A DNA stretch of 64,000 nucleotides from an uncultured virus (IMG/VR IMGVR_UViG_3300008954_000034) (Duplodnaviria > Heunggongvirae > Uroviricota > Caudoviricetes): the IMG/VR virus record IMGVR_UViG_3300008954_000034, positions 1 through 64,000 of that record. The stretch is one strand, 5' to 3'. Positions 1 to 64,000 of this stretch are shown one piece after another. How positions within the stretch are numbered: the stretch's first letter is position 1; each line of letters starts with the position of its first letter. The position numbers were made by a program, and so were the translations under genes. The notes beneath the pieces were generated by a model, which ran no database searches, was not told where the DNA came from, and worked only from the letters and a program-made list of their open reading frames with translations.

Positions 1-436
1 GGGCACGGGAAAGGAACACGTCGAACAGGTCGGTTCCCCACACCCACGCGACCTGACTTTCCAACCGCATGGCTTCCTTAGCCAGCACGGCAGCGAGGGC
101 TGTCTTTGCGGCACCGTGGTCCTTGGACCAGAGCAGTAACCCAGCGCCCTCTGAAATCACATCCGGGAGAGACTTAAGCCAAAGACGGATCTGGCCGACC
201 GCCACCGAGTTCTTCTTCTTGTACTCGGAAGTTAACATGGAGAAGTCGAAGTCCCAGAAACGGGGAGGAACGCCGACCTCGAGAAGCGCCATAAAAGACT
301 TGAGCTTCTTCATGCACTCGCAGTCAGAGAATCGTCCCTTCTCCCCACTGAAGGAGACTTGGTAACCTCTCCCCTCGCACAGGTCGCAGGACTCAACTAT
401 CTCCTTGCGAAGTTCATCTACGGTCGGTAGTGGCAT
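1..436 (-). CDS. DnaC/IstB-like AAA+ helicase loader, N-terminal part (runs off the window)
   Basis: Not in the ORF track. Manual translation from ATG at 436 gives MPLPTVDELRKEIVESCDLCEGRGYQ...DCECMKK (Zn ribbon), GVPPRFWDFDF, and GLLLWSKDHGAAKTALA (variant Walker A). AAAGGA RBS upstream. Confidence 0.75.
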   Translation of the reverse strand, partial: MPLPTVDELRKEIVESCDLCEGRGYQVSFSGEKGRFSDCECMKKLKSFMALLEVGVPPRFWDFDFSMLTSEYKKKNSVAVGQIRLWLKSLPDVISEGAGLLLWSKDHGAAKTALAAVLAKEAMRLESQVAWVWGTDLFDVFLSRA

Positions 437-584
437 CTAGTCCTTTCTGCGCTTCAGTAATGGCCCGCATTAATGGCTCCCTATAACATAACTAATTCAG
501 TACACCATATAGCCATTGAATTTTTCATTGCATGTACATTTTGAATTGTGAATAGTTGCGTAGCAGTCACCAGCTAGGACATGT

Positions 585-1124
585 TCAGTTACCCATCCCC
601 ATTCTGCTGAGTTTATCTTGTGTATCTTGATCTATTGATATACCCTTAACTTCAGTTTTCTTCTGACGACGTTTACCCTTACCTGACCTCATGTCTCTAC
701 GGCATAAGTTGAACATGCTAATGTTCCAAAGATACTTAATCTCCGGAACCCGTCCAGACTTAAAAAGAGGATCATCTGTGAAAAGATAGAATACGTAATC
801 TCGCATCGCCTCAGGTGCCAGCTCGTTGTTGTTCATGAACATTGTAATCTTACCAGCAACGTACGTCCTGTTCCTGAACTGAGATTCGTACGTTTCATGC
901 AGATGCTCCTTGTACAGACTTTCGAAGTAGGTTATAAACTCACTACCCTTCCACCCGGACACGTCAGCTGCTGTTGACACGGCTTCCTTCTTAGCCGTCT
1001 CCTTCGCTGCCTTACTCTGTAGATCTTCAACTTGCTGTTCAAGCTCGATCACGTATCCAACAAGATCAATAACAAATGGATCAATACCACGATATCGCTC
1101 TCGAATAAGATCTTCGTTAGCCAC
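585..1124 (-). CDS. Hypothetical protein, possibly replication-associated
   Basis: 179-aa ORF between the helicase and the DnaC-like gene; coiled-coil N-terminus and basic C-terminus. Confidence 0.5.
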   Translation of the reverse strand: MANEDLIRERYRGIDPFVIDLVGYVIELEQQVEDLQSKAAKETAKKEAVSTAADVSGWKGSEFITYFESLYKEHLHETYESQFRNRTYVAGKITMFMNNNELAPEAMRDYVFYLFTDDPLFKSGRVPEIKYLWNISMFNLCRRDMRSGKGKRRQKKTEVKGISIDQDTQDKLSRMGMGN

Positions 1125-2634
1125 TTAGTGCCACCAAGTTTCTGAACCGAACAATCAAACGGGTTCGGAAGTCCCTGATCTGGACGTTGAACATCGGCTC
1201 CGCATTATAAAATTCTAGTCTCCGCTTCGAATGCTTACTAAGATGTTTCTCTTCATGTATAAAGTCAACGAAGGTGCCTCTCGTCTTTCCCGGGGCAGGA
1301 GTCATCATCCGCATCCTCTGAAAGATACGTCTGGAGTCCTGTCCGCCGTCAGCGTTGATACCAACATCAAGGGTTGGAATGTCAATCCCCTCGTTGATCA
1401 CGTTGCTGACTATGCACATAAGACGCTTCTCTGCCAGCCTTTTATAGGCGTTCTGGCGGATTGCTCCGCGCTCGCTCCCGGTTATCGCCACAGCCCCGTG
1501 AATCCGCTTTGCCAGCTCACGTGTGTGCTGGACCTGCGTCGTCATAATTGCGACGCTACGGCCCCGCTTAATACTGGCTCGAGCAAAGCCAACGATCATG
1601 TACGTCTTAATAGGGTTGTTAGCAACGGCGGCGGAATAGATACTAGTGTAGTGCCCGGCGTAACAGAATATACGAGGTAACTTATACATTATGATATCAA
1701 CTGGAAGCAGGTGCCCTCGTTTGATCATCCACGAGTACCGCTTCCGGTAAATGATAGGCCCGACAACCTCTTCAAGTAGTAGATCTGAGTTATCATCGGT
1801 CCATGGAGTACCTGAAAGACCCATGACACAGAACGCTTTTCGCATCTGGCGAGCGGCCTTACGATAACTCGCTGCCGTCCCATGATGAATTTCATCCCAG
1901 ATCACAACCTGAGCGCTGGATAGTAGTTTAACAACTGACGCCTTCCGCGCCAGTGACTTCTCAATCTTATCCCAGCGATCACGTTTCTCGTATTTGATCC
2001 GGTAAGCAGCACTGACCGACTGAATAGTCAGGACAGTGATACCCTGTATATTAGTTTCGCCGTCACCGACAATACCAATCTCCTCGTCCAGCACCTCTTC
2101 AAGTGCATCCCGTGTCTGCCGAGCCAGATCAATACGTTCTACAATAAACACGGCGGGACGGAACTCGTAAAGCTGGTCGAGTAGCCCTGCGGCGATTCGA
2201 GTCTTGCCGGTCCTTGGGGGGAGGTGAATGATGCCACGTGGGAATGGAATGCCTAACTCTTGATGAGTAAGTAGTGCCCGGATGGCTTCCTGCTGGTAGT
2301 CACGTAGATCACCCCAAGTTGGTCGTCCGTCGTCAAGCTGGTAGTACGGCAAGTCGCGGACGTCGGTGACTTCAAAGTCGGTGGAGTTTCGAATTGCAGA
2401 CGAAGTTCTGGAGAGAAGACCAAGGCGGAAAGAGTGGTTCTTCGACATGAGATTGGTAAACCCATCCCATTTCTTAGATTGATAAGCGCTGGAGAACCAG
2501 AACGAGCTCCGGCGAAAAGCGAGAGACTTCTTTACAAGGCGGAGGATAGCTTTCTCATCCTTGGTGAAGTTCTCGTTACTTCCGTCGTCAGCGGTTACCT
2601 TTACTACGTCTCGTCCGACTATGACCTTGGCCAT
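1117..2634 (-). CDS. Superfamily 2 DNA helicase (UvsW/XPB-like)
   Basis: LRDYQQEA Q-motif, PPRTGKT Walker A, DEIHH motif II, GLSGTP motif III, EGIDIP motif V, QRMR motif VI. Start probably MAKVIVGR. Confidence 0.9.
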   Translation of the reverse strand: MAKVIVGRDVVKVTADDGSNENFTKDEKAILRLVKKSLAFRRSSFWFSSAYQSKKWDGFTNLMSKNHSFRLGLLSRTSSAIRNSTDFEVTDVRDLPYYQLDDGRPTWGDLRDYQQEAIRALLTHQELGIPFPRGIIHLPPRTGKTRIAAGLLDQLYEFRPAVFIVERIDLARQTRDALEEVLDEEIGIVGDGETNIQGITVLTIQSVSAAYRIKYEKRDRWDKIEKSLARKASVVKLLSSAQVVIWDEIHHGTAASYRKAARQMRKAFCVMGLSGTPWTDDNSDLLLEEVVGPIIYRKRYSWMIKRGHLLPVDIIMYKLPRIFCYAGHYTSIYSAAVANNPIKTYMIVGFARASIKRGRSVAIMTTQVQHTRELAKRIHGAVAITGSERGAIRQNAYKRLAEKRLMCIVSNVINEGIDIPTLDVGINADGGQDSRRIFQRMRMMTPAPGKTRGTFVDFIHEEKHLSKHSKRRLEFYNAEPMFNVQIRDFRTRLIVRFRNLVALSG

Positions 2635-2635
2635 G

Positions 2636-3298
2636 TCAAACCCAATCCTCCACAGGTCCAACCGTCTCTTTTAACGACACAAGTGCCTTTCTCTTCAGGC
2701 GAGCCACCCAGTTAGATGTACATCCTAAATCGTCTGCGATCTCCTGCGTGGAACGTTCATCCGCATTATACATCTGGCGGAGAACCTCCTTCTGCTTTGG
2801 ACTGATGTCGCCATTGGTCATGGACAGCATAACCTCGAGGACATCCTTCTCTTGGAGTGCTTTCGCAATGAGAGTGTCGTGCTGGGAAAAGTAGGGAGAA
2901 TCATCTGGTAAGTCAAGGTCGCTCATAGATCTCCGCGACCACGTCTCCTCTCGCTTCCACAAGCTCGCCATGGCGTCTCGAATCCACCAGTACCCGTATG
3001 ACATGTAACGAACACCGTGGCCGAGATCGAATCGGTCGATTCCAACTATGTCACCAAAGACCCCCTCTTGCACGAGGTCGGAAAGGAGTGGGTGGTTGTA
3101 ACTAGTTTGCTTAATCGCTATTTGTACGATGAGGGGGTAGTGCAGGGTAATCAGTTTATTTCGTGATTCAATGTTCCCCCGCTTGGCCCCCCAAATCAAA
3201 AGGTGCTCGTGAATCGGACGAGGGGGAGTTATGTTAATCCCGCTCAACAGCGTGGAAGACTGATTCCATAGATGCCCGTTTTTCCGACCAGAAAGCAC
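2636..3298 (-). CDS. Phage-encoded sigma-70 family RNA polymerase sigma factor
   Basis: Region 2 DLVQEGVFG...DRFDLGHGVRYMSYGYWWIR; region 4 HTH STQEIADDLGCTSNWVARLKRKAL. Confidence 0.85.
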   Translation of the reverse strand: MLSGRKNGHLWNQSSTLLSGINITPPRPIHEHLLIWGAKRGNIESRNKLITLHYPLIVQIAIKQTSYNHPLLSDLVQEGVFGDIVGIDRFDLGHGVRYMSYGYWWIRDAMASLWKREETWSRRSMSDLDLPDDSPYFSQHDTLIAKALQEKDVLEVMLSMTNGDISPKQKEVLRQMYNADERSTQEIADDLGCTSNWVARLKRKALVSLKETVGPVEDWV

Positions 3299-3309
3299 AG
3301 ACTTCTCCG

Positions 3310-3618
3310 CTAACTTGGTATGTAAAGTGCTTGAACAACATCACCTGCCTTCGTGTACCCGGTCATGATGATCGAAGTAGAATCGAGAGTGTACTCTAGA
3401 CTACAGTGAAAGATACCATTCCGGAAAACAGTCATGGAGTCTGGGTTGGGGGCGTACGTAAGTACGAAGGTCTCACCAGTTGTTGCTCCAGTTGCTGTAA
3501 AGAACTGGCGCTGGGGGAGCTTCAGTGGGCCTTCTGCGGTTGCAGTGGCGGCGCGGGCTTGTTCATCAAGTCTGAGTTTTGTCTCCGCCACTGTAGTCCT
3601 CGTTGCTTGGTAACCCAA
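3310..3618 (-). CDS. Small tail/fibre-associated beta-domain protein
   Basis: FVLTYAP...VFRNG...EYT module, also present at the C-terminus of 3673..4362; lies at the end of the tail module. Confidence 0.5.
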   Translation of the reverse strand: MGYQATRTTVAETKLRLDEQARAATATAEGPLKLPQRQFFTATGATTGETFVLTYAPNPDSMTVFRNGIFHCSLEYTLDSTSIIMTGYTKAGDVVQALYIPS

Positions 3619-3672
3619 ATCCGTAACTACTCACGGCAAATATACCAAGCAATTATAACTAAATGCACATTA

Positions 3673-4362
3673 TCAAGAAGCGTAGTAATCGATAACCACC
3701 GCCTCATTTTCATCGATGGTTCTAACGAATGTTATTGTTTTGTCACCATCAAAGGTAAAGTCACCCGGGGGTCTTACCCTTAATCCATTCACATGAACAC
3801 GGAGAGTTGATTCTCTAGCAGTTTGAGAAAGAACAAAGTCTTTCTGACCGCCAGAAGCGATATTACCGGTAAAATCTTGGCTGTATTCCGTGTTCGCAGT
3901 CGATGATTGGAGTGTGTAAGAAGCTGCATAGGGAGATATTGCACTAAACTCCCAGTACATTACACCTAACGATCTAGCTGTACCATCAGTCCCGATTGGA
4001 TTGATTAGGTACCAGTACCGTTGTGTGTATCCAGTTGCGCCTGCGTCATAGCAGGTTCCTGTGGATGTGGCTGCGCCAAAGTAGGGAGAGAATGGCTGTG
4101 CTGGTACGGTCTTTATGTACGTCCAAAGACCTGATCCGGAAGCTGGAATTGTGGCTGGGTCGCCTGTACTCTGCGCTGCTCGGTAAACGTCAAAGGCAAC
4201 GGGTGCGGACTCAACACCACCAGACGTAGTCCACGACCAGTCAACCCGAACAGCCTCAAGCTCCCCGAATGCGGCCAGTGTGTCAAATGACCCGAGAGGC
4301 TCGGAGTACCCGATCTTCTTGGCGTAGTACTGCTTACCACCTGTTCGTCTGGTAGTTAACAT
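3673..4362 (-). CDS. Tail-associated protein (FN3-like plus C-terminal fibre-type module)
   Basis: VDWSW...FDVYRA...YWYLINPI FN3-like pattern; VHVNGLRV...DFT module. Confidence 0.5.
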   Translation of the reverse strand: MLTTRRTGGKQYYAKKIGYSEPLGSFDTLAAFGELEAVRVDWSWTTSGGVESAPVAFDVYRAAQSTGDPATIPASGSGLWTYIKTVPAQPFSPYFGAATSTGTCYDAGATGYTQRYWYLINPIGTDGTARSLGVMYWEFSAISPYAASYTLQSSTANTEYSQDFTGNIASGGQKDFVLSQTARESTLRVHVNGLRVRPPGDFTFDGDKTITFVRTIDENEAVVIDYYAS

Positions 4363-5205
4363 CTATTCTACCTTCAAGTACAATCCGTACCCTGAACACC
4401 AGCTTTCGTTATCAGCCCACAACCTAGAGTATATGATATTGTCCTCAAGGTTGAGCACAGAGAATACTTTGCTGGTATCTTCAAACGTGTCGAAGAAACC
4501 GATACGCGCCCATTTGAGCGATTCAAGCTGGATGGTATAAAGTGCCCGCTCCTCCTGATTCACAACGGCGCTGAACTTCTTATCGAGAATCGTGCTTGGA
4601 ACCCCTGCAATGTAGTTCTGTATGATCTCCTTACCAGACTTAACCACATAGCTTCCGGGCGGTAAGTAGGTCTCCCAAACCCCACGACTGTCGCTGTAAG
4701 CCGACGAGACAAGCCGGTCAGTGACGATATTATGGAAGTCAATTCTACGACCAGAGAGACCTCGCCCTACAGTTGGGACTCGACCCGGAAACACATACAG
4801 CCTATCCCTGTAGCTAACAATCCGCCCGGCAAAGTACTCCACGTCCTCGTTTCCAAGTGCAAGAACACGCTCACCAGCAAAGGTCATCCTGACGACCATG
4901 ATATTGGTTGAGCCAGTTACCTGTACAATTGTGTTCAGAAGATCAACCGCCGTATCCTGATCGTAAACGGTCGTCCACGTTGTTCCACTGTCGGCTGAAA
5001 CCTCAATGGTGAAGTTCTTCGATGCGTCGTTAAAGAAGTAAGACGACATCAGGAACGCGGTCACGGTATTCCACTCGTCATCGTTCCCTGACGCGTGGTC
5101 TTCATCGACATTGAAATTATACGGCGCAGAGATGTATACCAGCCCACTTGAATTGATGACTGGTATTGTGTACCGATCAGATCTTGCTCGGAGTGGTGCG
5201 GCCAT
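4363..5205 (-). CDS. Putative tail/baseplate accessory virion protein
   Basis: Beta-rich, IEVSADSGTTW motif; translationally coupled within the tail operon. Confidence 0.45.
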   Translation of the reverse strand: MAAPLRARSDRYTIPVINSSGLVYISAPYNFNVDEDHASGNDDEWNTVTAFLMSSYFFNDASKNFTIEVSADSGTTWTTVYDQDTAVDLLNTIVQVTGSTNIMVVRMTFAGERVLALGNEDVEYFAGRIVSYRDRLYVFPGRVPTVGRGLSGRRIDFHNIVTDRLVSSAYSDSRGVWETYLPPGSYVVKSGKEIIQNYIAGVPSTILDKKFSAVVNQEERALYTIQLESLKWARIGFFDTFEDTSKVFSVLNLEDNIIYSRLWADNESWCSGYGLYLKVE

Positions 5206-5999
5206 TAGATAGTACCAACCATGTGAACCGAGGCTCGAACGTCAATCTGGGTATTTTCATTCTTGAACTCAGCCAAGAGACCAGCTGGGCGGACCTGACT
5301 TGGGGGCCGACCTACAAACACGCTGTCGCTGTTAACTAAGTTCTCAGTGATTCCAGTGTCATCGTCTCCGAATAGGAAGTACCGCCCGTCGACGCTAGCA
5401 CCTGTCGGCGCACGTACAGACATCTCAACGTTTTCAAGGGTCGGTGCCGAAAACTGAATGCCACCGTTCTCTGCCTCCGACACAACAACAGGACTGGTGG
5501 GATCGATTACAAGAATCGCGCTCTGGATATCCGCGATAAGGTTGACAACGGATCGACTCGTCCCAGACGGGACGGTGAGGTCTGTCAGTAGAGAATAGCC
5601 TGTACCAGTTATACCAAACCAAAAGATCAGTGGTGCTGTAATATCAAGCACTCGATTATCATAGACATAGTAATTGAAGTACTCGTCGTTGACGACCGTG
5701 GTCCCAGACGCGGAGAGTGTGAGTTTTGGCGCGGTTGCCATCGAGCTAGATCGGTTCTCCTTGGTGATTACCCACATCATGGTAATCGTCTTCTCACCAT
5801 CTTTCCCTGCCCGAACGGACTCGGTGTTTGATGTAGATGCCCCCGTTGGGGATGGAACAAATACATCCACTGACTTATAAAACGTGGTGCCACTGAGACG
5901 ACTCTCAGTAGATGCAATGAACTCACCAACCTTGTCGCCACCGTCAAACGAGGTACTGGACAGCACATTTGTAGCCATGTTCGTTTTAATCGTCAGCAT
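5205..5999 (-). CDS. Putative tail/baseplate accessory virion protein
   Basis: Ser/Thr-rich beta-type sequence; synteny. Confidence 0.45.
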   Translation of the reverse strand: MLTIKTNMATNVLSSTSFDGGDKVGEFIASTESRLSGTTFYKSVDVFVPSPTGASTSNTESVRAGKDGEKTITMMWVITKENRSSSMATAPKLTLSASGTTVVNDEYFNYYVYDNRVLDITAPLIFWFGITGTGYSLLTDLTVPSGTSRSVVNLIADIQSAILVIDPTSPVVVSEAENGGIQFSAPTLENVEMSVRAPTGASVDGRYFLFGDDDTGITENLVNSDSVFVGRPPSQVRPAGLLAEFKNENTQIDVRASVHMVGTI

Positions 6000-6008
6000 A
6001 CGATCCTC

Positions 6009-6446
6009 TTACGCCGGAACGTTCTTACCAATAATCAAGATCTCAACATCAATGGTCTGATCTTCATCGTTTGATATCTTGAGATACCAGTTTGCGTTCG
6101 TTGTACTGTTGAACAGAAAGTCGGAGTTGCTTTGAGGACTCCAATCCCCAACAATGGAAAACGAAGTCCCGAATGCACTCCAGAACTGCCCATCGTCTTT
6201 ATCATCAAATACACGAAACTTAGCTCGAGACGAACAGTAGACGATCACTGCCCACGTATAGTCAAAGATCTCCGCGAACTCGATGTTGACCGAGTCCCCC
6301 GAAGGAAGTGCCAAGCGCGGAGTCTGATGACTGTACTGAAGCCCGTATCGATTACTGGCCGTGACCTTAAAGTCGTCAATGGTGTCGCCAGTTGCGTTCA
6401 GCGCGTAGGTCTTCAGGGAATGTGTTATGAATAATCTCTTATCCAT
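6009..6446 (-). CDS. Hypothetical virion protein
   Basis: 145-aa ORF in the tail operon. Confidence 0.45.
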   Translation of the reverse strand: MDKRLFITHSLKTYALNATGDTIDDFKVTASNRYGLQYSHQTPRLALPSGDSVNIEFAEIFDYTWAVIVYCSSRAKFRVFDDKDDGQFWSAFGTSFSIVGDWSPQSNSDFLFNSTTNANWYLKISNDEDQTIDVEILIIGKNVPA

Positions 6447-6449
6447 CTA

Positions 6450-9173
6450 TTACTGGCTCCCCTCTCCAGATGTGTATTCTTGCGATTGGTTTACAACCGC
6501 AATGATCTGTGGGTTAACCCCGGCGATCTGGTTCTCGGCTATGTTCGGCGGCGTCACGTCGTTCTGCTCGTACCATGCAACCGCAAATAGTTTCAGTGTC
6601 TTGCTGGCTGTCGCCGCTGTACCGTCTATGCGAAGAGTCGCACCACCGTCGGCCTGAATGCTAAGGGTACCGGCCTGCCTGACCATCGCCCCGAGCATTG
6701 ATTGATCCCATGCAATAGCGATGTGGTCCTCAGCGTCCGGAGCACCAATCGGATGAATCTTGAAGTCAATGGTGTCCCCGGTCGGAAGGTCAGATGAATA
6801 TACAAGAATTGTCATGTACCGAACGGTGAATGAGAATGGGAAGTCGATGAGATATTCTGTCAGACCGTCGTCGGCAGGGGTCGTCCCAGTCTCGTAGGTG
6901 ATTGGGCCTAAGTTGTAAGCTGACAATCCATAGTACCCAGTGGGAACCCCAACCTCGACCAACTTGGACTGCTCGTTGCTGGAAATCTGTCCGGCCCTGT
7001 CCACCGCCCTGATCTTGGCGGAAAGAACGTCACCAGCTTGTACCGGAATTGTAAGCCGTGGTGGGACAGTGTACATCTGATATGACTCATCGTCGTCAAA
7101 TCCCGGTGTGCTGCCGTCCAGTGTATAAGCTATCTCGTAGCCAACCGCCCGAGAGAGGTTCCTCCACTTGAGGAACACGCGACCTGCGGCGATGCGATGC
7201 TGGACTTCCGGCATCACAAGTTGGTCGTTGATTCCAGCCACAATAATACGCTGAGTGCAGTAATCACTGGTCTGCCCTCTGGTGCCTACAGCTCGTACCT
7301 TAACTCCGTAGGTCACTCCCATGAGCACCGGGTTCAGCATATAGTACATTCGAGTCGGCGATTGCTGTTGGCGGACCACAGCTTCAAACGACATCTCTTT
7401 CCCAGTCCATGGGTCGGTCACAATGGGTAGCTTGTTTCCGGGGTCGGAGATGATCAGCCCACCCTGCCCGGGAAGGGTTACCAAGTTCGGAGTGCTGAGT
7501 ACATCAATAATCACCTCGTAGGATTTTGCCCCGGGGGTGACGTAGAACGTTCCTGAGTGATCTTCTCCGTCGTAGTCATAGTCAGATTGTGGTGCGCAGT
7601 AAACTGTAGACGCGGTGTTACCCGTGATCTCGTGCCAGTACACCTCAGCTGATAGACTCTCGAAGACCAAGTACCACCCAGCCAGATCCTCCGTTGTGCC
7701 GCTGTCGTTTGTCAGCGACATACTAACCGGAACTTCAAATGTCCGAGTGTCCCCGGTGGTGCTCGTCCACTGGCCACCAGCACCTTCCCAACCCCACGTG
7801 GCGGCAAGGAATGGTCCGCTGGGCTGCTGGAACGCTGGATTAGCAGACATGCGTTCCCGGGCCGTGCGAGACGTAATCAAGTTATCGTCGATGCTTTTCG
7901 GAGTGTGTTGCATGTAACCGGAGTACAACTTGAGGTTCCGTGGAATTGCAGGAGCAACTGGACCTGTATACGTTACTGCGAACACACGCTCATTGCTTGT
8001 GACCTGCCCAGCCCCGTCAACCCCGCGAACTCTGATGTACCACTTCTCGCCAACCTCGGCAAAGATCTGACTGCGGCCAGAGTAACCTGACCATTGGAGG
8101 TATGAGTAGTTTGGTGTTCCCCCAGTGATGGTAGAAGACTTATCTGCGAATACCTCGTAACGTGTGATTCCGGTTGCACTGGAATCAGTGATATCCCATG
8201 TGAGTTCAATACCCCAGTGCAGCTGGTTTGAATCCACTGACGGCATCGTTGACGTACTCACCGCCCCAGCTGTTATTGTAGACGACGTGCGTCCGCTGCC
8301 CACAATGGGGACAGGACCAGCACTGACCGCATGAACCTCAGCCTCCCACTTCGTACCCGGCTGTAGCCCGTAGAAAGTGGTGCCGTTGAGCGCACTGGAC
8401 CCTCGGATGAACTGGGTCTGGGTGGTGCCTGAGGGTGATGACGCGCCGTTAGTGTCATATTCATTCAACTTGACAAAGTACCCAAAAACACCGTCCTCGT
8501 GCCACGAGTTAGGCCAAGTCACAGTGACGTACGCCGTCGACACCCCGTTACCAGTCGCCTTGTCAAATGAGTACAGAATGTTCTCGGAGTCGAGACCCGT
8601 AACAAGAGTGGCATAGGCTGGCCTTGTTGGTATCTCGGTATTCGACATGCTGAGAATGCGACGACCCGTGGACTGGTCGGTTAGGCTATCAATGGTAATA
8701 TTATCACCAGCATCAATTTCTTTGATCGCACCAAGAACAACCTCGGTCAAAACCCCTGTCGAGTTGGAAAGAGCAAAGGCAGTACTTCCGGACGCAGTCC
8801 CCCGACGCGTTGCATGATCTTCACCGGTGATTTGATGGGTTCGTGTACTCGAGTCAACGACAACCTTCTGCATCACAATGTATGTCGTACCGGTTGCGAA
8901 CATGGACGCCGTAGTCAAACCAGTAATTGACCCACCTGTGCTGTATAGGTAGTCTCCACCCGGGGTGTAAGCACCCCCAGCAGATATGTCAATGGTTCCG
9001 GCAACAGTCGACGTCGGCTTCAAAACATCGTCTGAAACGGTGTCGGCAACAATTCCCGGTTCGCGGTAAGTTTGATTCCAACGACGGAGAATATCATCGT
9101 TCAGATATTCCTGAAGGGTAGTAAGATCGTCAGAATAAAACTCCACTCCGTCTGGAAAAAGTACCTTATTCAT
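6450..9173 (-). CDS. Tail fibre / baseplate-attached protein with multiple FN3-like repeats
   Basis: N-terminal baseplate-anchor-like segment (IDISAGGAYTPGG); repeated W...Y.V...Y.V.VRAV FN3 patterns. Confidence 0.7.
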   Translation of the reverse strand: MNKVLFPDGVEFYSDDLTTLQEYLNDDILRRWNQTYREPGIVADTVSDDVLKPTSTVAGTIDISAGGAYTPGGDYLYSTGGSITGLTTASMFATGTTYIVMQKVVVDSSTRTHQITGEDHATRRGTASGSTAFALSNSTGVLTEVVLGAIKEIDAGDNITIDSLTDQSTGRRILSMSNTEIPTRPAYATLVTGLDSENILYSFDKATGNGVSTAYVTVTWPNSWHEDGVFGYFVKLNEYDTNGASSPSGTTQTQFIRGSSALNGTTFYGLQPGTKWEAEVHAVSAGPVPIVGSGRTSSTITAGAVSTSTMPSVDSNQLHWGIELTWDITDSSATGITRYEVFADKSSTITGGTPNYSYLQWSGYSGRSQIFAEVGEKWYIRVRGVDGAGQVTSNERVFAVTYTGPVAPAIPRNLKLYSGYMQHTPKSIDDNLITSRTARERMSANPAFQQPSGPFLAATWGWEGAGGQWTSTTGDTRTFEVPVSMSLTNDSGTTEDLAGWYLVFESLSAEVYWHEITGNTASTVYCAPQSDYDYDGEDHSGTFYVTPGAKSYEVIIDVLSTPNLVTLPGQGGLIISDPGNKLPIVTDPWTGKEMSFEAVVRQQQSPTRMYYMLNPVLMGVTYGVKVRAVGTRGQTSDYCTQRIIVAGINDQLVMPEVQHRIAAGRVFLKWRNLSRAVGYEIAYTLDGSTPGFDDDESYQMYTVPPRLTIPVQAGDVLSAKIRAVDRAGQISSNEQSKLVEVGVPTGYYGLSAYNLGPITYETGTTPADDGLTEYLIDFPFSFTVRYMTILVYSSDLPTGDTIDFKIHPIGAPDAEDHIAIAWDQSMLGAMVRQAGTLSIQADGGATLRIDGTAATASKTLKLFAVAWYEQNDVTPPNIAENQIAGVNPQIIAVVNQSQEYTSGEGSQ

Positions 9174-10744
9174 TCTATGACTCCGTTGTACCCGTACCCA
9201 TACAAATGATAGACATCAGGACTTGGGTCCGTGCCCTGATTTGATAGAAGGAGGTAACCTTTTCCTTGCATGGGTATTACGTTTGGAATGAAGGTCAACA
9301 TCCACGCAATTTCCTCAGCCGTAAATGGAGTGATTCTCTTCACGAACAAGTCAAAGTCGTGTGCTGCGTTGTATCGGCTGACGTTCCACGCCCCGTGCCC
9401 CGGGGATATTGTACTTGTTATCTCAGAGATATCTTTCATGATACCCCCGGGCGCGTACAGCTCAATGTCAATACGAGCGAGTGGGAAGACCCCCCGGTTC
9501 GCTGCGGTGTAGCTAACCGTGACCCCCGAGCCTGCCGGGTCAAAGACGGTCGCGTCCAACCGGGTACCGAGATCAACGATAGCTGTAGATCTGAGATCGG
9601 AGTCCTGTACAATCCGACTCGACCCAAGCAGATCGTAGAACAGATTGTTGTATCCATCGTAAGAAATGATCTCGTCAATACTGGTCGGGATCTGCTCAAG
9701 GATCACGTACTTCCCGCCCACAATTCCAGTTATAGATCCGTCGGTGTCGGTCTGAATCGTGCGGATAGTTTGTGAGTACTGCATAGTCGGAGTTGTAATT
9801 TCAGCGGAGTTGAATATCGTATCCCCGGTTCGAAACGTTCCGTCCAGCTGAATGTCCGGACTACTAACTGGTGCACCACCGGGGTTCAAGTACGCCCATG
9901 TCACCCCGGTTGAGACCACCAAGTAGAATAGAGTCGCTGCTGTTCTGACATTGACTTCTGCGTACTGTACATTGTACAACCTATTCTGAATTCGAACCTT
10001 ACCGGCGTTGACGATAACTGTAGTCGTGTCGGCTGTTGGTGCTGTCCGTGAGCACTGCATAAACGGAACGGCGACAGATCCCGGGTAGTGCCAAGCATAC
10101 CCACGTGGAATGGCCTGTGAATCGTCAGCGGCGAGCGCGTAACCAGAGTCATCAATGCTCTTTGTTACCGCACCCTGCTGGTAAATACCAAGGGCCGTGC
10201 GTAGGAGAGTAATGTATTGATCTACTGTGTACCCTGAGATTCGAGAGACGTTGAGCCAGTCGCCCCACGTCTCCGATATAGCGTTTGGGGACGGTGATTG
10301 GTATCCACCATAGTTATCTGGGACTGTTCCACCGTTCTTGAGATATCCATTTGCCCACGCCTCGTAAGTCTTATCAGCGTACGTGCGCAGCACCTCCGTC
10401 ATTGGAGCCACTACAGCATAGACAAGGTCGGCAACAAAGGCAACCTCAGCATTCTCAACTCCATTTACCACTTGAATGTTATTGAACCCAGCTACAGGCA
10501 CCAGTGTAAAGCTGAATGTCGTCTGGCCGGAGCGGGTCATGTAAACTTCAGAGTTATGGTAGACCGTGGTCGTGTTACCACTGGTGGCCCCACTCACTGT
10601 AAGCGTAACACCTGACGTGGACAACGGAAGAGTACTTACACCAGTGTCGTAGATAAACTTATCCATCTGCTCCTTGTACTTACGGAGCGTGCGGTCATCG
10701 TCTGAACGCAACGGGACGGATGTCATGCTGACGGTTAGAGCCAT
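9170..10744 (-). CDS. Baseplate wedge protein (P2 gpI-like position)
   Basis: Directly follows baseplate J; WGDWLNVSR...DQYITLLR motif. Confidence 0.55.
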   Translation of the reverse strand: MALTVSMTSVPLRSDDDRTLRKYKEQMDKFIYDTGVSTLPLSTSGVTLTVSGATSGNTTTVYHNSEVYMTRSGQTTFSFTLVPVAGFNNIQVVNGVENAEVAFVADLVYAVVAPMTEVLRTYADKTYEAWANGYLKNGGTVPDNYGGYQSPSPNAISETWGDWLNVSRISGYTVDQYITLLRTALGIYQQGAVTKSIDDSGYALAADDSQAIPRGYAWHYPGSVAVPFMQCSRTAPTADTTTVIVNAGKVRIQNRLYNVQYAEVNVRTAATLFYLVVSTGVTWAYLNPGGAPVSSPDIQLDGTFRTGDTIFNSAEITTPTMQYSQTIRTIQTDTDGSITGIVGGKYVILEQIPTSIDEIISYDGYNNLFYDLLGSSRIVQDSDLRSTAIVDLGTRLDATVFDPAGSGVTVSYTAANRGVFPLARIDIELYAPGGIMKDISEITSTISPGHGAWNVSRYNAAHDFDLFVKRITPFTAEEIAWMLTFIPNVIPMQGKGYLLLSNQGTDPSPDVYHLYGYGYNGVIE

Positions 10745-12279
10745 GTTACCGTACCAATTCGAATGGTCTCAGAGTTCTTCGGTTGGAAACTCGAAGTTAT
10801 CTCTGTTGAGTCAATTTCCAGAGTCCACGTGTCCATCCGGTCGACCCCGGCGACCTCAAGAGCAATGAGCAGAGTGTCGGTCCGATCCAGTCGCTCACCA
10901 AGTTTATGGTCATCGTACTTTCGACCCACTGATGTCTTTCCACCGGAGAGCATCTTCGTTATATCAGACTCAATCACGGTCTGAACCGCTGCCTTGGTAT
11001 ACTCAGAGAACACCGCAACGTCCCCGGTGATGTTCAAGTACAGAACATCGGCCTTTCTGATGTTGACATCGGCGGTGAGCAACTCATAGTCGGGTGAGTC
11101 CATTGTATTCTGCAGCGAAAGAATCCGGGAGTCGAAGGTGTACTCTACAATCAGATCTTCATCTTCAGTGGTTCCTACCTTCACCGTAACATCTACTGAT
11201 GATCGAGACTCAGTCGAACCAGAAACGGAAGAGGTAGAATCTAAGTTCGCGGTGTACGACAGTACACCGATAGACGAGCCAGAAACCCCGTTCACACTGA
11301 TTACAGGCTGTCTGGTCATGATGTAGTTGAACGGAGACCCGGTGGTGCCCGGATAGGGTCGAGCGCTTGACAAGGACGTCTGGAGGTTCGCGATGGCTTG
11401 CGCGTCCTTCATCTTCACCCGGTCAGTAACGGTTTCTGGCTGACTTGACACTGACACAAAGACATCAACAGGGGGTGGATCAGATCCCCGTGTGTTCAAC
11501 ACGTCTGTTTGCTTGGCAACGTATGCGTCCAGCACCCCCGGTTGTTTCATCAGGAAGCTGCGCAGGCCGGGCTTTGTGTCAAGTGACCATGCGGTCCACG
11601 CCAGCCGGGCGCGTGCGATAAGAGACTCGTCACTCTCTTCCGCCGTCCCATTTGAAATTGGGATAGGGTTAGAACATCCAACTGCCCCGACGATGTTATC
11701 TACAATGACAACAACCCGGTCGGTGGCCACGTTTCCAGAAGACCCAGCAACTACGGCCTCGCACATGATCTCGTAGTAGTACAGCCCCCTTACTGAGTCA
11801 AACTGAGGGTTAGTCCCAATTACGTCAGAAAGCGTCGAGTACACTATGGGGCTGGTGCCTCGGGTGGAAACACGAGTACCAGCGTCAATGTCCGTACCAC
11901 CACTACTCGGGAAGTAAACACGAACAGGGCCACGCGACTGCGTTGCTGCGTTACGGGTGATGTCCCAGTTACCAACAAGGTCGTCCAGCAGGGACGAGAT
12001 CAGATCTTCAACTTGCGCCACACTCGTGTACTGGAACAGAACCCTGATCTTTTCCTTGTATGACTCGTCGCTCAGGATATTTTCAATACCGGTCAGCGAC
12101 CGGGTCCGGTTTACAAAGTCGGCTAAGAGGAAAAGGTCCGCCCCGATCACACTCGCCGGGAATAGAGACAGATCATAAGTGACAGAGTGGTCCGCGAGGT
12201 TCAGATTCGAATTCAGATCTTGAACACTGGACCGGAGGTCACTTAGAATTGTGTCTCTGTCTTTTACTGGAATGGACAT
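10735..12279 (-). CDS. Baseplate J-like protein
   Basis: LDDLVGNWDITRNAAT, CEAVVAGSSGNV, GTAEESDESLIARAR motifs of Baseplate_J/gp47. Confidence 0.85.
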   Translation of the reverse strand: MSIPVKDRDTILSDLRSSVQDLNSNLNLADHSVTYDLSLFPASVIGADLFLLADFVNRTRSLTGIENILSDESYKEKIRVLFQYTSVAQVEDLISSLLDDLVGNWDITRNAATQSRGPVRVYFPSSGGTDIDAGTRVSTRGTSPIVYSTLSDVIGTNPQFDSVRGLYYYEIMCEAVVAGSSGNVATDRVVVIVDNIVGAVGCSNPIPISNGTAEESDESLIARARLAWTAWSLDTKPGLRSFLMKQPGVLDAYVAKQTDVLNTRGSDPPPVDVFVSVSSQPETVTDRVKMKDAQAIANLQTSLSSARPYPGTTGSPFNYIMTRQPVISVNGVSGSSIGVLSYTANLDSTSSVSGSTESRSSVDVTVKVGTTEDEDLIVEYTFDSRILSLQNTMDSPDYELLTADVNIRKADVLYLNITGDVAVFSEYTKAAVQTVIESDITKMLSGGKTSVGRKYDDHKLGERLDRTDTLLIALEVAGVDRMDTWTLEIDSTEITSSFQPKNSETIRIGTVTWL

Positions 12280-12281
12280 CT

Positions 12282-12740
12282 CTACCTCACATTCTTCAGC
12301 GCGGCTACCGACTGTGTTACCTCAGAGTTCTGGGTTACAAACCCCAGTTCAACTGAAGTTCTGGTCTGGCTGACACGACGTACATGCGCAATATGTAAAT
12401 CGGTGATAACCCGTGATCCCTTAAAGATCTTCGGGAAGTTTCGGTGCTGGGCGGCGTGAATCTGCACCAGTCTCCGAATCGACTGCATCACCGTGTACGG
12501 AATCATGGATCGAACAACCGCAGTACTCTTACTCCCTACAATTCGACGTATGAGAGTTCCATAACCATCAGACGTACGAGACGCAAACATTGCCTTGAGC
12601 ACGTCCTGCTCAGCGGCTTCATTCTCTGAGATGGTGACCGGGTCTCCCCCGGGATTAAGCTCCAGCGTCATCGCCCCATTTGTAAATGGGTCTCCGCTGA
12701 CCTCGCGGGGGACCAGCTTTGGATCAATCATCTGTGCCAT
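12282..12740 (-). CDS. Baseplate wedge gp25/GPW-like protein
   Basis: Size, QDVLKAM...YGTLIRRIVG motif, and position upstream of J. Confidence 0.6.
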   Translation of the reverse strand: MAQMIDPKLVPREVSGDPFTNGAMTLELNPGGDPVTISENEAAEQDVLKAMFASRTSDGYGTLIRRIVGSKSTAVVRSMIPYTVMQSIRRLVQIHAAQHRNFPKIFKGSRVITDLHIAHVRRVSQTRTSVELGFVTQNSEVTQSVAALKNVR

Positions 12741-13060
12741 TAAAGTACCTCACCTGTAACAACGACGGGGTTTGGTGGCCCCAACTGTGAGATCTGCCCC
12801 GGCACAATCGTTACCTGTACAAGTCCAGACTTGATGTATGTTTCAGTTACCGCAGCAATTGCCTGAGCTATACCAAGTGTAAACTGGTCTGCGCGTGCGT
12901 TAGCTGCGTCAATTGCGTCTTGGTGTGCCCCGGGGTTGGGATCTCCCTCAGCACTTCCTACAAATGACTGTGCGTTAATCCCTTCGCCGCTGTAGGTACG
13001 AACTGGCTGGCGCAGAGCCTCAACAAGTGCGTCTTGATAAGCAGTAGTTTCTAATGGCAT
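12740..13060 (-). CDS. Small baseplate/spike-tip-position protein
   Basis: Between the spike and gp25-like genes; IAQAIAAVTETYIKSGLV. Confidence 0.45.
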   Translation of the reverse strand: MPLETTAYQDALVEALRQPVRTYSGEGINAQSFVGSAEGDPNPGAHQDAIDAANARADQFTLGIAQAIAAVTETYIKSGLVQVTIVPGQISQLGPPNPVVVTGEVL

Positions 13061-13063
13061 AAC

Positions 13064-14143
13064 TCACTCCACCTTCGATGTTCCGGACAACACTTCATCC
13101 AAACTACGCTGCAGCTGGCGAAGGCTGGCTGTGTTCATTGGTGGTCCACTCGTCGGCCCGGCACCTGCAACCGGCTGTCGCATTCCAATGATCAGATCAA
13201 TGAGACTCTCCAGCTTAGCGACCAGCGTATCGCCCATAACCGCCCACTCTTCTGCGGCCCGACCAAGGTATATCTCCGCCGCGTCGATGATGATCTTACC
13301 AGCTTCAACATCGACTTCCACCGTCGTTACAGGCTCAGCCCCTTCCCCGGGAGCTCTACCGAACCACCCCTTCTTAAACTGTAGGGCTATCTTTCCCGAC
13401 TGTGTGATGTTGATCAGGGTAACTGGGTCCGATTCCTCGTCTGGGGCCACGTGAACCTGAACAACTACGTAGTCACCCGCACCGGCCCCTGCGTCAATAT
13501 CGTTGAAGTCATTAACAGCATCATCTTCGTCGTTCGCCGGGTTTCCAAAGGTCATCCGAGTGAAGGCACCGTTACCATCACGATAGTGCCTCGACTCAAT
13601 GATCAGTCGTCCCTTATAATCATAGTAGACACGGGCACCCTTTCCGGACTCCTTGTTCCACTCTCCAACACCATGCCACGTCATCGGGTCAGATCGAATT
13701 GACGACTGGTTCAGAACCTCCCCGGGTCGAAGCTCAGGTAAAATCCCAGCCTCAATCAGCCGTCGAATACTCCGCCATCGTGTAAATCCACCAACCACGA
13801 GTGGGGCAAGGTCCACTCCGACGTAAACAACCAGCGCCATCTGATTAACCATTGGAATCGATCCTGAGAACCCGAAATGGTTAATCGCCGAGAACAGGTA
13901 TGGAACGTTTCTCAGTGTCCCTTCCCGGGTCATCAAAAGTACTTCTACAGTAAACGATGTCCCTGACGCCACAGCGTCGAACTCCGTCGACTCTTCGCCC
14001 TTCTCGTCGATACCGGGATCAACATCGACCACGCGCTCGACCTTGGTAATAACACCCCAGTCGAACGTCGACTTGCCCGGCATCAGCCCGGCATTCCGCT
14101 TAGTAAGCGGGAGTTTAAGTGGTGATCCGGAAGGAATAGTCAT
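13064..14143 (-). CDS. Baseplate central spike (gpV/gp5/gp45-like)
   Basis: N-terminal OB-fold-like segment (IPMVNQMALVVY) and C-terminal IYLG...AVMGDTL...GPTSGPP.N. Start probably MTIPSG (ATGA overlap). Confidence 0.65.
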   Translation of the reverse strand: MTIPSGSPLKLPLTKRNAGLMPGKSTFDWGVITKVERVVDVDPGIDEKGEESTEFDAVASGTSFTVEVLLMTREGTLRNVPYLFSAINHFGFSGSIPMVNQMALVVYVGVDLAPLVVGGFTRWRSIRRLIEAGILPELRPGEVLNQSSIRSDPMTWHGVGEWNKESGKGARVYYDYKGRLIIESRHYRDGNGAFTRMTFGNPANDEDDAVNDFNDIDAGAGAGDYVVVQVHVAPDEESDPVTLINITQSGKIALQFKKGWFGRAPGEGAEPVTTVEVDVEAGKIIIDAAEIYLGRAAEEWAVMGDTLVAKLESLIDLIIGMRQPVAGAGPTSGPPMNTASLRQLQRSLDEVLSGTSKVE

Positions 14144-15738
14144 GCAGCCAGAATCTCCTCCCATGGATAAACCAACTCTTCACCAACACTATGTGCATAA
14201 CGGCACGTAATAGTTGTTGATGTTCCATTTGATGGTGTTGTGGTCTGTCCGATATCAGTAATCAACCCCACCTGCGCTCGTGGAATATATACGAAGTTCC
14301 GATTGAGCCGCAGGTCCGGTCTATTCTCCAGTGACACTGAAAACGCGTGGGCCTGCGCGTTCATTTGAGTCCGTGCGGCCTTGGCAAACGCGTCGAGAAC
14401 AGTCAGATCTGATGAGAGATCGTACTCCATTAGAAGGTTAGGAAGATTGACTTCTCGCAGCCCCAAGTGCAGCAACTCCCGTTCGTCGGCGACGTCGATC
14501 CCAGTCCGATTCAATAGGGTGAGATCGTTATTCAGATCTAGCGCTGGGTTATGCATTGACTGCTGCACAGTCAGTCGAGTCGAAGCGATCTGGGACTCAT
14601 CAAACGTGTACTTGAACTCTTTATATGACGCATCCCTGTTACTGAGATAGTAGTTCAAGCCGTGGTCCCATGTACCATCCAACCCCTGCACCAGACCATC
14701 TTTATCAGCTGATGGGAACCCGCCGTACCGTGGATACTCATGGCGAAGGGTACCTACCTGATCCACATAGATAAGTGACATCGTTGTTTGTGCGATTCGA
14801 TTCAAGATGGACAGGGCGGGCTCTGAGTCGACCTTATACAGTTCGAATCTGCTCCTGAGGATGAGCTGGTAAACCCGCCCCGTATCCGTGAAGATGTCGT
14901 CGTAGTAGGCCCGGAACAGGGGATTGTTGTAGAACGCACTCCATGGTGGGCTGTCCTGCGAACGATTCTCTTGCCATCCTTCTAAAATATGCCTGTCGTC
15001 GTTACGGGAGTCGTACATCTTGAACAAGTCAAGCTCCACCGCAACGTTATGATTACCGTCTGGATTTACGTAAGACCAGAATGGACTAGTACTTTCACCG
15101 CCAATGTTCAAGACGGTATTCATCTTCTCTACGATAGCCTTGTACAGGTTCGCGGGGTTGGACGTTGCGAAGATGTTATCGTAGGCAAGCGACTGATCCT
15201 GAGTTCTTGTGAGCAGGGTGTCATAGCGGTCGCGCTCGGACAGGTTGCGAAGGCCAATAACAATCGGAGCAAACTGCATCACCCGCCTGAAGTCCTTTGC
15301 AGAAATCACAAGGGCTGGGTCCATGCCCGGTCGGTCAGTGTCAGTGTATCCTGTAACAATACCTGAGAACCCGGGGTACCAAACTCCGTCCCTCCCCTTG
15401 TAATCCACCCAAATGAAGTCCATCGCATAGGTGAATGGAAACAGGATACTGTCAGACAGATCGTCGTAGCTATCGGGGGTCTTCATTAACGCAATAGCAC
15501 GCTTCAACTCAGCGATCTGGTCTGACTCAACTGACTCAGACGCAGCCCGTTGTATTCCCTTGAAATAAATGAAGTTCTTGTTCTTGAGAATCACAGTGGC
15601 GCTGCCCGTCCCAGATACAGATACACTTGACGTGACGCTTTCGTAAGCGCCAACGTGGATGATCTCCTTCCGGGTAAAGTCCGACCGGTCGGTTACAACC
15701 AGTGTGATCCGGGCCTCAGCGCGAGAGTCAAGCACCAT
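14140..15738 (-). CDS. Baseplate hub protein (gp27/gp44-like)
   Basis: FSGIVTGYTD, IYVDQVGTLR, NRPDLRLNR motifs; synteny. Confidence 0.6.
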   Translation of the reverse strand: MVLDSRAEARITLVVTDRSDFTRKEIIHVGAYESVTSSVSVSGTGSATVILKNKNFIYFKGIQRAASESVESDQIAELKRAIALMKTPDSYDDLSDSILFPFTYAMDFIWVDYKGRDGVWYPGFSGIVTGYTDTDRPGMDPALVISAKDFRRVMQFAPIVIGLRNLSERDRYDTLLTRTQDQSLAYDNIFATSNPANLYKAIVEKMNTVLNIGGESTSPFWSYVNPDGNHNVAVELDLFKMYDSRNDDRHILEGWQENRSQDSPPWSAFYNNPLFRAYYDDIFTDTGRVYQLILRSRFELYKVDSEPALSILNRIAQTTMSLIYVDQVGTLRHEYPRYGGFPSADKDGLVQGLDGTWDHGLNYYLSNRDASYKEFKYTFDESQIASTRLTVQQSMHNPALDLNNDLTLLNRTGIDVADERELLHLGLREVNLPNLLMEYDLSSDLTVLDAFAKAARTQMNAQAHAFSVSLENRPDLRLNRNFVYIPRAQVGLITDIGQTTTPSNGTSTTITCRYAHSVGEELVYPWEEILAA

Positions 15739-16543
15739 GCACCTCCTCAAAAACATCGATGCTTGTCAGCTGCGGAAGAGTTGGTACGTTCAACACAATA
15801 TCGGTTACTGGTCGGATTTCCTCAAATGCCTTTACTACCCACCCGTCCATAATAGACCATTTCATATTCGGGTACATTGAGGTCTGGAACTGGTAGTTGA
15901 TCAGCCATGGGTTGTTGGCGTCCATGCTGTAGGAAAAGCTATCCAGCCTCCCAACAAACGTGTCGTACTCGAACACGAAAAGTAGATCTCCGTCCTGCTC
16001 AAGAAAGAATCTCTCGAACATTGCAAGGGCGTGCCACGCCACGGAAAGCTGCGGTGCTCGAATAAGATCAATTCCCGGGGTAGAGAACGGTGGATACATG
16101 TTACCCATCGTACCGGAATACGAGAACGTGGTGAGCTGGTTTCCATGGGTCTGCTGGACGTTTCCCCTACCAGTCAGCTTATTATCACGGATCTTCCCGA
16201 ACTTCTTATCCAGTTTCGACGGGTTAATTCTGAAGGTATAGTACTTGTCTATGTCATTTGCAATCTGCTGCTGAACAAGAAGCTGTGCAGCCTGAAAGAG
16301 CGTAGCTTCAATTTCGGCAGCGGCGTTTGTATTAGCAGATCCGATAACGCCGTGCTGCTGTAGTATATTTTTAAACTCCTCTGCGAACAGCACCCCCGCA
16401 CGAGCGAGAGTCGACTTGACAATCGCATACACTATCTCTGACGCCAACTCGAACGCCCGTGGGTTGATTACGGTCATTGTTGTAGCAGTACCAAGGCTAC
16501 TGGCAGCCTGCCCAAGTACACCACCTAGTGAAAGGTTAGGCAT
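15728..16543 (-). CDS. Tail tube initiator / distal tail-like protein
   Basis: FRINPSKL...FSYSGTMG...FVGRLDSFSYSMDANNPW..YQF; directly after the tape measure gene. Confidence 0.6.
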   Translation of the reverse strand: MPNLSLGGVLGQAASSLGTATTMTVINPRAFELASEIVYAIVKSTLARAGVLFAEEFKNILQQHGVIGSANTNAAAEIEATLFQAAQLLVQQQIANDIDKYYTFRINPSKLDKKFGKIRDNKLTGRGNVQQTHGNQLTTFSYSGTMGNMYPPFSTPGIDLIRAPQLSVAWHALAMFERFFLEQDGDLLFVFEYDTFVGRLDSFSYSMDANNPWLINYQFQTSMYPNMKWSIMDGWVVKAFEEIRPVTDIVLNVPTLPQLTSIDVFEEVHGA

Positions 16544-19170
16544 TATCGACTCCCGTTATCAAAGTACCCGGTCTCATGCAACTGATTAATAACGTCAGCA
16601 ACGACGCCTTGAAAGTGTGCCCCGAGCTCTTCCTCTATCCTATCCCGAGTAAGTAATGGTGTACCTTGCTCATTTCTAATGCTCACACTGGTATCGCCAA
16701 CTTGAATCTGAACCCCGGGTCGACTGGGATCTACGTCTAGAATGGGTTGGTTCATCAGTGAGTCTAAGATACTGGTAATCACCTCTGGCCCAGCAAGGTT
16801 ATACGATTCAGATAGAGCACGTTGTCGATTTAACATGGCTACGTACTGCGGCCCGGTTGTAAAAGCACCCGTCCCCTCTTCCCACACTGTGTCAGGCCGG
16901 TGACGGATCTGCGCAAGATCTATGAATCTTCCGATCTCATCAGACGAAAGTTCTGTACGACCTTCTTCAATTAGATAGTCACCGTAGATTTGTATCAACT
17001 GTCGAATTCGGTCGGGTCGGATTGTTTCATTCTGCATAGCCTCTGCAATACCGGCAAATAGACTAGATGTGGGAACCATCGTCGGATCAGCACCGGGAGC
17101 CCTGTTCTCTACAAGTGGAATAGTGCTGCCAAGCCCGTATTGCAGTGAACCAAATACCTGACTACCAGCCATTGTCCGACCGAGACTCGCTATTTCACTT
17201 TCACCCTCATTAAATGCTCGAGCAAAGCTGACCGCAACTTGATCAACACTATCCCGCCAAAAGGCACTTATACCATCTTTAACTCTGGACGCCATAGACT
17301 GATTCATTTCCAACATGGCTTCTGCTGTTTTCTTTACCTCTTCGTACGTTGACGTCGGCTGCGCAGCTTCAGCTGCCTTGTCCGCTGATATTCCGTCGCG
17401 AGCTTCTTCAAACCGACCCTGCTCAATGGCACGAATCATCTCGTTCTGGGTCGCCAAGGTTCGACCAAGGTCGATGCCAAACATACTCTGCATCACCTCG
17501 ACCACCATCTGCCCACCAGCTGCGCCAAGTCCCATCTCACCAAGAATCTCACGCGAGATGGCAAGTGCGCCCTGCATAAGCTGGCTGTTCAGACCTTCGA
17601 ATTGCTCACGGAGCGCACCAGAAGATAGGTCGAAGTAACGTCCAAGAATCTGACGCTGTTGCCCCGTTGCCCCACGAATGGACTCAGTCGATATTTCCCC
17701 TGACTGAATACCGCGCAGCAACGTTTCCTGTTGAAGTGGGTCACCAAACGAAGCCACGTCCTGACGGAACCCAGCATCCACCCCACCCATCTGTGGTAGA
17801 TATGTTGACAGAGCCAGTCGCTGAGACTGGTTGGCCTCCGCCAGTGAGGTCTGAAGCCTGACCAAGTCCCCGATGGCAAGCACACCACTCTGCAGCTCCC
17901 GCGCAAACTCAGTGACGAGTCGACGGGAGTCTTCCAGTTCATAACCGTAGATACGTGTCTGTTCCTGAAGCTGAAACGTCCACTTGGTGAGATCTTGGAA
18001 TGAAACTCGGACTTCATGGGCGGCGTCAACAAGGTCAAGAACTGCGTCGTTGAGAAGCTCCTGACGGACTTCGAAGTCACGGAACAGCTTAACGTACACC
18101 TGTGCTATTTCTGCCGGGCTTACACCTGTGCCCACGCCGGTGAATATAGCTTCTTCTGTTATTCCTGCGATGTCACGCTGTGAAAAGCCACCGGGGGCAA
18201 GTGCCCGGGCAACGGTGGGTACAATCCGCTGGTCGAGCGCATCGCCGAAGTTGCGAAGCATCTCGTTATGCAGCTGAACAAGCTGTCCAGTCCCCTGACC
18301 TACAATAACACCCGGGGCAAGATCGCCCATACTGGCAGCGATATCGAGGAAGTTAGCCCGAATGGCCCGGAGTTCTTCATTAGCCTGAACGAGCCTTTCG
18401 ACTACATGCCCAAGTGAAAAGGCAATACCACCCACACCTAAAATACGAAGAAGAGACTTCGATGCTCCTTTAAATTGAGAACCGGCCATCACCCACAGTT
18501 GTGCAACCTCCGCACCACCACCAGCTGCCTGTGCGGCCACGCCAGTTCCTTCAGCAGTAGATTTACCAGCCTGCGCTAAGTTACGAAGAGTCTCAAGTCT
18601 GTCCTTGTTTGAGTCAGATTCCTCGTTCCACGCCTCCCGTTGAATTTCAATCAAGCGTTGCCGCCCTTCTTGAATCCGAGATTCTGCTACCTCACGTGCT
18701 TGACTAATTTCCTGCTCACGAGCGGCAATCTTGTCGATGTCACCTTCTCGACTTCCTCCGTCAGCAGCCGCACGGGCCTGCGCAACTTCATCTTCCTGTC
18801 GCTTGAGTTCTTCGAGTTCCTGAAGGTTCTGGCTATGCTTAGCTGTGACTTCCTTGGCCTCTTCCTTGAGCATTTGGATCTTACGCTCGTGGACGGCCTG
18901 ACGCTCAGCAAACTCCATCGCAATGCGCTCACGCTCTTCCCGACCAACGTCCTCCTGCTTTATACGAAGAGAGTCCAGTAACCGCTCCTGCGCCTCGATC
19001 TGCTTTTGATACTCGTCAACAGACATATGAGCAAGGTCGCGAGCCATGGTCATGGACTTCTGCATTTCCTTGGCACGGAGCTCGTCCATCGGACGGATAA
19101 GCTGCTCTTCTACAGACTGAGCAGCACCGTCAGCATCAATGGATATTCGTGTCCGCAGCTCGCTGGGCAT
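16543..19170 (-). CDS. Tape measure protein
   Basis: 875 aa, helical/coiled-coil, Ala/Gly-rich; downstream of the tail chaperones. Confidence 0.75.
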   Translation of the reverse strand: MPSELRTRISIDADGAAQSVEEQLIRPMDELRAKEMQKSMTMARDLAHMSVDEYQKQIEAQERLLDSLRIKQEDVGREERERIAMEFAERQAVHERKIQMLKEEAKEVTAKHSQNLQELEELKRQEDEVAQARAAADGGSREGDIDKIAAREQEISQAREVAESRIQEGRQRLIEIQREAWNEESDSNKDRLETLRNLAQAGKSTAEGTGVAAQAAGGGAEVAQLWVMAGSQFKGASKSLLRILGVGGIAFSLGHVVERLVQANEELRAIRANFLDIAASMGDLAPGVIVGQGTGQLVQLHNEMLRNFGDALDQRIVPTVARALAPGGFSQRDIAGITEEAIFTGVGTGVSPAEIAQVYVKLFRDFEVRQELLNDAVLDLVDAAHEVRVSFQDLTKWTFQLQEQTRIYGYELEDSRRLVTEFARELQSGVLAIGDLVRLQTSLAEANQSQRLALSTYLPQMGGVDAGFRQDVASFGDPLQQETLLRGIQSGEISTESIRGATGQQRQILGRYFDLSSGALREQFEGLNSQLMQGALAISREILGEMGLGAAGGQMVVEVMQSMFGIDLGRTLATQNEMIRAIEQGRFEEARDGISADKAAEAAQPTSTYEEVKKTAEAMLEMNQSMASRVKDGISAFWRDSVDQVAVSFARAFNEGESEIASLGRTMAGSQVFGSLQYGLGSTIPLVENRAPGADPTMVPTSSLFAGIAEAMQNETIRPDRIRQLIQIYGDYLIEEGRTELSSDEIGRFIDLAQIRHRPDTVWEEGTGAFTTGPQYVAMLNRQRALSESYNLAGPEVITSILDSLMNQPILDVDPSRPGVQIQVGDTSVSIRNEQGTPLLTRDRIEEELGAHFQGVVADVINQLHETGYFDNGSR

Positions 19171-19510
19171 CGCTTTCCTCTAACCCACCGGGAATAACAT
19201 CGTCAAACCCGGTATTTGGCTTATTTTCCTTGAGCTTTGCTAGAATCTCAGGGCCGTAGTCCTCTGGTTTCTTTGGAGTTTCGTTCTCACGGCCTGTGAC
19301 CTGCTGCCTTGTTACACCCTCACCAAACCGCGCATCTTGCATCTTCTTCCACCCCTCTGGGTTGGTAAATGCACAAATGCGGTCAGTTGCGTTATCAATG
19401 AGATCATGCTTTTCAATGCGATCCCATGATGCATTGTTTGCAAACCACAATGACAGCACAGGATGGTCAAGTAGCCCAGACATACTCTGTTGATGCGAAC
19501 GCCCGAACAT
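19136..19510 (-). CDS. Tail assembly chaperone C-terminal part (GT-like), reached by -1 frameshift
   Basis: The -1 frame from A AAA AAA (19618-19624) is open without stops into this ORF. Confidence 0.7.
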   Translation of the reverse strand: MFGRSHQQSMSGLLDHPVLSLWFANNASWDRIEKHDLIDNATDRICAFTNPEGWKKMQDARFGEGVTRQQVTGRENETPKKPEDYGPEILAKLKENKPNTGFDDVIPGGLEESDAQRAADTNIH

Positions 19511-19527
19511 GGTGGAGCCGGTCTGGA

Positions 19528-20043
19528 TTAGCTCCCACCATCCTCGCCAGACGTAGAACTTGAGGGGGTATGGATATCCTCCTCTGGAAGATCTGGCTCT
19601 TCCTGCGTCCGCGAAGATTTTTTTATCTCATCGATCCTCGCATCGTAGTCCCGGTCACGTTTGCTCTCAATCTTTAGATACTCATCGTACAGATAACTGA
19701 CCAACCGAGGCTGCTTTGATAGAATCCGACGCAGATGAGCACGTCGTGCCCGGTGCTCTGCCTCGTCGGACGAGACCATTGTCTTCCAGTCGTCAATACT
19801 AACAACAGCCCGGACAACCGTCTCAAATCTGGTCTCAAGCTCTCGGGCCACATAGTCGTTTGGGGAAATACGTCGTCCGATCTCAATCTGCATCAGACGA
19901 GTCTCATCCTCCCAAAGCAAGCCAAGGGTCACACGATGTGTGCGACCCTCATGACCCGGCACCTCGACCGTGGTTTCGTACTGAAAACCCCGGATCATAT
20001 CTTCAATCTCCGGGGGTGGACTTACATGTTCCTGCTCATTCAT
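19528..20043 (-). CDS. Tail assembly chaperone (gpG-like)
   Basis: Between tube and tape measure; contains the slippery sequence ATA AAA AAA TCT. Confidence 0.75.
   Translation of the reverse strand: MNEQEHVSPPPEIEDMIRGFQYETTVEVPGHEGRTHRVTLGLLWEDETRLMQIEIGRRISPNDYVARELETRFETVVRAVVSIDDWKTMVSSDEAEHRARRAHLRRILSKQPRLVSYLYDEYLKIESKRDRDYDARIDEIKKSSRTQEEPDLPEEDIHTPSSSTSGEDGGS
19618..19624 (-). other. Programmed -1 ribosomal frameshift site (A AAA AAA)
   Basis: X XXY YYZ heptamer correctly phased in the chaperone ORF. Confidence 0.75.
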
Positions 20044-20105
20044 TGGCGCACCTCGCGCACGTGTGAGTCTATGTTGCCGCCACCTTGGCGATTCTCAGTG
20101 TGGAA

Positions 20106-20612
20106 TTAGTCAACCCAGCCCGGTGTAATGTTACACGATTCAACGATGGTCGCCGTACCGATGTTAACCGGCTTCGACCGTGACGTCAGCCAGCACTCAT
20201 GATAGACTGTTTGAGTTACTTCCTGCGTCGCTGGGTGGGTTTCCTTCACAATGAGACTGAACGGAATCTTCTGTTCCTCAAGCGTACGCATCTTCTTAGC
20301 AGTCGTTTCACCGCCGATACGCTGAACAACCGATCCATCGTTCTGTTTGTTGTAGATCGCAAACCCATTCACACTGAGTGTAAGGTTTCCGGGCTGCGGA
20401 GCCTGCTCAACAATTCGACCGGCGTCTTCAGAGTTCAAGTGGCGAACCGGCTGTGTTGGTCGATTCTCACTCTGGTTGATTGACTGGACGTAACCGATCT
20501 GGTTACCACTGTCATCAACAACATCAATCGACGTTGAGATTACGGTCCGGTGGGCTTCTGGAAGCCCGACGCCCGCATCGGGGTTCTGTGCGTTTTCAAC
20601 TAATCCGGCCAT
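20106..20612 (-). CDS. Tail tube protein
   Basis: 168 aa directly after the sheath; IGYVQSI, YHECWLTS motifs. Confidence 0.8.
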   Translation of the reverse strand: MAGLVENAQNPDAGVGLPEAHRTVISTSIDVVDDSGNQIGYVQSINQSENRPTQPVRHLNSEDAGRIVEQAPQPGNLTLSVNGFAIYNKQNDGSVVQRIGGETTAKKMRTLEEQKIPFSLIVKETHPATQEVTQTVYHECWLTSRSKPVNIGTATIVESCNITPGWVD

Positions 20613-20636
20613 GTGACTAGCTCCTTATTCAGCATC

Positions 20637-20662
20637 CGGCTGGTCATTCAAGCGACCAGCCG
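20637..20662 (-). other. Intergenic hairpin between sheath and tube genes
   Basis: CGGCTGGTC-N8-GACCAGCCG perfect 9-bp stem with no U-tract; possibly an mRNA stability or processing element. Confidence 0.4.
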
Positions 20663-20676
20663 CTCACCATTGTTTC

Positions 20677-22401
20677 TTACGCCGCTGCGCTGAGCGGTGC
20701 CACCGAGAATCCGTAGTTGAACTCGATGATGTTCATCGGGTAGATCGGGGCGTAGTTGAATCTCACCCAGATCTTAGTTGGGTTACTGGCGTCCTGAGTG
20801 ACTTCAATATCACCGTAGCTCTCGATGATACCCTCTTTGACAAGGGTTGCGAGAACCTGCTGCGTCCGGTTGGCAATGGCCTGAAGTCGGTTCAGGGTGA
20901 TCTTGCGGTCCCTGCCCCGGAAGGTGCTCATGGCGGTTCGGAGCTGGTAACGCATCTCGTCTTCGGCGTCGACTACGCTGATCTCCTGATCTTCCACCGA
21001 AGTAGTGTTGCAGGTGATGCCGTGGTAAATGACGTGCGTTCCGCTTTCTTCCTTGACGTAGGTTCCGCCTGCGGCCTCAATGATATCCTGATACTCGACG
21101 TCAACCCAAAGCTCGACCGTGGCCGCCCATGTGAACCCGTTAATCACGGCGTTCGTAAGTGGTGTCGCTGGGTCTGGCCGTGAGCAAAGAGCTCCCGCTA
21201 CTGCCGCCGCATAGAAGTGGGCGTCAACCGCCACTGGGCCTTCGACAAAGTTACCGTCCGTCCCCTGCTTCAGGTTAGCGTAGTACACCGACTTGTTTGG
21301 AACCAAGCCGATCATCCGCTTCGAACCCTGCATGGAGTTGAGCCAGTACAGAATGGAACCTGCGGTGGAAACGTCCCCAAGAACCGCACCCGAGGTTACA
21401 GCAACCACCCCGTTTCGTTCCATGCCGTAGTTGTCGCCAGAGTACTTCTCGCAATGCGCTCGCAGATACTGCTCAATGGCGGTTCCGCCCTTCAATACTG
21501 AGATGAAGGAGACTCGAACCGTCGCAAGAGTGTCCAGTGCCGTCTGGTAATGTGCTGAGGTCGTACCAGACGGTGCGACAACGTAGGCTTCAGTCGCTCC
21601 GTTGTCCTTGAATGCGTATCTGGCTGCGTTCGTGATATCCGATCCCACACCGTGGTCATCAAGAATGTCACCGAAGTTGGTGTACAATGACTTCGTGTAG
21701 GTAAACACGGCGTAGTAGTAGGTAATGTAGTAAGCGCTTGCTGCTCCGGGCCGACGCTTTGCGGTGTTGGACGACGGTGGCGATGTTGCCGTCGTGGTCC
21801 CACCAGTCGCGCTGTACGAAGTGGTGTCGCCGTCAGCGATGGTAACAAGAAGCTCGTAGGTGCTACCCGTTGCAAGGTAGATCTTGTATCCACCCGCAAA
21901 TGGAACCTTGGCCCACGTCAGGGCAACAACGTCGCCCGATGCTGAAACAGCGGCTGTAACCGCGTCGCTCGGGGTGGTCTCACCCGTACCTTCCTGATCG
22001 GTTGCGGTGATCTTGAACCCGAATGTACCGGTCACGGCCCAAGTCCCCGCTCCGGCGCTTACAGTCGGGGTGTCAACGGTCGGAGGCAGTATATTTCCTG
22101 CGGATGTCCAATCAACATCGCCGCTGGAATTGAGGGTAAAGTCAATGCCCTCGGTGTAAACCTCCTGTGTGTTCCCGGTGGAATTGGCAACCCGAACAAC
22201 AGATCGAACGTCGTTGTTCGCCAGTGCATCAATGTACTGGCTTCCGGTTGTTCCGGAGGTGCCACCGGCAGTAACGGACTCATTTGAGACCAGAGTGTTC
22301 TTGCCCCGCGAAGCACCGACAAGACCCATCCGGCGTGCAGCAATGTTAACGGGGACGGAGCCCCCGGCTCCCGTTCTGCGTGCGATCACTTTGACTGGCA
22401 T
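20677..22401 (-). CDS. Tail sheath protein
   Basis: AAAVAG, PLTN, IYHGIT, EISVV and C-terminal PTKIWVRFNYAPIYPMNII sheath motifs; Ig-like insertion. Confidence 0.9.
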   Translation of the reverse strand: MPVKVIARRTGAGGSVPVNIAARRMGLVGASRGKNTLVSNESVTAGGTSGTTGSQYIDALANNDVRSVVRVANSTGNTQEVYTEGIDFTLNSSGDVDWTSAGNILPPTVDTPTVSAGAGTWAVTGTFGFKITATDQEGTGETTPSDAVTAAVSASGDVVALTWAKVPFAGGYKIYLATGSTYELLVTIADGDTTSYSATGGTTTATSPPSSNTAKRRPGAASAYYITYYYAVFTYTKSLYTNFGDILDDHGVGSDITNAARYAFKDNGATEAYVVAPSGTTSAHYQTALDTLATVRVSFISVLKGGTAIEQYLRAHCEKYSGDNYGMERNGVVAVTSGAVLGDVSTAGSILYWLNSMQGSKRMIGLVPNKSVYYANLKQGTDGNFVEGPVAVDAHFYAAAVAGALCSRPDPATPLTNAVINGFTWAATVELWVDVEYQDIIEAAGGTYVKEESGTHVIYHGITCNTTSVEDQEISVVDAEDEMRYQLRTAMSTFRGRDRKITLNRLQAIANRTQQVLATLVKEGIIESYGDIEVTQDASNPTKIWVRFNYAPIYPMNIIEFNYGFSVAPLSAAA

Positions 22402-22432
22402 TGGACGTCTCCCGACATGTAACTCTTCGATT

Positions 22433-22464
22433 AATGATAGACCTATGGTCTCGCCCGTGGGACT
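22433..22464 (-). promoter_or_regulatory. Candidate late promoter AGTCC-N20-TATCATT upstream of the sheath gene
   Basis: Same bipartite motif and spacing as upstream of the scaffold and protease genes. Confidence 0.5.
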
Positions 22465-22476
22465 TCAGAGAGCTGG

Positions 22477-23160
22477 TCAACCATTAATGCTGAGTGGGTT
22501 TTCCACAGTTATGTCATATCCTATCGAATCAATGGTTGGTCCGATTTGCTTGTACATCCGTGCCCACGGAAGTCGAATGCCGGTAACAGTCGCGGTCAGG
22601 ATGAAAACACTGGCCTTGTCTGCTTTCGGATTCGTCTGAGGTACCGGCTTACCTGAAAAACGAAGACCAGCCTGTGGTATCTTAAAGTTGGCCTTCGAAA
22701 AAACATCTATGTATGGATCAAATAACGCAACCATAACGCGGTCGGCCATTGCCCCGACACCTAACCGTGATGTCGCTCGGCAGTAGATATCAACCTGAAA
22801 TGACGCTTCCCCGGAAATCACCAAGTATGTCTCAACACGGGTGGCGTCGTCCGGGTCCGGCTGGTACTCTACTTCCTGAGCGTTGTTACTGAGTCCAGTG
22901 GCGTCAAGCGTTGTCATCCCAGCTTCAGCAACAATGGAAAAGTCCTGCCTATCTCCCACATGGTAAGCAGGGAGTAGCTTTGGGATGGCGTCGTCATTAA
23001 TTTCATTCTGCGCACGGGACGCTTCATACCACTTTTTGATCTGGTTGATAAATAGATCTTCAAGTTCAACAATCGTATGATAAATAAACTGCGAGTCAGA
23101 CCACGCTTGGATAATTGCAGCCCCCTGATCACCATATATTTTTTCAGGGATAGTGATCAT
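22477..23160 (-). CDS. Tail completion/terminator-like protein
   Basis: Just upstream of the sheath; FQVDIYCRA motif. Confidence 0.5.
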   Translation of the reverse strand: MITIPEKIYGDQGAAIIQAWSDSQFIYHTIVELEDLFINQIKKWYEASRAQNEINDDAIPKLLPAYHVGDRQDFSIVAEAGMTTLDATGLSNNAQEVEYQPDPDDATRVETYLVISGEASFQVDIYCRATSRLGVGAMADRVMVALFDPYIDVFSKANFKIPQAGLRFSGKPVPQTNPKADKASVFILTATVTGIRLPWARMYKQIGPTIDSIGYDITVENPLSING

Positions 23161-23564
23161 GACGGTTCCGTTGTTGTGGTTTGGACGTTTCCGTCACCAT
23201 CGATATACAGGTAATGAGTCCCACCTGTTGAATTGGTCAGCTGGAAATAGTCTGGTTCACTTCGAATCAACGGACCAACCTCAATCCGTGAGTATGTTGT
23301 TGGAATCTGGGGAAGTACGCCTGCACCTGAAATAACAAGAGCGTAGACCCCGGGTTTGATATCAGTCAGGGTCGCATAACCGTAAACATCGGTGGTTCCG
23401 GTAATACCAGTCCCGGAACCAAATGGAGTCGCGGTCGTTCCGCTGGGGGCGTTGTCAATGATCTGTACCCCGTACTCGTAGAGAGTGACGGTCAGATTGT
23501 TGCGGCCACGGTCGGTGTTCGAATCGATCAACCGAACTTCAAGCGTATGTCCTGATACTGCCAT
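23157..23564 (-). CDS. Small virion protein with prealbumin/Ig-like fold
   Basis: GTTDVYGYATLTDIKPGVYALVIS pattern. Confidence 0.45.
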   Translation of the reverse strand: MAVSGHTLEVRLIDSNTDRGRNNLTVTLYEYGVQIIDNAPSGTTATPFGSGTGITGTTDVYGYATLTDIKPGVYALVISGAGVLPQIPTTYSRIEVGPLIRSEPDYFQLTNSTGGTHYLYIDGDGNVQTTTTEPS

Positions 23565-24373
23565 TATGCAGCCCTCCGAATTCCGTAGCTACTGTCAAGA
23601 TCAGATATAATAGATCGAGCTTGGTTATACTTACGTTGCATCGAGATGGATTTATCGGACTCTTGGTATATCATTTTCATAACTTCCAGTCCAATTCTCC
23701 CACGAATATGTAGCTGATAAATTGAAGCGTGTGGGTATACTTGGCCTCTGTAATGTGGGAAGCTGGTCACCACAAAGTCTCTGAATGAGTCAACTATGGC
23801 GTACGTTCCACTGAGATTTATAAACGGAACACCTCGGTCGTCCACCCACATCCCACCGTCTCCGTCTATAACTCCACGCCAGAAGTGACGATTGGACTCG
23901 AGACTGGGGTGAACAGTAGCCGTATGAGTTTTATTTGGTGTGACATCGAATCTTATAAGATCTTTAACTACCCACCTTGATGTAATACACACTTCCGCCA
24001 TATCTCCATAAACATTTGGAGACGTGTCAACTTCCATAAAGTCAATGAATCTTTTTATGCTCTCTACATCCTTGCGGTGAAGAGCTAGTTTTAATGATCC
24101 CTTACTATAAACACATCCATCGGCCAGCATAAATCCTAACCAGTATGATGATTCGTCGGTTATAGTTGAAAAAGCTCGATGATTGCATTCACGTGTATTT
24201 GTAAATCTGGCACTATGAATAATACCACCACTGCGTCTTACGATATTTCGGATGGTTGCACCAGTCACATTGAATACCTTCCCAATCTCTGGCGAACTCA
24301 TCCCGGAAGCATAAAGATCACATGCCTTCTGCTCATTCAAAGATGAAAGCGAATGTTTGTATTTCTTTCTCAT
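23564..24373 (-). mobile_element. Free-standing LAGLIDADG homing endonuclease with N-terminal HTH
   Basis: YWLGFMLADG and FWRGVIDGDG motifs; HTH SSPEIGKVFNVTGATIRNIV; visibly more AT-rich than flanks; overlaps both neighbours. Confidence 0.9.
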
Positions 24374-25239
24374 CGGTTTACACTGAACTCCGTCATCTGG
24401 CTTTCAAGATCATCCAACATGTCCTGATATTCTTGTGTGAAATGTGAACTATCTCCTGAAAATTCAGTCCCGAGTTCGGGCTCAAACGCCGATCCAGCCA
24501 CTTGAAACCCAAGCCCTTCTAAGTTATTTGACGCGTCCTCTAACCCGTAAATGACACCATCACGAAAGAAATGTTTCCCCGAGTAACCGGGATGATACCA
24601 ACTCAACCCAGTCGGATTATACTTAGACGGACGTCCAATTGACGCCTCGGTAATAGTCCTGTAAAAGATCTCGTCGCCGACTACCTCGGAAGTCCTGCCG
24701 CCACTCGTCTTCCGTGTCGACTTGCCCGGGTCCGTCACAAAGGGTGTGGCTGCACTCTGCCCTTTTGCTCCTCCGGCGTACGGTGTTCCGGGGCCTGCAA
24801 ACTTAACCCGGGACACACCATGAATAACACGCCCGGTCCGTGGGTTTACTCGCTGACCTTGAACCTTGATCAGCGGTATAGTCTTTCCAACCAGCCACTT
24901 CATCGGCTGGGTCTTTACCCCGTACTCCTGATAGACCAAGTACGCCGCTTCCTCATCGACATAAATATCTACATGCTTGTCAAGGGCCTGAAACTGCACG
25001 TTCTGTGCGCCGCGTCCCGTCTGGTGGATGAACTCAATGTTCCTACCGTCGCGTCCGGGCTGCGCTCCTGCCATAATTGCCCGAATGTTCTTCTGGCATA
25101 CAAGTCCGATCCGGTACAGCAACTTCCTAATCGCCTCGTCCCACTGGGCTTGATCGGAAAGCCGCAGCCATGTGTCGGGGAGTGAAACAATCTTGATCTG
25201 TACCCCGTACTCTGGAAGTGGTACGGACGGGGTAAACAT
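24370..25239 (-). CDS. Neck / head-tail morphogenesis protein (HK97 gp10-like)
   Basis: TGRG...YLVYQEYG...WYHPGYSGKHFF motifs. Confidence 0.6.
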   Translation of the reverse strand: MFTPSVPLPEYGVQIKIVSLPDTWLRLSDQAQWDEAIRKLLYRIGLVCQKNIRAIMAGAQPGRDGRNIEFIHQTGRGAQNVQFQALDKHVDIYVDEEAAYLVYQEYGVKTQPMKWLVGKTIPLIKVQGQRVNPRTGRVIHGVSRVKFAGPGTPYAGGAKGQSAATPFVTDPGKSTRKTSGGRTSEVVGDEIFYRTITEASIGRPSKYNPTGLSWYHPGYSGKHFFRDGVIYGLEDASNNLEGLGFQVAGSAFEPELGTEFSGDSSHFTQEYQDMLDDLESQMTEFSVNR

Positions 25240-28200
25240 CAGTATTCATCCCCTCGAATCACCTCATTTGCGTAGTTCTTCAAGTCGCTCAGTACATCTG
25301 CACTCAATTCGTCTGAGTACGAGGGGCTTGAAATCTTGGCCCCACCGTCGTCCAAGAGTTCAACCTCGACCGGTGTTTGCTCGTCCCAGTCGGTGAAGGT
25401 ACCGCCGCTGTTGAGTGCGTCGAGGAATGTCTCTAGTGAAGAATAGTCGTTCCTCTCCCACCCGGCTGTCATGGTGTATGACGGAGTCTGGACTTTTATA
25501 ATGCCGCCCCAGTCATATGGCTCAAAGGCTACTTCCGTGTTCGCTGTTGCCTCTAACTGCGCATCCTTACTAATCTTGAACATCATCACTGTTGAAGTTC
25601 CGTCCATTAGCGTCCCGGGAACATAGGGCTGGTCTTCATCTTCAAGGATGAGCCCAAGATCCGCTCCAATGTCTCGTGCAGTCTGCGCGTGGTCGTTGTC
25701 AATGGTAAGATCTACGTAGCCGGGTTTGTCGGACATCTCAACCACCACCTGCTGAACACCAGCTGACTCAAGCTCAGACTCAAAGTCCTCGGCAATGGAA
25801 GCTCGCCGCTTGTGAGCAACGCTCAGGAACCCACTCCCATCGTCGTTGACCAGTCCTTGGCTTACCGCCTCTGAAACTGCTTTGTCAATCTCGGCCTGAT
25901 CGGTAAAGTCCGCGTCGAAGAAGGTGTAAAGGGACGCCGGGGCGACTGTGGCACCACCGCCCTCGTTCTCATTCAAGATTCGGACGGCGTTGGCAATGCC
26001 CTCCGGAGAGATGGTGGGGAAGTCCATGTCGCTTGGATCGCCACCGACACCAAGTTCAGCTACATTACCCGCATCCTTCAGTAGGAAGTATGTCTCTCCG
26101 GGTCCGTCAGTGAATGGGGCTGAGAAAAGGACACCACCTCCGGCCACACCGACTTCAGTATATCCCTCCTGATCTAACCAGCTCTCGGCTTCTTCAGCAG
26201 ACGCAAAGTCTTGATATGGATTAGAGGCTAATTGGTCGCCGTTTTCGTTGGATTCCCAAATATTAACAGACGCCTGAGATTCAGTCGATCCCATCACCGT
26301 GGTACGCTTGTACTCTTCCCAGAATGCTGTTCCGCGTGGAGACCCGGTTTCATTTGCGTCGGCCTTTTTACTGGAGGTGTACTCATCCCAACCTGAGTCA
26401 ATGTCAATCATCGTGTCAGTTCCGATGCTGGCGGTAGGAAAAAGTACCCATTCGGTAGCAGTAAAATACTGAACCTCGGTGTCTAGAGCGTACCCACCCA
26501 TGTCATTAGAATTAAGCCAGTCTTCCATAGTGGCTAAACTCGACTTGGGCATGGAAACGGTGTAAATCAGATTACCGTGGTCGTCGGTTTCTTTCACCCC
26601 ACTCTGAGTATTAACCTCTGGAATTGCAGATTCAATAGCCTGCACTACGTTTGCAAATGCAGTTTCTCGGTCCTGAAGATACTGAGTGTCGGATATCTCA
26701 TCTTCATCGGGATGGTCCTCTTCCCAGTCATGCTCTGCAAAGAGGATAGTGAAGCCTACCGCAACTTCATCCCCGTCCTGAGCACGTCGTACCCGTGTTG
26801 CCCGCATCTGCTTCCGAGTCCGGGAGATGGTAATCATCTCCATACCACCATGATCGTCCTGTATCCACACATTCGGGTAGAACTGGTCGTTCTCCATGTG
26901 GTGCTTGATGGCCTCATCTCGATCTTCGAAGATGCGTCCGTCCGACTTAACGCGGAACCCGGTCTCAACTCGTGTCAGCCGGGGGATGATGTTCTCTTCT
27001 TCCCACCGGGTCCACTCATCCATGCTCATGCTCAAGTCATCGGTGTCAGTTCCGGTCGCTTCCCCGTAAAGTTCGGTCTCGTGCTCTACCGCATCAACTT
27101 TGTCATTGTGACCAGAGTACTGAGTCCCGTCGCTGGTGATCCATGCACCGTCATAGGTCTCCTCAATGACGATGTCGCCTTTCTGGTAAGCATCAGTTCC
27201 GTCAAAGACAATGTCATCCGGCTCGGCTTCGACTACATCCTCGCCGTCGTAGGCCCGCTTGCTCTTGCTACTGAGAAAAGGGTCGGTTACCAGACCTCCG
27301 GCCTGTTCCATTATACTGTCCATAACTCGAACAACATCGTCATCATACTCGTCACGAACCCAGAGGGTTGTTATATCCCCAGATTCCTCAAAGTAAAAGT
27401 TCTCAGACCCAACACCCGCTTCCTGTAAAGCCTGAGAAACAGTGTCTTGTCCAATATCTGTGCTGAAATCATAACCAGTTTCTGCACCCGGGTACATGCC
27501 AGCACGTTTGGTCCGACGATTCCTACGGCTCAGAAAAGGAGGGTCGGTTACCTGACCTCCACCGCTACCTTCCATGAAAATGTCAAGTAGGTCTGTTACC
27601 CTTTCAACATCCTCATCTTGAATCCAAAGCGTCATACTGGCAGCGTCGCCCTCAAGTGAATAGTCACTATCAGGAATACCAGCACCGGTCAGTACCTGTG
27701 CAAGGTCCGCAATGTCCGTGTCGGGGCTGAGACTGAAGCTAGTCTGCCCAGCACGTTTGGTCCGACGATTCCTACGGCTCAGAAAAGGACCGTTATCTTG
27801 TACCTGTACTGATCCGTATAGCTGCTGGAGTTCGTTCTCAGCTTCCTCTTCCGAGTCATATGGACCTACCCAGTCAGTTTGATCCATGTACCCGGGTGCA
27901 GAAAGCTGGGCGCACCACCCCTCTTTAAAGTAAATCTCATCTTCGTAGATGTCGTCACCCTCAACGTAGTCCCGAATACTGTCCAGCCACGTTTGGAACT
28001 CTTCGCTTTCCGGGTCTTTATTGGTGGGAAGACCTGTCAACTCGGACGGTAGAACAAAGCCACCACTATAAGCGTAACCCACCACCCACGTATCATACAT
28101 AGTAACGGGTTCCATAAAGTCTGCGTTCTTGTGCTGTTCTTCCCCGTCTGCCGACGCAATCCAAATACGAGGCCCAACCATGTCAGCCAGTTTCTTGCCG

Positions 28201-31200
28201 TGCTTCTTGCCGTAGTAACTGACCGGCGAGCAGCAGTCATAGTAATCGTAATAGTCTGACGGTCCCCACCATGAAGCGAATGATCCGAAGTTGTCTTGGA
28301 TGTCGGCGTAGCTCCAACCTGCTGTCTTGTCGAGCAGATGGAGAACTGTGCTTGCGGCCACGGTACCCTTGAGCCTGAAGTACATGTAGACCCGGTTTGT
28401 GCTGCTGACCGCTTTGTCGGCCTCGGCCTCGGGCTTCAGCAGGTCGTTAACCGCCTGATCTCCCTCGTCCCAGCCACCTGTAATGCGGCGGATGATGTTG
28501 CTGATCGTGTACCAGTCAAGCTCGCATAGCATCTCTGCGCCAACCGACAGAATGTTGAGTTCAGAACCGGCCAGCGATTCAAGCGCCTGCTGGCGTCCGG
28601 CCTCGCTCAGGTGAGTCCACCATTCCCATGCGTCCCACGAGTAGTAAATGCTCTCGGTCGACTCCTTGGACTCTGCGTCCTCGACCCGAGCAAGCAGCTC
28701 CTCCGGGAATACGGTGTTCAAGTCGGTCGGTGGGTTACCGTTCGCAAGGTATGAGCCCTCGAGCCGGATGTGGTAAGTTACGTCATCGTCACCTGCGGCC
28801 TCCTCGGGTCCGTAACTGGCAACCCGCACAGTGCTCGATGTTCTCGATGCGTAGGGTTCAACATCCTTCATGGCTGTAAGGACGGCCTCAATGTCGTCGA
28901 GGCTGTCAGTGGAAATGGCAGATTCGAGCTTTGATGTCCATTCATCTTCCATGACCGTGGTCAGGAAGTTGGAAAGTGTACGATCCAGCTCGTCCCTTGC
29001 CGTCCCGTCCTCATCGTCTCGCGCCCTTTGAATCAGCGCAAGAATCTCGGTTGGGTTTTCGGTAACGAGGTCGGTGGCCTCATGTGTGCTTGCCATCATT
29101 GTTGGTTCAGTTCCGTAGGCCAGCATATGAAGTTCTTCAAATGTAAGATTGTGCCTTTCGGCAACATCTTTCATTTTTTCATCGTGGTCTACAACATTCC
29201 CAACAGAGTCTTCTACAATCTTAACCCACTCGCGCATTGCCGCACGTTCATCGTCAGTTTCTGGAACTGGAGCCCACTCATACGAGGTCTTCGCAGCCGT
29301 GGTAGCACCCCTTGACGAATAGTGTAGTACTCTTGATGCGTACGGTTCAACGGTCTGCATGTCCGTGAGAACAGCTGCAATCTCGTCAAGATTATCGGTG
29401 GAGATGGCGGCTTCGAGCTTTGCCGTCCAGTCGTCCTCCATAACCGTGGTCAGGAAGTTGGCAAGTACCTGATCCAGATCTCCCTTTAATGACCCATCTT
29501 CATCTTCTCGCGTCTCCTGAATCAGCGCAAGAATCTCGGTTGGGTTTTCGGTGAAGGGGTCGCTGGGTACATGTGTATTTGCCGTGGTCTGAACGTACTT
29601 GAGAATTGCCTCGATCCGGTCAAGGTCACGGTCAAGTAGTGCACTTTCCATCTTATCCCATGACTCTTCGGTCAGGGCAGATCCAAATTCACCATGTCCC
29701 ATCGCATCGCTGACGTTCTGAAGAAGAGCATCGACGTACATACTGTCTGTAAGTGCCTTATCAAGGTCGGCGAGAAGGGAAGTGATTGTGCTGGCCGCAT
29801 CGGCTTTCTTCCGACGTGAAGATCGAAATTCCGTTGTGTCATAACTGTCAAGGAATTCATCCCACCCGAATTTAACTTCCTCGTCGTCTTTGTCCATCTT
29901 AACCGTAAATTCTGACCCGGTGTTCTCGGTAACAACACCTGTGTCTCCAACAGCATAAATTTGCTCTGGGTTGGCAGTCATACTGAATGCAGTGATAGTT
30001 TCAACCTTGGTGCCAACTGGAAAGTACTCATCAGTAATTTCCTTGAGCGGTACACCACCCGGTTTCCGTTCCTCAGCGATCTGCAACCATGTGTCAGCGC
30101 TGGCACCACGCTTCCGTGAGGTTATGAGCTTTACATCCTTCAGGGCGTCAACGTCCATGTACACTTCATATACTTCTTCAGCCTCAATATCGTCCGCAGC
30201 CTGTCGAGCGTCTTCAATGGCTGTCTCAACACTGGCGTACTCTTTCATGACCATCTGGTCACCAGCTCCGTTCGCCAGAATGAGCTTGGACTTGGTTCCG
30301 TACAAGGTGATGAGATCATCGCCCCAAGACGCCAGAACCTTGGCGTTCTTGATTTCACCTGCCCGTGACCCACTTGCCACTAGGTCAGCGGCAAGAACCG
30401 CAAGTTCAATGTCACCATCGAGAACCTGAACCGTTGGATAAGCATAGCTCACAACCGTCAACTTGGTCTTTGCTGCGATGATACCAAGGTTATCTTGTGA
30501 GCTGCGGGAAGTAGAATACCATTGCGGTCGTCCTGAAACTAACAGAAAGTGGACAGGACCACGGGCGTCCCGACCAGCACCGTTGTCTTCCACCATATAT
30601 CCAGCGTCCTCAAGGATATTCGTGGCCTCCGTAGACTTATTGGGGTCAATAGATACATCCACAAAGCCAAGCCCACTACCTTGATCTGAAACATCAAAGT
30701 CATCTGTAATTGACTCTAGCAGTTGCGTGACTTCAGATACATCAGCACTCGTAGCCACCAACGACGCAATAACGTCCCGGGAGAGAACGTAGGTATCGCC
30801 GGGGAAGATGCGTGACCCCATACCGGTGACTGGGGCTCCGTTGTCAACGCAGATGTGGTCTGTCTCGCCGTTCAAGTAATCGGGACAGGCCAACACACGC
30901 TGCTTCCCGAGCTTGGACTCACGGGCTGTCTTACCACATGTGTCACACACCGGGTAAATGGGTGGGAACACCTGCATCATGCCGCCGTTCCGGGAAAGAG
31001 TCACGGTCCGACCTGTCGACCGGGCAATACGAAGGGCGCTGACATAAGCCTGCGCGTCACTGCCATAGAAGGTAGCGATAATCTCACGTCCGTCCGCAGT
31101 GTCGAACATATCAGTTGCACCGATGTGGCGCTGGACAGAAGCTGCAACCTTCGCAGCTAAGTGTGATTCAACGCCAACGACGGCAACTCGGATGGATCTG

Positions 31201-31520
31201 GTATCGTCGTTTGCATCGATGTCCAAGAAGCTGCTGGCACGCTTCCGTGCGGCCTTCTTGCTGGTTCGGGGGTTACCGCCAATCTCGACAGTCCGACCAC
31301 CACGATGTGCAAATCTGGCTTTCATAGTCCTTCTCCCGGTGAGGGGGAATAGCTCCACCCCTGTTACCTCTGCTATCAACTCCCGAAATGCCGCCTCGTC
31401 AATTGGGTCTTGCTCGAGAATAGCATCCATACGGGCAACTTGATCTTCGTCTGCGTCCCGAAAGAACTGGGCCATTTCCATTACCCCAAGATTTCCCGGG
31501 TATGAAAGCCCACGTCTCAC
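25239..31520 (-). CDS. 2093-aa acidic modular polyprotein (putative capsid-internal cargo)
   Basis: Many small acidic domains separated by basic linkers ending in A/G; internal domain duplications; embedded among neck genes. Confidence 0.65.
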   Translation of the reverse strand: MRRGLSYPGNLGVMEMAQFFRDADEDQVARMDAILEQDPIDEAAFRELIAEVTGVELFPLTGRRTMKARFAHRGGRTVEIGGNPRTSKKAARKRASSFLDIDANDDTRSIRVAVVGVESHLAAKVAASVQRHIGATDMFDTADGREIIATFYGSDAQAYVSALRIARSTGRTVTLSRNGGMMQVFPPIYPVCDTCGKTARESKLGKQRVLACPDYLNGETDHICVDNGAPVTGMGSRIFPGDTYVLSRDVIASLVATSADVSEVTQLLESITDDFDVSDQGSGLGFVDVSIDPNKSTEATNILEDAGYMVEDNGAGRDARGPVHFLLVSGRPQWYSTSRSSQDNLGIIAAKTKLTVVSYAYPTVQVLDGDIELAVLAADLVASGSRAGEIKNAKVLASWGDDLITLYGTKSKLILANGAGDQMVMKEYASVETAIEDARQAADDIEAEEVYEVYMDVDALKDVKLITSRKRGASADTWLQIAEERKPGGVPLKEITDEYFPVGTKVETITAFSMTANPEQIYAVGDTGVVTENTGSEFTVKMDKDDEEVKFGWDEFLDSYDTTEFRSSRRKKADAASTITSLLADLDKALTDSMYVDALLQNVSDAMGHGEFGSALTEESWDKMESALLDRDLDRIEAILKYVQTTANTHVPSDPFTENPTEILALIQETREDEDGSLKGDLDQVLANFLTTVMEDDWTAKLEAAISTDNLDEIAAVLTDMQTVEPYASRVLHYSSRGATTAAKTSYEWAPVPETDDERAAMREWVKIVEDSVGNVVDHDEKMKDVAERHNLTFEELHMLAYGTEPTMMASTHEATDLVTENPTEILALIQRARDDEDGTARDELDRTLSNFLTTVMEDEWTSKLESAISTDSLDDIEAVLTAMKDVEPYASRTSSTVRVASYGPEEAAGDDDVTYHIRLEGSYLANGNPPTDLNTVFPEELLARVEDAESKESTESIYYSWDAWEWWTHLSEAGRQQALESLAGSELNILSVGAEMLCELDWYTISNIIRRITGGWDEGDQAVNDLLKPEAEADKAVSSTNRVYMYFRLKGTVAASTVLHLLDKTAGWSYADIQDNFGSFASWWGPSDYYDYYDCCSPVSYYGKKHGKKLADMVGPRIWIASADGEEQHKNADFMEPVTMYDTWVVGYAYSGGFVLPSELTGLPTNKDPESEEFQTWLDSIRDYVEGDDIYEDEIYFKEGWCAQLSAPGYMDQTDWVGPYDSEEEAENELQQLYGSVQVQDNGPFLSRRNRRTKRAGQTSFSLSPDTDIADLAQVLTGAGIPDSDYSLEGDAASMTLWIQDEDVERVTDLLDIFMEGSGGGQVTDPPFLSRRNRRTKRAGMYPGAETGYDFSTDIGQDTVSQALQEAGVGSENFYFEESGDITTLWVRDEYDDDVVRVMDSIMEQAGGLVTDPFLSSKSKRAYDGEDVVEAEPDDIVFDGTDAYQKGDIVIEETYDGAWITSDGTQYSGHNDKVDAVEHETELYGEATGTDTDDLSMSMDEWTRWEEENIIPRLTRVETGFRVKSDGRIFEDRDEAIKHHMENDQFYPNVWIQDDHGGMEMITISRTRKQMRATRVRRAQDGDEVAVGFTILFAEHDWEEDHPDEDEISDTQYLQDRETAFANVVQAIESAIPEVNTQSGVKETDDHGNLIYTVSMPKSSLATMEDWLNSNDMGGYALDTEVQYFTATEWVLFPTASIGTDTMIDIDSGWDEYTSSKKADANETGSPRGTAFWEEYKRTTVMGSTESQASVNIWESNENGDQLASNPYQDFASAEEAESWLDQEGYTEVGVAGGGVLFSAPFTDGPGETYFLLKDAGNVAELGVGGDPSDMDFPTISPEGIANAVRILNENEGGGATVAPASLYTFFDADFTDQAEIDKAVSEAVSQGLVNDDGSGFLSVAHKRRASIAEDFESELESAGVQQVVVEMSDKPGYVDLTIDNDHAQTARDIGADLGLILEDEDQPYVPGTLMDGTSTVMMFKISKDAQLEATANTEVAFEPYDWGGIIKVQTPSYTMTAGWERNDYSSLETFLDALNSGGTFTDWDEQTPVEVELLDDGGAKISSPSYSDELSADVLSDLKNYANEVIRGDEY
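27499..27789. repeat. Exact 42-bp direct repeat (27499-27540 and 27748-27789) encoding linker PFLSRRNRRTKRAG
   Basis: ccagcacgtttggtccgacgattcctacggctcagaaaagga occurs twice. Confidence 0.9.
28843..29552. repeat. Duplicated ~75-codon domain (TENPTEILALIQ...VEPYASR)
   Basis: Copies at about 28843-29063 and 29330-29552; a more diverged third copy lies at about 29590-29800. Confidence 0.85.
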
Positions 31521-32272
31521 AGGTTCACCTCTTGTAAATAGTGCCCCGGCTCAAGCTGATCAATCGTACAGACCTGCAGCGTGATGTAACCTTGAATCTC
31601 ACGCCGTCTGACGTTCTTGATTGAGAAACGCTCGCCGTTCGGGCGCACTATAAAATCTCCAATTTCCATGATCGGATATGGAGGTACAAAAGCAATTCTA
31701 CTCTCGCCCAGCCGATAACCTTCCGGCAACATCTCAATGACTTCTTGGGCATTTCTAATTCGAATGACCTCATCAGAGAGCTTTACAAAGCCCCCGGTGA
31801 TCCCTGTGTTATAGCAGGTCAGGCATATTCTATTCTCGTGCTCGTTGCGGTAACCGTCACCGCTTATGCGACCACACTCTGAACATGGTTCTCCAGCCTG
31901 CCGCATCAAGTAAAGGTCGCACGACTCGCCGGAAAACTTATCAAACATCAAGTTGTGCCGTCGAACGATCTCCAATGCTGCCCACTTGGTCGGTCCAAAC
32001 AAAGTAGCCAAGTATGGAGCTGATCCTGCATGAGCCTGTTCACCCTCTGATGTAACCGCAACAACCTTCCAGTAAGCTCGACGTTCTGAGGTGAGCTTGA
32101 AGTCAGTGTCTTGGTACATCAACACCGCCAGCTGCGTGTCGTTGAGCTTGGTCCACGGCCCGCCCGGACTCGGACTCCGGTAGACATTGTATCCTAACGG
32201 GTGCGCAGCCACATAAGCATTCCACGCAAGAATAGGAGTCTGGGCGGTATATGTAATTGCAAGGGAACCCAT
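31517..32272 (-). CDS. Neck/head-closure-like protein with FN3-like N-terminus and Zn-binding CxxC pairs
   Basis: Start MGSLAITY (TAATG overlap); GYNVYRS, CSEC...CLTCYNTGITGGF, GDFIVRPNGERF. Confidence 0.6.
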   Translation of the reverse strand: MGSLAITYTAQTPILAWNAYVAAHPLGYNVYRSPSPGGPWTKLNDTQLAVLMYQDTDFKLTSERRAYWKVVAVTSEGEQAHAGSAPYLATLFGPTKWAALEIVRRHNLMFDKFSGESCDLYLMRQAGEPCSECGRISGDGYRNEHENRICLTCYNTGITGGFVKLSDEVIRIRNAQEVIEMLPEGYRLGESRIAFVPPYPIMEIGDFIVRPNGERFSIKNVRRREIQGYITLQVCTIDQLEPGHYLQEVNL

Positions 32273-33126
32273 TATGCGATCACCCCGGAAACCCCAGACA
32301 GTACCGATTGCATGTTCGGGTGGAAGCTGAAGGACCGGATGATGGTGTAAGGCAGTCGGGTTTGTCCCATACCAATAGCACCCGCCCGGCTGTAAGCGTA
32401 ATTCCGTTTGACCCGTCCCACCATCTGCAACCACTGTGTATAAAGAGCTTGTGCCATCGTCAGGTACTTCTGGCTCCTGTCGATAGCAAAACTAATCTCG
32501 TCGTTATAGTTAAGCGTGTTCGCCACCTCCAGCAGCCCACGCTGGTGCAGAGCGTAAAATACAGCCCCGTCTACAAGCAGCCCCGGCCACGGCATGTTTC
32601 CAATGCTCCAAGTGTAATCACTTGGTGGCGTGTGGTTGATAAAGTTCAGCGAACGTGTGATTGCATCGTAGAGTTGTCCATCTTCCCACTTGTATTTCTC
32701 TGGGTCATCGATCTGGTATAGCGCCGGTATGCGGTCCGACACCGACTGCCGTACGAGGTCGATGTAGTACTGCGCGGTGGGAGCACTTCGAATCTGAAAC
32801 GTCCCAGTGATCTGAACTGTGTCGCCAGTCGCACTGGGATAATTGCCAGACATGGTTATGTTATAAGTACCATCGTCCAACCACGAAGAACTGGCAAGGA
32901 AGGTGATGTGAAATAGCCCTGTTTCCTCACCATGCTTGGTAAAGGGTACGAGGAGGTTAGCGTCCGGGACAGTAACGTCAGTCCCCCCAGTCGTCGCCAT
33001 CGAGAACTGAGGGGACAGAACGTTTATCGCCGTTCCACCTGAAGTGAAGGTGCAGAAAAGCTCGACATGTTCTCCGTTAGAATTTACGGAGACAACACCC
33101 GATCCAATTTCCTGAACAACGGACAC
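32272..33126 (-). CDS. Head-tail adaptor/neck protein
   Basis: WEDGQLYDAITRSLNFINHTPP motif; downstream of the capsid gene. Confidence 0.6.
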   Translation of the reverse strand: MSVVQEIGSGVVSVNSNGEHVELFCTFTSGGTAINVLSPQFSMATTGGTDVTVPDANLLVPFTKHGEETGLFHITFLASSSWLDDGTYNITMSGNYPSATGDTVQITGTFQIRSAPTAQYYIDLVRQSVSDRIPALYQIDDPEKYKWEDGQLYDAITRSLNFINHTPPSDYTWSIGNMPWPGLLVDGAVFYALHQRGLLEVANTLNYNDEISFAIDRSQKYLTMAQALYTQWLQMVGRVKRNYAYSRAGAIGMGQTRLPYTIIRSFSFHPNMQSVLSGVSGVIA

Positions 33127-33129
33127 ACC

Positions 33130-33636
33130 TTACTCCTCCATGTAGTCTTTGATAGCTTGCACGATCTCAGGGCTCTTCTTCATACGTGCAAGTGCGTGGT
33201 CACGGTCGTCAAACCGCCAGTTACCCTTCCCGTTTGGTTTGGGAAGAGTCAAACGCCCTGATTCAGCCTCGCTGACGATCTCAAGGGTAACGGCAGTGTC
33301 AAAGAGAACAGCGTTCGGATCGGCCTCTTGGTCTTCCTCAGCCTCATCTTCGACCTCATCCTCTTCTGCGTCAGCTTCTGGTTCCGGAGTTGGTTCCGGT
33401 TCCACTGGCTTTGGTTTCGGCGTGGCCTTCGGAGGTGCAGGTGGATCAACAAGATCTACCCATCCCATACGAATGGCGTTCGACAGGGAAACAGCGGCAT
33501 CCACTGCATCCTTTCCGTACTGTGCCACCAAGTCGTACTGACCCCCCGGCGTCAAGGTGATCCCCAACTCCGGTATAAAAAGGTTGCCTACTTCTTTGTT
33601 GGCTACCTTCCCGGGGTTTATCATGTACCGCTTCAT
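33130..33636 (-). CDS. Hypothetical head-associated protein
   Basis: N-terminal domain paralogous to the C-terminal domain of the upstream gene; Pro/Glu-rich linker. Confidence 0.5.
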   Translation of the reverse strand: MKRYMINPGKVANKEVGNLFIPELGITLTPGGQYDLVAQYGKDAVDAAVSLSNAIRMGWVDLVDPPAPPKATPKPKPVEPEPTPEPEADAEEDEVEDEAEEDQEADPNAVLFDTAVTLEIVSEAESGRLTLPKPNGKGNWRFDDRDHALARMKKSPEIVQAIKDYMEE

Positions 33637-33641
33637 AGCTA

Positions 33642-34421
33642 CTACCTCCCGAGAGTGGATGAGCCGCGACCACTCTGTGTGGTACGGCGCTGCGCGAGCT
33701 TGTTTTTCTTCAGCTTGTCGTTACGCTCTTCTTCCTTGCGCAGGTCTTCTGCGAGCTTGTCGTCATACTCATTTGGCTCGTCTTCAAACCGGTCTCCCGG
33801 CTTGTGCTTCTCAACCAGCGGCTTCACAATCGCGCCTTCTGGTAATGGATCATCGAGACTTTCAATCTCAACCAGCAGCGATAGATTGTTGTTCGTGCTC
33901 GTCTTCTTCATCGCACGAACAAGACCAACTGACTTGTTGATTTCCCGTGCTTCGAACAGTTGAAGTAGGTCAATCTTTTCACCGGGCTGAAGTGCCAGTC
34001 CCTCCCCGTCCTGCCCGGCAGATCGAAGGTCAGGGATAATCAAAAGGCCCCCAGAGGTGTTCGCCACGAAACGAACACGTGGTCGTTTGGACCCCGCAAG
34101 CGCTGCAGGATCAGCGGCGTCGTCGCCAAGTCCCGGCATCAAGTAGTCGACCGGGATTTCGACCGGGTTGGGGATGTTGTCAAGTTTCACATGTGCGAAC
34201 CCCTTCTCGAGGTGCACTCGGTAAATCTTACCCTTCATCCCACGGAAGGCTTCGGACTTCTCATCACCACCCAGAACAACAATGTCATCACCATCGTTCA
34301 AGCTGGTCGGTACTGTGGTCGCTGCCAAGCGATCCTCGGTTTTGGAAGCGGAAGTCTCCACGCTTTCCACGGCCTCATCCGTCGTTTCAACGGTCTGAGT
34401 CTGATCGTCTTTACCCTGCAA
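33642..34421 (-). CDS. Hypothetical protein with KOW/SH3-like domain
   Basis: Probable TTG start after an AAAGGAG RBS; GDDIVVLGG...FRGMKGKI KOW-like motif. Confidence 0.5.
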   Translation of the reverse strand: MQGKDDQTQTVETTDEAVESVETSASKTEDRLAATTVPTSLNDGDDIVVLGGDEKSEAFRGMKGKIYRVHLEKGFAHVKLDNIPNPVEIPVDYLMPGLGDDAADPAALAGSKRPRVRFVANTSGGLLIIPDLRSAGQDGEGLALQPGEKIDLLQLFEAREINKSVGLVRAMKKTSTNNNLSLLVEIESLDDPLPEGAIVKPLVEKHKPGDRFEDEPNEYDDKLAEDLRKEEERNDKLKKNKLAQRRTTQSGRGSSTLGR

Positions 34422-34451
34422 TGGCCTATCTCCTTTTGAACGCATTATGAG

Positions 34452-34492
34452 AAAAAGTGGGTCGGGCCTGCGTTCAACAACCCGACCCACTT
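34452..34492 (-). terminator. Intrinsic terminator after the major capsid gene
   Basis: AAGTGGGTCGGG...CCCGACCCACTT 12-bp stem running into a T-tract on the minus strand. Confidence 0.75.
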
Positions 34493-34526
34493 AACTGAGT
34501 TCACAATGGAACCAATACCAGCCTGC

Positions 34527-35483
34527 TTACGCAGTGCTGTCGAAGGTACCCTTGTTGACACCACGGGCGTTGATGATCGCCATGCCAAGATACTCGTACC
34601 CGGTGAAGCCGAGCAGGAGGTTGTCAGGATCATCAGCCGGGATGGCTTCGAAGTCCTTACGGATCGGCATCCATGCCAGCCATTCCGGCCCAGCAGTCGG
34701 ATAGAACGTACCAGCGGTGAGCTGGTCGCTGATCCAGAGCTTCGCGCCCCAGATGGAACCGATGTAACCGGTCTGGCGAACTTCCTGACGTGCCACTTCG
34801 TCGAGATCAAGATAGCTCCAGCGGCGAATGCCCTGAATACCGTATGCGGTCATCAGAACGTTCTCGACCACCAGACGGTTGGCCTCAATCGGAGTGAACG
34901 CCATTGCCAGCGCGTCCTTCGTGAGCTTCGTGGCTACGGATGTCGCCGTGTAGTAGGTGCTGTATGCGCTTTCGAAGAGCCCGAACATGTAGAGGTCTTC
35001 GCGGAGCATCATGGACTGTTCCAGACGATCCTTGGTGCGCTTCATCACCTGATACAGACGACTGTAGAGTTCCGAGTACGGAATCTTCGGACGTGCCACA
35101 ATCTCAAACGGTTCCAGCGTTACGCGGTCGACTTCGATCTCGATGAATCGAGTGGTACCGTTGTGGCCAATGATGGCTGCCGTGAACTCTTCGACATCGC
35201 TGTCGTAGATCATTGGCATTCCATCCGCCCACGGTTCAACCACGGCGAACTTACGTCCAATACCCTCATAGTCCAACTTCTGACGGACCGGGCTGGACAG
35301 GTTTGCGGCGATCTTTGCCAGACCTGCTGAGGTCGACATGGCCGCTCGAAGGGTCTGCTCCTTCTTCGCAATCTTCTGCAGTGTGGCTTCACGGGACATG
35401 TGGCCTCCGCGAGCTGGCTGCTGAATGTTGCGAGTCGTACGGGAGGCAGCACCCTTGTTCTGCTTGTTCAGCTTATCGAACAC
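34527..35483 (-). CDS. Major capsid protein (HK97 fold)
   Basis: GLAKIAANLSSPVRQKLDYEGIGRKFAVVEP...FEIVARPKI...YEYLGMAIIN; strongly biased codons; follows scaffold and decoration genes; followed by a terminator. Confidence 0.8.
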   Translation of the reverse strand: MFDKLNKQNKGAASRTTRNIQQPARGGHMSREATLQKIAKKEQTLRAAMSTSAGLAKIAANLSSPVRQKLDYEGIGRKFAVVEPWADGMPMIYDSDVEEFTAAIIGHNGTTRFIEIEVDRVTLEPFEIVARPKIPYSELYSRLYQVMKRTKDRLEQSMMLREDLYMFGLFESAYSTYYTATSVATKLTKDALAMAFTPIEANRLVVENVLMTAYGIQGIRRWSYLDLDEVARQEVRQTGYIGSIWGAKLWISDQLTAGTFYPTAGPEWLAWMPIRKDFEAIPADDPDNLLLGFTGYEYLGMAIINARGVNKGTFDSTA

Positions 35484-35498
35484 GGTGAATTACCTCCC

Positions 35499-35957
35499 TC
35501 AGTAGAACAGTACCGTCAGGTACGTGGTACCGACCTCGAGGACAGTGCCTCGTACGATACCCGAACCCGGGTCTGTTAGTGTCCATTTGCCAGTGGCCGC
35601 AACGTACAATGGGGAACCAACCGCCCACGAATCACCTGCCGTGTAGGGAAGTGCGTCCGCGTAGGTTGTCTGTGCAGAACTCGTCGTACCTGACGTGAAC
35701 TGACAGATGAGTGTTCCGGAGTAGAACGTTGCCTTGTGAGTTGCTGCAGTCCTCCCGGCGAAGTCGCGAAGCTTGGAGTTCGCGAAAATGCCGACGTAGG
35801 CGCTCGGTGTACCGGTGGAAAGGTCGCTGGTGCAAAGGTCCAGCGTGCCGCCAGTGGTCATCTTGGCGGGGGAACCACCGTAATACTCGGTTACGCCCGA
35901 GGAGACAGTGAACTCACCATTTTTCAGGCCACCGATTTCAAGTGCTCGTCCCAGCAT
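35499..35957 (-). CDS. Capsid decoration/cement protein
   Basis: 152 aa, Gly/Thr-rich, WAVGSPLYVAATGKWT; directly upstream of the capsid gene. Confidence 0.65.
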   Translation of the reverse strand: MLGRALEIGGLKNGEFTVSSGVTEYYGGSPAKMTTGGTLDLCTSDLSTGTPSAYVGIFANSKLRDFAGRTAATHKATFYSGTLICQFTSGTTSSAQTTYADALPYTAGDSWAVGSPLYVAATGKWTLTDPGSGIVRGTVLEVGTTYLTVLFY

Positions 35958-36004
35958 CGGTGTGAGTCTCCGTTACAAGTGAAAGTTAAACTCTCTGCTG
36001 CCGA

Positions 36005-38128
36005 TCAGTCGAAGAATTCTGGGCTGTCCAGTGAGCAGTCGTCTGGCTGGCTGCCTCTGAACGTTGATTCCCGAGCCCTCAGGCCCCGATTTGCCTGTTC
36101 CTTGTTGGCCCGGCTGACCATACGCGACTGTCGCCTGTGCTCGCCATCAGTTGCTCGAGCTCCGCTGTAGTTCGGCGCGTTGTCAACCATGTTCTTCGCA
36201 TTCTTGAAAGTAGTCTCGTCCATCTCGACTAGTGCCTTGAGCTCGGCAGCTTTCTTGCTCGGATGAATTAGACCTTTACGTAGCTGAGTGGCAACAACCT
36301 TCTCAGCTTCAAGTTTTCTCAGTTTCGAGTCCTTGACCTTACCTTCCTTCTCAAGGTCGCTCACCTTGGAGGAAAGCCCGGCCAGCTTGCGCTTGGACTC
36401 AGTGGTACCGGCTTTGCCGCGTTTCTTCGGTGCGGCGGTCCCGTTGCCGTTCTGACGTGACTGATGGAGACGACCGAGACGACGAAGTCGAGCTGCGCGT
36501 GACTTCTTTTCGTCATCGTCATCTTCCTTCTTGCCGTCGTCCTTCTTGGCATCCTCGTCATCTGCTGCCTTACGCTTCTGCGGTGTTGGCAGCTTTCCAT
36601 TGGTCGCTGACTTGGATGCTTCCCGGGTTGGGCGGGTGCCGTAGATTGCGTATACACCGTCGCCGTCAAACACACGGAATCCAGCTTCTTCCAGTTTGGC
36701 AGTGATGCCATTGACGATGTCGTTGGAAACCTCTCCACGTTTTTCATCGTCGTACTCACCCCACTGCGCCAGCACCCCAGTGACGTCAATGCCGTACGAC
36801 GCAGCTTCCGCCATGATCACAGATGTGAACTCTGGGGTATCGTGAAGCGATGACATCAGGTACGTGGTCGGTTCCGCACCCTCAGGTGGCATACCTGAAT
36901 CGTCCCATTCCCAGTCCGCAGTTGCGATCTTCGGTTTCGGATGGCGAACTGCGCTCACGCGACGTTCCTTCTTCAACCCCATCACCGGATTATCGTTGAC
37001 GTCGTCCGTGCCCTTCTGGAGCTTCGCTTCATCGTCAGCGGCGTGCGGGGGATCAGACTTACCAAGATCGGAACCGTCGGCCTTGCCTTCTTGCGCGTTC
37101 GTGGGCTCGGCGTCCTTGTTCTTACCACCTAGGTCGCCCTCTTGACCAGCGTCCGGCTTGGCGTCTGTGTTTCCACCACCAAGTGGGCCGTCCTGAGTGT
37201 CTTCCGGCTTGTCAGCGGCCTGCCGCTTACGCAACTTCAGCGGCTTTTTCGATGCCTTCTTGCCGTCATCGTCATCATCGTCATCATCGTCATCATCATC
37301 AGACGCGGCTGTAGTTTCATCCCAGTCATCGTCGTCGGTGAAGTTGAAGTCATCGTCGCTGCGCGTTTCATCTGCGGCTTTCTTAGACGCGGTCAGTGCA
37401 TTCTTAATGTCGTCGTCGGTAAGCCCAGCGCCATGCATTCCTGTGCTCCAAATCCAGATGAGTGATGGGTCGTTGTCATCGTATTCAACCCAGCCACCCT
37501 TGACACCAATCTCACGAAGTCGCTTCTTGATCTCCGACTTCGACGTCAGAGTCGTGTTGTACCCGTTGGCACTTGCCATTCTACGGACCTTCATCTTGCT
37601 GCTCCTCGACGTGGCATGGCCTCCATCGGCCTGCGCAGTGAATGGAAGAGAATTTTCACTAATATCCGATATATCGATGCCAAGCTGAGAAGCGGCTTCC
37701 TGCCTCGCTTCGTCGTATGTATAACCTTGGCCCATCAGTTCTGTTATCTTGTTAATGACTTCGGCAGCGTCCGCGCTGGTCTTCCTCCCATTGGCGGCGT
37801 CAGCGTCAATCACATCTTCATCAATATCATCGTCTTCGCTTGCCCCATCTGGGGTTGGACCACCTGTATCTTCTGAGTCCTCGCGGAATTCATCGATGGC
37901 GTTTTCAACGTCTGGTGGGGCTTCGCCAATGGTCGGGAGCTTTTCAATCCCTGTGCGAAGAATGGACTCACCAAGAGACGCTACCTTGTGCCGGTTAGCA
38001 GCGGAGGTGTCTTTGGCGTCGATGGAGGAGTCGATGGCGGTAACGTGGTCACGGAGCTTATTGGCAACGGATGCCTTCCGTGGTCCCTTCACCAACTTGT
38101 CTGCAACTAAGTCAAAAACGTCCTGCAT
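36005..38128 (-). CDS. Scaffold-like protein carrying embedded acidic modules
   Basis: Charged low-complexity sequence with a C-terminal coiled coil; many K/R-x-A linkers; position before decoration and capsid genes. Confidence 0.6.
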   Translation of the reverse strand: MQDVFDLVADKLVKGPRKASVANKLRDHVTAIDSSIDAKDTSAANRHKVASLGESILRTGIEKLPTIGEAPPDVENAIDEFREDSEDTGGPTPDGASEDDDIDEDVIDADAANGRKTSADAAEVINKITELMGQGYTYDEARQEAASQLGIDISDISENSLPFTAQADGGHATSRSSKMKVRRMASANGYNTTLTSKSEIKKRLREIGVKGGWVEYDDNDPSLIWIWSTGMHGAGLTDDDIKNALTASKKAADETRSDDDFNFTDDDDWDETTAASDDDDDDDDDDDDGKKASKKPLKLRKRQAADKPEDTQDGPLGGGNTDAKPDAGQEGDLGGKNKDAEPTNAQEGKADGSDLGKSDPPHAADDEAKLQKGTDDVNDNPVMGLKKERRVSAVRHPKPKIATADWEWDDSGMPPEGAEPTTYLMSSLHDTPEFTSVIMAEAASYGIDVTGVLAQWGEYDDEKRGEVSNDIVNGITAKLEEAGFRVFDGDGVYAIYGTRPTREASKSATNGKLPTPQKRKAADDEDAKKDDGKKEDDDDEKKSRAARLRRLGRLHQSRQNGNGTAAPKKRGKAGTTESKRKLAGLSSKVSDLEKEGKVKDSKLRKLEAEKVVATQLRKGLIHPSKKAAELKALVEMDETTFKNAKNMVDNAPNYSGARATDGEHRRQSRMVSRANKEQANRGLRARESTFRGSQPDDCSLDSPEFFD

Positions 38129-38160
38129 GAGAACAGCTCCTCTCTGTGGTCCTCTAACTC

Positions 38161-38192
38161 AATGATAGGATTGAGCTACGGTCATGAGGACT
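38161..38192 (-). promoter_or_regulatory. Candidate late promoter AGTCC-N20-TATCATT upstream of the scaffold gene
   Basis: Both boxes and the spacing are identical to 22433-22464. Confidence 0.5.
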
Positions 38193-38245
38193 CAGATGAA
38201 GAGCTGCATCTTACTTCAAGTGGAGATGTAGTTATTGAATATCTC

Positions 38246-38590
38246 TTACTCTACAAGTACAACCATAAGGTCGCGTTCGTTGAAGTCGGACTTCAACAAC
38301 TCCAAGAACTGCGGATCGGATGGGTCATCAATATGTGCCGTGGCAACAAAGCCAGACGTCCCACGCCGGTTGTACAGAATATCGTACCCGTCACTTGAAT
38401 GGAACCTGACCACGTAGTCGGGTTCTATCCCATCAATCGTAATCGAGTCAGCGGTCCGGTCATCCTCGGACTTGAGTACTGCACATACCCTCTGCATAGG
38501 CCCCTCGTTGCTGCGTAGTGAATAGTTGGTCTGTGACCACCTTAACATCATCTTCCTGAAACGGCTGAGGGTACACTCCCTCACCGTCAA
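38246..38590 (-). CDS. Hypothetical protein (true start probably near 38497)
   Basis: ORF track; overlaps the upstream ORF. Confidence 0.4.
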   Translation of the reverse strand: MTVRECTLSRFRKMMLRWSQTNYSLRSNEGPMQRVCAVLKSEDDRTADSITIDGIEPDYVVRFHSSDGYDILYNRRGTSGFVATAHIDDPSDPQFLELLKSDFNERDLMVVLVE

Positions 38591-38756
38591 ATTGAATCCA
38601 TAGTAAAGTCACTGACCTCTTTCGAATCCGAATCTTCTTTGAGTCCACAACAAAGCCCTCGGCCCCGTTTCGAACTTCGAAGCTCACCCCACTATCAGTC
38701 ACCGATCTTCGGTTACCGACCCGGGATTGAAATTGTACTCGGTCTCCGTCAGCCAT
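38460..38756 (-). CDS. Hypothetical SH3-like small protein
   Basis: GDRVQF...GAEGFVVD...WIQFD pattern. Confidence 0.45.
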   Translation of the reverse strand: MADGDRVQFQSRVGNRRSVTDSGVSFEVRNGAEGFVVDSKKIRIRKRSVTLLWIQFDGEGVYPQPFQEDDVKVVTDQLFTTQQRGAYAEGMCSTQVRG

Positions 38757-39544
38757 TATATGAGATCTCGGCGTTTAAGTGCCTCGTTGACCTTCCTACC
38801 AATGTACTCTTTCATCTTCTGTTCCCAACACTCCTTGAGGCTGGCTGGCCCGGGGAAGGCGTAGGGCGTAGGCTTTGCGTCACACCAGTAACGCCACGCA
38901 GTGCGTCGGCGCTCGCTGTCGGACGGTTCGCGGTGCTGCATCCCGTGAGCTTCATGAGTCGGGTCGTTACGAATACGCCAGTACTCGTCCTTGATATCGG
39001 TGTAAGCCTTCTGCTGCGCAGCGTTCGGTATCGGATGGTCCTTCCGCCACTTGTTCTCCAGTCGACTCCAAGCCCGGACAGCCACCAACGCGGTCTCCAT
39101 CGGCCACCCCTTCTCATCCATCACACGCTGGACCCGCTTTACCTCCTGTGGGTTAACGTACGCACGCTTGGCCAGCGTCCAACGATCTTGATCTTCTGGG
39201 GCAAGGGCGAGGGAATGGTTCTCGTAACATTCACAACCAACAACCATCAGTATGTTGCATTTGTCATGCTGAATGTAGTAGTGGTTTTTAATACGTGCGC
39301 CGCAGAGCTGGCATGCTTCTTCACCAATCCCAAATCGGGTGCTTACGGGCTTGTACCCCTTGGGAATCTTCCAGCAGATGGTTGGAGGATCACCTACACT
39401 CATATAGAAGCTGCATGGTGTCCATTCCGATGAGGACGTGTTGAGCTCGGAGAAAGTATCGCCCTGTCGACGTTGATACGCCGATCCCTGCTTCTTCTTA
39501 ACGCCCGGTATTGTTAGCTGTTGTCCTGTGTCTATCAATTCCAT
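38756..39544 (-). CDS. Zinc-finger-containing hypothetical protein
   Basis: CQLCGARIK...VGCEC; has its own sigma70-type promoter. Confidence 0.6.
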   Translation of the reverse strand: MELIDTGQQLTIPGVKKKQGSAYQRRQGDTFSELNTSSSEWTPCSFYMSVGDPPTICWKIPKGYKPVSTRFGIGEEACQLCGARIKNHYYIQHDKCNILMVVGCECYENHSLALAPEDQDRWTLAKRAYVNPQEVKRVQRVMDEKGWPMETALVAVRAWSRLENKWRKDHPIPNAAQQKAYTDIKDEYWRIRNDPTHEAHGMQHREPSDSERRRTAWRYWCDAKPTPYAFPGPASLKECWEQKMKEYIGRKVNEALKRRDLI

Positions 39545-39568
39545 CTCACCAATCCTCGTCTAACTACG

Positions 39569-39606
39569 CACAGGTACATGATAACAATAACTTATACAGG
39601 AGTCAA
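39569..39606 (-). promoter_or_regulatory. Sigma70-type promoter TTGACT-N17-TATCAT (extended -10)
   Basis: Consensus spacing; shares TATCATGTAC with the other early-type promoters. Confidence 0.75.
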
Positions 39607-39902
39607 GACTTATCCGAGTCCGGGGGTTCTCTCCACCTCTTCCCGGTTCGGTAGTCTCGCCCCACCTCTTCCTCGGCGATCATTCGAATCTTTCCGTGCG
39701 GATAAACCATAGTTGACGACCGGTTTACCCGTTGGATATGATTAATAACCTGTTGAATGTGGGCTTCATGACGTTCAGCTGGGTGTCGGCCTTCACACAC
39801 CTTTCGATGGGATACGGTACCAAACCCGTGAGTTTGCATCCCGCAAAATAGGCACTTGAACGCTGTCATCTCCCTCTCCAATCTGCTCCGGTAATACAAC
39901 AT
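39603..39902 (-). CDS. Small Zn-finger-like hypothetical protein
   Basis: CLFC...H...C pattern. Confidence 0.4.
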   Translation of the reverse strand: MLYYRSRLEREMTAFKCLFCGMQTHGFGTVSHRKVCEGRHPAERHEAHIQQVINHIQRVNRSSTMVYPHGKIRMIAEEEVGRDYRTGKRWREPPDSDKS

Positions 39903-39908
39903 CTACAG

Positions 39909-40094
39909 CTACTCAAACTGTACGACGGTCTCTTTTGGTTGGACGTAGGATGTGTGCGTAACCTCTGCGGATGTTGCACACTGTACAATAACAAAGATAC
40001 CGACTGCGACTACGAGTACCAAGAACCCCTTACCACCATTCGACCAGTGGATCTTCATGTTGATCTCCTCAGATCGACTCGAGTATACGAACAA
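39909..40094 (-). CDS. Small membrane/secreted peptide (start probably MKIHWS)
   Basis: Single hydrophobic segment followed by Cys. Confidence 0.35.
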   Translation of the reverse strand: MFVYSSRSEEINMKIHWSNGGKGFLVLVVAVGIFVIVQCATSAEVTHTSYVQPKETVVQFE

Positions 40095-40998
40095 ACTCGG
40101 CCTTGTCCTTCTTGGACGTTATGCTCGAGTGAATTGCCCGGAGTGTTGACGCAAGACGTCTGGAGTCCTGACGTCCAATGCGGCTGGCCACTACCTGAAG
40201 AATCTTAGCACTGACATCCGCACCCTGCGACCCGGGATAGCCATTCCACTCTTCGGGCATAATGAGACTGTCCTCAAAGAAGGCCAAGCCAAAGCAACGC
40301 TCAAAGGACCGTACCTTTCCACCAGACACCGGGTGATCAAACTCGACGCCCTTGTTAATGCCGAACGCACCGATGTGCTCGCAGTACGGGGTTACGTCTG
40401 GGTCAGTTGTCTGGTGACCGCACACGTTACATTCAGAGAACTGGATCATCGTCCCCATTGACGTGTCGGTAATCCCACCGTCAAGGATGGCTTCGACGGC
40501 GTTTGGATAAAGACCGTCCAGCGCTTCCTTCTCAATGGCCCATACATTTTCGACCCAGTTACCAACAACCTGATCTCCTTCATCGAGACTGGTAAGCCCC
40601 GTGAACGGTGTCAGCACTGGTGACTCGGACCCTTTCTTGGAGGCCAGTTCTCGAGCAGCCTTTGAAATCACAGCTGATGGAATGTAGGCAGAGTCTACAA
40701 CCATCCCAATATCCAAACTTGGGTCGTGGTCGATGTCAATCATCTGCCCGGGGAAGGTACTGTGAGAACGTAGGAGTTCCACACCCGGGAAACCGTCAAA
40801 GTTCTGGTTCGGTCCCCACAGCTCTTCGGCACTGATCGATCTGTTTCTGACGTACAAGTACTGGTCAGGGTTCAGCTTAATCCCGCGAGACGACGCGAGA
40901 CGTTTCTGTACCGACTCTGTTGTGCGACCGGCGAGAACAATCTTCTCGGGGTTCCGCGCAACCTGAACCATCTTTGATACGCCGTGCTTAACAAACAT
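40069..40998 (-). CDS. Prohead (capsid maturation) protease
   Basis: NQNFDGF, IDHD (His), TSMG (Ser), CNVCGH...CEH Zn insert, FFEDS...GAD motifs; upstream of scaffold and capsid genes. Confidence 0.7.
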   Translation of the reverse strand: MFVKHGVSKMVQVARNPEKIVLAGRTTESVQKRLASSRGIKLNPDQYLYVRNRSISAEELWGPNQNFDGFPGVELLRSHSTFPGQMIDIDHDPSLDIGMVVDSAYIPSAVISKAARELASKKGSESPVLTPFTGLTSLDEGDQVVGNWVENVWAIEKEALDGLYPNAVEAILDGGITDTSMGTMIQFSECNVCGHQTTDPDVTPYCEHIGAFGINKGVEFDHPVSGGKVRSFERCFGLAFFEDSLIMPEEWNGYPGSQGADVSAKILQVVASRIGRQDSRRLASTLRAIHSSITSKKDKAEFVRILESI

Positions 40999-41022
40999 GA
41001 GTTAATCTCCTCGTAGTCATGG

Positions 41023-41054
41023 AATGATAGGATCACCCCACCCTACGGTAGACC
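41023..41054 (-). promoter_or_regulatory. Candidate late promoter GGTCT-N20-TATCATT upstream of the protease gene
   Basis: Same bipartite motif and spacing. Confidence 0.45.
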
Positions 41055-41713
41055 GATACAATCCAATCGATTTGAACTGTCGGAATCACCGATGGAGCCC
41101 GGGAAATATCACGAGCAAGCTCAAAGTTTCCAACTTCAGACATGAGATCGAGAAGTAAATCCCCGGACCCATTAGCATCTTCAATACGAAGACCGTCTTC
41201 AGTCACGACGAAGTTCCATTGATGCAGACCATTGTATTCAACTCGCTTACCCTCGTTCTCGTGGTGAATTAGAACAAGGTATCCGCAACTACACACCCGG
41301 GAAGCACACGCCTTAATCGCAGCGGGGGCGTCCTCAGCGTGGTCCAGTGCGTTACGTGAGTGAACAATGTGGTAGTTATCAAACGGAAGTTGTGCGGTGA
41401 GAAGATCTTCGGCACGAAGTGGTAGCATTGCTATACGACTCGGAATGTCATGGCGAGCCAGTAATTGTTGGTACTTTTCAGCCAGTGGGTCGATACCAAC
41501 AACAGCGACAGGTTCGTTCTTGTGCCGGTTGGGGACAATTGAAATAGGACCACACCCAACATCCAAAATACGAGCCTGATGGATACAATCTTCCCGAATA
41601 CCAAGTGAAGCGGTGAGTAACTTATCCATCCGAAAATATGTAGACAGATCACGGCCCGAGGTCATACGCATCTCGTAGTCAACCTTGGCCCAGTCACGGC
41701 GACCAACCCGCAT
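41033..41713 (-). CDS. Class I SAM-dependent methyltransferase
   Basis: ILDVGCGP motif I, VGIDPLA, HSRNALDH. Confidence 0.8.
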   Translation of the reverse strand: MRVGRRDWAKVDYEMRMTSGRDLSTYFRMDKLLTASLGIREDCIHQARILDVGCGPISIVPNRHKNEPVAVVGIDPLAEKYQQLLARHDIPSRIAMLPLRAEDLLTAQLPFDNYHIVHSRNALDHAEDAPAAIKACASRVCSCGYLVLIHHENEGKRVEYNGLHQWNFVVTEDGLRIEDANGSGDLLLDLMSEVGNFELARDISRAPSVIPTVQIDWIVSVYRRVG

Positions 41714-41753
41714 CCATTCATCCCAGAACGCGAGCTCGTCTGCAATTAGTTCT

Positions 41754-42272
41754 TCACTCCACTTCGTCTAGTGTCTCCCTTGGGAACTTAAATCTGGCAT
41801 CCTTCTTGGCCTGCACCGCCGCCTTGTCCGCCATTTCATTACCGGTTATACCTCGGTGGCCACGGACATGAGTCCACCTCACGTCTGGACCATCTAAGTC
41901 AAACAGCTCATGCCAGAGATCGAGATTCTTTACATCCTCGTCGGAGGTTGTTTTCCACCCACACTCCTTCCAGACATAAATCCAGTCCGTAATGCCAAGC
42001 ACAACGTACTTACTGTCTGAGATGACTTCAATGACCCCGGAGGACACCAGAGACCGTGCTTTGCGAAGACCTTCAATGGCTGCTGTCATCTCAGCCGTTT
42101 GATTCGTGGCCGGGTACATCGGTCCGGATAAAACTTGTGGAGCTTTCTGGGGCTGAAAAACTACGGCACCCCACCCCCCGTACCCAACTTTGTCATTTGC
42201 CCCGTCAACATAAACTCGAATGCACGGCTTCCCTTTGAGTCTTTTTCTGGGGCCGAGCTTACGTAGTAGCAT
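41754..42272 (-). CDS. rnhA: Ribonuclease HI
   Basis: YVDGA, TNQTAEMTA, SDSKYV, KNLDLW, HVRGHRGITGNEMADKAA catalytic motifs. Confidence 0.92.
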   Translation of the reverse strand: MLLRKLGPRKRLKGKPCIRVYVDGANDKVGYGGWGAVVFQPQKAPQVLSGPMYPATNQTAEMTAAIEGLRKARSLVSSGVIEVISDSKYVVLGITDWIYVWKECGWKTTSDEDVKNLDLWHELFDLDGPDVRWTHVRGHRGITGNEMADKAAVQAKKDARFKFPRETLDEVE

Positions 42273-42606
42273 CAGGCAGTTCCGGAACGTCAAGGTTAAC
42301 CAACGCAGCTCGAAGTGCCGACGCCAGCTTAACATCATCAGCTGATGACTCCAGAAACCCGCTTACATCTAGTGGGTCGACGACGACGATCTCCACATGG
42401 ACACCGTCAAGTTTACCGTCGTTCACTACAATGGCGTCGTTATCATCCGTAACCGGACTGATGATCACGTCGCCACCACACTCGTTCACAAGCCGCTCAA
42501 AGAGTTCGTGCCACTTCCCACGATGCACCCCAGCCGTTCGATTTAACACCAACAACGATTCATGATACCGTTGTGAACTGAAATACTCCTCGCGCTCCGT
42601 CATCAA
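42259..42606 (-). CDS. Hypothetical protein
   Basis: 115-aa ORF with GGAGG RBS. Confidence 0.5.
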   Translation of the reverse strand: MMTEREEYFSSQRYHESLLVLNRTAGVHRGKWHELFERLVNECGGDVIISPVTDDNDAIVVNDGKLDGVHVEIVVVDPLDVSGFLESSADDVKLASALRAALVNLDVPELPDATT

Positions 42607-42643
42607 CTCCTCCGTTTACGGATTTTAGAATAAGGTGAGTAAG

Positions 42644-43060
42644 TCACCCTCGCAACTTCCGCTGCTGGATGATATCCTCTTCGGTTGGAAAGTTAATCTC
42701 CTTCCGCTCTTCGGCGGTCAGATACCGAGCACCGAGCCAGCGGCACACATAGTCAACAATACTCGTGGCTATCGGAATCTCGCCTTGATTGTCGGTCATT
42801 CCCTGTGGTTCAAATCGAGAGAACAGCCCCTTTGAAATAATCGCCTTGAGTGGAACACCATACTGCAAAGATATGGAAAGCACAGTCGCCCACGAGTCAT
42901 AAGCACCTGACAGCGCGGTCCCCTCCTTGTCAATGTGAATGAATACCTCACCGAGACTACCGTCTTCATAAAGACCAGCAACGATAGACCCGGCAACACC
43001 ACCAATATTAAACTCGTGCTTTACAGATTCACGAGTATCCGGTAAGCGACGCCGGTTCAT
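42644..43060 (-). CDS. Stand-alone TSCPD domain (class II RNR C-terminal-like) protein
   Basis: RRRLPDTRESVKHEF...GLYEDGSLGEVFI...KEG...SLQYGVPL...RFEPQGMT...ATSIVDY. Confidence 0.8.
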   Translation of the reverse strand: MNRRRLPDTRESVKHEFNIGGVAGSIVAGLYEDGSLGEVFIHIDKEGTALSGAYDSWATVLSISLQYGVPLKAIISKGLFSRFEPQGMTDNQGEIPIATSIVDYVCRWLGARYLTAEERKEINFPTEEDIIQQRKLRG

Positions 43061-43857
43061 GCAACTTCCTCCCAACCGTAAGACATCACAAAGTCAAGCC
43101 GGTCGGTTCCCCGCTGACGTCGGCGAACGTCAGTGCCCTCACGAGAGCCCGCTGCATTCGTATTACCTTCGATAGTGGTAACAACACCAGACTCAATGAA
43201 TTCTTCCACGAATCCAATATGAGTCCAGTCTTCACCACTACGATGAACCATAAACAATGACCCCGAAACCTGCTCAGGGATCTGAGGAAGATCGGCAAAC
43301 GCACCTCGAGTCTTTGCCCATTTTGCAATTTCGTCAACCGACCACCCGGGAAGATCCCACAGTGAGTTACCAAACTTCCGCGTTCCGGTAAGATTGTACA
43401 GAGCTTGGCGAGTACAGAAAGTCACAAACCCAGCACACCATGGAAAGTCCTTACCTGTATGTCCATCCATGTAAAGCGCCACCCACGGACCAGTGTTGTT
43501 GGTAAGCTCATGGGCTTTGTTTGCCAGATGCTGTCGTGCGTATTGAAGAGCAAGAGCTGGAATGGAACGGGAGTGGTGGGTCTCAACCCAGTTTGCTACA
43601 GCTTCTTCATCCTTGAGAATAGGCTGAAGTGCGTTGTACATCGGGTGGCGGAGTGCTGCCCACGTGATCTCGTCACAGATGTCGTACCCGGTGATTTTGA
43701 GCAGTGCCGCCTGCGTCGCTGGACCGAAGTCCTCGTCAATTTCAACCCACAGGTCGCGTAGACACAACCATTCCTGCATCAGCTTAACGTCGCTGCCGCT
43801 GGCTCCACGGTATAAATTCGGGGGACTTTTCAGTTCTATCATGGAGTCGTACATCAA
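43057..43857 (-). CDS. Endolysin: peptidoglycan-binding domain plus CHAP amidase/peptidase
   Basis: GASGSDVKLMQ...DFGPATQAA; PWCAGFV (Cys), HIGFV (His), TIEGNT. Confidence 0.85.
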   Translation of the reverse strand: MMYDSMIELKSPPNLYRGASGSDVKLMQEWLCLRDLWVEIDEDFGPATQAALLKITGYDICDEITWAALRHPMYNALQPILKDEEAVANWVETHHSRSIPALALQYARQHLANKAHELTNNTGPWVALYMDGHTGKDFPWCAGFVTFCTRQALYNLTGTRKFGNSLWDLPGWSVDEIAKWAKTRGAFADLPQIPEQVSGSLFMVHRSGEDWTHIGFVEEFIESGVVTTIEGNTNAAGSREGTDVRRRQRGTDRLDFVMSYGWEEVA

Positions 43858-44258
43858 CCGACCTCCTTCTGTGCCTTCTTGGCCTTGCTTTCTTGTATGG
43901 TCATAAAGCTCTGGTAAACATCAGCCCACGCTTTTGACCCACCACTACAGAATAACCCAGTGATAGTCTTCCCAATCAGAGTCGACTCACTTGCGTACAT
44001 CATTGCAAAGATGTCAAACCCTGTAAGAATTGAGAAAGCTACACACGTACCCATTGTCGTGTACAAGCGAAGGTCGTCAAATCTGACGACCTTCCTGATA
44101 GACTTCCACAGTGAAGTAACATAAATCGCGGTCAGAGTCCGCTCAATAATCAATGTCACAACAACTGCAACAAGTAATGGTTTGAATGGATCAGCACTGG
44201 TACCTGACATGTCGGGGAACACTGAACCACCTCGATTCTTAAGCAGGCTGCCCAACAA
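43854..44258 (-). CDS. Putative holin
   Basis: About 3 hydrophobic segments and a charged C-terminus; ATGA-coupled to the endolysin. Confidence 0.6.
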   Translation of the reverse strand: MLGSLLKNRGGSVFPDMSGTSADPFKPLLVAVVVTLIIERTLTAIYVTSLWKSIRKVVRFDDLRLYTTMGTCVAFSILTGFDIFAMMYASESTLIGKTITGLFCSGGSKAWADVYQSFMTIQESKAKKAQKEVG

Positions 44259-44481
44259 GCATGAAGCTACGATGAGCTACCCTACGCTGCCGATCCTGTG
44301 TTTCCAAGATCTTCTGTTCAAGATCCCGGGCATTTGCAGCCTGTACGTGGTCGCCGTTAACTATGGAGTAAACACATCCGGTACCCATGTACATTGGGAA
44401 TCCGAGTACAGTACCAACCCGGAGACCACGCTCAAGTCCGCTGAGAATTCCGTTCTTCATGTCGAACCTCCTCAGCCGCAA
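44239..44481 (-). CDS. Hypothetical protein
   Basis: Short ORF in the operon. Confidence 0.35.
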   Translation of the reverse strand: MRLRRFDMKNGILSGLERGLRVGTVLGFPMYMGTGCVYSIVNGDHVQAANARDLEQKILETQDRQRRVAHRSFMLVGQPA

Positions 44482-44545
44482 TGGCTGGGTTATGTCAATC
44501 TAACCCGAAGAGTGTATGAATTCAACATGAAAGTCGAAACCCAAG

Positions 44546-45460
44546 TCACTCGTCGGTGTGGCGCTTCTTCTTCTTGGACTGACGTTCCTCGTAGTCAGCG
44601 ATGGTATCCTCCACCATCGGCATCTTCGGAAATACCTTCTTACCCCAACGCGGACGTCCCTTGGGAGTAATGACAATAGCATCTCGGACTTCAACCACAC
44701 CACGTTCAAGAAGTCCGTGAATTGCGTGACGCTCGTCGTCGAGCTTCATTCCCTTGTCGAAGTCAACTTCAGCGTCCAGCGTTGCCACAATTTCCTTGAG
44801 CACGCGATACTGACGATGCCCAAGCGCGTGGGAAAGAGGACGTTCCGGGGGTGTGTTGGAAATCTCAACGTCCCCAAACTTCTCAGTGTGGACGACAATC
44901 ACGTCGTCGCTGGGCGTCGAGGCAGGGGCCTTCTTCCCAGACGCGGATTCACGCTTGTTCGACTTACGACGAGACTTCTTCTGAGCCTCTTCGATCACGG
45001 GCTCTTCATCTGACTCATCGTCATCCTCGTCCGTGGTATCCTCGTCCCCGTCATCAGAGTCAGGTTCATCGTCTGTGTCATCATCCTCTTCATCGGGCGA
45101 TGGGTCTTCAGCCTCCCCGGCGTCTTCGTCATCTGACTCTTCGTCATCTGACTCTTCGTCATCTGACTCTTCGTCATCTGACTCTTCGTCATCTGACTCT
45201 TCGTCATCGACCTGTGTGTCGTCAGACTCCGAAACGTCGTCCTCGTCTCCTTCATCCGCAACTTCCCACGGGGGGTCGGCGTTGAAGTTGTCCTTGTACT
45301 CGTCGGCCAGCATTGCAAGCTGATCTTCGTCTCCACCAACCTCATCAAGGATGGCTTCACGGTCACCGTTCACAATGTATCCAGCCAGTGTGTTGGCTTC
45401 CTTCGACTTCATCTCAAAGGTATCAACCAACCACTTCTTCAATTCCTTCATTCTCGGCAT
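44546..45460 (-). CDS. Acidic low-complexity protein with possible C-terminal winged helix
   Basis: Long D/E tract, basic patch, then HGLLERGVVEV...ITPKGR. Confidence 0.55.
   Translation of the reverse strand: MPRMKELKKWLVDTFEMKSKEANTLAGYIVNGDREAILDEVGGDEDQLAMLADEYKDNFNADPPWEVADEGDEDDVSESDDTQVDDEESDDEESDDEESDDEESDDEESDDEDAGEAEDPSPDEEDDDTDDEPDSDDGDEDTTDEDDDESDEEPVIEEAQKKSRRKSNKRESASGKKAPASTPSDDVIVVHTEKFGDVEISNTPPERPLSHALGHRQYRVLKEIVATLDAEVDFDKGMKLDDERHAIHGLLERGVVEVRDAIVITPKGRPRWGKKVFPKMPMVEDTIADYEERQSKKKKRHTDE
45123..45208. repeat. 15-bp tandem repeat, about 5.7 copies (encodes DDEES)
   Basis: tcttcgtcatctgac repeated. Confidence 0.9.
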
Positions 45461-45488
45461 AACAAATCCTCTCGGTTAACGCCGTACC

Positions 45489-45530
45489 TGTTGATTGCCA
45501 TTATAATACATGGCAACAGATAAATCAACA
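45489..45530 (-). promoter_or_regulatory. Sigma70 promoter TTGATT-N17-TATAAT embedded in inverted repeats
   Basis: -35 at 45523-45528 and -10 at 45500-45505; arms tgttgatt/aatcaaca and ttgccat/atggcaa. Confidence 0.65.
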
Positions 45531-45540
45531 TCATAGTGCG

Positions 45541-46467
45541 TTAAAGAGCCACTAAGATGCCAATTGTTAAGTTTCCGTGGGGCTCTGACAATAATGCAGT
45601 CCGCCACCCAGCACTCACAAGTAAGTTCTCGGAAAAAGGAAGGTGAGTGGACACGTTGTAGGCTATTGAGACTGAAAGTGAGTGTGAGTCATCTGCGTTC
45701 GTGGTAAGTGACAGCACAGGAGCTCGCAATAAATAACCATCGTTCCCCAGAAGAGCGGAGATGATGGAAAGACCTATACCACCCTCCAATTGTCCAATAC
45801 CGTTAGTCACCAACATTGCGCGCGGGTTCCACCAATCAACCCAGTCCAACGGCTCCTTGGCGTGAACCGACTCAACGACATAGTCACCTAAGTAACGTCG
45901 GACCTTTGGGTCCCGTTCGGACTGCACCCACACTGAGTAAATCGTACGCTCGTTACCTGAGTCATCCATAGATCGAATTCGGACGTCACCTACTCGCATC
46001 GTAAAGTGGTAAAGAATCGAGTCGCCCTCAGTCTGGATAGTCACCCACGGGTCAGTAAATGATCCAACTCCCCCACCCGCGATATCCACAAGCCCGGAAC
46101 CAACATCAATACCAACAACGTCCTCCCGATCACGTAAAGAATCAACGTGGGCGCGGAGGCCGGAGTTACTACCAAGCAACGCGTCCACCCGGTCGAGTGC
46201 GTCGTCAAGCGCCCGTTCCTTTGTGGTGTTCAGGGTCTGTGCCTGCGACAGCTCATCGCTTAGACGCTGGTGCTCAACAACCATATCCCTGTTGCGGTTC
46301 GACACAGTGTCAAACCGGGTCTGCAGATCTTCGTATGACTTGCGCAGAGGATTCAATTCGTAAACGAGGTCACCCAGTCCACGAAGAATCGCCGGACCAG
46401 CTGTTGGTACCAGTATGGCAAGGATGACAACGACTACAGGTATCCGCCACTTCTTTGGCATCTTCAT
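45541..46467 (-). CDS. Membrane-anchored coiled-coil protein with beta-rich C-terminus (spanin-like?)
   Basis: N-terminal TM, coiled coil, amphipathic beta strands; near the lysis genes. Confidence 0.45.
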   Translation of the reverse strand: MKMPKKWRIPVVVVILAILVPTAGPAILRGLGDLVYELNPLRKSYEDLQTRFDTVSNRNRDMVVEHQRLSDELSQAQTLNTTKERALDDALDRVDALLGSNSGLRAHVDSLRDREDVVGIDVGSGLVDIAGGGVGSFTDPWVTIQTEGDSILYHFTMRVGDVRIRSMDDSGNERTIYSVWVQSERDPKVRRYLGDYVVESVHAKEPLDWVDWWNPRAMLVTNGIGQLEGGIGLSIISALLGNDGYLLRAPVLSLTTNADDSHSLSVSIAYNVSTHLPFSENLLVSAGWRTALLSEPHGNLTIGILVAL

Positions 46468-46539
46468 TGATCTAGTCTCCGGTGATGGATCGTATGATGA
46501 ATATCAACAATGTGACGGTGGAATGCAAGAGATGAGGAA

Positions 46540-47244
46540 CTACATCCTGAATGCGGATGGATCTCCGCGCTGGATTGAGTTAAGAAGATCGATGTAGGTA
46601 GAATGAGTCGACTTTTCTTCCCAGTGACGTTCAGATGTGGTCAAATGCGAGAAATCTAAACTGGTTCCAACAAATTCACACAGATTATCTCTCATTCCGT
46701 GGTCATCGTGTATAAGAACGTCAAAGTCAACCAACATGAACGGAACATCGGTACCGTCCCGCACAAGGCCGAGAGCAGCCGAGATGAACAGTTCCCAGAG
46801 CTCAAAGGAGTCATGCACACTCATGGAATCCCGCTTAGCCAGTGACCGGGCAACAGACTCTGGAGATCGAATGCAGCATATAAACTTACCTTCACGAGCG
46901 GCTGGGGTTAGACGATGAAGATGGTGGAAACCAATACTCAACCGGGGATCTTTAAACACACCACGATCACCAATTGACTCTATATACTGTGCTACCTCAA
47001 CGTCAAGTGGCTCGATTCCTAGATAGGGAACCTTACCCCAGCTCGACGCGCCTCGTTCGAGACGGGAGATTACATTGATGTCAAAGCTGACGATGTTCGA
47101 GTTCTCAAATAACCCGAGACTGTTGCCCCACTTCTCACCACCAATGACGTCAGAATCTGGACCGGGGGTGAACCCGGATTTTACAAGACACCCGGTAAGT
47201 GCTGAAGTTCCGCACCGGTGCATTCCGCCTATAAATAACGCCAT
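46540..47244 (-). CDS. Sulfotransferase-family protein
   Basis: GGMHRCGTSAL PAPS-binding loop, FKDPR, CIRSPESVARSL..R. Confidence 0.8.
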   Translation of the reverse strand: MALFIGGMHRCGTSALTGCLVKSGFTPGPDSDVIGGEKWGNSLGLFENSNIVSFDINVISRLERGASSWGKVPYLGIEPLDVEVAQYIESIGDRGVFKDPRLSIGFHHLHRLTPAAREGKFICCIRSPESVARSLAKRDSMSVHDSFELWELFISAALGLVRDGTDVPFMLVDFDVLIHDDHGMRDNLCEFVGTSLDFSHLTTSERHWEEKSTHSTYIDLLNSIQRGDPSAFRM

Positions 47245-47257
47245 GCTTTATCCACCA

Positions 47258-47614
47258 TTAACCTGCAAAGCCATTACCCTCACCTAGATCTTCCACATCC
47301 TTTGGGTCCGAATCTACGGTAAGATCGTCTTCACGCATGGCAAGTCCAGCCGCCTGAAGACATCCCTTGGTACTTATGGTCTCGTCGTAGACTTGTAAAC
47401 CGGGAAGTGTGGTCAATTGTGTATGTTGATCTGAACTGATCGCACTTGGGTGAGCTGCGGATATGTAGTGAGTTACAATACCGGGTGGAGTTAGAAGCTC
47501 AGTGGTAAATGAGTTAATACCTGCAATAGCGCGAGCCTCGGTAACTCGTCCACTTGGGACAATGTACTTTATCCGGTCAGTTATATTCATGATGGTATCT
47601 TCTCCAGTCCCCAC
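47258..47614 (-). CDS. Hypothetical protein (start probably near 47590)
   Basis: ORF coupled to the upstream gene. Confidence 0.45.
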   Translation of the reverse strand: MGTGEDTIMNITDRIKYIVPSGRVTEARAIAGINSFTTELLTPPGIVTHYISAAHPSAISSDQHTQLTTLPGLQVYDETISTKGCLQAAGLAMREDDLTVDSDPKDVEDLGEGNGFAG

Positions 47615-48321
47615 GCAGCAACATCAGCAACTTGACTGACGTCGTGGGCGGAGGTACATGCAAGAATCACACCAATATAACCGTTTCCGTACAGATAAGA
47701 GCCATCAAAGCCACCAATAGCTGTCGCGGCAAACGGAGTACCATTACCAGCATTATCTCGAGCAATCTCCACACCATCTTCATACCAAATCAGAGGACTA
47801 CCAACCCCCGTATAAACCATAGTCTCCATTTGCCAGTTATTATTGGTAAATCCAGCAAGGTCAGCTGACCGATTACTGATAGTGTTAACTTGTGTTCTGA
47901 TGTAACTACCAATATTGCTCATATCATAGGAATGGGGACCTCCGTAAGTACCTAAAGTCATAAACCCACTGACATGATTCACAAGTCGATAAAGAGTAAT
48001 CGGAGGTACCGCCCCAAGTGTGGAACTCAGGTAAAGGATGTCATTTACGTCATCTAAGTACATATAGTTAGATTCATCCCACGTCGGTCTTGCTAGACCC
48101 GTAGCAGTTGCGTAGGGACCGTCAGTGAATGGATCAACTCGATCAACAGAAATGTTGTCAAGTGTAAGATAGTCCGGGATTGTTACGTCAATGCCCCACG
48201 CAAGTGAGCCATCTGTAATTGGAGGAGGAATCCAAATACCGCTCGGAGTCCGGTTCCACCCGGAGCGATTCCCGGGGAACCGATTACCATCAAGTCTATT
48301 TCCACCCTTCAGGAGATGCAC
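47587..48321 (-). CDS. LamG/concanavalin-like lectin-fold protein (putative virion appendage)
   Basis: ARPTW...YLDDVND.L, WYEDGVE, IGG...GYIGVIL pattern. Confidence 0.55.
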   Translation of the reverse strand: MHLLKGGNRLDGNRFPGNRSGWNRTPSGIWIPPPITDGSLAWGIDVTIPDYLTLDNISVDRVDPFTDGPYATATGLARPTWDESNYMYLDDVNDILYLSSTLGAVPPITLYRLVNHVSGFMTLGTYGGPHSYDMSNIGSYIRTQVNTISNRSADLAGFTNNNWQMETMVYTGVGSPLIWYEDGVEIARDNAGNGTPFAATAIGGFDGSYLYGNGYIGVILACTSAHDVSQVADVAAWGLEKIPS

Positions 48322-48324
48322 GGG

Positions 48325-48891
48325 TCAACCCCTACGAGATACAAGAGTACCGGTAACAGCCAAGGTCTCACCACCGCTAAATGATAGCTTGACCGCGAGT
48401 TTCCACCCGTCTGGTATGATTGGAAGCACATCAGCTGACTTGGTTGGATCGTAAAAGATGAGATGATAGCCCTGCCCCGACGTCGGCTCCCACCCAACAC
48501 TACTGTTGAGTGTGTTGATATTGGTATAGGAAGTGTCTCCGCTTATAGCGTCTCGTGACTCAAGATAAAGACCATGATTCACAGGACCAGTCCAGACCTT
48601 ACCGTCAGCGTCCTCAACCCACCACTCAGCGGTTACATACTGAAGTGTGGACCCGGTGATGTTCAGGAACAGCCCGTATAAACCAACGTCACCGTGAACA
48701 TCAAACTTGGTGGTGAGCGGTGTTCCGGAACTCAGGTCACCCGTCATCCCAGACGTTTTCACGCCATGTAAGAAAAAGCCCTGTTCAATACCAGAATCAG
48801 CGTTCGCCGGGCTGGCGCTACCCTGAATCGCGGCACCGTACTGGTCCTTGGCCTCACGAAGGTCACTTGCTGCTGTCTGCTTCTGAGTCAT
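48325..48891 (-). CDS. Hypothetical virion protein
   Basis: Beta-rich; N-terminal KQTAA linker-like motif. Confidence 0.45.
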   Translation of the reverse strand: MTQKQTAASDLREAKDQYGAAIQGSASPANADSGIEQGFFLHGVKTSGMTGDLSSGTPLTTKFDVHGDVGLYGLFLNITGSTLQYVTAEWWVEDADGKVWTGPVNHGLYLESRDAISGDTSYTNINTLNSSVGWEPTSGQGYHLIFYDPTKSADVLPIIPDGWKLAVKLSFSGGETLAVTGTLVSRRG

Positions 48892-48902
48892 GTATCACTC
48901 CA

Positions 48903-49820
48903 TTAACGCTCAAGCTGCTGCATGGCAGCCTCAACCGCGTCACCAATTGACTCTGGTAGGATATCGTCTGCGCTGTCCTGCGCTATTGCGTACAGTTCTT
49001 CAATCAGCGCCGTTGCAGTCGCTGGGTTAAGATCGTTCGCGCCGTCAACCACGGGAGGGAACCCGGGGCGTCCAACAACGATCTCCCAGCCCTCATCGTC
49101 GGCGCGAGAAATGGCTACATACGTTCTATCCGGGAAGGTGATCTCAGCCCGCCGTGGATTCTCGCCCATGCAGACCACGTCAAACTCACCAGTGGTTCGA
49201 ACAGTATCATCTTCCGAGATTGCCCGGGTCACATGAATGTCGTGTGTGGACTCCATGATCAAGTCGTCCGGAGTGATGGCAACAGCGTCCATTGTAGATG
49301 GGGTATAGAAAGACTCACCGTCGTATGAAATCTCGGCGATGACAGCCTCGGCCTGATCTTCACTAAGACCAAGTGTCTCTGCAATGCTGGCCATGATATC
49401 ATCGAATGAGAATCCAAGATCGATCTGGTTGTTACCAAGCGCGATGGCTTGGTCCCACTTTCCGGTGCGCCGGAGATCGTCTTCATGGTGCTCGTACAGG
49501 AACTTGGCAACGACAACCTTCGCAGCTTCCTCAGCAACATTGGTCACATAGCTACGGACGACAGACCCGACTCGGTCGGTAACAATGACTGTAGACCGAG
49601 ACTCATCAGGGCGACACAGAAACTCATGGACGTCGTGAACCGATCCGTCACGTGGGTTATGGTACTGAATACCACTTACACCAAGGTCGCCAAAAAGGGC
49701 AGAGTCGGAGGTGTCATCGATTCCTGCGGTCCGGGAGAACCCCGGAACATAGTCTTCACCACCGGACTGACTGGCATTCATCCAGTCTTCTCCACGCTCG
49801 GCGTGCTTTCGGATACCCAT
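48903..49820 (-). CDS. Acidic modular protein (polyprotein family)
   Basis: RKHA, SRTA, RRTG linkers between acidic segments. Confidence 0.55.
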   Translation of the reverse strand: MGIRKHAERGEDWMNASQSGGEDYVPGFSRTAGIDDTSDSALFGDLGVSGIQYHNPRDGSVHDVHEFLCRPDESRSTVIVTDRVGSVVRSYVTNVAEEAAKVVVAKFLYEHHEDDLRRTGKWDQAIALGNNQIDLGFSFDDIMASIAETLGLSEDQAEAVIAEISYDGESFYTPSTMDAVAITPDDLIMESTHDIHVTRAISEDDTVRTTGEFDVVCMGENPRRAEITFPDRTYVAISRADDEGWEIVVGRPGFPPVVDGANDLNPATATALIEELYAIAQDSADDILPESIGDAVEAAMQQLER

Positions 49821-49862
49821 TCCAGCTCCGTCACAAATCTACAGTCGTTAGGGCTCAAAACA

Positions 49863-52229
49863 CTACTGGTCGTCTGAGTCCTTGAAATATCGCGCTACTT
49901 CTTCGGGGCTCAAGCCATCATCATACCACTCGTCTAGCTCTTCCTTGAAGATCTTGTATCCGTAAAGACCACCCGGCATCATCCACTCACCCATCCCAAA
50001 AAACTCCTGTGACCCGGGGTACTTTGTTTCATAAATTCGAATCGCTTCTTCCAGCCACTGTCTCTTACCAAGCTGCTGAGATGGTTCGTCTTGGTCACCA
50101 GATTGATCACTCACGTCCTCGTCTGGAAATTCAATGGTATCATACCCATTAAAAAACGTTACCACCTGATCATCAGATAGACTTGGCTTACTGTCAATCC
50201 ACTCTTTCCATGATGCTGCGTCTGACTCCTCAAACTGAGGGAAGACGTTCATGTGGTCTTCAACTGCAATACCAGTCCACTTTGAAATAATCTCAATGAA
50301 ATCCGATGTCTTGTCATTGAGCAAATGGTAAATCGCAGGGAAGTCTGCATTTTCCCCAGTCAGCTCGTAAGGATCAATCTCTTTGTAAGCATACTCTTGC
50401 CCCCACACCTCACCAATAATAAAGGGCTCAGTGTGTCCGGTCATCTTAGCAATGGTGTCTACGACGTCACTGGACGTGAATCCGTAGGCTATGACACGTT
50501 GCCGAACCGACCTCCGAGCAGTAAGTGCATCAATCACCATCTGCACATGCTCGGTAATCTTAGACCCGTAGTCGTCCCGGATGTTCGTAACCGCCATCTC
50601 GACGTCTTCCGATCCACCGTAGTCGTCGGTCAGATCTTCCCAAAGCTGGGGGTCCGACTTCTCGATGCTATCAATCGTCTGCTTGACGTTCTCGTCATCC
50701 CCGGACTCACCCGCGTCTTGCAGTGTTTCAGTAATGACACGTTTCAGTGCGTCCGTGAACTCGGTGTTCAGAAGGTCGGCGTGCTTCTGAGCCCTCGTAC
50801 TAAATAAAGTTCCGAGTTCCTCACTACTCAGATACCATTGCTGTGACTCACTGGTATCAACAAAGGTAACGTCTACGTCAAACATCCCAGATGGACCGTC
50901 CTCTGCTCCACCAGACATATCTTCAGAGATATTGTCAACCCTGACCTTATCCTGCTGACCGGGGTTATCCGGGTCGGTAACGAGGTACGTTTCCCCAATA
51001 TTAACCCCACGACGCTTGCTGGCGGGACGGACTCCAAACTTAGCCTCCCACCAATCCTGAACCAGTGGCTTGATGGTGTCCGTATCACTCGATAAGTGCT
51101 GCTTGATGTGGGAAACAAGTGCTGTCAACAAGTAGTCCTTTGCTCCCATATCTTCAACATCCTGACTGAACTCATCGGCGAGTTGGAATACACTGTCCTT
51201 AAGATCATCCTGCGCACGTTTCTGCTTCTTGGCGGTACGCTGCACCTGATCTTGGACCACAGCCTTCTCGCGGTCGACAGTGCCTACCATTCCCTGAGCA
51301 ACCCGCTGGTCGCGGTAAGGACCGGAGATGGAGTCTGACTGAACGGTGTATGTAACGGTCGGGGTGTTGGCAGTGATCTTTGAATTCCGTGATCCCGGTC
51401 TGGGTGCGGTGTAGGAGTCTGGACGTGTTCCCGCCCAGCGGCCACGGTTACCGGCACGGCCCTCAACCCAGAGTTGGACCTTACGGGCTGCGTCGTCGGC
51501 GTCATTGGCGGTTACGTAAACGTCGATCCACTCGCCCATGAAGTCGTCGTCGCCGTAGTGCATGGAACAGGGGACGTGGAATGTGGAGTTCGTTTCTGCA
51601 ACGGATGCCCGTTTCTTCTCAGACTGCTTAGAATCCACATGTTGAAACCCACCTCGAATCAGGAAGGTGGTCGACGGTGTTTCTCCAAATCCGAGCATGT
51701 CTGTGTCAGCAACGTAAGGATGCTCTTCCTCAACTTCCCAACCGAGATTCTGGAGTACGTTCTTCAATTCAGGAATCGCCGAGTCGATGATGGTGAGATC
51801 GACCTTGTCTCCCTCTTGCTCAGCCACAAACGCCAAGATACCTACGTCCTCAAGCTCGTCTTCAAGAGTACTTGCGTCTGCCGTTGCTCGCTTCGTCGTA
51901 GCTGCTCGCTTCGACACTCTCTCCCAGTTACCAGCTTCCTCGAAACCTTCAGGGAAAAACTCAACCACAATACCGCGAGAGGGGATAGTTACCCAAAAGC
52001 CGTCTAAGTTATTCGAAGATGAGTCAATAACCCCGTGCTCACCGGGGGTGACATTCGCATACTCACCGTCAACGTCGGTCTGGAGCTCCATCTCAGCCTT
52101 GAACTCGATCTTGTCGCCAACGGAAAGACTTGGAACAAGTGGTTCTTCTAAGTCATCGAACCCACCTGCAGATACGGTACGTGGGGTTGAGTCGGTAAGT
52201 AAATCACTGAGTTTTGTTACGGGCGACAT
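49863..52229 (-). CDS. 788-aa acidic modular polyprotein
   Basis: Linkers KRAATTKRATA, KKRASVA, KKQKRA, SKRRG, RAQKHA, RQRVIA; shares domains with the 2093-aa protein. Confidence 0.65.
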   Translation of the reverse strand: MSPVTKLSDLLTDSTPRTVSAGGFDDLEEPLVPSLSVGDKIEFKAEMELQTDVDGEYANVTPGEHGVIDSSSNNLDGFWVTIPSRGIVVEFFPEGFEEAGNWERVSKRAATTKRATADASTLEDELEDVGILAFVAEQEGDKVDLTIIDSAIPELKNVLQNLGWEVEEEHPYVADTDMLGFGETPSTTFLIRGGFQHVDSKQSEKKRASVAETNSTFHVPCSMHYGDDDFMGEWIDVYVTANDADDAARKVQLWVEGRAGNRGRWAGTRPDSYTAPRPGSRNSKITANTPTVTYTVQSDSISGPYRDQRVAQGMVGTVDREKAVVQDQVQRTAKKQKRAQDDLKDSVFQLADEFSQDVEDMGAKDYLLTALVSHIKQHLSSDTDTIKPLVQDWWEAKFGVRPASKRRGVNIGETYLVTDPDNPGQQDKVRVDNISEDMSGGAEDGPSGMFDVDVTFVDTSESQQWYLSSEELGTLFSTRAQKHADLLNTEFTDALKRVITETLQDAGESGDDENVKQTIDSIEKSDPQLWEDLTDDYGGSEDVEMAVTNIRDDYGSKITEHVQMVIDALTARRSVRQRVIAYGFTSSDVVDTIAKMTGHTEPFIIGEVWGQEYAYKEIDPYELTGENADFPAIYHLLNDKTSDFIEIISKWTGIAVEDHMNVFPQFEESDAASWKEWIDSKPSLSDDQVVTFFNGYDTIEFPDEDVSDQSGDQDEPSQQLGKRQWLEEAIRIYETKYPGSQEFFGMGEWMMPGGLYGYKIFKEELDEWYDDGLSPEEVARYFKDSDDQ

Positions 52230-52299
52230 GCTCTATCTCCTCATCACATGACTTTCATCTTAATTGTAGGGTGCAAATTTCTGAAAAGGGACGGGGAGT

Positions 52300-55200
52300 T
52301 CAGATACCACTACACCCCGTGTCCGTTCCACAGTTCGGGCACCGGTGGCATGCTCCGTTTGGAACCATTATAGTTCCACACCCACCACACACAGGGCCTG
52401 CGTCTGCGGAAACCATAGCCGGAACCGACTGGATGGGTTCCATGGAAACGTTGTGCATCGTTACGTTCGGCATTGCTGGACGAGACGCAGCAAACGATAC
52501 GTTTTTAAATTCACCGTTACCGTTACCATTTCCGACAAGGTACTCTTCCGGTAACTCTTGGAAGGTGTGCATCTCCGGTACTTCAACTGGTGGGTTGTAT
52601 GTCAGGTACAGCCACTTGAAAATGTAATCTATAATACTGTCGGCTTCCTTGATGTCTTGGTTGGGGGTAAATCCATGCGGCTCAAATCTCATACCAGTAA
52701 ATCGGTCTACAAAGGTCTGCAATGGAATACCATGCTGGAACCCCAACGTAACCGCAGCGGCAAAGGCGTCAAGCAGCCCAGACAACGTTGACCCCTCCTT
52801 CGATATCACAACCATCAACGAAGATGGGAGACCGTCCGGATACTTACTCACCGACACGTACCCCTCGTGCCCGGAAACGTTGAACTTGTGCGTGATTGCC
52901 TTGGCGTCCCCGATAACCGGACGTGGTAGTGGAATGACAACTTCGTACTCCGGAGTTGCGTCATCACCCTCGCTCTTCGACGCGTAGGGCTGAATTGCCT
53001 TACACCCGTCACGATAAATGGACATCACCTTGATGCCCATTTCCCAGCCCTTCCAGTACACCTCTTCGATGTCCTCGACCGTGGCCGTATTTGGCATGTT
53101 GATAGTCTTCGAAACCGCTCCAGATAGGAAAGGTTGCACAGCTGCGACCATCTTCACATGGTCCATGTAGTGGATACTGCGCTCCCCGTTAAGCGGGGGA
53201 ATGGAACAATCGAATACTGGCAGGTGGTCATCCTTCAAATCTGGGCAGTTCTCGATGGTACCGTTGTCCGTCACGTAGTTAGCAATACTCGCAACGGCAT
53301 CGTCATCGTATCCGAGTGTGCGGAGGGCCTCGGGAACCAACCGGTTAACCATCTTCATCTCGCCGCCACCCACCAGACGTTTGAACTTAACAAGACCGAA
53401 CTCCGGTTCAATGCCGGTGGTGTCAGCGTCCATCATAAACGCAATAGTGTTGTGGCTCACAAACCCAGATACAACATAGGTGTTATTCATCGGGACTGAA
53501 AGGTCAACGGTCTTTTGAATACCAGCTTGGGTATTGGAAACTACAACATCGAAGTATACATCTCCGAGACTCAAAATCGCTGCGATTTTAGTTTTTCTTA
53601 GCTGCGGGTACTTACTTATCTTATCCCTTGCCCATAGTAGATTTATCGCCGCAGTTTTTCTTACTGCAATGTCCTGCCTTACTTCACTTGGAAGACCAAC
53701 AGACGCATCATAAAAGTCTTGCTGTATCACTGCATTCCTTATTGATATCCCGTGAGATTCATCGCCTGTACTGGTCGAAAGTCCGTCAGTGAGTCGGATT
53801 TTCTTCCTAGATGAAATAAATCCTATCTTATCAGCGTACACCCGTGCCGATCTTACGTTTGCCACACGAACTTCGTACCGCTGCTTATCACCAAATCTAT
53901 CTCCACTTTCTGGCTGTTGCCTCCGTGTAGTCATAATACCCAGAGACTCTAAAACAACCTGAACCTGATTAACAAGAACAGGACTCACTGTTGAAAACGC
54001 TACGCTAGGAGTTCCTTTCACCAATGTTACTGTACCATCAGCGTCAAATAACCCACGGATGAAGGCACAAACAACACTTGTGCGAGACTTAAGAATGGAA
54101 ATGGGTATTGATGCACCAAACGCCCCCTCCCCGTGGTTTCCTCTTGGTTTATCTGCAAGCCTGTTTGACTTAAGCCAGCGGACTAGTCTCCGAGATGGAA
54201 TCGTTACAGTATGACAGCCTGATCGTTCTTCAGACTGTATATGAACTCCAATACTTTCTGCCCATGACTCAAAAACTGAGTCTATATCTCTGTTATTATT
54301 AGGCACGGTAAGACAAAGACCATAGTTATCCTTAGTGTATCCATTGCCAACATAGTAACCAATGACCTCAGCCAGACGTTCATCAAGGACGTCTGGAAAA
54401 GTAATAGAAGATTCATTTCCATGTACTGGTGTTGAATCACCATGAAGAACTGTATAGGGCTTATCCATCAAAAGTTCTTCATGCCCACCAAGCCTGAAAA
54501 CCGCGAGATCGCCCGGCTTGATATCTTGGAACTTCCTCCACACATACTCACCACATTCATCAATAATACGAATCTTGTGGCCGTAAGTACCTACTAGCGC
54601 ATGCCCACGCTTCGTGGTAATTTCCATCACGTGGTCTTCTCCGTTAATGAAAAACTGAGAAGACTTCTCTACCGACTTCTCCTGCATGATATTAAGATCA
54701 AGGTCCTGCCACTTATCACCGTTTACGTCTCCAAGTACTCCCAGCGGAAGAATACCAGCAGATGACAATAACATAGTATCCGTAGCCAAACAGCCTGTAG
54801 GAGCCAGCAGCGTAAGCTGACCATTTCGAATCCCAGCCCCATGGGCAATAGAATTGCATACGTCAGCAAGGATGGTATTTGCCATGTCATATATCGGAGC
54901 AGTAAATCCATCAAGATCAAGGCCAAGACTCTCTGCGGCTGTCCGATGCTTTTCCATAACCCGCAAGTACGGGTCTCTATTCTCTTCAAACAGATCAAAT
55001 GGTCCGAGTTCATCTGCAACCTGACAGCTCATACTGGCGGCTGACGCGTGCATCAGCGCCGTTATAGCAGCGGCAACCCGACGTCCGTCCTCTGACCCAT
55101 ACGGAAGGCCCAGAACCATAAGCAGCCCACCGAGGTTGGCGTAACCAAGGCCCAACGGCCTGTGTGCCTTGCTGTTCCTTGCAATCTCCTCGGTCGGGTA

Positions 55201-56412
55201 GTCGACATTGGCAACCATGATCTCTTGTGCAAGGATGATGAGTTCCGATGCTCTACGGAAACGGTCCACTGCAAACGCACCGTCTTCGGTCTTGTACCTG
55301 ATGAGGTTATGGCTGGCAAGGTTACAGGCAGAGTTATTGATGTAGTGATACTCAGCACACGGATTACTGGCACCGAAGTAATGAGTGTTACTGACTGGGT
55401 TCCACATGTTTATCAGGGTGTCAAACTGAAGCCCCGGGTCTCCGGTCTCCCATGCGTTCTCTGCGATGGACCGGAAAAGGTCGGCTGCGTGGATCGTGTC
55501 TGACGTCTCTCCGTCGGTCACCCGTTTGAGATCCCAGTCTGACTTGTCGGCCACGGCCCGCATGAAGTCGTCTCCAACCCGAACACTGTGATTGGCATTC
55601 TGGTAGGCTACAGTTCCGTACGCATCGCCGTCAAGGCCACTACTATACCCAGCCGCTAAAAGATCACGGGCCTTCTGGTCTTCCTTGGTCTTGCACTTAA
55701 TGAAGTCTACGATGTCTGGGTGATCAATGTTCAGGATGATAATCTTTGCCGCACGTCGAGTACGGCCACCCGACTTAATTACACCAGCAAAGGCGTCGTA
55801 CCCCTTCATAAAGCTCACCGGGCCACTGGCCTTACCACCAGTTCCGGAAAGAGACTCGGTAGAACCACGAAGGGTGCTGAGGTTTACCCCAGCACCCGAC
55901 CCGCCTTTGAATATGATTGCCTCGTCCCGGGCCAGCTTCATTATTGATTCCATGCTGTCATCAACCTCGTTGATGAAGCATGCACTGGCCTGCTGAGGAC
56001 CGTCCGCACCAATATTAAACCACACCGGACTGTTGAAGGCAAAGTACTGGTTGATCAACAGCCAAGTCAGCTCATCAGAGAATGCCTCGGCGTCGTCAGC
56101 ATGGAAGTAACCGCCGTGTAAACCCCACTGCGTAATGGTACTGACAACCCGATTAATAACCTGCTTGATCGACGTCTCGCGCTGGGACGTTCCGGGTTCA
56201 CCACGAAAGTACTTAGAAACCGCGATGTTACTAGATTGATGTGACCACGTAATCGGAAATTCTACGTCTTCTTGCTTGAACACCGCTTCACCGTCAGCTC
56301 CGATAATCTTCGCGTCCCGCTTTTCCCATTCAATTTCGTCGTATGGATGAATGTCCGGATTGGAAAAGAGACGAGAGATACTTAACGCCATGGGACATCT
56401 CCTATGGTACAA
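52300..56412 (-). CDS. nrdJ: Class II (adenosylcobalamin-dependent) ribonucleotide reductase, intein-containing
   Basis: FNSPVWFN, SACFI, GGRTRRAAK, SNPCAEY, CNLAS, APTG|TI, SGAVSKTINMP; C-terminal TSCPD domain and Zn ribbon. Start probably MALSISR. Confidence 0.93.
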   Translation of the reverse strand: MYHRRCPMALSISRLFSNPDIHPYDEIEWEKRDAKIIGADGEAVFKQEDVEFPITWSHQSSNIAVSKYFRGEPGTSQRETSIKQVINRVVSTITQWGLHGGYFHADDAEAFSDELTWLLINQYFAFNSPVWFNIGADGPQQASACFINEVDDSMESIMKLARDEAIIFKGGSGAGVNLSTLRGSTESLSGTGGKASGPVSFMKGYDAFAGVIKSGGRTRRAAKIIILNIDHPDIVDFIKCKTKEDQKARDLLAAGYSSGLDGDAYGTVAYQNANHSVRVGDDFMRAVADKSDWDLKRVTDGETSDTIHAADLFRSIAENAWETGDPGLQFDTLINMWNPVSNTHYFGASNPCAEYHYINNSACNLASHNLIRYKTEDGAFAVDRFRRASELIILAQEIMVANVDYPTEEIARNSKAHRPLGLGYANLGGLLMVLGLPYGSEDGRRVAAAITALMHASAASMSCQVADELGPFDLFEENRDPYLRVMEKHRTAAESLGLDLDGFTAPIYDMANTILADVCNSIAHGAGIRNGQLTLLAPTGCLATDTMLLSSAGILPLGVLGDVNGDKWQDLDLNIMQEKSVEKSSQFFINGEDHVMEITTKRGHALVGTYGHKIRIIDECGEYVWRKFQDIKPGDLAVFRLGGHEELLMDKPYTVLHGDSTPVHGNESSITFPDVLDERLAEVIGYYVGNGYTKDNYGLCLTVPNNNRDIDSVFESWAESIGVHIQSEERSGCHTVTIPSRRLVRWLKSNRLADKPRGNHGEGAFGASIPISILKSRTSVVCAFIRGLFDADGTVTLVKGTPSVAFSTVSPVLVNQVQVVLESLGIMTTRRQQPESGDRFGDKQRYEVRVANVRSARVYADKIGFISSRKKIRLTDGLSTSTGDESHGISIRNAVIQQDFYDASVGLPSEVRQDIAVRKTAAINLLWARDKISKYPQLRKTKIAAILSLGDVYFDVVVSNTQAGIQKTVDLSVPMNNTYVVSGFVSHNTIAFMMDADTTGIEPEFGLVKFKRLVGGGEMKMVNRLVPEALRTLGYDDDAVASIANYVTDNGTIENCPDLKDDHLPVFDCSIPPLNGERSIHYMDHVKMVAAVQPFLSGAVSKTINMPNTATVEDIEEVYWKGWEMGIKVMSIYRDGCKAIQPYASKSEGDDATPEYEVVIPLPRPVIGDAKAITHKFNVSGHEGYVSVSKYPDGLPSSLMVVISKEGSTLSGLLDAFAAAVTLGFQHGIPLQTFVDRFTGMRFEPHGFTPNQDIKEADSIIDYIFKWLYLTYNPPVEVPEMHTFQELPEEYLVGNGNGNGEFKNVSFAASRPAMPNVTMHNVSMEPIQSVPAMVSADAGPVCGGCGTIMVPNGACHRCPNCGTDTGCSGI
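53449..54792 (-). mobile_element. Intein (448 aa) with LAGLIDADG homing endonuclease in nrdJ
   Basis: Starts CLATDT after APTG and ends VSHN before T; IGYYVGNG and FIRGLFDADG motifs; AT-richer than the exteins. Confidence 0.93.
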
Positions 56413-56453
56413 GATTTCTCAAGTGTTGTAGATAACCGAACGTAAGACTATGA

Positions 56454-56684
56454 TCAGCCTCCAATCAATAAGTGAGTTGCAAGAGATCCGATAATCGTTC
56501 CGATAACCGCACCCAGTGCACCAACAATTACAAACTTAGCCTTCATCGCGGACACAGCCAGTGCAAGGTCGTAAATCCTGTCTGAGTTCTTGGTTATCGA
56601 CTCACGATTTGACATTATACAGAATGAGCAAGATGCTTCTACCGGCCCCGTGTGCTGCTGATATTGTTCCGGCTTTGTAAACAT
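56454..56684 (-). CDS. Small membrane protein
   Basis: C-terminal TM helix. Confidence 0.45.
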   Translation of the reverse strand: MFTKPEQYQQHTGPVEASCSFCIMSNRESITKNSDRIYDLALAVSAMKAKFVIVGALGAVIGTIIGSLATHLLIGG

Positions 56685-56710
56685 AACGAATGACCCCGGG
56701 AGGTTTTGCC

Positions 56711-57235
56711 CTATTGGACTATGAGTGATGGCCGGTTAATGAAAAATACCTGAGTGTTGGGTGCGAGCGCACGCCCAGAATGAACAACCCCCGGAATAGC
56801 ATGGTACGCCGGAGAGGTGTTTGTAAGCACCTGAGAAGGGCCGTCTGGGTGCTTAATTTCTAAAGACCCCGCGTAACAGATAATCCATTCGTGAACGTCA
56901 TGGTCATGATCTGGAAACTCTGCGTCTGGTGTGAGCGCCCGTGATATCCCAGCAGAGATTAGATTTTCCGGGTCATTGTACAATAGGGTTAGCGACCAGT
57001 CTCCTAACACAAATGGAACTCCTTCAACCTCGGCAGATTCAGTTCGTTGAAGATGTTCTACAATATCGGCGTCGCTTTGACAACCCATACGCAGTACATG
57101 TGATCGTTTTCGTGGTATGATACGAGCAATAGCAAGAGAAAACTTTGAAATAATATCGTTGCCCATAATATCTTTAGGCGACGACGGATGACGCAAGTCA
57201 ATATTAACGCATACCCCTCCACTACCGTTCTGCAT
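56711..57235 (-). CDS. Cupin-domain protein
   Basis: FPDHDHDVHEWIICYAGSL...IPGVVHS cupin motifs. Confidence 0.75.
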   Translation of the reverse strand: MQNGSGGVCVNIDLRHPSSPKDIMGNDIISKFSLAIARIIPRKRSHVLRMGCQSDADIVEHLQRTESAEVEGVPFVLGDWSLTLLYNDPENLISAGISRALTPDAEFPDHDHDVHEWIICYAGSLEIKHPDGPSQVLTNTSPAYHAIPGVVHSGRALAPNTQVFFINRPSLIVQ

Positions 57236-57237
57236 AG

Positions 57238-57585
57238 TCAGTCTCCGGCTACGTTACTTAAAAACTGGGCACCACCATCAGCTAGTAAAAGTTCAGGGGT
57301 AAGTCTCGTCTTGATGACAATGACACCAAGAAGCCGCCCTAACTCAGATTCGTAAATGTAAAATCTATCAATGTCAATGCGATGAATTGCAGTTGAACCA
57401 ACAGGAAATGGAAACTGTGGAACGGCGGCTGGATGATGATGGACATTCCACGGAGTGATCTTATGTCTTATCCCACGCTCTTTGAGCCATTCAACAAATC
57501 GGTCGAGGTTTCCGAAGACGTCGGAATGCGAGTCACCTCTCGAAGAGCGGCTTGTAGGGTGTTGACTGTTAGGCATCTCGTACAC
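57238..57585 (-). CDS. Hypothetical protein
   Basis: ORF track; start uncertain because of overlap. Confidence 0.4.
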   Translation of the reverse strand: MYEMPNSQHPTSRSSRGDSHSDVFGNLDRFVEWLKERGIRHKITPWNVHHHPAAVPQFPFPVGSTAIHRIDIDRFYIYESELGRLLGVIVIKTRLTPELLLADGGAQFLSNVAGD

Positions 57586-57731
57586 TCTCGTTCTACCTCT
57601 ATGGCAACAATATCCAGTCTCGAATGCCGTTCCCTAATGCAGAAGATTCCCTCTCCATAAAAGCCAAGGGTTATTCCACACTTTATACACTTCCACCTCT
57701 TAAGACCCTTAACCTGCTTATCATTTAACAT
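57468..57731 (-). CDS. Com-like (Mu) zinc-ribbon protein
   Basis: WKCIKCG..LG...ECTRCLTVN. Confidence 0.55.
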   Translation of the reverse strand: MLNDKQVKGLKRWKCIKCGITLGFYGEGIFCIRERHSRLDIVAIEVERECTRCLTVNTLQAALREVTRIPTSSETSTDLLNGSKSVG

Positions 57732-57904
57732 ATGCAGCCCAAGTACTGTACCAGAATGATAGACTTACACCACCAAGTATCAGCACCTTAGTAAAGCCAG
57801 CCTGTAAAATATCAAAGTTTTGGATTCAGGCTTAGCCAAAAGTCAATACAGCCTTCAGATATTAAAGTAACCTACATAAATTATTACAGTACTAACAAGT
57901 GTAC

Positions 57905-58465
57905 CTACACAGAAAAGAATGTACTTGCCTCTCTAATGAGATCTGCAGCTTGTGCATGGGGAAAATATACGCTCCGAATTGCAGACATGATCCTGTCATT
58001 GATCGAGTATACAGATCCATCCCACAGTGGAAAGGCGAGAATTGTTTTATCAAAGCTGGATAGATCATTAACAACTACAACGTCTAGTGGATTCATCACA
58101 TAAACAAACCTGATATTGTCTTCCGTCACATTATTAATGTTGTAAGTGAGATGCGTAATGTTAGCACTAATATGAACAACCAAGTCAACCAACCCGGCCC
58201 ACGTGTCAAGCTGCCCCGGTTGACTTGTGTAAGCTGCTTTGTAGGAAACATCACCCGCCGACCCAATCCCCTCACTTGTAACAAAGGTCTGATTGATCAC
58301 AGATGTCTGCTGACTGGTAAGATAGCGAAAGGCAATAGTACTTCCAGTTGTTCGAGCTTTGAGTGCAATGATAAACTCAGAAACCCGGTCGTAGGCAACA
58401 AGTGCCCCACCACTCTCATAGGCCATTGCATCTTCTGGATCGAGCGCTATGGCAATTGATGGCAT
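57905..58465 (-). CDS. Hypothetical protein
   Basis: 186-aa ORF with GAGG RBS. Confidence 0.5.
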   Translation of the reverse strand: MPSIAIALDPEDAMAYESGGALVAYDRVSEFIIALKARTTGSTIAFRYLTSQQTSVINQTFVTSEGIGSAGDVSYKAAYTSQPGQLDTWAGLVDLVVHISANITHLTYNINNVTEDNIRFVYVMNPLDVVVVNDLSSFDKTILAFPLWDGSVYSINDRIMSAIRSVYFPHAQAADLIREASTFFSV

Positions 58466-58587
58466 AACCAGTCCTCAAAACTTTGTGCGAGAGCTTTCTC
58501 CCTCACCGGTACTAACTCTCGCACGGGGCGCAGGAGGTCAACGACTCGTACAGCCTGTGGGGAGAATCGCTGCATCCATGGAAATAC

Positions 58588-59127
58588 TCACTTCTGCTTG
58601 TTACGTTTCCGGTTGGCCTTGGTCAGTTCTGGCTTGGGAATCAGGTCGAGCAGTGGTTTGCACGGCCCCCAGACAACGAAGAACCCTGCACCATACAGCG
58701 CAAGTAACTCGAAAGTAAACTTCCAGCCAGCACCCCATGGCACCGTTACAGTCAAACTTCCCGTGACAGCCTCAGCTACGGCGACTACGAGGTATGAAAA
58801 GGTCATTGCAATGATAACCCCGCGTATGGTTCCAAGCGCGTGAACCGCGTCGCTGAATAGACTAATGCCCTGTTCAAAGAAGCTGATAAGCCACGGTGGA
58901 TAGTTGTCGTACCATAGTTCTTTCATCGGAAGATACAGAGACCGTTCGCTGTGATGCCAAGCGTACGAGTTAGTCCACCACTCTCTGGACAGCGGGGAGA
59001 CTAGAAAGTCTCGAACCGAGTCCGGGACTCGTTTCATGAAATGGTCGCGGAGTGCGTGAATTGCACCGAGTACAATCATCACAATTCGCAGCACCCAGAT
59101 AAGATGACCAAGTAAGAAATCCATCAT
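58588..59127 (-). CDS. Membrane protein
   Basis: Several hydrophobic segments. Confidence 0.5.
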   Translation of the reverse strand: MMDFLLGHLIWVLRIVMIVLGAIHALRDHFMKRVPDSVRDFLVSPLSREWWTNSYAWHHSERSLYLPMKELWYDNYPPWLISFFEQGISLFSDAVHALGTIRGVIIAMTFSYLVVAVAEAVTGSLTVTVPWGAGWKFTFELLALYGAGFFVVWGPCKPLLDLIPKPELTKANRKRNKQK

Positions 59128-59759
59128 GACTCCGCATCTTGTTCACTTAATGGTAGTTCATTATACCAGTATTCGTACGCCGTTTTCCACTGAAACTCGT
59201 CGGGGGTGTAAACTTCCCCGCGACTACACTCAAGACACGACGTACTAATCTCCCCACCCTCAAGGTAAATGTAATAGGTCTTTTCGCCACACTGCGGACA
59301 CTTCGGCGTTCTTATTGGACGAGGCAGGGACTTCCATAACAACCGAAACTCAGCCTCAACCAGCTTAATCGTACGGGGGTCTTTGGAGTACTCCTCCAGC
59401 AGTTCCCGCCTCGTCCGATAGAAGGCCACGGAGTACTGAGTCCGACGCATTCCGGGTTTAATCTTCTTTGACAGGTACTTGAAAAACTTAGTGTCTCGCA
59501 GTACGAGCATCGTCCGGACAGGCCAGTTATCGCGGAATGGTGGAATGAATGACTCAATGGTAGATCGTCCGAGGTCGCCAATCTGAAAGTACCTACCGTT
59601 CTTCGACCGCCGTACGTAACGCGGTGTTAGCCTGTCGGCGGATTCCCGGTAGGTCTCGTCGGTGAACTCAAGTCGGTTCAGTTCACCCTTTACACGTGCC
59701 CGCTCGGTCTGTACGTACAACTTGGTCAGGACTGCGATATCTTGCGCGTACAGCATCAT
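59124..59759 (-). CDS. Hypothetical protein with C-terminal Zn ribbon
   Basis: CPQCG...CLEC; basic N-terminus. Confidence 0.55.
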   Translation of the reverse strand: MMLYAQDIAVLTKLYVQTERARVKGELNRLEFTDETYRESADRLTPRYVRRSKNGRYFQIGDLGRSTIESFIPPFRDNWPVRTMLVLRDTKFFKYLSKKIKPGMRRTQYSVAFYRTRRELLEEYSKDPRTIKLVEAEFRLLWKSLPRPIRTPKCPQCGEKTYYIYLEGGEISTSCLECSRGEVYTPDEFQWKTAYEYWYNELPLSEQDAES

Positions 59760-60031
59760 AGATGAACGCCCAGTCCGGTTGTTAGCACCTCAAAGAACTT
59801 GGCCTCGTCGACGATCTTGGTGGTGCTGGCCGAGTCGTCTCGGACCAAGGACAGACGAACTCGACGGTCGCACACACCTTCAACTTCTGGAACGACGTCA
59901 ATGGAAAGTTTGAATGACTCGTTATCTTGCTCGCCATGTACAACTAATGGGCCAGCCCCTGCATCAATCTGCTCACGCTGCTCACGGATGGTTGATAGTA
60001 GGGCGGACTTCTCGAATTGCTGCTCCGACAT
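59756..60031 (-). CDS. Hypothetical protein
   Basis: First gene after a sigma70-type promoter. Confidence 0.55.
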   Translation of the reverse strand: MSEQQFEKSALLSTIREQREQIDAGAGPLVVHGEQDNESFKLSIDVVPEVEGVCDRRVRLSLVRDDSASTTKIVDEAKFFEVLTTGLGVHL

Positions 60032-60054
60032 AAAAACCTCAGGTGGTTATGGTT

Positions 60055-60109
60055 ACATCAACATGATAAAGAAAAACCCCTACAGGGTCAAGTGCTCCTG
60101 TAGAGGTTT
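60055..60109 (-). promoter_or_regulatory. Overlapping terminator/promoter TTGACC-N17-TATCAT
   Basis: Stem ACCTCTACAGG/CCTGTAGGGGT plus T-tract; the -35 lies in the loop. Confidence 0.75.
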
Positions 60110-60126
60110 GTGGGGTTCCGGTCGTT

Positions 60127-60441
60127 TTACTTTGGTTCGGTCGCCTGTGTCAGGGCGGCAAGATTTACGTGATATGTCTTGGAAGTCCAAGAGTTGCCTT
60201 CGTAGTCAAGTTCAAAAACCAGCTCGGTCTCGCCCTTGGCGATCTTCTCGCCGGTGATCCGGCAGCGGGCTCGGCCAGTTGCGGTCTTTATCTCGATCAG
60301 GCTGTTCGGGTTGAACCAAGGTGTGCGGCTGATGATGGTGTCCTTATCTCCCCGCACACTGTTGCGATGGTTTTCATAAGCCTCTGCAAGTTCGTGAATC
60401 TCGTTTGCGGGCAGGGTCTTGAATTCGGTCTTGGTTTCCAT
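60127..60441 (-). CDS. Small early protein with PARP-Zn-finger-like motif
   Basis: Start METKTEF after GGAGG; ATGRARCRITGEKIAKGE. Confidence 0.55.
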   Translation of the reverse strand: METKTEFKTLPANEIHELAEAYENHRNSVRGDKDTIISRTPWFNPNSLIEIKTATGRARCRITGEKIAKGETELVFELDYEGNSWTSKTYHVNLAALTQATEPK

Positions 60442-60468
60442 GGGGCGTCCTCCGGGGTTGTTTACTTT

Positions 60469-60536
60469 GCACATGTACATGATAACACAAAGCGAGCCGG
60501 AAAGCAACCTCATGTACATGAGATGCTCTCCGGCTC
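60469..60536 (-). promoter_or_regulatory. Overlapping tmRNA terminator / promoter TTGCTT-N17-TATCAT
   Basis: Long hairpin GAGCCGGAGAGCA...TGCTTTCCGGCTC just after the tmRNA 3' end. Confidence 0.7.
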
Positions 60537-60550
60537 TTAAGCGAGGATAC

Positions 60551-60899
60551 TGGTGGAGACGTGGGGAATCGAACCCCAGTCCGAATGGTTTTACCAACCC
60601 CATTCTACGTGCGTAGTCTACTCAGACCGCAGACAGGTCATCACCGTGTATTTTGTGCTCCGGGACACGATAAAACCGGATCAACACAACCCAGAGGATT
60701 GAAGTGCCGACATTTGTCGACCGGAAATCCTGAGTCGCTATCGGCTTGCTACTCAGGGTCCGGGAGATGACTACTGTTTAAGCAGCCGCTCTCAAGGGAG
60801 TTTGCTCTTCAGCAATTATGGATGTTCTGCCCTCTTGCAGTTGGACAGCCACTGGCACGCATGAAATCAACTTACCACCCGTCGAAACCAATCGTCCCC
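60551..60899 (-). ncRNA. ssrA: tmRNA; tag peptide (A)AEEQTPLRAAA
   Basis: 5' GGGGACGATTGGTTTCGAC; 3' GGGGTTCGATTCCCCACGTCTCCACCA; G3.U pair in the acceptor stem; ATAATT-GCT resume context; tag ORF at 60778-60813. Confidence 0.93.
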
Positions 60900-60927
60900 G
60901 CTTGTGAAAGATCAATGGTACAAACTT

Positions 60928-61428
60928 CTATTCACCGTCAGCTAGTGTACGCTGTGAATTCTTAATCACCGTCTGCACTGAATCAGCTGCGGCTGTCATT
61001 CCAGCCCGGTAGTACAAGTTACCTAAAAACCAGCGGAAGAAGTTAATGCCTTGTAACGTACCGGCAGTAGCCTCTTCCCCCTGTAAGAGCAGCTGTTCCT
61101 CCCATCTCGGAAGGATCAGCTCCATCGCAGTTACAGTCACAATAGGAGAAACTGATCTGTGGTCGGCGAGCTGGTAATAGCAATATACAGTCACCGCTCT
61201 ATCACGGAGTGCGTTGATCGACTCAGGTCCAAACAACGTGACTGCCAGCTCAGCAGCTGCACTCGAGTTAGTATAAGCAACATAAAAGTTCTCGTCAAGC
61301 GCATCGTAGTAAGCAGTCACACGTAGTGACTTATACAAGAGCTCGTCCATACTCAGTTCTTGCTCTGGTTGGCCCAGAACCATGGAAGTGAGCATTAACG
61401 ATAATAGCAATGTCAAGATGTACTTCAT
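60928..61428 (-). CDS. Secreted hypothetical protein
   Basis: N-terminal signal peptide MKYILTLLLSLMLTSMVLG. Confidence 0.55.
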   Translation of the reverse strand: MKYILTLLLSLMLTSMVLGQPEQELSMDELLYKSLRVTAYYDALDENFYVAYTNSSAAAELAVTLFGPESINALRDRAVTVYCYYQLADHRSVSPIVTVTAMELILPRWEEQLLLQGEEATAGTLQGINFFRWFLGNLYYRAGMTAAADSVQTVIKNSQRTLADGE

Positions 61429-61449
61429 GGTCTTCTATCCTGTTAGACT

Positions 61450-61514
61450 GAGACGGTGCAGCCCTATTAGCAACCAAGCACGTGGCTGGTGCAGGATGGA
61501 TACTGCACCGTCTC
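61450..61514 (-). ncRNA. Unassigned stem-closed RNA element
   Basis: Perfect 12-bp stem GAGACGGTGCAG/CTGCACCGTCTC. Confidence 0.45.
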
Positions 61515-61575
61515 TTAATCGAACCCGGTGCCGCGAGATTCCACCTCGTGGAAAGGTTCAATGGGTTGTCAAAGT

Positions 61576-61666
61576 CTGGTGGTCGACTGGTTCTCCGGAG
61601 GAGTCGTTCCCCAGCCTCTGGAACAGAGCCGCAGCGCTCCTCACACTACGGTTGCCCCACCACCAG
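61576..61666 (-). ncRNA. Unassigned ~90-nt structured RNA
   Basis: Closing stem CTGGTGGT/ACCACCAG with inner GAGGAG/CTCCTC; between tRNA-Pro and a boxA-like motif. Confidence 0.5.
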
Positions 61667-61670
61667 TTTG

Positions 61671-61746
61671 TCGGAGATACAGGATTCGAACCTGTGGCCC
61701 CCTGCTCCCAAAGCAGGTGCGCTCTACCGGACTGCGCCAATCTCCG
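61671..61746 (-). tRNA. tRNA-Pro(TGG), no encoded CCA
   Basis: CGGAGAT acceptor, CCTGC-TT-TGG-GA-GCAGG anticodon arm, GGTTCGAATCC T-arm. Confidence 0.95.
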
Positions 61747-61749
61747 ATG

Positions 61750-61859
61750 AGGAGTCACCACTTGCCCCGTTGCCCGCGTTCGCGGTTCAGCCGCTCTGTC
61801 GCCTTAATCCCCGTTTCCGGTTGAGGCCGAGAGCCAACGTTGGGTTCGTGACAACCCCT
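61750..61859 (-). ncRNA. Unassigned ~110-nt branched structured RNA
   Basis: 12-bp closing stem with G.U pairs; GCTCT/AGAGC, CCG-GAAA-CGG and CCGC/GCGG hairpins. Confidence 0.55.
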
Positions 61860-61875
61860 GTCTGATTGTCAAAGT

Positions 61876-62166
61876 AACCTGCTGATAATACTACCTACAC
61901 CCCACATTACACCAATGCTGCGGGGAGGCCAGTACCGGTTACCAACCACCGCGCACTACAAAGGTTCATCTGACAGCCATCGACGCAGATGTTAGCGTCA
62001 GAATGGGTCACCCACTCCCACATTCCTCAATAGTATCCAACCGTAGTCAGCGCCAGAAAAGGAAAGTGTTAGTCTCCAGTTCTATTGATCTACGATCTGA
62101 GGTAGCAAGGACTCCACATCGTTCCACAGAACTTCGGACGGTCCTTGGTCTCGTATTCAGCAGGTT
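61876..62166 (-). ncRNA. Unassigned ~290-nt structured RNA
   Basis: Ends pair (AACCTGCTGAATAC / GTATTATCAGCAGGTT); internal stems CAAGGAC/GTCCTTG, GGAGTGGG/CCCATTCT, CCCCGCA/TGTGGGG; no sense ORF of 60 aa or more. Confidence 0.55.
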
Positions 62167-62176
62167 GTCAAAGAAC
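62165..62176 (-). promoter_or_regulatory. boxA-like antitermination motif GTTCTTTGACAA (similar motifs at 61866-61875, 61566-61575, 60902-60913)
   Basis: Resembles the rrn boxA consensus GCTCTTTAACAA; no -10 box at promoter spacing. Confidence 0.55.
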
Positions 62177-62276
62177 GTTCCCGCTACTTGGTCCATCCAC
62201 ACGAGCGGTCAGCGTGGTTGTCGATGAGCGAGGCTATGCCATGGCTCGCTCTGGTACTAATATACGTTCAACCGGG

Positions 62277-62804
62277 CTACGCAGCAACTGCCGCCCGGAC
62301 CCTCTTCATCTCATCCTGCAACCACTCAAACTTGAGCTGTTCGAATGCTCGAAAGGCTGGAATGCACTCCGGGCCGCCGTTCCACAAGTCCGGATGATCT
62401 CGAATGGTAAGCTGGGTCGCGGTACTGCGGACCAAGTCATCCACGTGATCGAGATGGTTGATCTCGCGGCACGCCTCGTAAAGCTCAATGGCGCTGCTGT
62501 AAATCCGCAGTCCAAGCAGGTGGCTCTTGGCAGCGTACGCTGCGGCCTTCTTATCCTCGTGCCCGCTGCTGCAAATGCAAGGATAAAGACACTCTGGATC
62601 GTCCGTGTGAATCAGGAAATACCCCCAGCCATTGCGCGGGTCGCGGAAGACGACCGCTGTCTGCTTGTCGCTGGTGATGTACATCGGGGCGTAGCTGCCA
62701 CCAAGCATCTTCTGAATCTTGTGCCCGGCGTCTTGCTTGGCTGCGGTCACGTTGCGACCCTCGCCCTCAACACCGTAGTACTCGACCTTGACCTTGGTAC
62801 TCAT
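62277..62804 (-). CDS. Hypothetical early protein
   Basis: GGAGG RBS; has its own sigma70-type promoter. Confidence 0.6.
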   Translation of the reverse strand: MSTKVKVEYYGVEGEGRNVTAAKQDAGHKIQKMLGGSYAPMYITSDKQTAVVFRDPRNGWGYFLIHTDDPECLYPCICSSGHEDKKAAAYAAKSHLLGLRIYSSAIELYEACREINHLDHVDDLVRSTATQLTIRDHPDLWNGGPECIPAFRAFEQLKFEWLQDEMKRVRAAVAA

Positions 62805-62829
62805 AAAATCCTCCAGTGGTTGTTACATT

Positions 62830-62885
62830 GCACATCTACATGATAAGAAAAGCCCCTGCTGGATGCAAGCTCCAACAGAGGCTCT
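62830..62885 (-). promoter_or_regulatory. Overlapping terminator/promoter TTGCAT-N17-TATCAT
   Basis: Stem GAGCCTCTGTTGGA/TCCAGCAGGGGCTT plus T-tract; the -35 lies in the loop. Confidence 0.75.
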
Positions 62886-62901
62886 TGTATAACTTAGTGA
62901 A

Positions 62902-63207
62902 TCAGTTCATCGAGTGGTCCGCAACCTTCGGGGTCTCGACCGGGACGGGAACCAGCCGGTAGTTCTCGTCGCCCTCGGTGATGCTGCCGGACATCCGACC
63001 GCCGTTGCCACCGAAGTGAATGTAGAAGCAGCAGTAAGCCCGACCGTCGATGAGGTTGTCACCCCGGGCGTGAACTTCTGCGATCTCATACGGACCGTGG
63101 TACTTGGCGTTTGGCTTGGCCACGCTCGGCGTGGTGAAAGCCTGCATGTCGAGGGTCCACTCCAGCCACATTCCGGGCTGCAAGGATTCTACTTCGGCGC
63201 GGGTCAT
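62902..63207 (-). CDS. Hypothetical early protein
   Basis: GGAGG RBS; has its own promoter. Confidence 0.6.
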   Translation of the reverse strand: MTRAEVESLQPGMWLEWTLDMQAFTTPSVAKPNAKYHGPYEIAEVHARGDNLIDGRAYCCFYIHFGGNGGRMSGSITEGDENYRLVPVPVETPKVADHSMN

Positions 63208-63243
63208 GGTGACCTCCGGGTTAGGTTACGGGCGGTGCCCGAT

Positions 63244-63296
63244 GCACATGTACATGATAACAAAACCCCCTATAGGATGCAAGTCCTATAGAGGAT
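63244..63296 (-). promoter_or_regulatory. Overlapping terminator/promoter TTGCAT-N17-TATCAT
   Basis: Stem CCTCTATAGGA/TCCTATAGGGG plus T-tract; the -35 lies in the loop. Confidence 0.75.
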
Positions 63297-63542
63297 TAGT
63301 AAGAGCACACATGACTGCGTTGTTGAAAACCGAGGAGTCTGAGGCTACTTATCCCATCCAATAACCTCGATAAGAACTGCGAATTCATCACCGGTTGGAA
63401 TTGAAATCTGGTTTCCACCCTTTTAGTTTCAAAACCTCGGTGGAGCTTTCACCCCACCGAGATCCAAGGGGAAGGAGGCACTACCTGCCGAAGATGCCTC
63501 ACACAATGATAGACAAAGCGAGAACCCCATGGACCTCGTTTA

Positions 63543-63893
63543 TCACCATAGTTTGATCATTCGCTGCGGCTTTGGTTTCGGTGCGGGAGCGAACTTCAAA
63601 ATCCCCGGTGCGATGTTGTTTTCCGGTCGCAAGCGGTCGGGCATCTCCGGGCGACCAAATCCAAGAATCACGTCTCCTGCGACCTGCATCGCCTCCTCCG
63701 GCGACCGACCACGGTCAAGGGCGTCGTTGATGGCTGCGTTGAACTGTTCCACCCGTTCCGGGGTGTTGACCACTTCACACATCGGACCTTGCCCGGCTTC
63801 TGACGGTGGTTGCATGGTCCACAAAACTTCAGGGTCTTGCCCGACCATCTTACAGACACGAACAAGACCCTGCGGCACGTCGCTGTGTTCCAT
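63543..63893 (-). CDS. Hypothetical protein
   Basis: AAGGAG RBS; 116 aa. Confidence 0.55.
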   Translation of the reverse strand: MEHSDVPQGLVRVCKMVGQDPEVLWTMQPPSEAGQGPMCEVVNTPERVEQFNAAINDALDRGRSPEEAMQVAGDVILGFGRPEMPDRLRPENNIAPGILKFAPAPKPKPQRMIKLW

Positions 63894-64000
63894 CGGCTAC
63901 TTCTCCTTGTTATGAACTGGAAGTTCCATGCACTTTTCGCATGTCACTGGAGTGCTGTCGTCCACAATCGTCATCCGAGCTCCCAACAAGCGGCTGCGTG

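What the first reader, a model, noticed from the sequence alone, without database searches (positions are those of the whole stretch)
60551..62270. Stable-RNA operon: unassigned stem-closed RNAs punctuated by boxA-like motifs, alongside tRNA-Pro and tmRNA
Seen on the minus strand, 5' to 3': hairpin (about 62226-62251), boxA-like GTTCTTTGACAA (62165-62176), ~290-nt RNA, ACTTTGACAA (61866-61875), ~110-nt RNA, tRNA-Pro, ~90-nt RNA, ACTTTGACAA (61566-61575), ~45-nt stem-loop, 65-nt element with a perfect 12-bp stem, one ORF, GATCTTTCACAA (60902-60913), then tmRNA. Each unknown unit is closed by its own terminal helix, and the boxA-like motifs sit right at unit boundaries. Known: boxA recruits NusB/NusE to protect untranslated RNA from Rho. 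Inference: a polycistronic, processed array of phage ncRNAs, most of which I cannot assign to any family.
Basis: partly seen in the sequence, partly recalled or inferred. Interest (0 to 1): 0.8.

Follow-up and report, generated by a model that had tools for sequence, protein, structure and literature searches.

The report
Phage stable-RNA operon with rRNA-type boxA
An uncultured marine phage transcribes a tRNA, a tmRNA and several folded RNAs of no known family as one unit that carries the short signal bacteria place before their ribosomal RNA genes, so it probably uses the host's rRNA transcription machinery to make its own stable RNAs.

Summary
tmRNA (60551-60899) and tRNA-Pro(UGG) (61670-61746) are confirmed. 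The 847 nt between ORF175 and ORF166 are non-coding by codon usage. Five stem-closed units (B-F) match no Rfam family.

The first motif, GTTCTTTGACAA, is letter for letter a real rRNA-leader boxA type: TCTTTGACAA lies 110-140 nt before 16S in at least 120 bacterial genomes, preceded by G-N in 108 of 120. The tmRNA-proximal motif differs by one base. The two middle copies (ACTTTGACAA) lack two positions of that 12-mer (one of them reported critical in E. coli and lambda) and are doubtful boxAs.

The two good boxAs sit where translation stops and untranslated RNA begins. A boxA-like motif just before a tmRNA recurs in 32 IMG/VR contigs, against 0 for a scrambled control and 0 of 452 sampled bacterial genomes.

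A marine metatranscriptome holds one 168-nt contig from this 2.5 kb, inside unit B.

No homologue of units B-F was found, so covariation could not be tested, and neither discrete ends nor function are shown.

Verdict: a real boxA-headed phage stable-RNA operon, a new variant of Nus/boxA antitermination. Whether the units are independent RNAs is shown for none of them; unit B alone has support, a single RNA contig.

The parts
62829..62868 (-). Phage early promoter of the unit: -35 TTGCAT (62863-62868) in the loop of the upstream terminator hairpin, 17 nt, -10 TATCAT (62840-62845), then GTAGATGTGCA
   Evidence: Six such promoter modules lie on the minus strand at 60068-65824 of the record. The 18-mer is found 4 times in the window against 0.09 expected.
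62277..62804 (-). ORF175, first gene of the unit; no family
   Evidence: Codon score +0.27 in frame. No Pfam or PHROG hit. One distant homologue and four IMG/VR N-terminal homologues with no RNA array downstream.
62259..62287 (-). Possible weak extra promoter: TTGCTG, 17 nt, TATATT
   Evidence: Read from the sequence. Not listed by the consensus scan. Inference only.
62226..62251 (-). Hairpin 1 (7-bp stem), boxB-like position upstream of boxA
62197..62217 (-). Hairpin 2, 20 nt upstream of boxA 1
   Evidence: fold. rRNA leaders with this boxA also show a hairpin shortly upstream (listing).
62165..62176 (-). boxA 1, GTTCTTTGACAA: canonical, about 100 nt after the ORF175 stop codon
   Evidence: Identical to the 12-mer found 110-140 nt before 16S in 22 of 120 bacterial loci; G-N-TCTTTGACAA in 108 of 120. 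10 of 11 positions match the published gamma-proteobacterial consensus GYTCTTTAANA (PMC5725501, passages).
61876..62164 (-). Unit B, 289 nt, multi-hairpin, closed by CCUGCUGA/UCAGCAGG flush with motifs 1 and 2
   Evidence: z -3.2. Terminal stem 67/5000. No Rfam hit at E<=10. No coding signal. No small-protein homologue of its 38-aa frame.
61881..62048 (-). Part of unit B present as a 168-nt contig (depth 6, 0 mismatches) in a marine metatranscriptome run; contig strand is not informative
   Evidence: run X4: the only contig on 60400-62900. It ends 3-5 nt before the predicted 3' end of B.
61866..61877 (-). Motif 2, TTACTTTGACAA: partial boxA, lacking G at position 1 and T at position 3
   Evidence: compared.
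61747..61865 (-). Unit C, 119 nt, closed by a 12-bp helix, ending 3 nt before tRNA-Pro
   Evidence: z -2.2. 0/5000. Kept in the whole-transcript fold.
61670..61746 (-). tRNA-Pro (UGG); CCA not encoded
   Evidence: sequence.
61576..61669 (-). Unit D, 94 nt, closed by CUGGUGGU/ACCACCAG flush with motif 3
   Evidence: z -2.95. 71/5000.
61566..61577 (-). Motif 3, AGACTTTGACAA: partial boxA
61517..61565 (-). Unit E, 49-nt stem-loop containing a T-loop-like GGTTCGATT
   Evidence: 59/5000.
61448..61516 (-). Unit F: 13-bp near-perfect stem (61502-61514 with 61450-61462) with alternative pairings, ending about 20 nt before the ORF166 start and just upstream of its ribosome-binding site
   Evidence: 0/5000. 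No T-run follows it.
60928..61428 (-). ORF166, orphan with an N-terminal signal-peptide-like segment
   Evidence: Codon score +0.15. No homologue other than itself. No Pfam or PHROG hit.
60902..60913 (-). boxA 4, GATCTTTCACAA: one mismatch; 14 nt after the ORF166 stop and 2 nt before tmRNA G1
   Evidence: The same layout occurs in 32 IMG/VR contigs against 0 for a scrambled control.
60551..60899 (-). tmRNA, one-piece, tag AEEQTPLRAAA*
60494..60536 (-). Terminator-like hairpin GAGCCGG...CCGGCTC followed by GCTTTGTGTT; it carries the -35 of the next promoter

Best explanation
The region is one phage transcription unit: promoter near 62845, ORF175, an 847-nt untranslated array, ORF166, tmRNA, and a terminator near 60500.

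Proposed mechanism. The nascent RNA exposes a canonical rRNA-type boxA about 100 nt after translation of ORF175 ends. A near-canonical boxA follows 14 nt after translation of ORF166 ends. Host NusB-S10 binds these and assembles an rrn-type antitermination complex with NusA, NusG and SuhB. That complex carries RNA polymerase through the untranslated, structured stretch without Rho-dependent or hairpin-induced termination. Because boxA 1 directly abuts the 5' strand of unit B's closing helix, the tethered boxA may also hold that strand near the RNA exit until the 3' strand emerges, as proposed for rRNA leader-trailer helices.

The transcript would then be cut into pieces: RNase P at the 5' ends of tRNA-Pro and tmRNA, which removes the boxA-bearing leader 2 nt upstream of tmRNA, and RNase III, RNase E or similar at the stems and spacers. 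The products would be tRNA-Pro, tmRNA and at least one abundant new RNA, unit B.

Shown: the anatomy, the identity of the motif with real rRNA boxA, non-coding status, recurrence of boxA before phage tmRNAs, and presence of part of B in an RNA library.

Inferred: Nus binding, antitermination, the tether role, the nucleases, and any function of units B-F.
For: 1. Motif 1 equals a boxA used in rRNA leaders. 108 of 120 are preceded by G-N and 22 of 120 read GTTCTTTGACAA.
2. Published consensus sequences are close: GYTCTTTAANA (PMC5725501, passages) and GTTCTTTAAAA, which is functional before a CRISPR array (PMC7862264, passages).
3. Placement fits the logic of protecting untranslated RNA. The two best boxAs follow the two stop codons of the unit, and the 847 nt between the ORFs have no coding signal (best-frame score <=0.03, against +0.14 to +0.28 for real small genes).
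4. No phage-type promoter lies between 62845 and 60484, so tmRNA and the array have no recognisable promoter of their own.
5. The arrangement recurs. TCTTTNANAA lies 0-30 nt before a tmRNA 5' pattern in 32 IMG/VR contigs, with a gap of 5 nt or less in 24 of 32 and an unrequired G at -2 in 26 of 32. ARAGORN calls a tmRNA in 27 of 32; Rfam confirms tmRNA in the 10 of 10 loci I gave it out of the 32. The scrambled control CTTTTNANAA gave 0.
6. Sampled bacteria do not show it: 0 of 301 genomes of one phylum, although 93 of 301 carry the tmRNA 5' pattern, and 0 of 151 of another phylum.
7. Terminal helices are flush with the motifs.
8. A 168-nt RNA-library contig lies inside B and ends 3-5 nt from B's predicted 3' end.
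9. The tether idea comes from PMC10250234 (passages).
Against: - Motifs 2 and 3 lack the G and U at positions 1 and 3. Transversions at the G are reported as not tolerated in lambda boxA (PMC3177189, passages).
- The host is unknown, so its own boxA could not be compared. A tmRNA BLAST against 753 genomes of three phyla matched only the conserved 3' ~35 nt.
- The array is G-rich (30% G, 25% C) with no marked C>G stretch, so strong Rho loading sites are not evident.
- The motifs are not predicted to be especially single-stranded in a whole-transcript fold.
- The closing-helix-next-to-boxA layout is strong in only 1 of 12 inter-boxA units of other phage loci.
- The RNA evidence is one small contig from an assembled library. 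Contigs cannot prove ends or strand, and the tool warns that DNA may be present in RNA libraries.
- No homologue of units B-F was found, so there is no covariation.
Confidence: 0.55

Rival explanations
1. Only tRNA-Pro, tmRNA and perhaps unit B are products. C, D, E and F are precursor leader, trailer and spacer structures. C and D would be clamps flanking the tRNA that guide or delay RNase P, RNase E or 3' trimming. E and F would form an RNase III-type or stabiliser hairpin heading the ORF166 mRNA, as between phage T7 early genes (recalled). The boxA reading is unchanged under this rival.
For: C ends 3 nt before tRNA-Pro and D starts 3 nt after it. F's 13-bp stem ends about 20 nt before the ORF166 start, just upstream of its ribosome-binding site, and has competing pairings with E. 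None of C-F appears in the RNA run. There are no homologues and no Rfam family.
Against: Absence from a 21-Mb assembled RNA library says little. C (119 nt, 12-bp closure, 0/5000) is larger and more elaborate than a typical tRNA leader.
Confidence: 0.3
2. CTTTGACAA is not a Nus site. It would instead be punctuation read by something else: a sequence-specific endoribonuclease or phage RNA-binding protein that cuts or marks unit boundaries, or a DNA-level signal such as a TTGACA -35 box or an operator.
For: The invariant core shared by three copies is CTTTGACAA, not the 5' G-Y-U that NusB contacts. The copies sit exactly at unit boundaries with 299 and 300-nt spacing. TTGACA is the sigma-70 -35 consensus.
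Against: No -10 element lies 16-18 nt after any copy (none listed). Copy 1 matches rRNA boxA in all 12 positions. The same boxA family precedes tmRNAs in 32 unrelated phage contigs with differing cores such as GAAAA, GAGAA and TAAAA, which fits boxA variation between hosts rather than one nuclease site.
Confidence: 0.1
3. The unassigned units are evolutionary debris, such as decayed tRNA genes or duplicated spacers, carried along between functional genes with no function of their own. The motifs would be leftovers of duplication.
For: Unit E holds a T-loop-like GGTTCGATT. Relaxed ARAGORN (ps80) reports a weak tRNA-like hit at 61539-61633. Relatives with ORF175-like or tail-sheath genes have no such array.
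Against: The two 300-nt periods show no sequence similarity beyond the motifs. Five of five units keep significant terminal helices. Part of B is present in RNA. Phage genomes rarely keep 850 nt of junk in a tightly packed early region.
Confidence: 0.08
4. The stretch encodes small proteins, for example the 38-aa frame 61907-62023 that the RNA contig covers, or the 51-aa frame 62047-62202.
For: Open frames exist, and the RNA contig spans the 38-aa frame.
Against: In-frame codon scores are -0.13 and -0.15, against +0.14 to +0.28 for six real small genes. The GAGGA lies 0-1 nt before the ATG, whereas the phage's genes have 4-7 nt. phmmer against 1.84 billion representatives gave only 3 hits, all repeated stretches inside proteins of 1133-1854 aa. 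There is no Pfam hit.
Confidence: 0.03

Closest known systems
Bacterial rrn operon leader and spacer: boxB hairpin, boxA, Nus-factor antitermination complex (NusB, S10, NusA, NusG, SuhB, S4), and leader-trailer helices cut by RNase III
   Same: A 12-nt boxA identical to a natural rRNA-leader variant. Hairpins lie upstream of it. boxA is directly followed by the 5' strand of a helix that closes the downstream RNA. A tRNA is embedded in the transcript. A second boxA follows further downstream, as in the 16S-23S spacer.
   Different: The products are a tRNA, a tmRNA and unknown RNAs, not rRNA. Two protein genes sit in the same unit. The closing helices are 8-13 bp, shorter than the 27 bp quoted for the 23S helix (PMC10250234, passages). 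No clear boxC was seen. The element is in a phage.
boxA upstream of CRISPR arrays and of suhB (Nus-dependent control of non-rRNA transcripts)
   Same: boxA placed ahead of a long untranslated, processed RNA array to keep polymerase going (PMC7862264 and PMC5725501, passages; Stringer et al. as cited in them, not read).
   Different: Those are chromosomal, with a single boxA in the leader. Here there are several copies inside a phage unit, one of them abutting a tmRNA.
Lambda nut sites (boxA plus boxB, N protein)
   Same: A phage transcript that carries boxA to recruit host NusB-S10.
   Different: In nut sites boxB follows boxA and binds phage N (recalled). Here the hairpins precede boxA, as in rrn leaders, and no N-like protein was identified. 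Here boxA would protect stable-RNA genes, not delayed-early mRNAs.
Phage T4 tRNA cluster with stable 'species 1 and 2' RNAs (recalled; not checked in any call)
   Same: A phage tRNA region that also yields stable RNAs of unknown function, made as a polycistronic precursor and processed by host nucleases.
   Different: No boxA is known to me in T4. There is no sequence or Rfam link.
Other boxA-headed or boxA-punctuated phage RNA arrays noted earlier in this scan (AI notes, mostly unchecked)
   Same: The same grammar of boxA before tmRNA, tRNAs and unassigned folded RNAs. My own scan found 32 IMG/VR contigs with boxA just before a tmRNA.
   Different: No sequence similarity to units B-F. Here two of the four motifs are degenerate, and two ORFs are interleaved.

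Membership tests
tmRNA (RF00023) | Covariance-model score above the curated cut-off, with tRNA-like ends and an in-frame tag reading frame | tested here: met
   122.2 bits against 47, full length 1-374. ARAGORN tag AEEQTPLRAAA*.
tRNA (RF00005) | Cloverleaf model score above cut-off, with an anticodon | tested here: met
   65.4 bits against 29; anticodon TGG.
rrn-type boxA | Sequence G-Y/N-U-C-U-U-U-R-A-N-A-A | tested here: met
   Met for motif 1 only: 12 of 12 positions equal to rRNA leaders and 10 of 11 to GYTCTTTAANA (PMC5725501). Motif 4 matches 11 of 12 (C at position 8).
rrn-type boxA | The same sequence rule applied to motifs 2 and 3 (G at position 1, U at position 3) | tested here: not met
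   TTACTTTGACAA and AGACTTTGACAA. G2, C5 and U6 are called critical in PMC3177189 (passages).
rrn-type boxA | Lies in the nascent RNA ahead of a long untranslated transcript, on the transcribed strand | tested here: met
rrn-type boxA | Binds NusB-S10 and confers resistance to Rho | not testable with these tools
   Needs binding and read-through assays.
rrn-type boxA | Matches the boxA of the host's own rRNA operons | tested here: inconclusive
   The host was not identified. tmRNA BLAST against 753 genomes of three phyla matched only the 3' ~35 nt. The tail-sheath profile found nothing in genome contigs.
rRNA-like leader-trailer (processing) helix | Complementary sequences flanking the RNA, next to boxA | tested here: met
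   B, C, D, E and F each have terminal stems seen in at most 71 of 5000 random stretches. B's is flush with motifs 1 and 2.
rRNA-like leader-trailer (processing) helix | Extended duplex long enough for RNase III (about two helical turns) | tested here: not met
   The longest contiguous stems are 8-13 bp.
Lambda nut site | boxA followed by a boxB hairpin, with a phage N-type antiterminator | tested here: not met
   The hairpins lie upstream of boxA. No PHROG or Pfam antiterminator hit among the 22 different window proteins scanned (20, 12; 10 given to both). Not all proteins of the phage were scanned.
Any Rfam family for units B-F | A covariance-model match, even a weak one | tested here: not met
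   No hit at E<=10 for 61860-62280. Only chance-level hits (E 2.3 and 7.2, plus strand) in 61430-61880.
Structured ncRNA (general criterion) | Base pairs kept by compensatory changes among homologues | not testable with these tools
   The only other copy is 100% identical. No diverged homologue was found in any collection searched.

The most novel reading that the evidence does not exclude
Phages of many hosts have independently placed the host's rRNA antitermination signal directly, 0-5 nt, in front of their own tmRNA and other stable-RNA genes. This layout is absent from the bacterial ssrA genes sampled. In this marine phage the same system drives an operon that also makes at least one abundant, structurally elaborate RNA of a wholly new family (unit B, 289 nt), possibly translation-related given its company.
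Probability: 0.35. Interest if true: 0.75.

Novelty: new variant of a known kind. Interest (0 to 1): 0.6.

Why it matters
Nus/boxA antitermination is textbook for rRNA operons and lambda, and was more recently extended to suhB and CRISPR arrays. Here a lytic-type phage appears to use an exact host-type boxA, without an N protein, to make its own tRNA, tmRNA and unknown RNAs.

The 32-to-0 result for boxA abutting phage tmRNAs suggests a general way in which phages express untranslated genes. My full-text searches found no paper linking boxA to phage tRNA or tmRNA genes.

It gives a simple sequence flag for finding phage non-coding RNA operons and, where the host's rRNA boxA is known, a hint to the host. 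It also points to a testable, abundant new RNA (unit B).

Tried and rejected
- Covariation: not possible. The only other copy (L007/G001, 127.7 kb) is 100% identical.
- Relatives by neighbouring genes. The ORF175 and ORF166 single-protein scans found only the same phage. An ORF175 profile found four IMG/VR contigs at 38-41% identity whose downstream DNA is densely coding, with no tmRNA, tRNA-Pro or motif cluster.
- Ribonucleotide reductase neighbours L010 and L011 are unrelated phages apart from two genes: the reductase and one 143-aa frame (42644-43075).
- Tail-sheath relatives (46-61% identity). The one IMG/VR relative, G002 (85 kb, 46% complete), has no tRNA, tmRNA or motif cluster. Nothing in the INPHARED phage collection. 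Nothing in genome contigs.
- An exact 23-mer from the tmRNA 3' end in viral contigs found only the same phage.
- Metagenome scan for the two-motif pattern: 16 loci, none similar to the array, no tmRNA, nearly all inside long open frames. I take these as chance matches.
- blastn of the region against INPHARED phages matched tRNA-Pro only.
- The idea that the two 300-nt periods are diverged duplicates is rejected: no similarity beyond the motifs.
- Host inference from tmRNA failed.
- RNA run X4 shows no contig on tmRNA, tRNA, the ORFs or units C-F. Absence from a small assembled library is not evidence of absence.
- The 168-nt contig folded alone has z -1.28, not significant.
- Relaxed tRNA search: only a weak 95-nt 'tRNA-Arg' across D, motif 3 and E, taken as noise.
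- The search of earlier findings by place and by sequence returned nothing.
- A BOXA1R hit in PMC9025141 is an unrelated PCR primer.
Full report
**What the window is.** The window is the first 64 kb of a 77,954-b IMG/VR virus record rated 51% complete. An identical phage is held as a 127.7-kb record, G001. PHROG hits to tail sheath, baseplate wedge, helicase and ribonucleotide reductase mark it as a large contractile-tailed phage. It has no relative in the INPHARED phage collection. Three marine metagenome runs hold it. Among the frames of 150 aa or more, those that read as genes all lie on the minus strand.

**Observation check.** ARAGORN and Rfam agree on a one-piece tmRNA at 60551-60899 (122 bits against a cut-off of 47; tag AEEQTPLRAAA*) and a tRNA-Pro(UGG) at 61670-61746.
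- Exact CTTTGACAA occurs 5 times in the whole record. Three of these lie here on one strand, 299 and 300 nt apart.
- In the 127.7-kb record, CTTTSACAA occurs 6 times, 4 of them in the array.
- Each of the five unassigned units (B 289 nt, C 119, D 94, E 49, F 69) has a terminal helix. Among 5000 random stretches of equal length from the window, a helix as good was found in 67, 0, 71, 59 and 0 cases.
- Folding z-scores run from -2.2 to -4.7.
- Caveat: in a fold of the whole transcript, B's closing helix is lost and the motifs are not especially unpaired.

**Transcription unit.** The small early genes around the array each carry the same module: a terminator hairpin with a -35 (TTGCAT or similar) in its loop, 17 nt, TATCAT, then GTACATGTGCA. 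Six copies lie on the minus strand between 60068 and 65824. None lies between 62845 and 60484. ORF175, the array, ORF166 and tmRNA therefore most simply form one unit ending at the hairpin 60494-60536. A weak TTGCTG-17-TATATT at 62259-62287 could be an additional start; that is my reading only.

**Non-coding status.** I trained a codon log-odds score on 26 long genes of the window.
- Six real small genes score +0.14 to +0.28 in frame.
- The four open frames inside the array score -0.08 to -0.15.
- The best-frame sliding score stays at or below 0.03 from 62280 to 61440.
- The 38-aa frame covered by the RNA contig has no small-protein relative among 1.84 billion representatives.
- Pfam found nothing for the 38-aa and 51-aa frames, the two array frames I gave it.

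**Known RNA families.** Rfam at the gathering threshold, and at E<=10 on three nested pieces, gives only tmRNA and tRNA plus chance-level noise.

**Is the motif boxA?** I tested this directly.
They include Acidobacteriota, Planctomycetota, Verrucomicrobiota, Gammaproteobacteria, Bacteroidota, Campylobacterota and Actinomycetota.
- In 108 of these 120 the two preceding bases are G-N, which the search did not require. 22 read GTTCTTTGACAA, exactly motif 1. Many have a hairpin a few bases upstream.
- This agrees with the published gamma-proteobacterial consensus GYTCTTTAANA (PMC5725501, passages) and with a functional CRISPR-leader boxA, GTTCTTTAAAA (PMC7862264, passages).
- Motif 4 (GATCTTTCACAA) differs at one position.
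- Motifs 2 and 3 (TTACTTTGACAA, AGACTTTGACAA) lack the G and the U at positions 1 and 3. G2, C5 and U6 are described as critical in lambda and E. coli (PMC3177189, passages). They keep only the CUUUGACAA core and I do not count them as established boxAs.

**Placement.** Motif 1 lies about 100 nt after the ORF175 stop codon, behind two hairpins, at the head of 847 untranslated nt. Motif 4 lies 14 nt after the ORF166 stop and 2 nt before tmRNA G1. Both good boxAs thus sit where ribosomes leave the transcript. That fits the established role of boxA and Nus factors in shielding untranslated RNA from Rho. The array itself is not C-rich (30% G, 25% C), so strong Rho entry sites are not obvious.

**Recurrence in other phages.**
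- A scan of IMG/VR for TCTTTNANAA within 0-30 nt of a tmRNA 5' pattern gave 32 contigs.
- In 24 of 32 the gap is 5 nt or less. In 26 of 32 an unrequired G stands at -2. ARAGORN calls a tmRNA in 27 of 32, often next to tRNAs.
- Rfam confirmed tmRNA in all 10 of the 32 loci that I submitted.
- The same scan with the first five bases permuted (CTTTTNANAA) gave 0.
- In 301 sampled genomes of the phylum of a Gammaproteobacteria MAG, the combined pattern was found in 0, although 93 carry the tmRNA 5' pattern.
- In 151 genomes of the phylum of a Clostridia MAG it was found in 0. The denominator was not measured there.
- The window's own tmRNA has one base fewer in the 5' pattern and so lies outside this count.
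- Several of the 32 contigs carry two or three canonical boxAs. A strong closing helix flush with the boxAs is seen in only 1 of 12 inter-boxA units (L173, 12 bp, 1/2000).

**Expression.** One RNA-seq run of the same study (21 Mb, held as contigs) has a single contig on the 2.5 kb laid. It is 168 nt, depth 6, with no mismatch, at 61881-62048, inside unit B. It ends 3-5 nt before B's predicted 3' end. Uniform DNA carry-over would not single out 168 nt. Still, contigs show neither strand nor true ends, and the tool warns that DNA can be present in RNA libraries. Folded alone, this piece is not unusually stable (z -1.28).

**Homologues.** None was found for units B-F by any route: neighbouring proteins, a tail-sheath profile, exact tmRNA words, the two-motif pattern in metagenomes, or blastn against phages and against the 32 boxA-tmRNA loci.

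**Mechanism.** My confidence in this reading is 0.55. Host NusB-S10 binds boxA 1, and again boxA 4, and converts RNA polymerase into an rrn-type antitermination complex that reads through the structured, untranslated stretch. The tethered boxA may help the adjacent 5' strand find its 3' partner, as proposed for rRNA leader-trailer helices (PMC10250234, passages). Host nucleases then release tRNA-Pro, tmRNA and unit B. Motif identity, layout, non-coding status, recurrence and partial RNA presence are shown. Binding, antitermination, processing and function are inferred.

The main rival (0.3) keeps the boxA reading but treats C-F as leader, trailer and spacer structures rather than RNAs in their own right. 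Other readings score lower: a nuclease or DNA site (0.1), debris (0.08), small ORFs (0.03).

**Relation to what is known.** The element works like an rrn leader and spacer and like boxA-led CRISPR arrays. It is not a lambda nut site, because the hairpins precede boxA and no N-like protein was seen among the proteins scanned. Two full-text searches found no paper linking boxA to phage tRNA or tmRNA genes; supplements were not examined. Earlier AI notes of this scan describe similar boxA-headed RNA arrays in eight other phage genomes. I used them as leads only and tested the tmRNA case myself.

**Verdict.** This is a new variant of a known kind. Interest 0.6.

Noticed in passing
window 60068-63260 and record 64441, 65824 (minus strand): The early genes use a fused terminator-promoter module. 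The -35 (TTGCAT, TTGCTT or TTGACC) sits in the loop or 3' arm of the upstream terminator hairpin, followed by 17 nt, TATCAT and a conserved GTACATGTGCA start region. There are six copies in 6 kb.
   Followed up: partly
window 60778-60813 (tmRNA tag region): The phage tmRNA tag ends in RAAA rather than the usual ALAA/LAA. Whether proteins tagged by it are still delivered to the host's tail-specific proteases is open (the usual ending is recalled, not tested).
   Followed up: no
L168, L172, L188, L173 (IMG/VR loci): tmRNA is accompanied by a tRNA-Pro(UGG) 74-82% identical to the window's in four other phage contigs. This may be a recurrent tmRNA plus tRNA-Pro pairing.
   Followed up: no
L176:1499-2464: Two tandem units start with the same 50 nt (boxA GTTCTTTGACAA, then TAT, then a tmRNA-like 5' end). 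Only the second is called as tmRNA by ARAGORN and Rfam, so the first may be a diverged or truncated tmRNA copy.
   Followed up: no
L173:1041-1498: A 458-nt stretch with no Rfam hit lies between two boxAs directly upstream of a phage tmRNA. It is closed by a 12-bp helix whose 5' strand abuts the first boxA and whose 3' strand ends 6 nt before the second (1/2000 by chance), the closest architectural analogue of unit B.
   Followed up: partly
window 52300-56412: The ribonucleotide reductase large subunit frame is 1370 aa. Its PHROG matches cover mainly residues 61-644, and relatives align in separate blocks, so it may carry an insertion such as an intein or extra domains.
   Followed up: no
window 60928-61428: ORF166, sitting between the RNA genes, is an orphan with a signal-peptide-like N-terminus. 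Public gene calls start it 15 codons later (151 aa), which would remove that segment.
   Followed up: partly

What the first reader, a model, noticed from the sequence alone, without database searches (positions are those of the whole stretch)
61876..62166. ~290-nt highly structured RNA of unknown class
Seen: the 5' end AACCTGCTGAATAC pairs with the 3' end GTATTATCAGCAGGTT and encloses several stems (CAAGGAC/GTCCTTG, GGAGTGGG/CCCATTCT, TCTGAC/GTCAGA, GACGC/GCGTC, CCCCGCA/TGTGGGG). BoxA-like motifs bracket it on both sides. I see no RNase P (GAGGAAAGUCC), SRP, group I/II intron or B12-box signature. Large tRNA-adjacent phage ncRNAs (GOLLD, ROOL) are a precedent, but I cannot match it to them.
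Basis: partly seen in the sequence, partly recalled or inferred. Interest (0 to 1): 0.7.

Follow-up and report, generated by a model that had tools for sequence, protein, structure and literature searches.

The report
Unclassified folded RNA in marine phage
A marine bacterial virus carries, at the head of a small cluster of RNA genes that uses the bacterial ribosomal-RNA anti-termination signal, a 291-base folded RNA that matches no catalogued family and has a trace of expression, but no relative was found and its job is untested.

Summary
The feature is real and lies on the minus strand (62166 to 61876) of a ~128-kb tailed phage. It is the first unit of an 848-nt protein-free cluster: boxA, RNA A, boxA, unit B, tRNA-Pro, unit C, boxA, hairpins D and E, then one ORF and a tmRNA. 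All 3 minus-strand copies of CTTTGACAA in 127 kb lie here, and the same 9-mer stands beside the 16S gene in 19 of 25 rRNA loci of a candidate host phylum. A 10-bp stem closes the RNA exactly between two boxA sites. Folding beats 200 of 200 shuffles (z -3.5), but ranks only 4th of 89 genome windows; the interior fold is ambiguous. One metatranscriptome has a single 168-nt contig inside the RNA and nothing else in 3.6 kb. No Rfam family matches (GOLLD, ROOL, raiA, RNase P, SRP, group I tested). No homologue was found in any search, so there is no covariation. Best reading: a stable trans-acting phage RNA cut from an rRNA-style precursor, probably binding a host translation or RNA-defence protein (inferred), of the same kind as T4 RNAC/RNAD but a family of one so far.

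The parts
61876..62166 (-). RNA A, 291 nt, closed multibranch RNA (the finding)
   Evidence: fold; no Rfam match; RNA contig inside it
62157..62166 (-). 5' strand of the closing stem P1 (pairs with 61885-61876)
61876..61885 (-). 3' strand of the closing stem P1
62106..62147 (-). 5' hairpin arm, three stacked stems with a purine-rich internal loop
   Evidence: pair probabilities 0.82-0.92
62054..62084 (-). weak hairpin with CUAACAC loop and pyrimidine-rich 3' strand
   Evidence: 0.65-0.91
62000..62018 (-). 8-bp hairpin (loop UGA, or a GUGA tetraloop with one bulged C)
   Evidence: 0.96-0.99
61982..61999 (-). alternative 5-bp hairpin with loop UAACAUCU, a candidate T-loop (motif recalled, not tested)
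   Evidence: 0.11 at 37 C, in the minimum-energy fold at 10 C
61900..61925 (-). 3' hairpin arm
   Evidence: 0.89-0.96
61881..62048 (.). stretch covered by the only contig of metatranscriptome run X4 in 59700-63300 (168 nt, depth 6; RNA positions 119-286)
62164..62176 (-). boxA 1 (GTTCTTTGACAAC), its last three bases start P1
61866..61874 (-). boxA 2 core, 1 nt after the 3' end of RNA A
61566..61574 (-). boxA 3 core, after unit C
62259..62287 (-). candidate sigma-70 promoter (TTGCTG, 17 nt, TATATT)
   Evidence: regular-expression match; below the threshold of the scan; inference
62197..62251 (-). leader with two small hairpins before boxA 1
   Evidence: folding not above shuffles (z -0.21)
61749..61860 (-). 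unit B, closed three-way-junction fold ending 2 nt before the tRNA
   Evidence: z -2.08, 4 of 200; no Rfam match
61670..61746 (-). tRNA-Pro (UGG)
   Evidence: 65.4 bits
61576..61666 (-). unit C, closed two-arm fold right after the tRNA
   Evidence: z -1.83, 10 of 200; no credible Rfam match
61517..61565 (-). hairpin D
   Evidence: z -2.38, 4 of 200
61450..61514 (-). hairpin E, 12-bp perfect closing stem
   Evidence: z -5.25, 0 of 200
60928..61428 (-). 166-aa ORF with hydrophobic N-terminus, TPR-like by language-model features; no sequence relative found
   Evidence: score 0.94, lead; 1 of 188 candidates: itself
60551..60899 (-). tmRNA, tag AEEQTPLRAAA
   Evidence: 122.2 bits

Best explanation
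RNA A is a stable, free non-coding RNA of the phage. Steps: (1) host RNA polymerase transcribes the protein-free cluster from the candidate promoter at 62287-62259 or by read-through from the phage-type promoter near 62840-62868 (inferred); (2) three boxA sites recruit host NusB/S10, as in rRNA operons, so that the untranslated precursor escapes Rho termination and folds unit by unit (motif identity shown by sequence; Nus binding inferred); (3) host nucleases that mature the tRNA, and trimming back to the closing stems, release A, B, the tRNA and C as separate species (inferred; A folds on its own in calculation, and an RNA fragment stops 5 nt inside its predicted 3' end); (4) the mature RNA acts in trans by binding a host protein or the ribosome, as a scaffold or decoy that keeps translation of phage messages going or soaks up an RNA-directed defence factor, in step with the tRNA and tmRNA beside it (inferred from company only). 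My odds: discrete real RNA about 0.8; rRNA-style anti-terminated precursor about 0.85; step 4 about 0.5 if the RNA is real.
For: Same-strand cluster with tRNA-Pro and tmRNA in an 848-nt gap between ORFs. 3 of 3 minus-strand CTTTGACAA copies in 127,455 bases lie within 609 nt, at the unit borders; rough chance 1e-4 genome-wide. The 9-mer lies within 130 nt before the 16S gene in 14 of 25, within 700 nt after it in 14 of 25, and in either in 19 of 25 rRNA loci of the phylum that holds the best GroEL match; the 12-mer GTTCTTTGACAA is exact in 5 of 25. None of the three is followed by a -10 element. BoxA recruits NusB and is necessary and sufficient for the rRNA anti-termination complex (PMC10250234, passages). 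P1 begins in boxA 1 and ends 1 nt before boxA 2. One RNA-library contig lies wholly inside A, with zero cover elsewhere in 59700-63300; chance placement 3.6-6.8%. No long complementarity to the phage's own genome: best other matches 11-15 nt, E 0.44 or worse, which argues against an antisense role on phage genes.
Against: No homologue, hence no covariation, in any search. Folding energy ranks only 4th of 89 windows, and the interior (positions 60-240) has several folds within 7 kcal/mol. The RNA evidence is one contig, one run, no strand, from the same study as the DNA runs that may be the source of the window; the tmRNA and tRNA, expected to be abundant, have no cover in that run. The host is not known: the GroEL link is a long branch with support 88, and the phage tmRNA is only 58-64% identical to tmRNAs of that phylum and has a different tag. 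No partner protein, binding motif or target was identified.
Confidence: 0.45

Rival explanations
1. A is only a structured leader or processing spacer of the pre-tRNA/tmRNA transcript (like rRNA leader-trailer helices), or the decaying relic of such a unit, with no job once cut out.
For: It sits between two boxA sites at the head of the precursor; modest folding signal and ambiguous interior; absent from all 16 related phage records searched.
Against: 291 nt is long for a spacer; it pairs only with itself, not around the tRNA; the only RNA cover in the region is on A, not on the tRNA or tmRNA; the relatives are distant (capsid protein 25-75% identical) and mostly fragments.
Confidence: 0.2
2. 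A works as an RNA-only oligomer or cage, like ROOL and GOLLD, assembling through loop-loop contacts.
For: Same setting (phage tRNA islands; PMC12286853, passages); A has short palindromes (GAUC twice, ACCGGU, GCGC, GGCC) that could pair between molecules (seen in sequence).
Against: Half the size of ROOL (model 574 positions) and a third of GOLLD members of over 800 nt; no match to either model; such palindromes are common by chance; no covariation.
Confidence: 0.15
3. A is the 5' domain of one ~720-nt RNA (62166-61450) that carries the tRNA in a linker, as some GOLLD RNAs do.
For: The cluster has GOLLD-like total length, and tRNAs occur in GOLLD linkers (PMC12286853, passage).
Against: No GOLLD match at E up to 10; boxA sites separate the units; each unit has its own closing stem and A pairs with nothing outside itself; the RNA contig stops near A's 3' end.
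Confidence: 0.07
4. A is a ribozyme (self-cleaving, or a very diverged RNase P or group I derivative) that processes the precursor.
For: Position at the head of a precursor that needs cutting; a closed multibranch fold of ribozyme size; a 7-bp helix (positions 79-85 with 134-140) could cross a long interior helix as a pseudoknot.
Against: No Rfam ribozyme, RNase P or intron match at E up to 10; the crossing helices have probability 0.0 in the nested model and no covariation support.
Confidence: 0.06
5. The fold is chance in an intergenic gap.
For: About 20 perfect 10-bp helices of similar span exist in the genome; three windows fold better by z-score.
Against: Exact fit of the closing stem between two of only three minus-strand boxA cores; tRNA and tmRNA neighbours; RNA contig inside it.
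Confidence: 0.05

Closest known systems
Phage T4 RNAC and RNAD
   Same: Stable small RNAs transcribed from a phage tRNA region with unknown role (PMC3014915, one passage; PMC9697503, passages). This is the kind of thing A is.
   Different: A is 291 nt, about twice their recalled length (120-140 nt, from memory); no sequence match to T4 or any GenBank phage in blastn; the cluster here is punctuated by boxA sites.
GOLLD (RF02032) and ROOL (RF03087)
   Same: Large structured phage RNAs near tRNA islands, function unknown; GOLLD linkers can hold tRNAs (PMC12286853, passages).
   Different: No match to either model; much shorter; no evidence for pseudoknots or oligomers here.
rRNA operon leader and spacer boxA (NusB/S10 anti-termination)
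   Same: Identical core sequence to boxA in 19 of 25 rRNA loci of a candidate host phylum; placed directly before stable-RNA units; mechanism from PMC10250234 (passages).
   Different: Three copies about 300 nt apart in a phage cluster rather than two per operon; no rRNA follows; Nus binding not tested.
raiA motif RNA (RF03072), RNase P RNA type A (RF00010), large bacterial SRP RNA (RF01854)
   Same: Closed multibranch RNAs of 200-370 nt whose ends pair.
   Different: No match to any of the three models.

Membership tests
GOLLD (RF02032) | Match to the covariance model (conserved 3' domain) | tested here: not met
   no hit at E up to 10; 0 candidates in the own genome (no control genome passed the cut-off, so that search had no positive control)
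GOLLD (RF02032) | Length often over 800 nt, near tRNA genes of a phage | tested here: not met
   291 nt (whole cluster about 720 nt); tRNA context met
ROOL (RF03087) | Match to the covariance model, about 575 nt | tested here: not met
   no hit in cmscan; one search also empty but nothing rang in its controls
GOLLD/ROOL | Forms RNA-only oligomeric cages | not testable with these tools
   needs cryo-EM or mass photometry
RNase P RNA, bacterial type A (RF00010) | Match to the model with the P4 pseudoknot and conserved regions | tested here: not met
   (3 candidates scored, none at E up to 10; controls rang in 11 of 14)
raiA motif (RF03072) | Match to the covariance model | tested here: not met
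   (no control genome passed the cut-off)
Large bacterial SRP RNA (RF01854) | Match to the model (Alu domain and helix 8) | tested here: not met
   (controls over cut-off in 3 of 14)
Group I intron (RF00028) | Match to the catalytic-core model; interrupts a gene | tested here: not met
   (controls over cut-off in 2 of 14); the flanks are boxA sites, not exon halves
Any of 4227 Rfam families (riboswitches, small ribozymes, 6S, Y RNA, manA, group II) | Match at E up to 10 on the 311-nt stretch, both strands | tested here: not met
   0 matches
Retron msr-msd or Y RNA | A reverse transcriptase or Ro60 gene in the same genome | tested here: inconclusive
   none recognised by eye in ORF lists; only 17 proteins were scanned with Pfam
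rRNA-type boxA | Sequence identity with boxA of rRNA leaders and spacers | tested here: met
   19 of 25 loci carry the 9-mer, 5 of 25 the exact 12-mer
rRNA-type boxA | Binds NusB/S10 and prevents Rho termination | not testable with these tools
   needs binding and read-through assays
Phage tRNA-region stable RNAs of unknown function (T4 RNAC/RNAD kind) | Non-coding, encoded in a phage tRNA region | tested here: met
Phage tRNA-region stable RNAs of unknown function (T4 RNAC/RNAD kind) | Accumulates as a discrete stable species | tested here: inconclusive
   one 168-nt RNA contig inside the unit, no strand or ends

The most novel reading that the evidence does not exclude
RNA A is the founding member of a new class of ~290-nt phage RNAs with a tertiary fold of their own, made from a mini rRNA-style operon that borrows the host's Nus anti-termination three times over, and it either binds the ribosome or a defence nuclease, or self-assembles, to keep a slow-growing host translating during infection.
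Probability: 0.3. Interest if true: 0.75.

Novelty: new variant of a known kind. Interest (0 to 1): 0.45.

Why it matters
Phage tRNA regions have long been known to make stable RNAs whose job nobody knows (T4 RNAC/RNAD), and recent structures of GOLLD and ROOL showed that such RNAs can have unexpected architecture. A compact 291-nt example with sharp borders is easy to synthesise, probe and image, and the three boxA sites give a clean test of whether phages run their RNA clusters through the host's rRNA anti-termination machinery. Its value is limited for now by being a single sequence from an uncultured phage with an unknown host.

Tried and rejected
Homologue searches, all negative. blastn of A against GenBank phages (9 records, 20-23 nt chance hits, E 3) and plasmids (1 record); of the whole cluster against phages, the 30 rows listed of 1481 records were all tRNA matches. 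Capsid-protein relatives: 18 viral loci, 16 of other phages; DNA search gave only tRNA pieces and 14-24 nt matches; single-sequence covariance model R1 matched 1 of 17 records, itself, and 0 in 1,075,079 bases of 11 relatives; unfiltered on two tRNA regions it gave only short hairpins. Pattern scans of viral contigs: boxA plus P1 start, 2 other loci, both coding DNA; boxA-275-305 nt-boxA, 80 loci examined of 120 or more, only self; possible pseudoknot pair, 55 loci, only self; hairpin plus UAACA loop, 17 loci, only self; 5' arm, 24 loci, only self apart from a 28-nt local match that reflects the pattern. These exact patterns would miss any diverged relative. R1 in bacterial genomes: 0 of 5, 0 of 79, 0 of 151, with no positive control. 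The closest long relative found (71% capsid identity, 147-kb metagenome contig, L181) could not be read beyond its 2-kb locus, so the most informative comparison is open. No capsid relative among species genomes. A boxA-led array in relative G002 shows no similarity to A (31 of 100 shuffles score as well). Rejected by test: plus-strand reading (weaker fold; the boxA sites, tRNA and tmRNA are all minus strand); the boxA motifs as -35 promoter elements; coding; antisense to own genes. Rejected by eye against recalled consensus motifs, not by a call: group II domain V, HDV-like theta ribozyme after the tRNA, kink-turn, 5S-like identity of unit B. Supplements of PMC10690425: five short motifs and one record number gave no hit, but files 1, 2 and 4 of 6 were not searched and three more were too large to read; its candidates are at most 151 nt long. 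Lack of RNA cover on the tRNA and tmRNA in run X4 proves nothing about their expression.

Full report
What the window is. The window is part of a tailed phage: it encodes a tail-sheath domain, a class II ribonucleotide reductase with an intein (17 proteins scanned), and one tRNA and one tmRNA. A 127,741-base IMG/VR contig is identical over the 12.5 kb compared and supplies the rest of the genome. The three DNA runs that hold the region are marine metagenomes of one study and may be its source. Capsid-protein relatives are 25-75% identical among viral contigs and up to 77% among proteins. The host is unknown: the phage GroEL (60-68% identical to its best matches in a capped scan) groups on a long branch with three unnamed bacteria, support 88.

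The observation. The quoted sequences are on the minus strand. The RNA (here A) runs 62166 to 61876. It folds to -108.3 kcal/mol, z -3.51, better than all 200 shuffles. Ten perfect pairs close it, and three inner hairpins have pair probabilities of about 0.9 or more; a fourth, weaker hairpin (62084-62054) is also predicted. The interior between positions 60 and 240 has several folds within 7 kcal/mol, and the minimum-energy fold changes at 10 C, so only the frame of the structure can be stated. Energy alone is not exceptional: A ranks 4th of 89 windows of the same length in this genome, and about 20 perfect 10-bp helices of similar span exist in 127 kb. All six frames have stops.

The surroundings carry the argument. 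A is the first unit of an 848-nt gap between two minus-strand ORFs. In order: a candidate promoter (62287-62259; under the threshold), two leader hairpins, boxA 1, A, boxA 2, unit B (three-way junction), tRNA-Pro, unit C, boxA 3, hairpins D and E, a 166-aa ORF, and the tmRNA. The core CTTTGACAA occurs three times on the minus strand of 127,455 bases, all within 609 nt (62173, 61874, 61574), and twice on the plus strand elsewhere; a rough chance figure is 1e-4. To test the boxA call I fetched 25 full-length 16S loci from the phylum of the best GroEL match (61 genomes searched, 37 with a match): the 9-mer lies within 130 nt before the 16S gene in 14 of 25, within 700 nt after it in 14 of 25, in either in 19 of 25; boxA 1 matches as an exact 12-mer in 5 of 25. 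This shows that the motif is an rRNA-type boxA; it does not name the host, and the phage tmRNA is only 58-64% identical to those of that phylum, with a different tag. BoxA binds NusB and is necessary and sufficient for the rRNA anti-termination complex (PMC10250234, passages). The closing stem of A starts in the last bases of boxA 1 and ends one base before boxA 2. When the whole cluster is folded, A pairs only with itself (97.8 summed pairs inside, 0.0 with other units), which argues against one long RNA.

Expression. One metatranscriptome run of the same study (X4) has a single contig on 59700-63300: 168 nt, depth 6, at 61881-62048, that is RNA positions 119-286, stopping 5 nt short of the predicted 3' end; the three DNA runs cover the region evenly. 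A randomly placed contig would fall inside A 3.6-6.8% of the time. This is a weak but specific hint: one run, no strand, contigs not reads, not an independent study, and no silent control region beyond the 3.6 kb laid.

What it is not. Rfam (4227 families) gives nothing on the 311-nt stretch at E up to 10 and only the tRNA on the rest of the cluster. Single-family searches of the genome for GOLLD, ROOL, RNase P type A, raiA, group I intron and large SRP were empty (the ROOL, GOLLD and raiA searches had no control over the cut-off). A has no long complementarity to the phage genome. No reverse transcriptase or Ro60 was recognised by eye in the ORF lists; this was not a profile scan.

Relatives. 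None found. The searches, with counts, are listed under Tried and rejected: blastn, a one-sequence covariance model over 16 related phage records and 235 genome searches in bacteria (5, 79 and 151, with overlap), and five exact-pattern scans of viral contigs. The relatives within reach are distant and share none of the 13 small neighbouring genes tested by tblastn, and the closest long contig could not be read. Absence of homologues is therefore weak evidence, but it leaves the structure without covariation. One relative (G002, capsid 59% identical) has its own run of boxA-led folded units after its tRNA array, unrelated in sequence, which suggests that the design, not the RNA, is shared in this phage group.

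How it most likely works. Shown: a non-coding, minus-strand unit with a closed fold, bounded by rRNA-type boxA sites, in line with a tRNA and a tmRNA. Inferred: anti-terminated transcription of one precursor, release of the units by host nucleases, and action of A in trans on a host protein or the ribosome in support of phage translation or against RNA-directed defence (overall 0.45). Rivals: a mere leader or relic (0.2), an RNA-only oligomer (0.15), part of one 720-nt RNA (0.07), a ribozyme (0.06), chance (0.05).

Comparison with what is known. It works, as far as can be told, like the stable RNAs of phage tRNA regions: T4 RNAC and RNAD, whose roles are unknown (PMC3014915, one passage; PMC9697503, passages), and the larger GOLLD and ROOL RNAs (PMC12286853, passages). 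It is a member of none of the modelled families. A survey of viral structured RNAs lists candidates of at most 151 nt (PMC10690425, passages); part of its supplements could not be searched, so a fragment of A may be there. A preprint on language-model mining (10.64898/2026.09.22.753630, passages) had no bearing. Eight literature searches (listings and abstract starts) showed no paper on boxA-punctuated phage RNA clusters, within a library that lacks most subscription journals. Earlier notes of this scan describe several comparable boxA-linked phage RNAs in other genomes; they are unchecked AI notes, none matched by sequence, and they lower the surprise of the setting.

Verdict. A probably real, unclassified phage RNA with a well-supported transcription signal and a trace of expression, but a family of one with an uncertain interior and no tested function: new variant of a known kind, interest 0.45.

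Noticed in passing
window 61857-61849 with 61571-61563 (minus strand): A 9-bp perfect helix can join the start of unit B to boxA 3, enclosing B, the tRNA and C in one ~300-nt unit, like an rRNA leader-trailer helix; it competes with B's own closing stem and is in the minimum-energy fold of the cluster.
   Followed up: partly
window 61749-61860, 61576-61666, 61517-61565, 61450-61514 (minus): Four further folded units (B, C, D, E) with no Rfam match; E has the strongest folding signal of the cluster (z -5.25). No relatives by nhmmer in 11 related phages.
   Followed up: partly
   Followed up: no
window 60551-60899: Phage tmRNA with tag AEEQTPLRAAA; the tmRNA of relative G002 has ANEEFRAAA. Both end in RAAA, unlike the YALAA/YAMAA/YAYAA tags of the bacterial tmRNAs examined.
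   Followed up: partly
window 52300-56412: Class II (B12-dependent) ribonucleotide reductase with a LAGLIDADG intein and a C-terminal TSCPD domain.
   Followed up: no
window 25239-31520, 36005-38128, 49863-52229: Very large acidic proteins with many short basic KRA/KKA-type repeats near the capsid gene; not scanned against any family library.
   Followed up: no
G000:C1:73914-75901 (beyond the window; L255): Phage-encoded GroEL and a GroES-like gene; GroEL sits on a long branch.
   Followed up: partly
L054 about 6684-6956 (G017 about 39680-39960): A 46-bp perfect inverted repeat enclosing about 180 nt in the part of the genome outside the window; could be a small mobile element or an assembly artefact.
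   Followed up: no
G002:C1:92400-94100, minus strand (in L043): About 1.5 kb without long ORFs after a 36-tRNA array, with several boxA-like sites and closed folded units of 70-200 nt plus tRNA-like pieces; no Rfam match at gathering scores; unrelated to RNA A.
   Followed up: partly
L087 601-1200 (also L078): Chance hit of the boxA pattern: a tandem cassette with long end-pairing, terminators and a weak match to Streptococcus sRNA SpF66 (36.2 bits, under the cut-off); looks like a small-RNA or type I toxin-antitoxin pair in a prophage.
   Followed up: no
window 60928-61428: The ORF between the RNA cluster and the tmRNA looks like a small secreted TPR-type protein by language-model features (0.94, a lead) and has no sequence relative.
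   Followed up: partly
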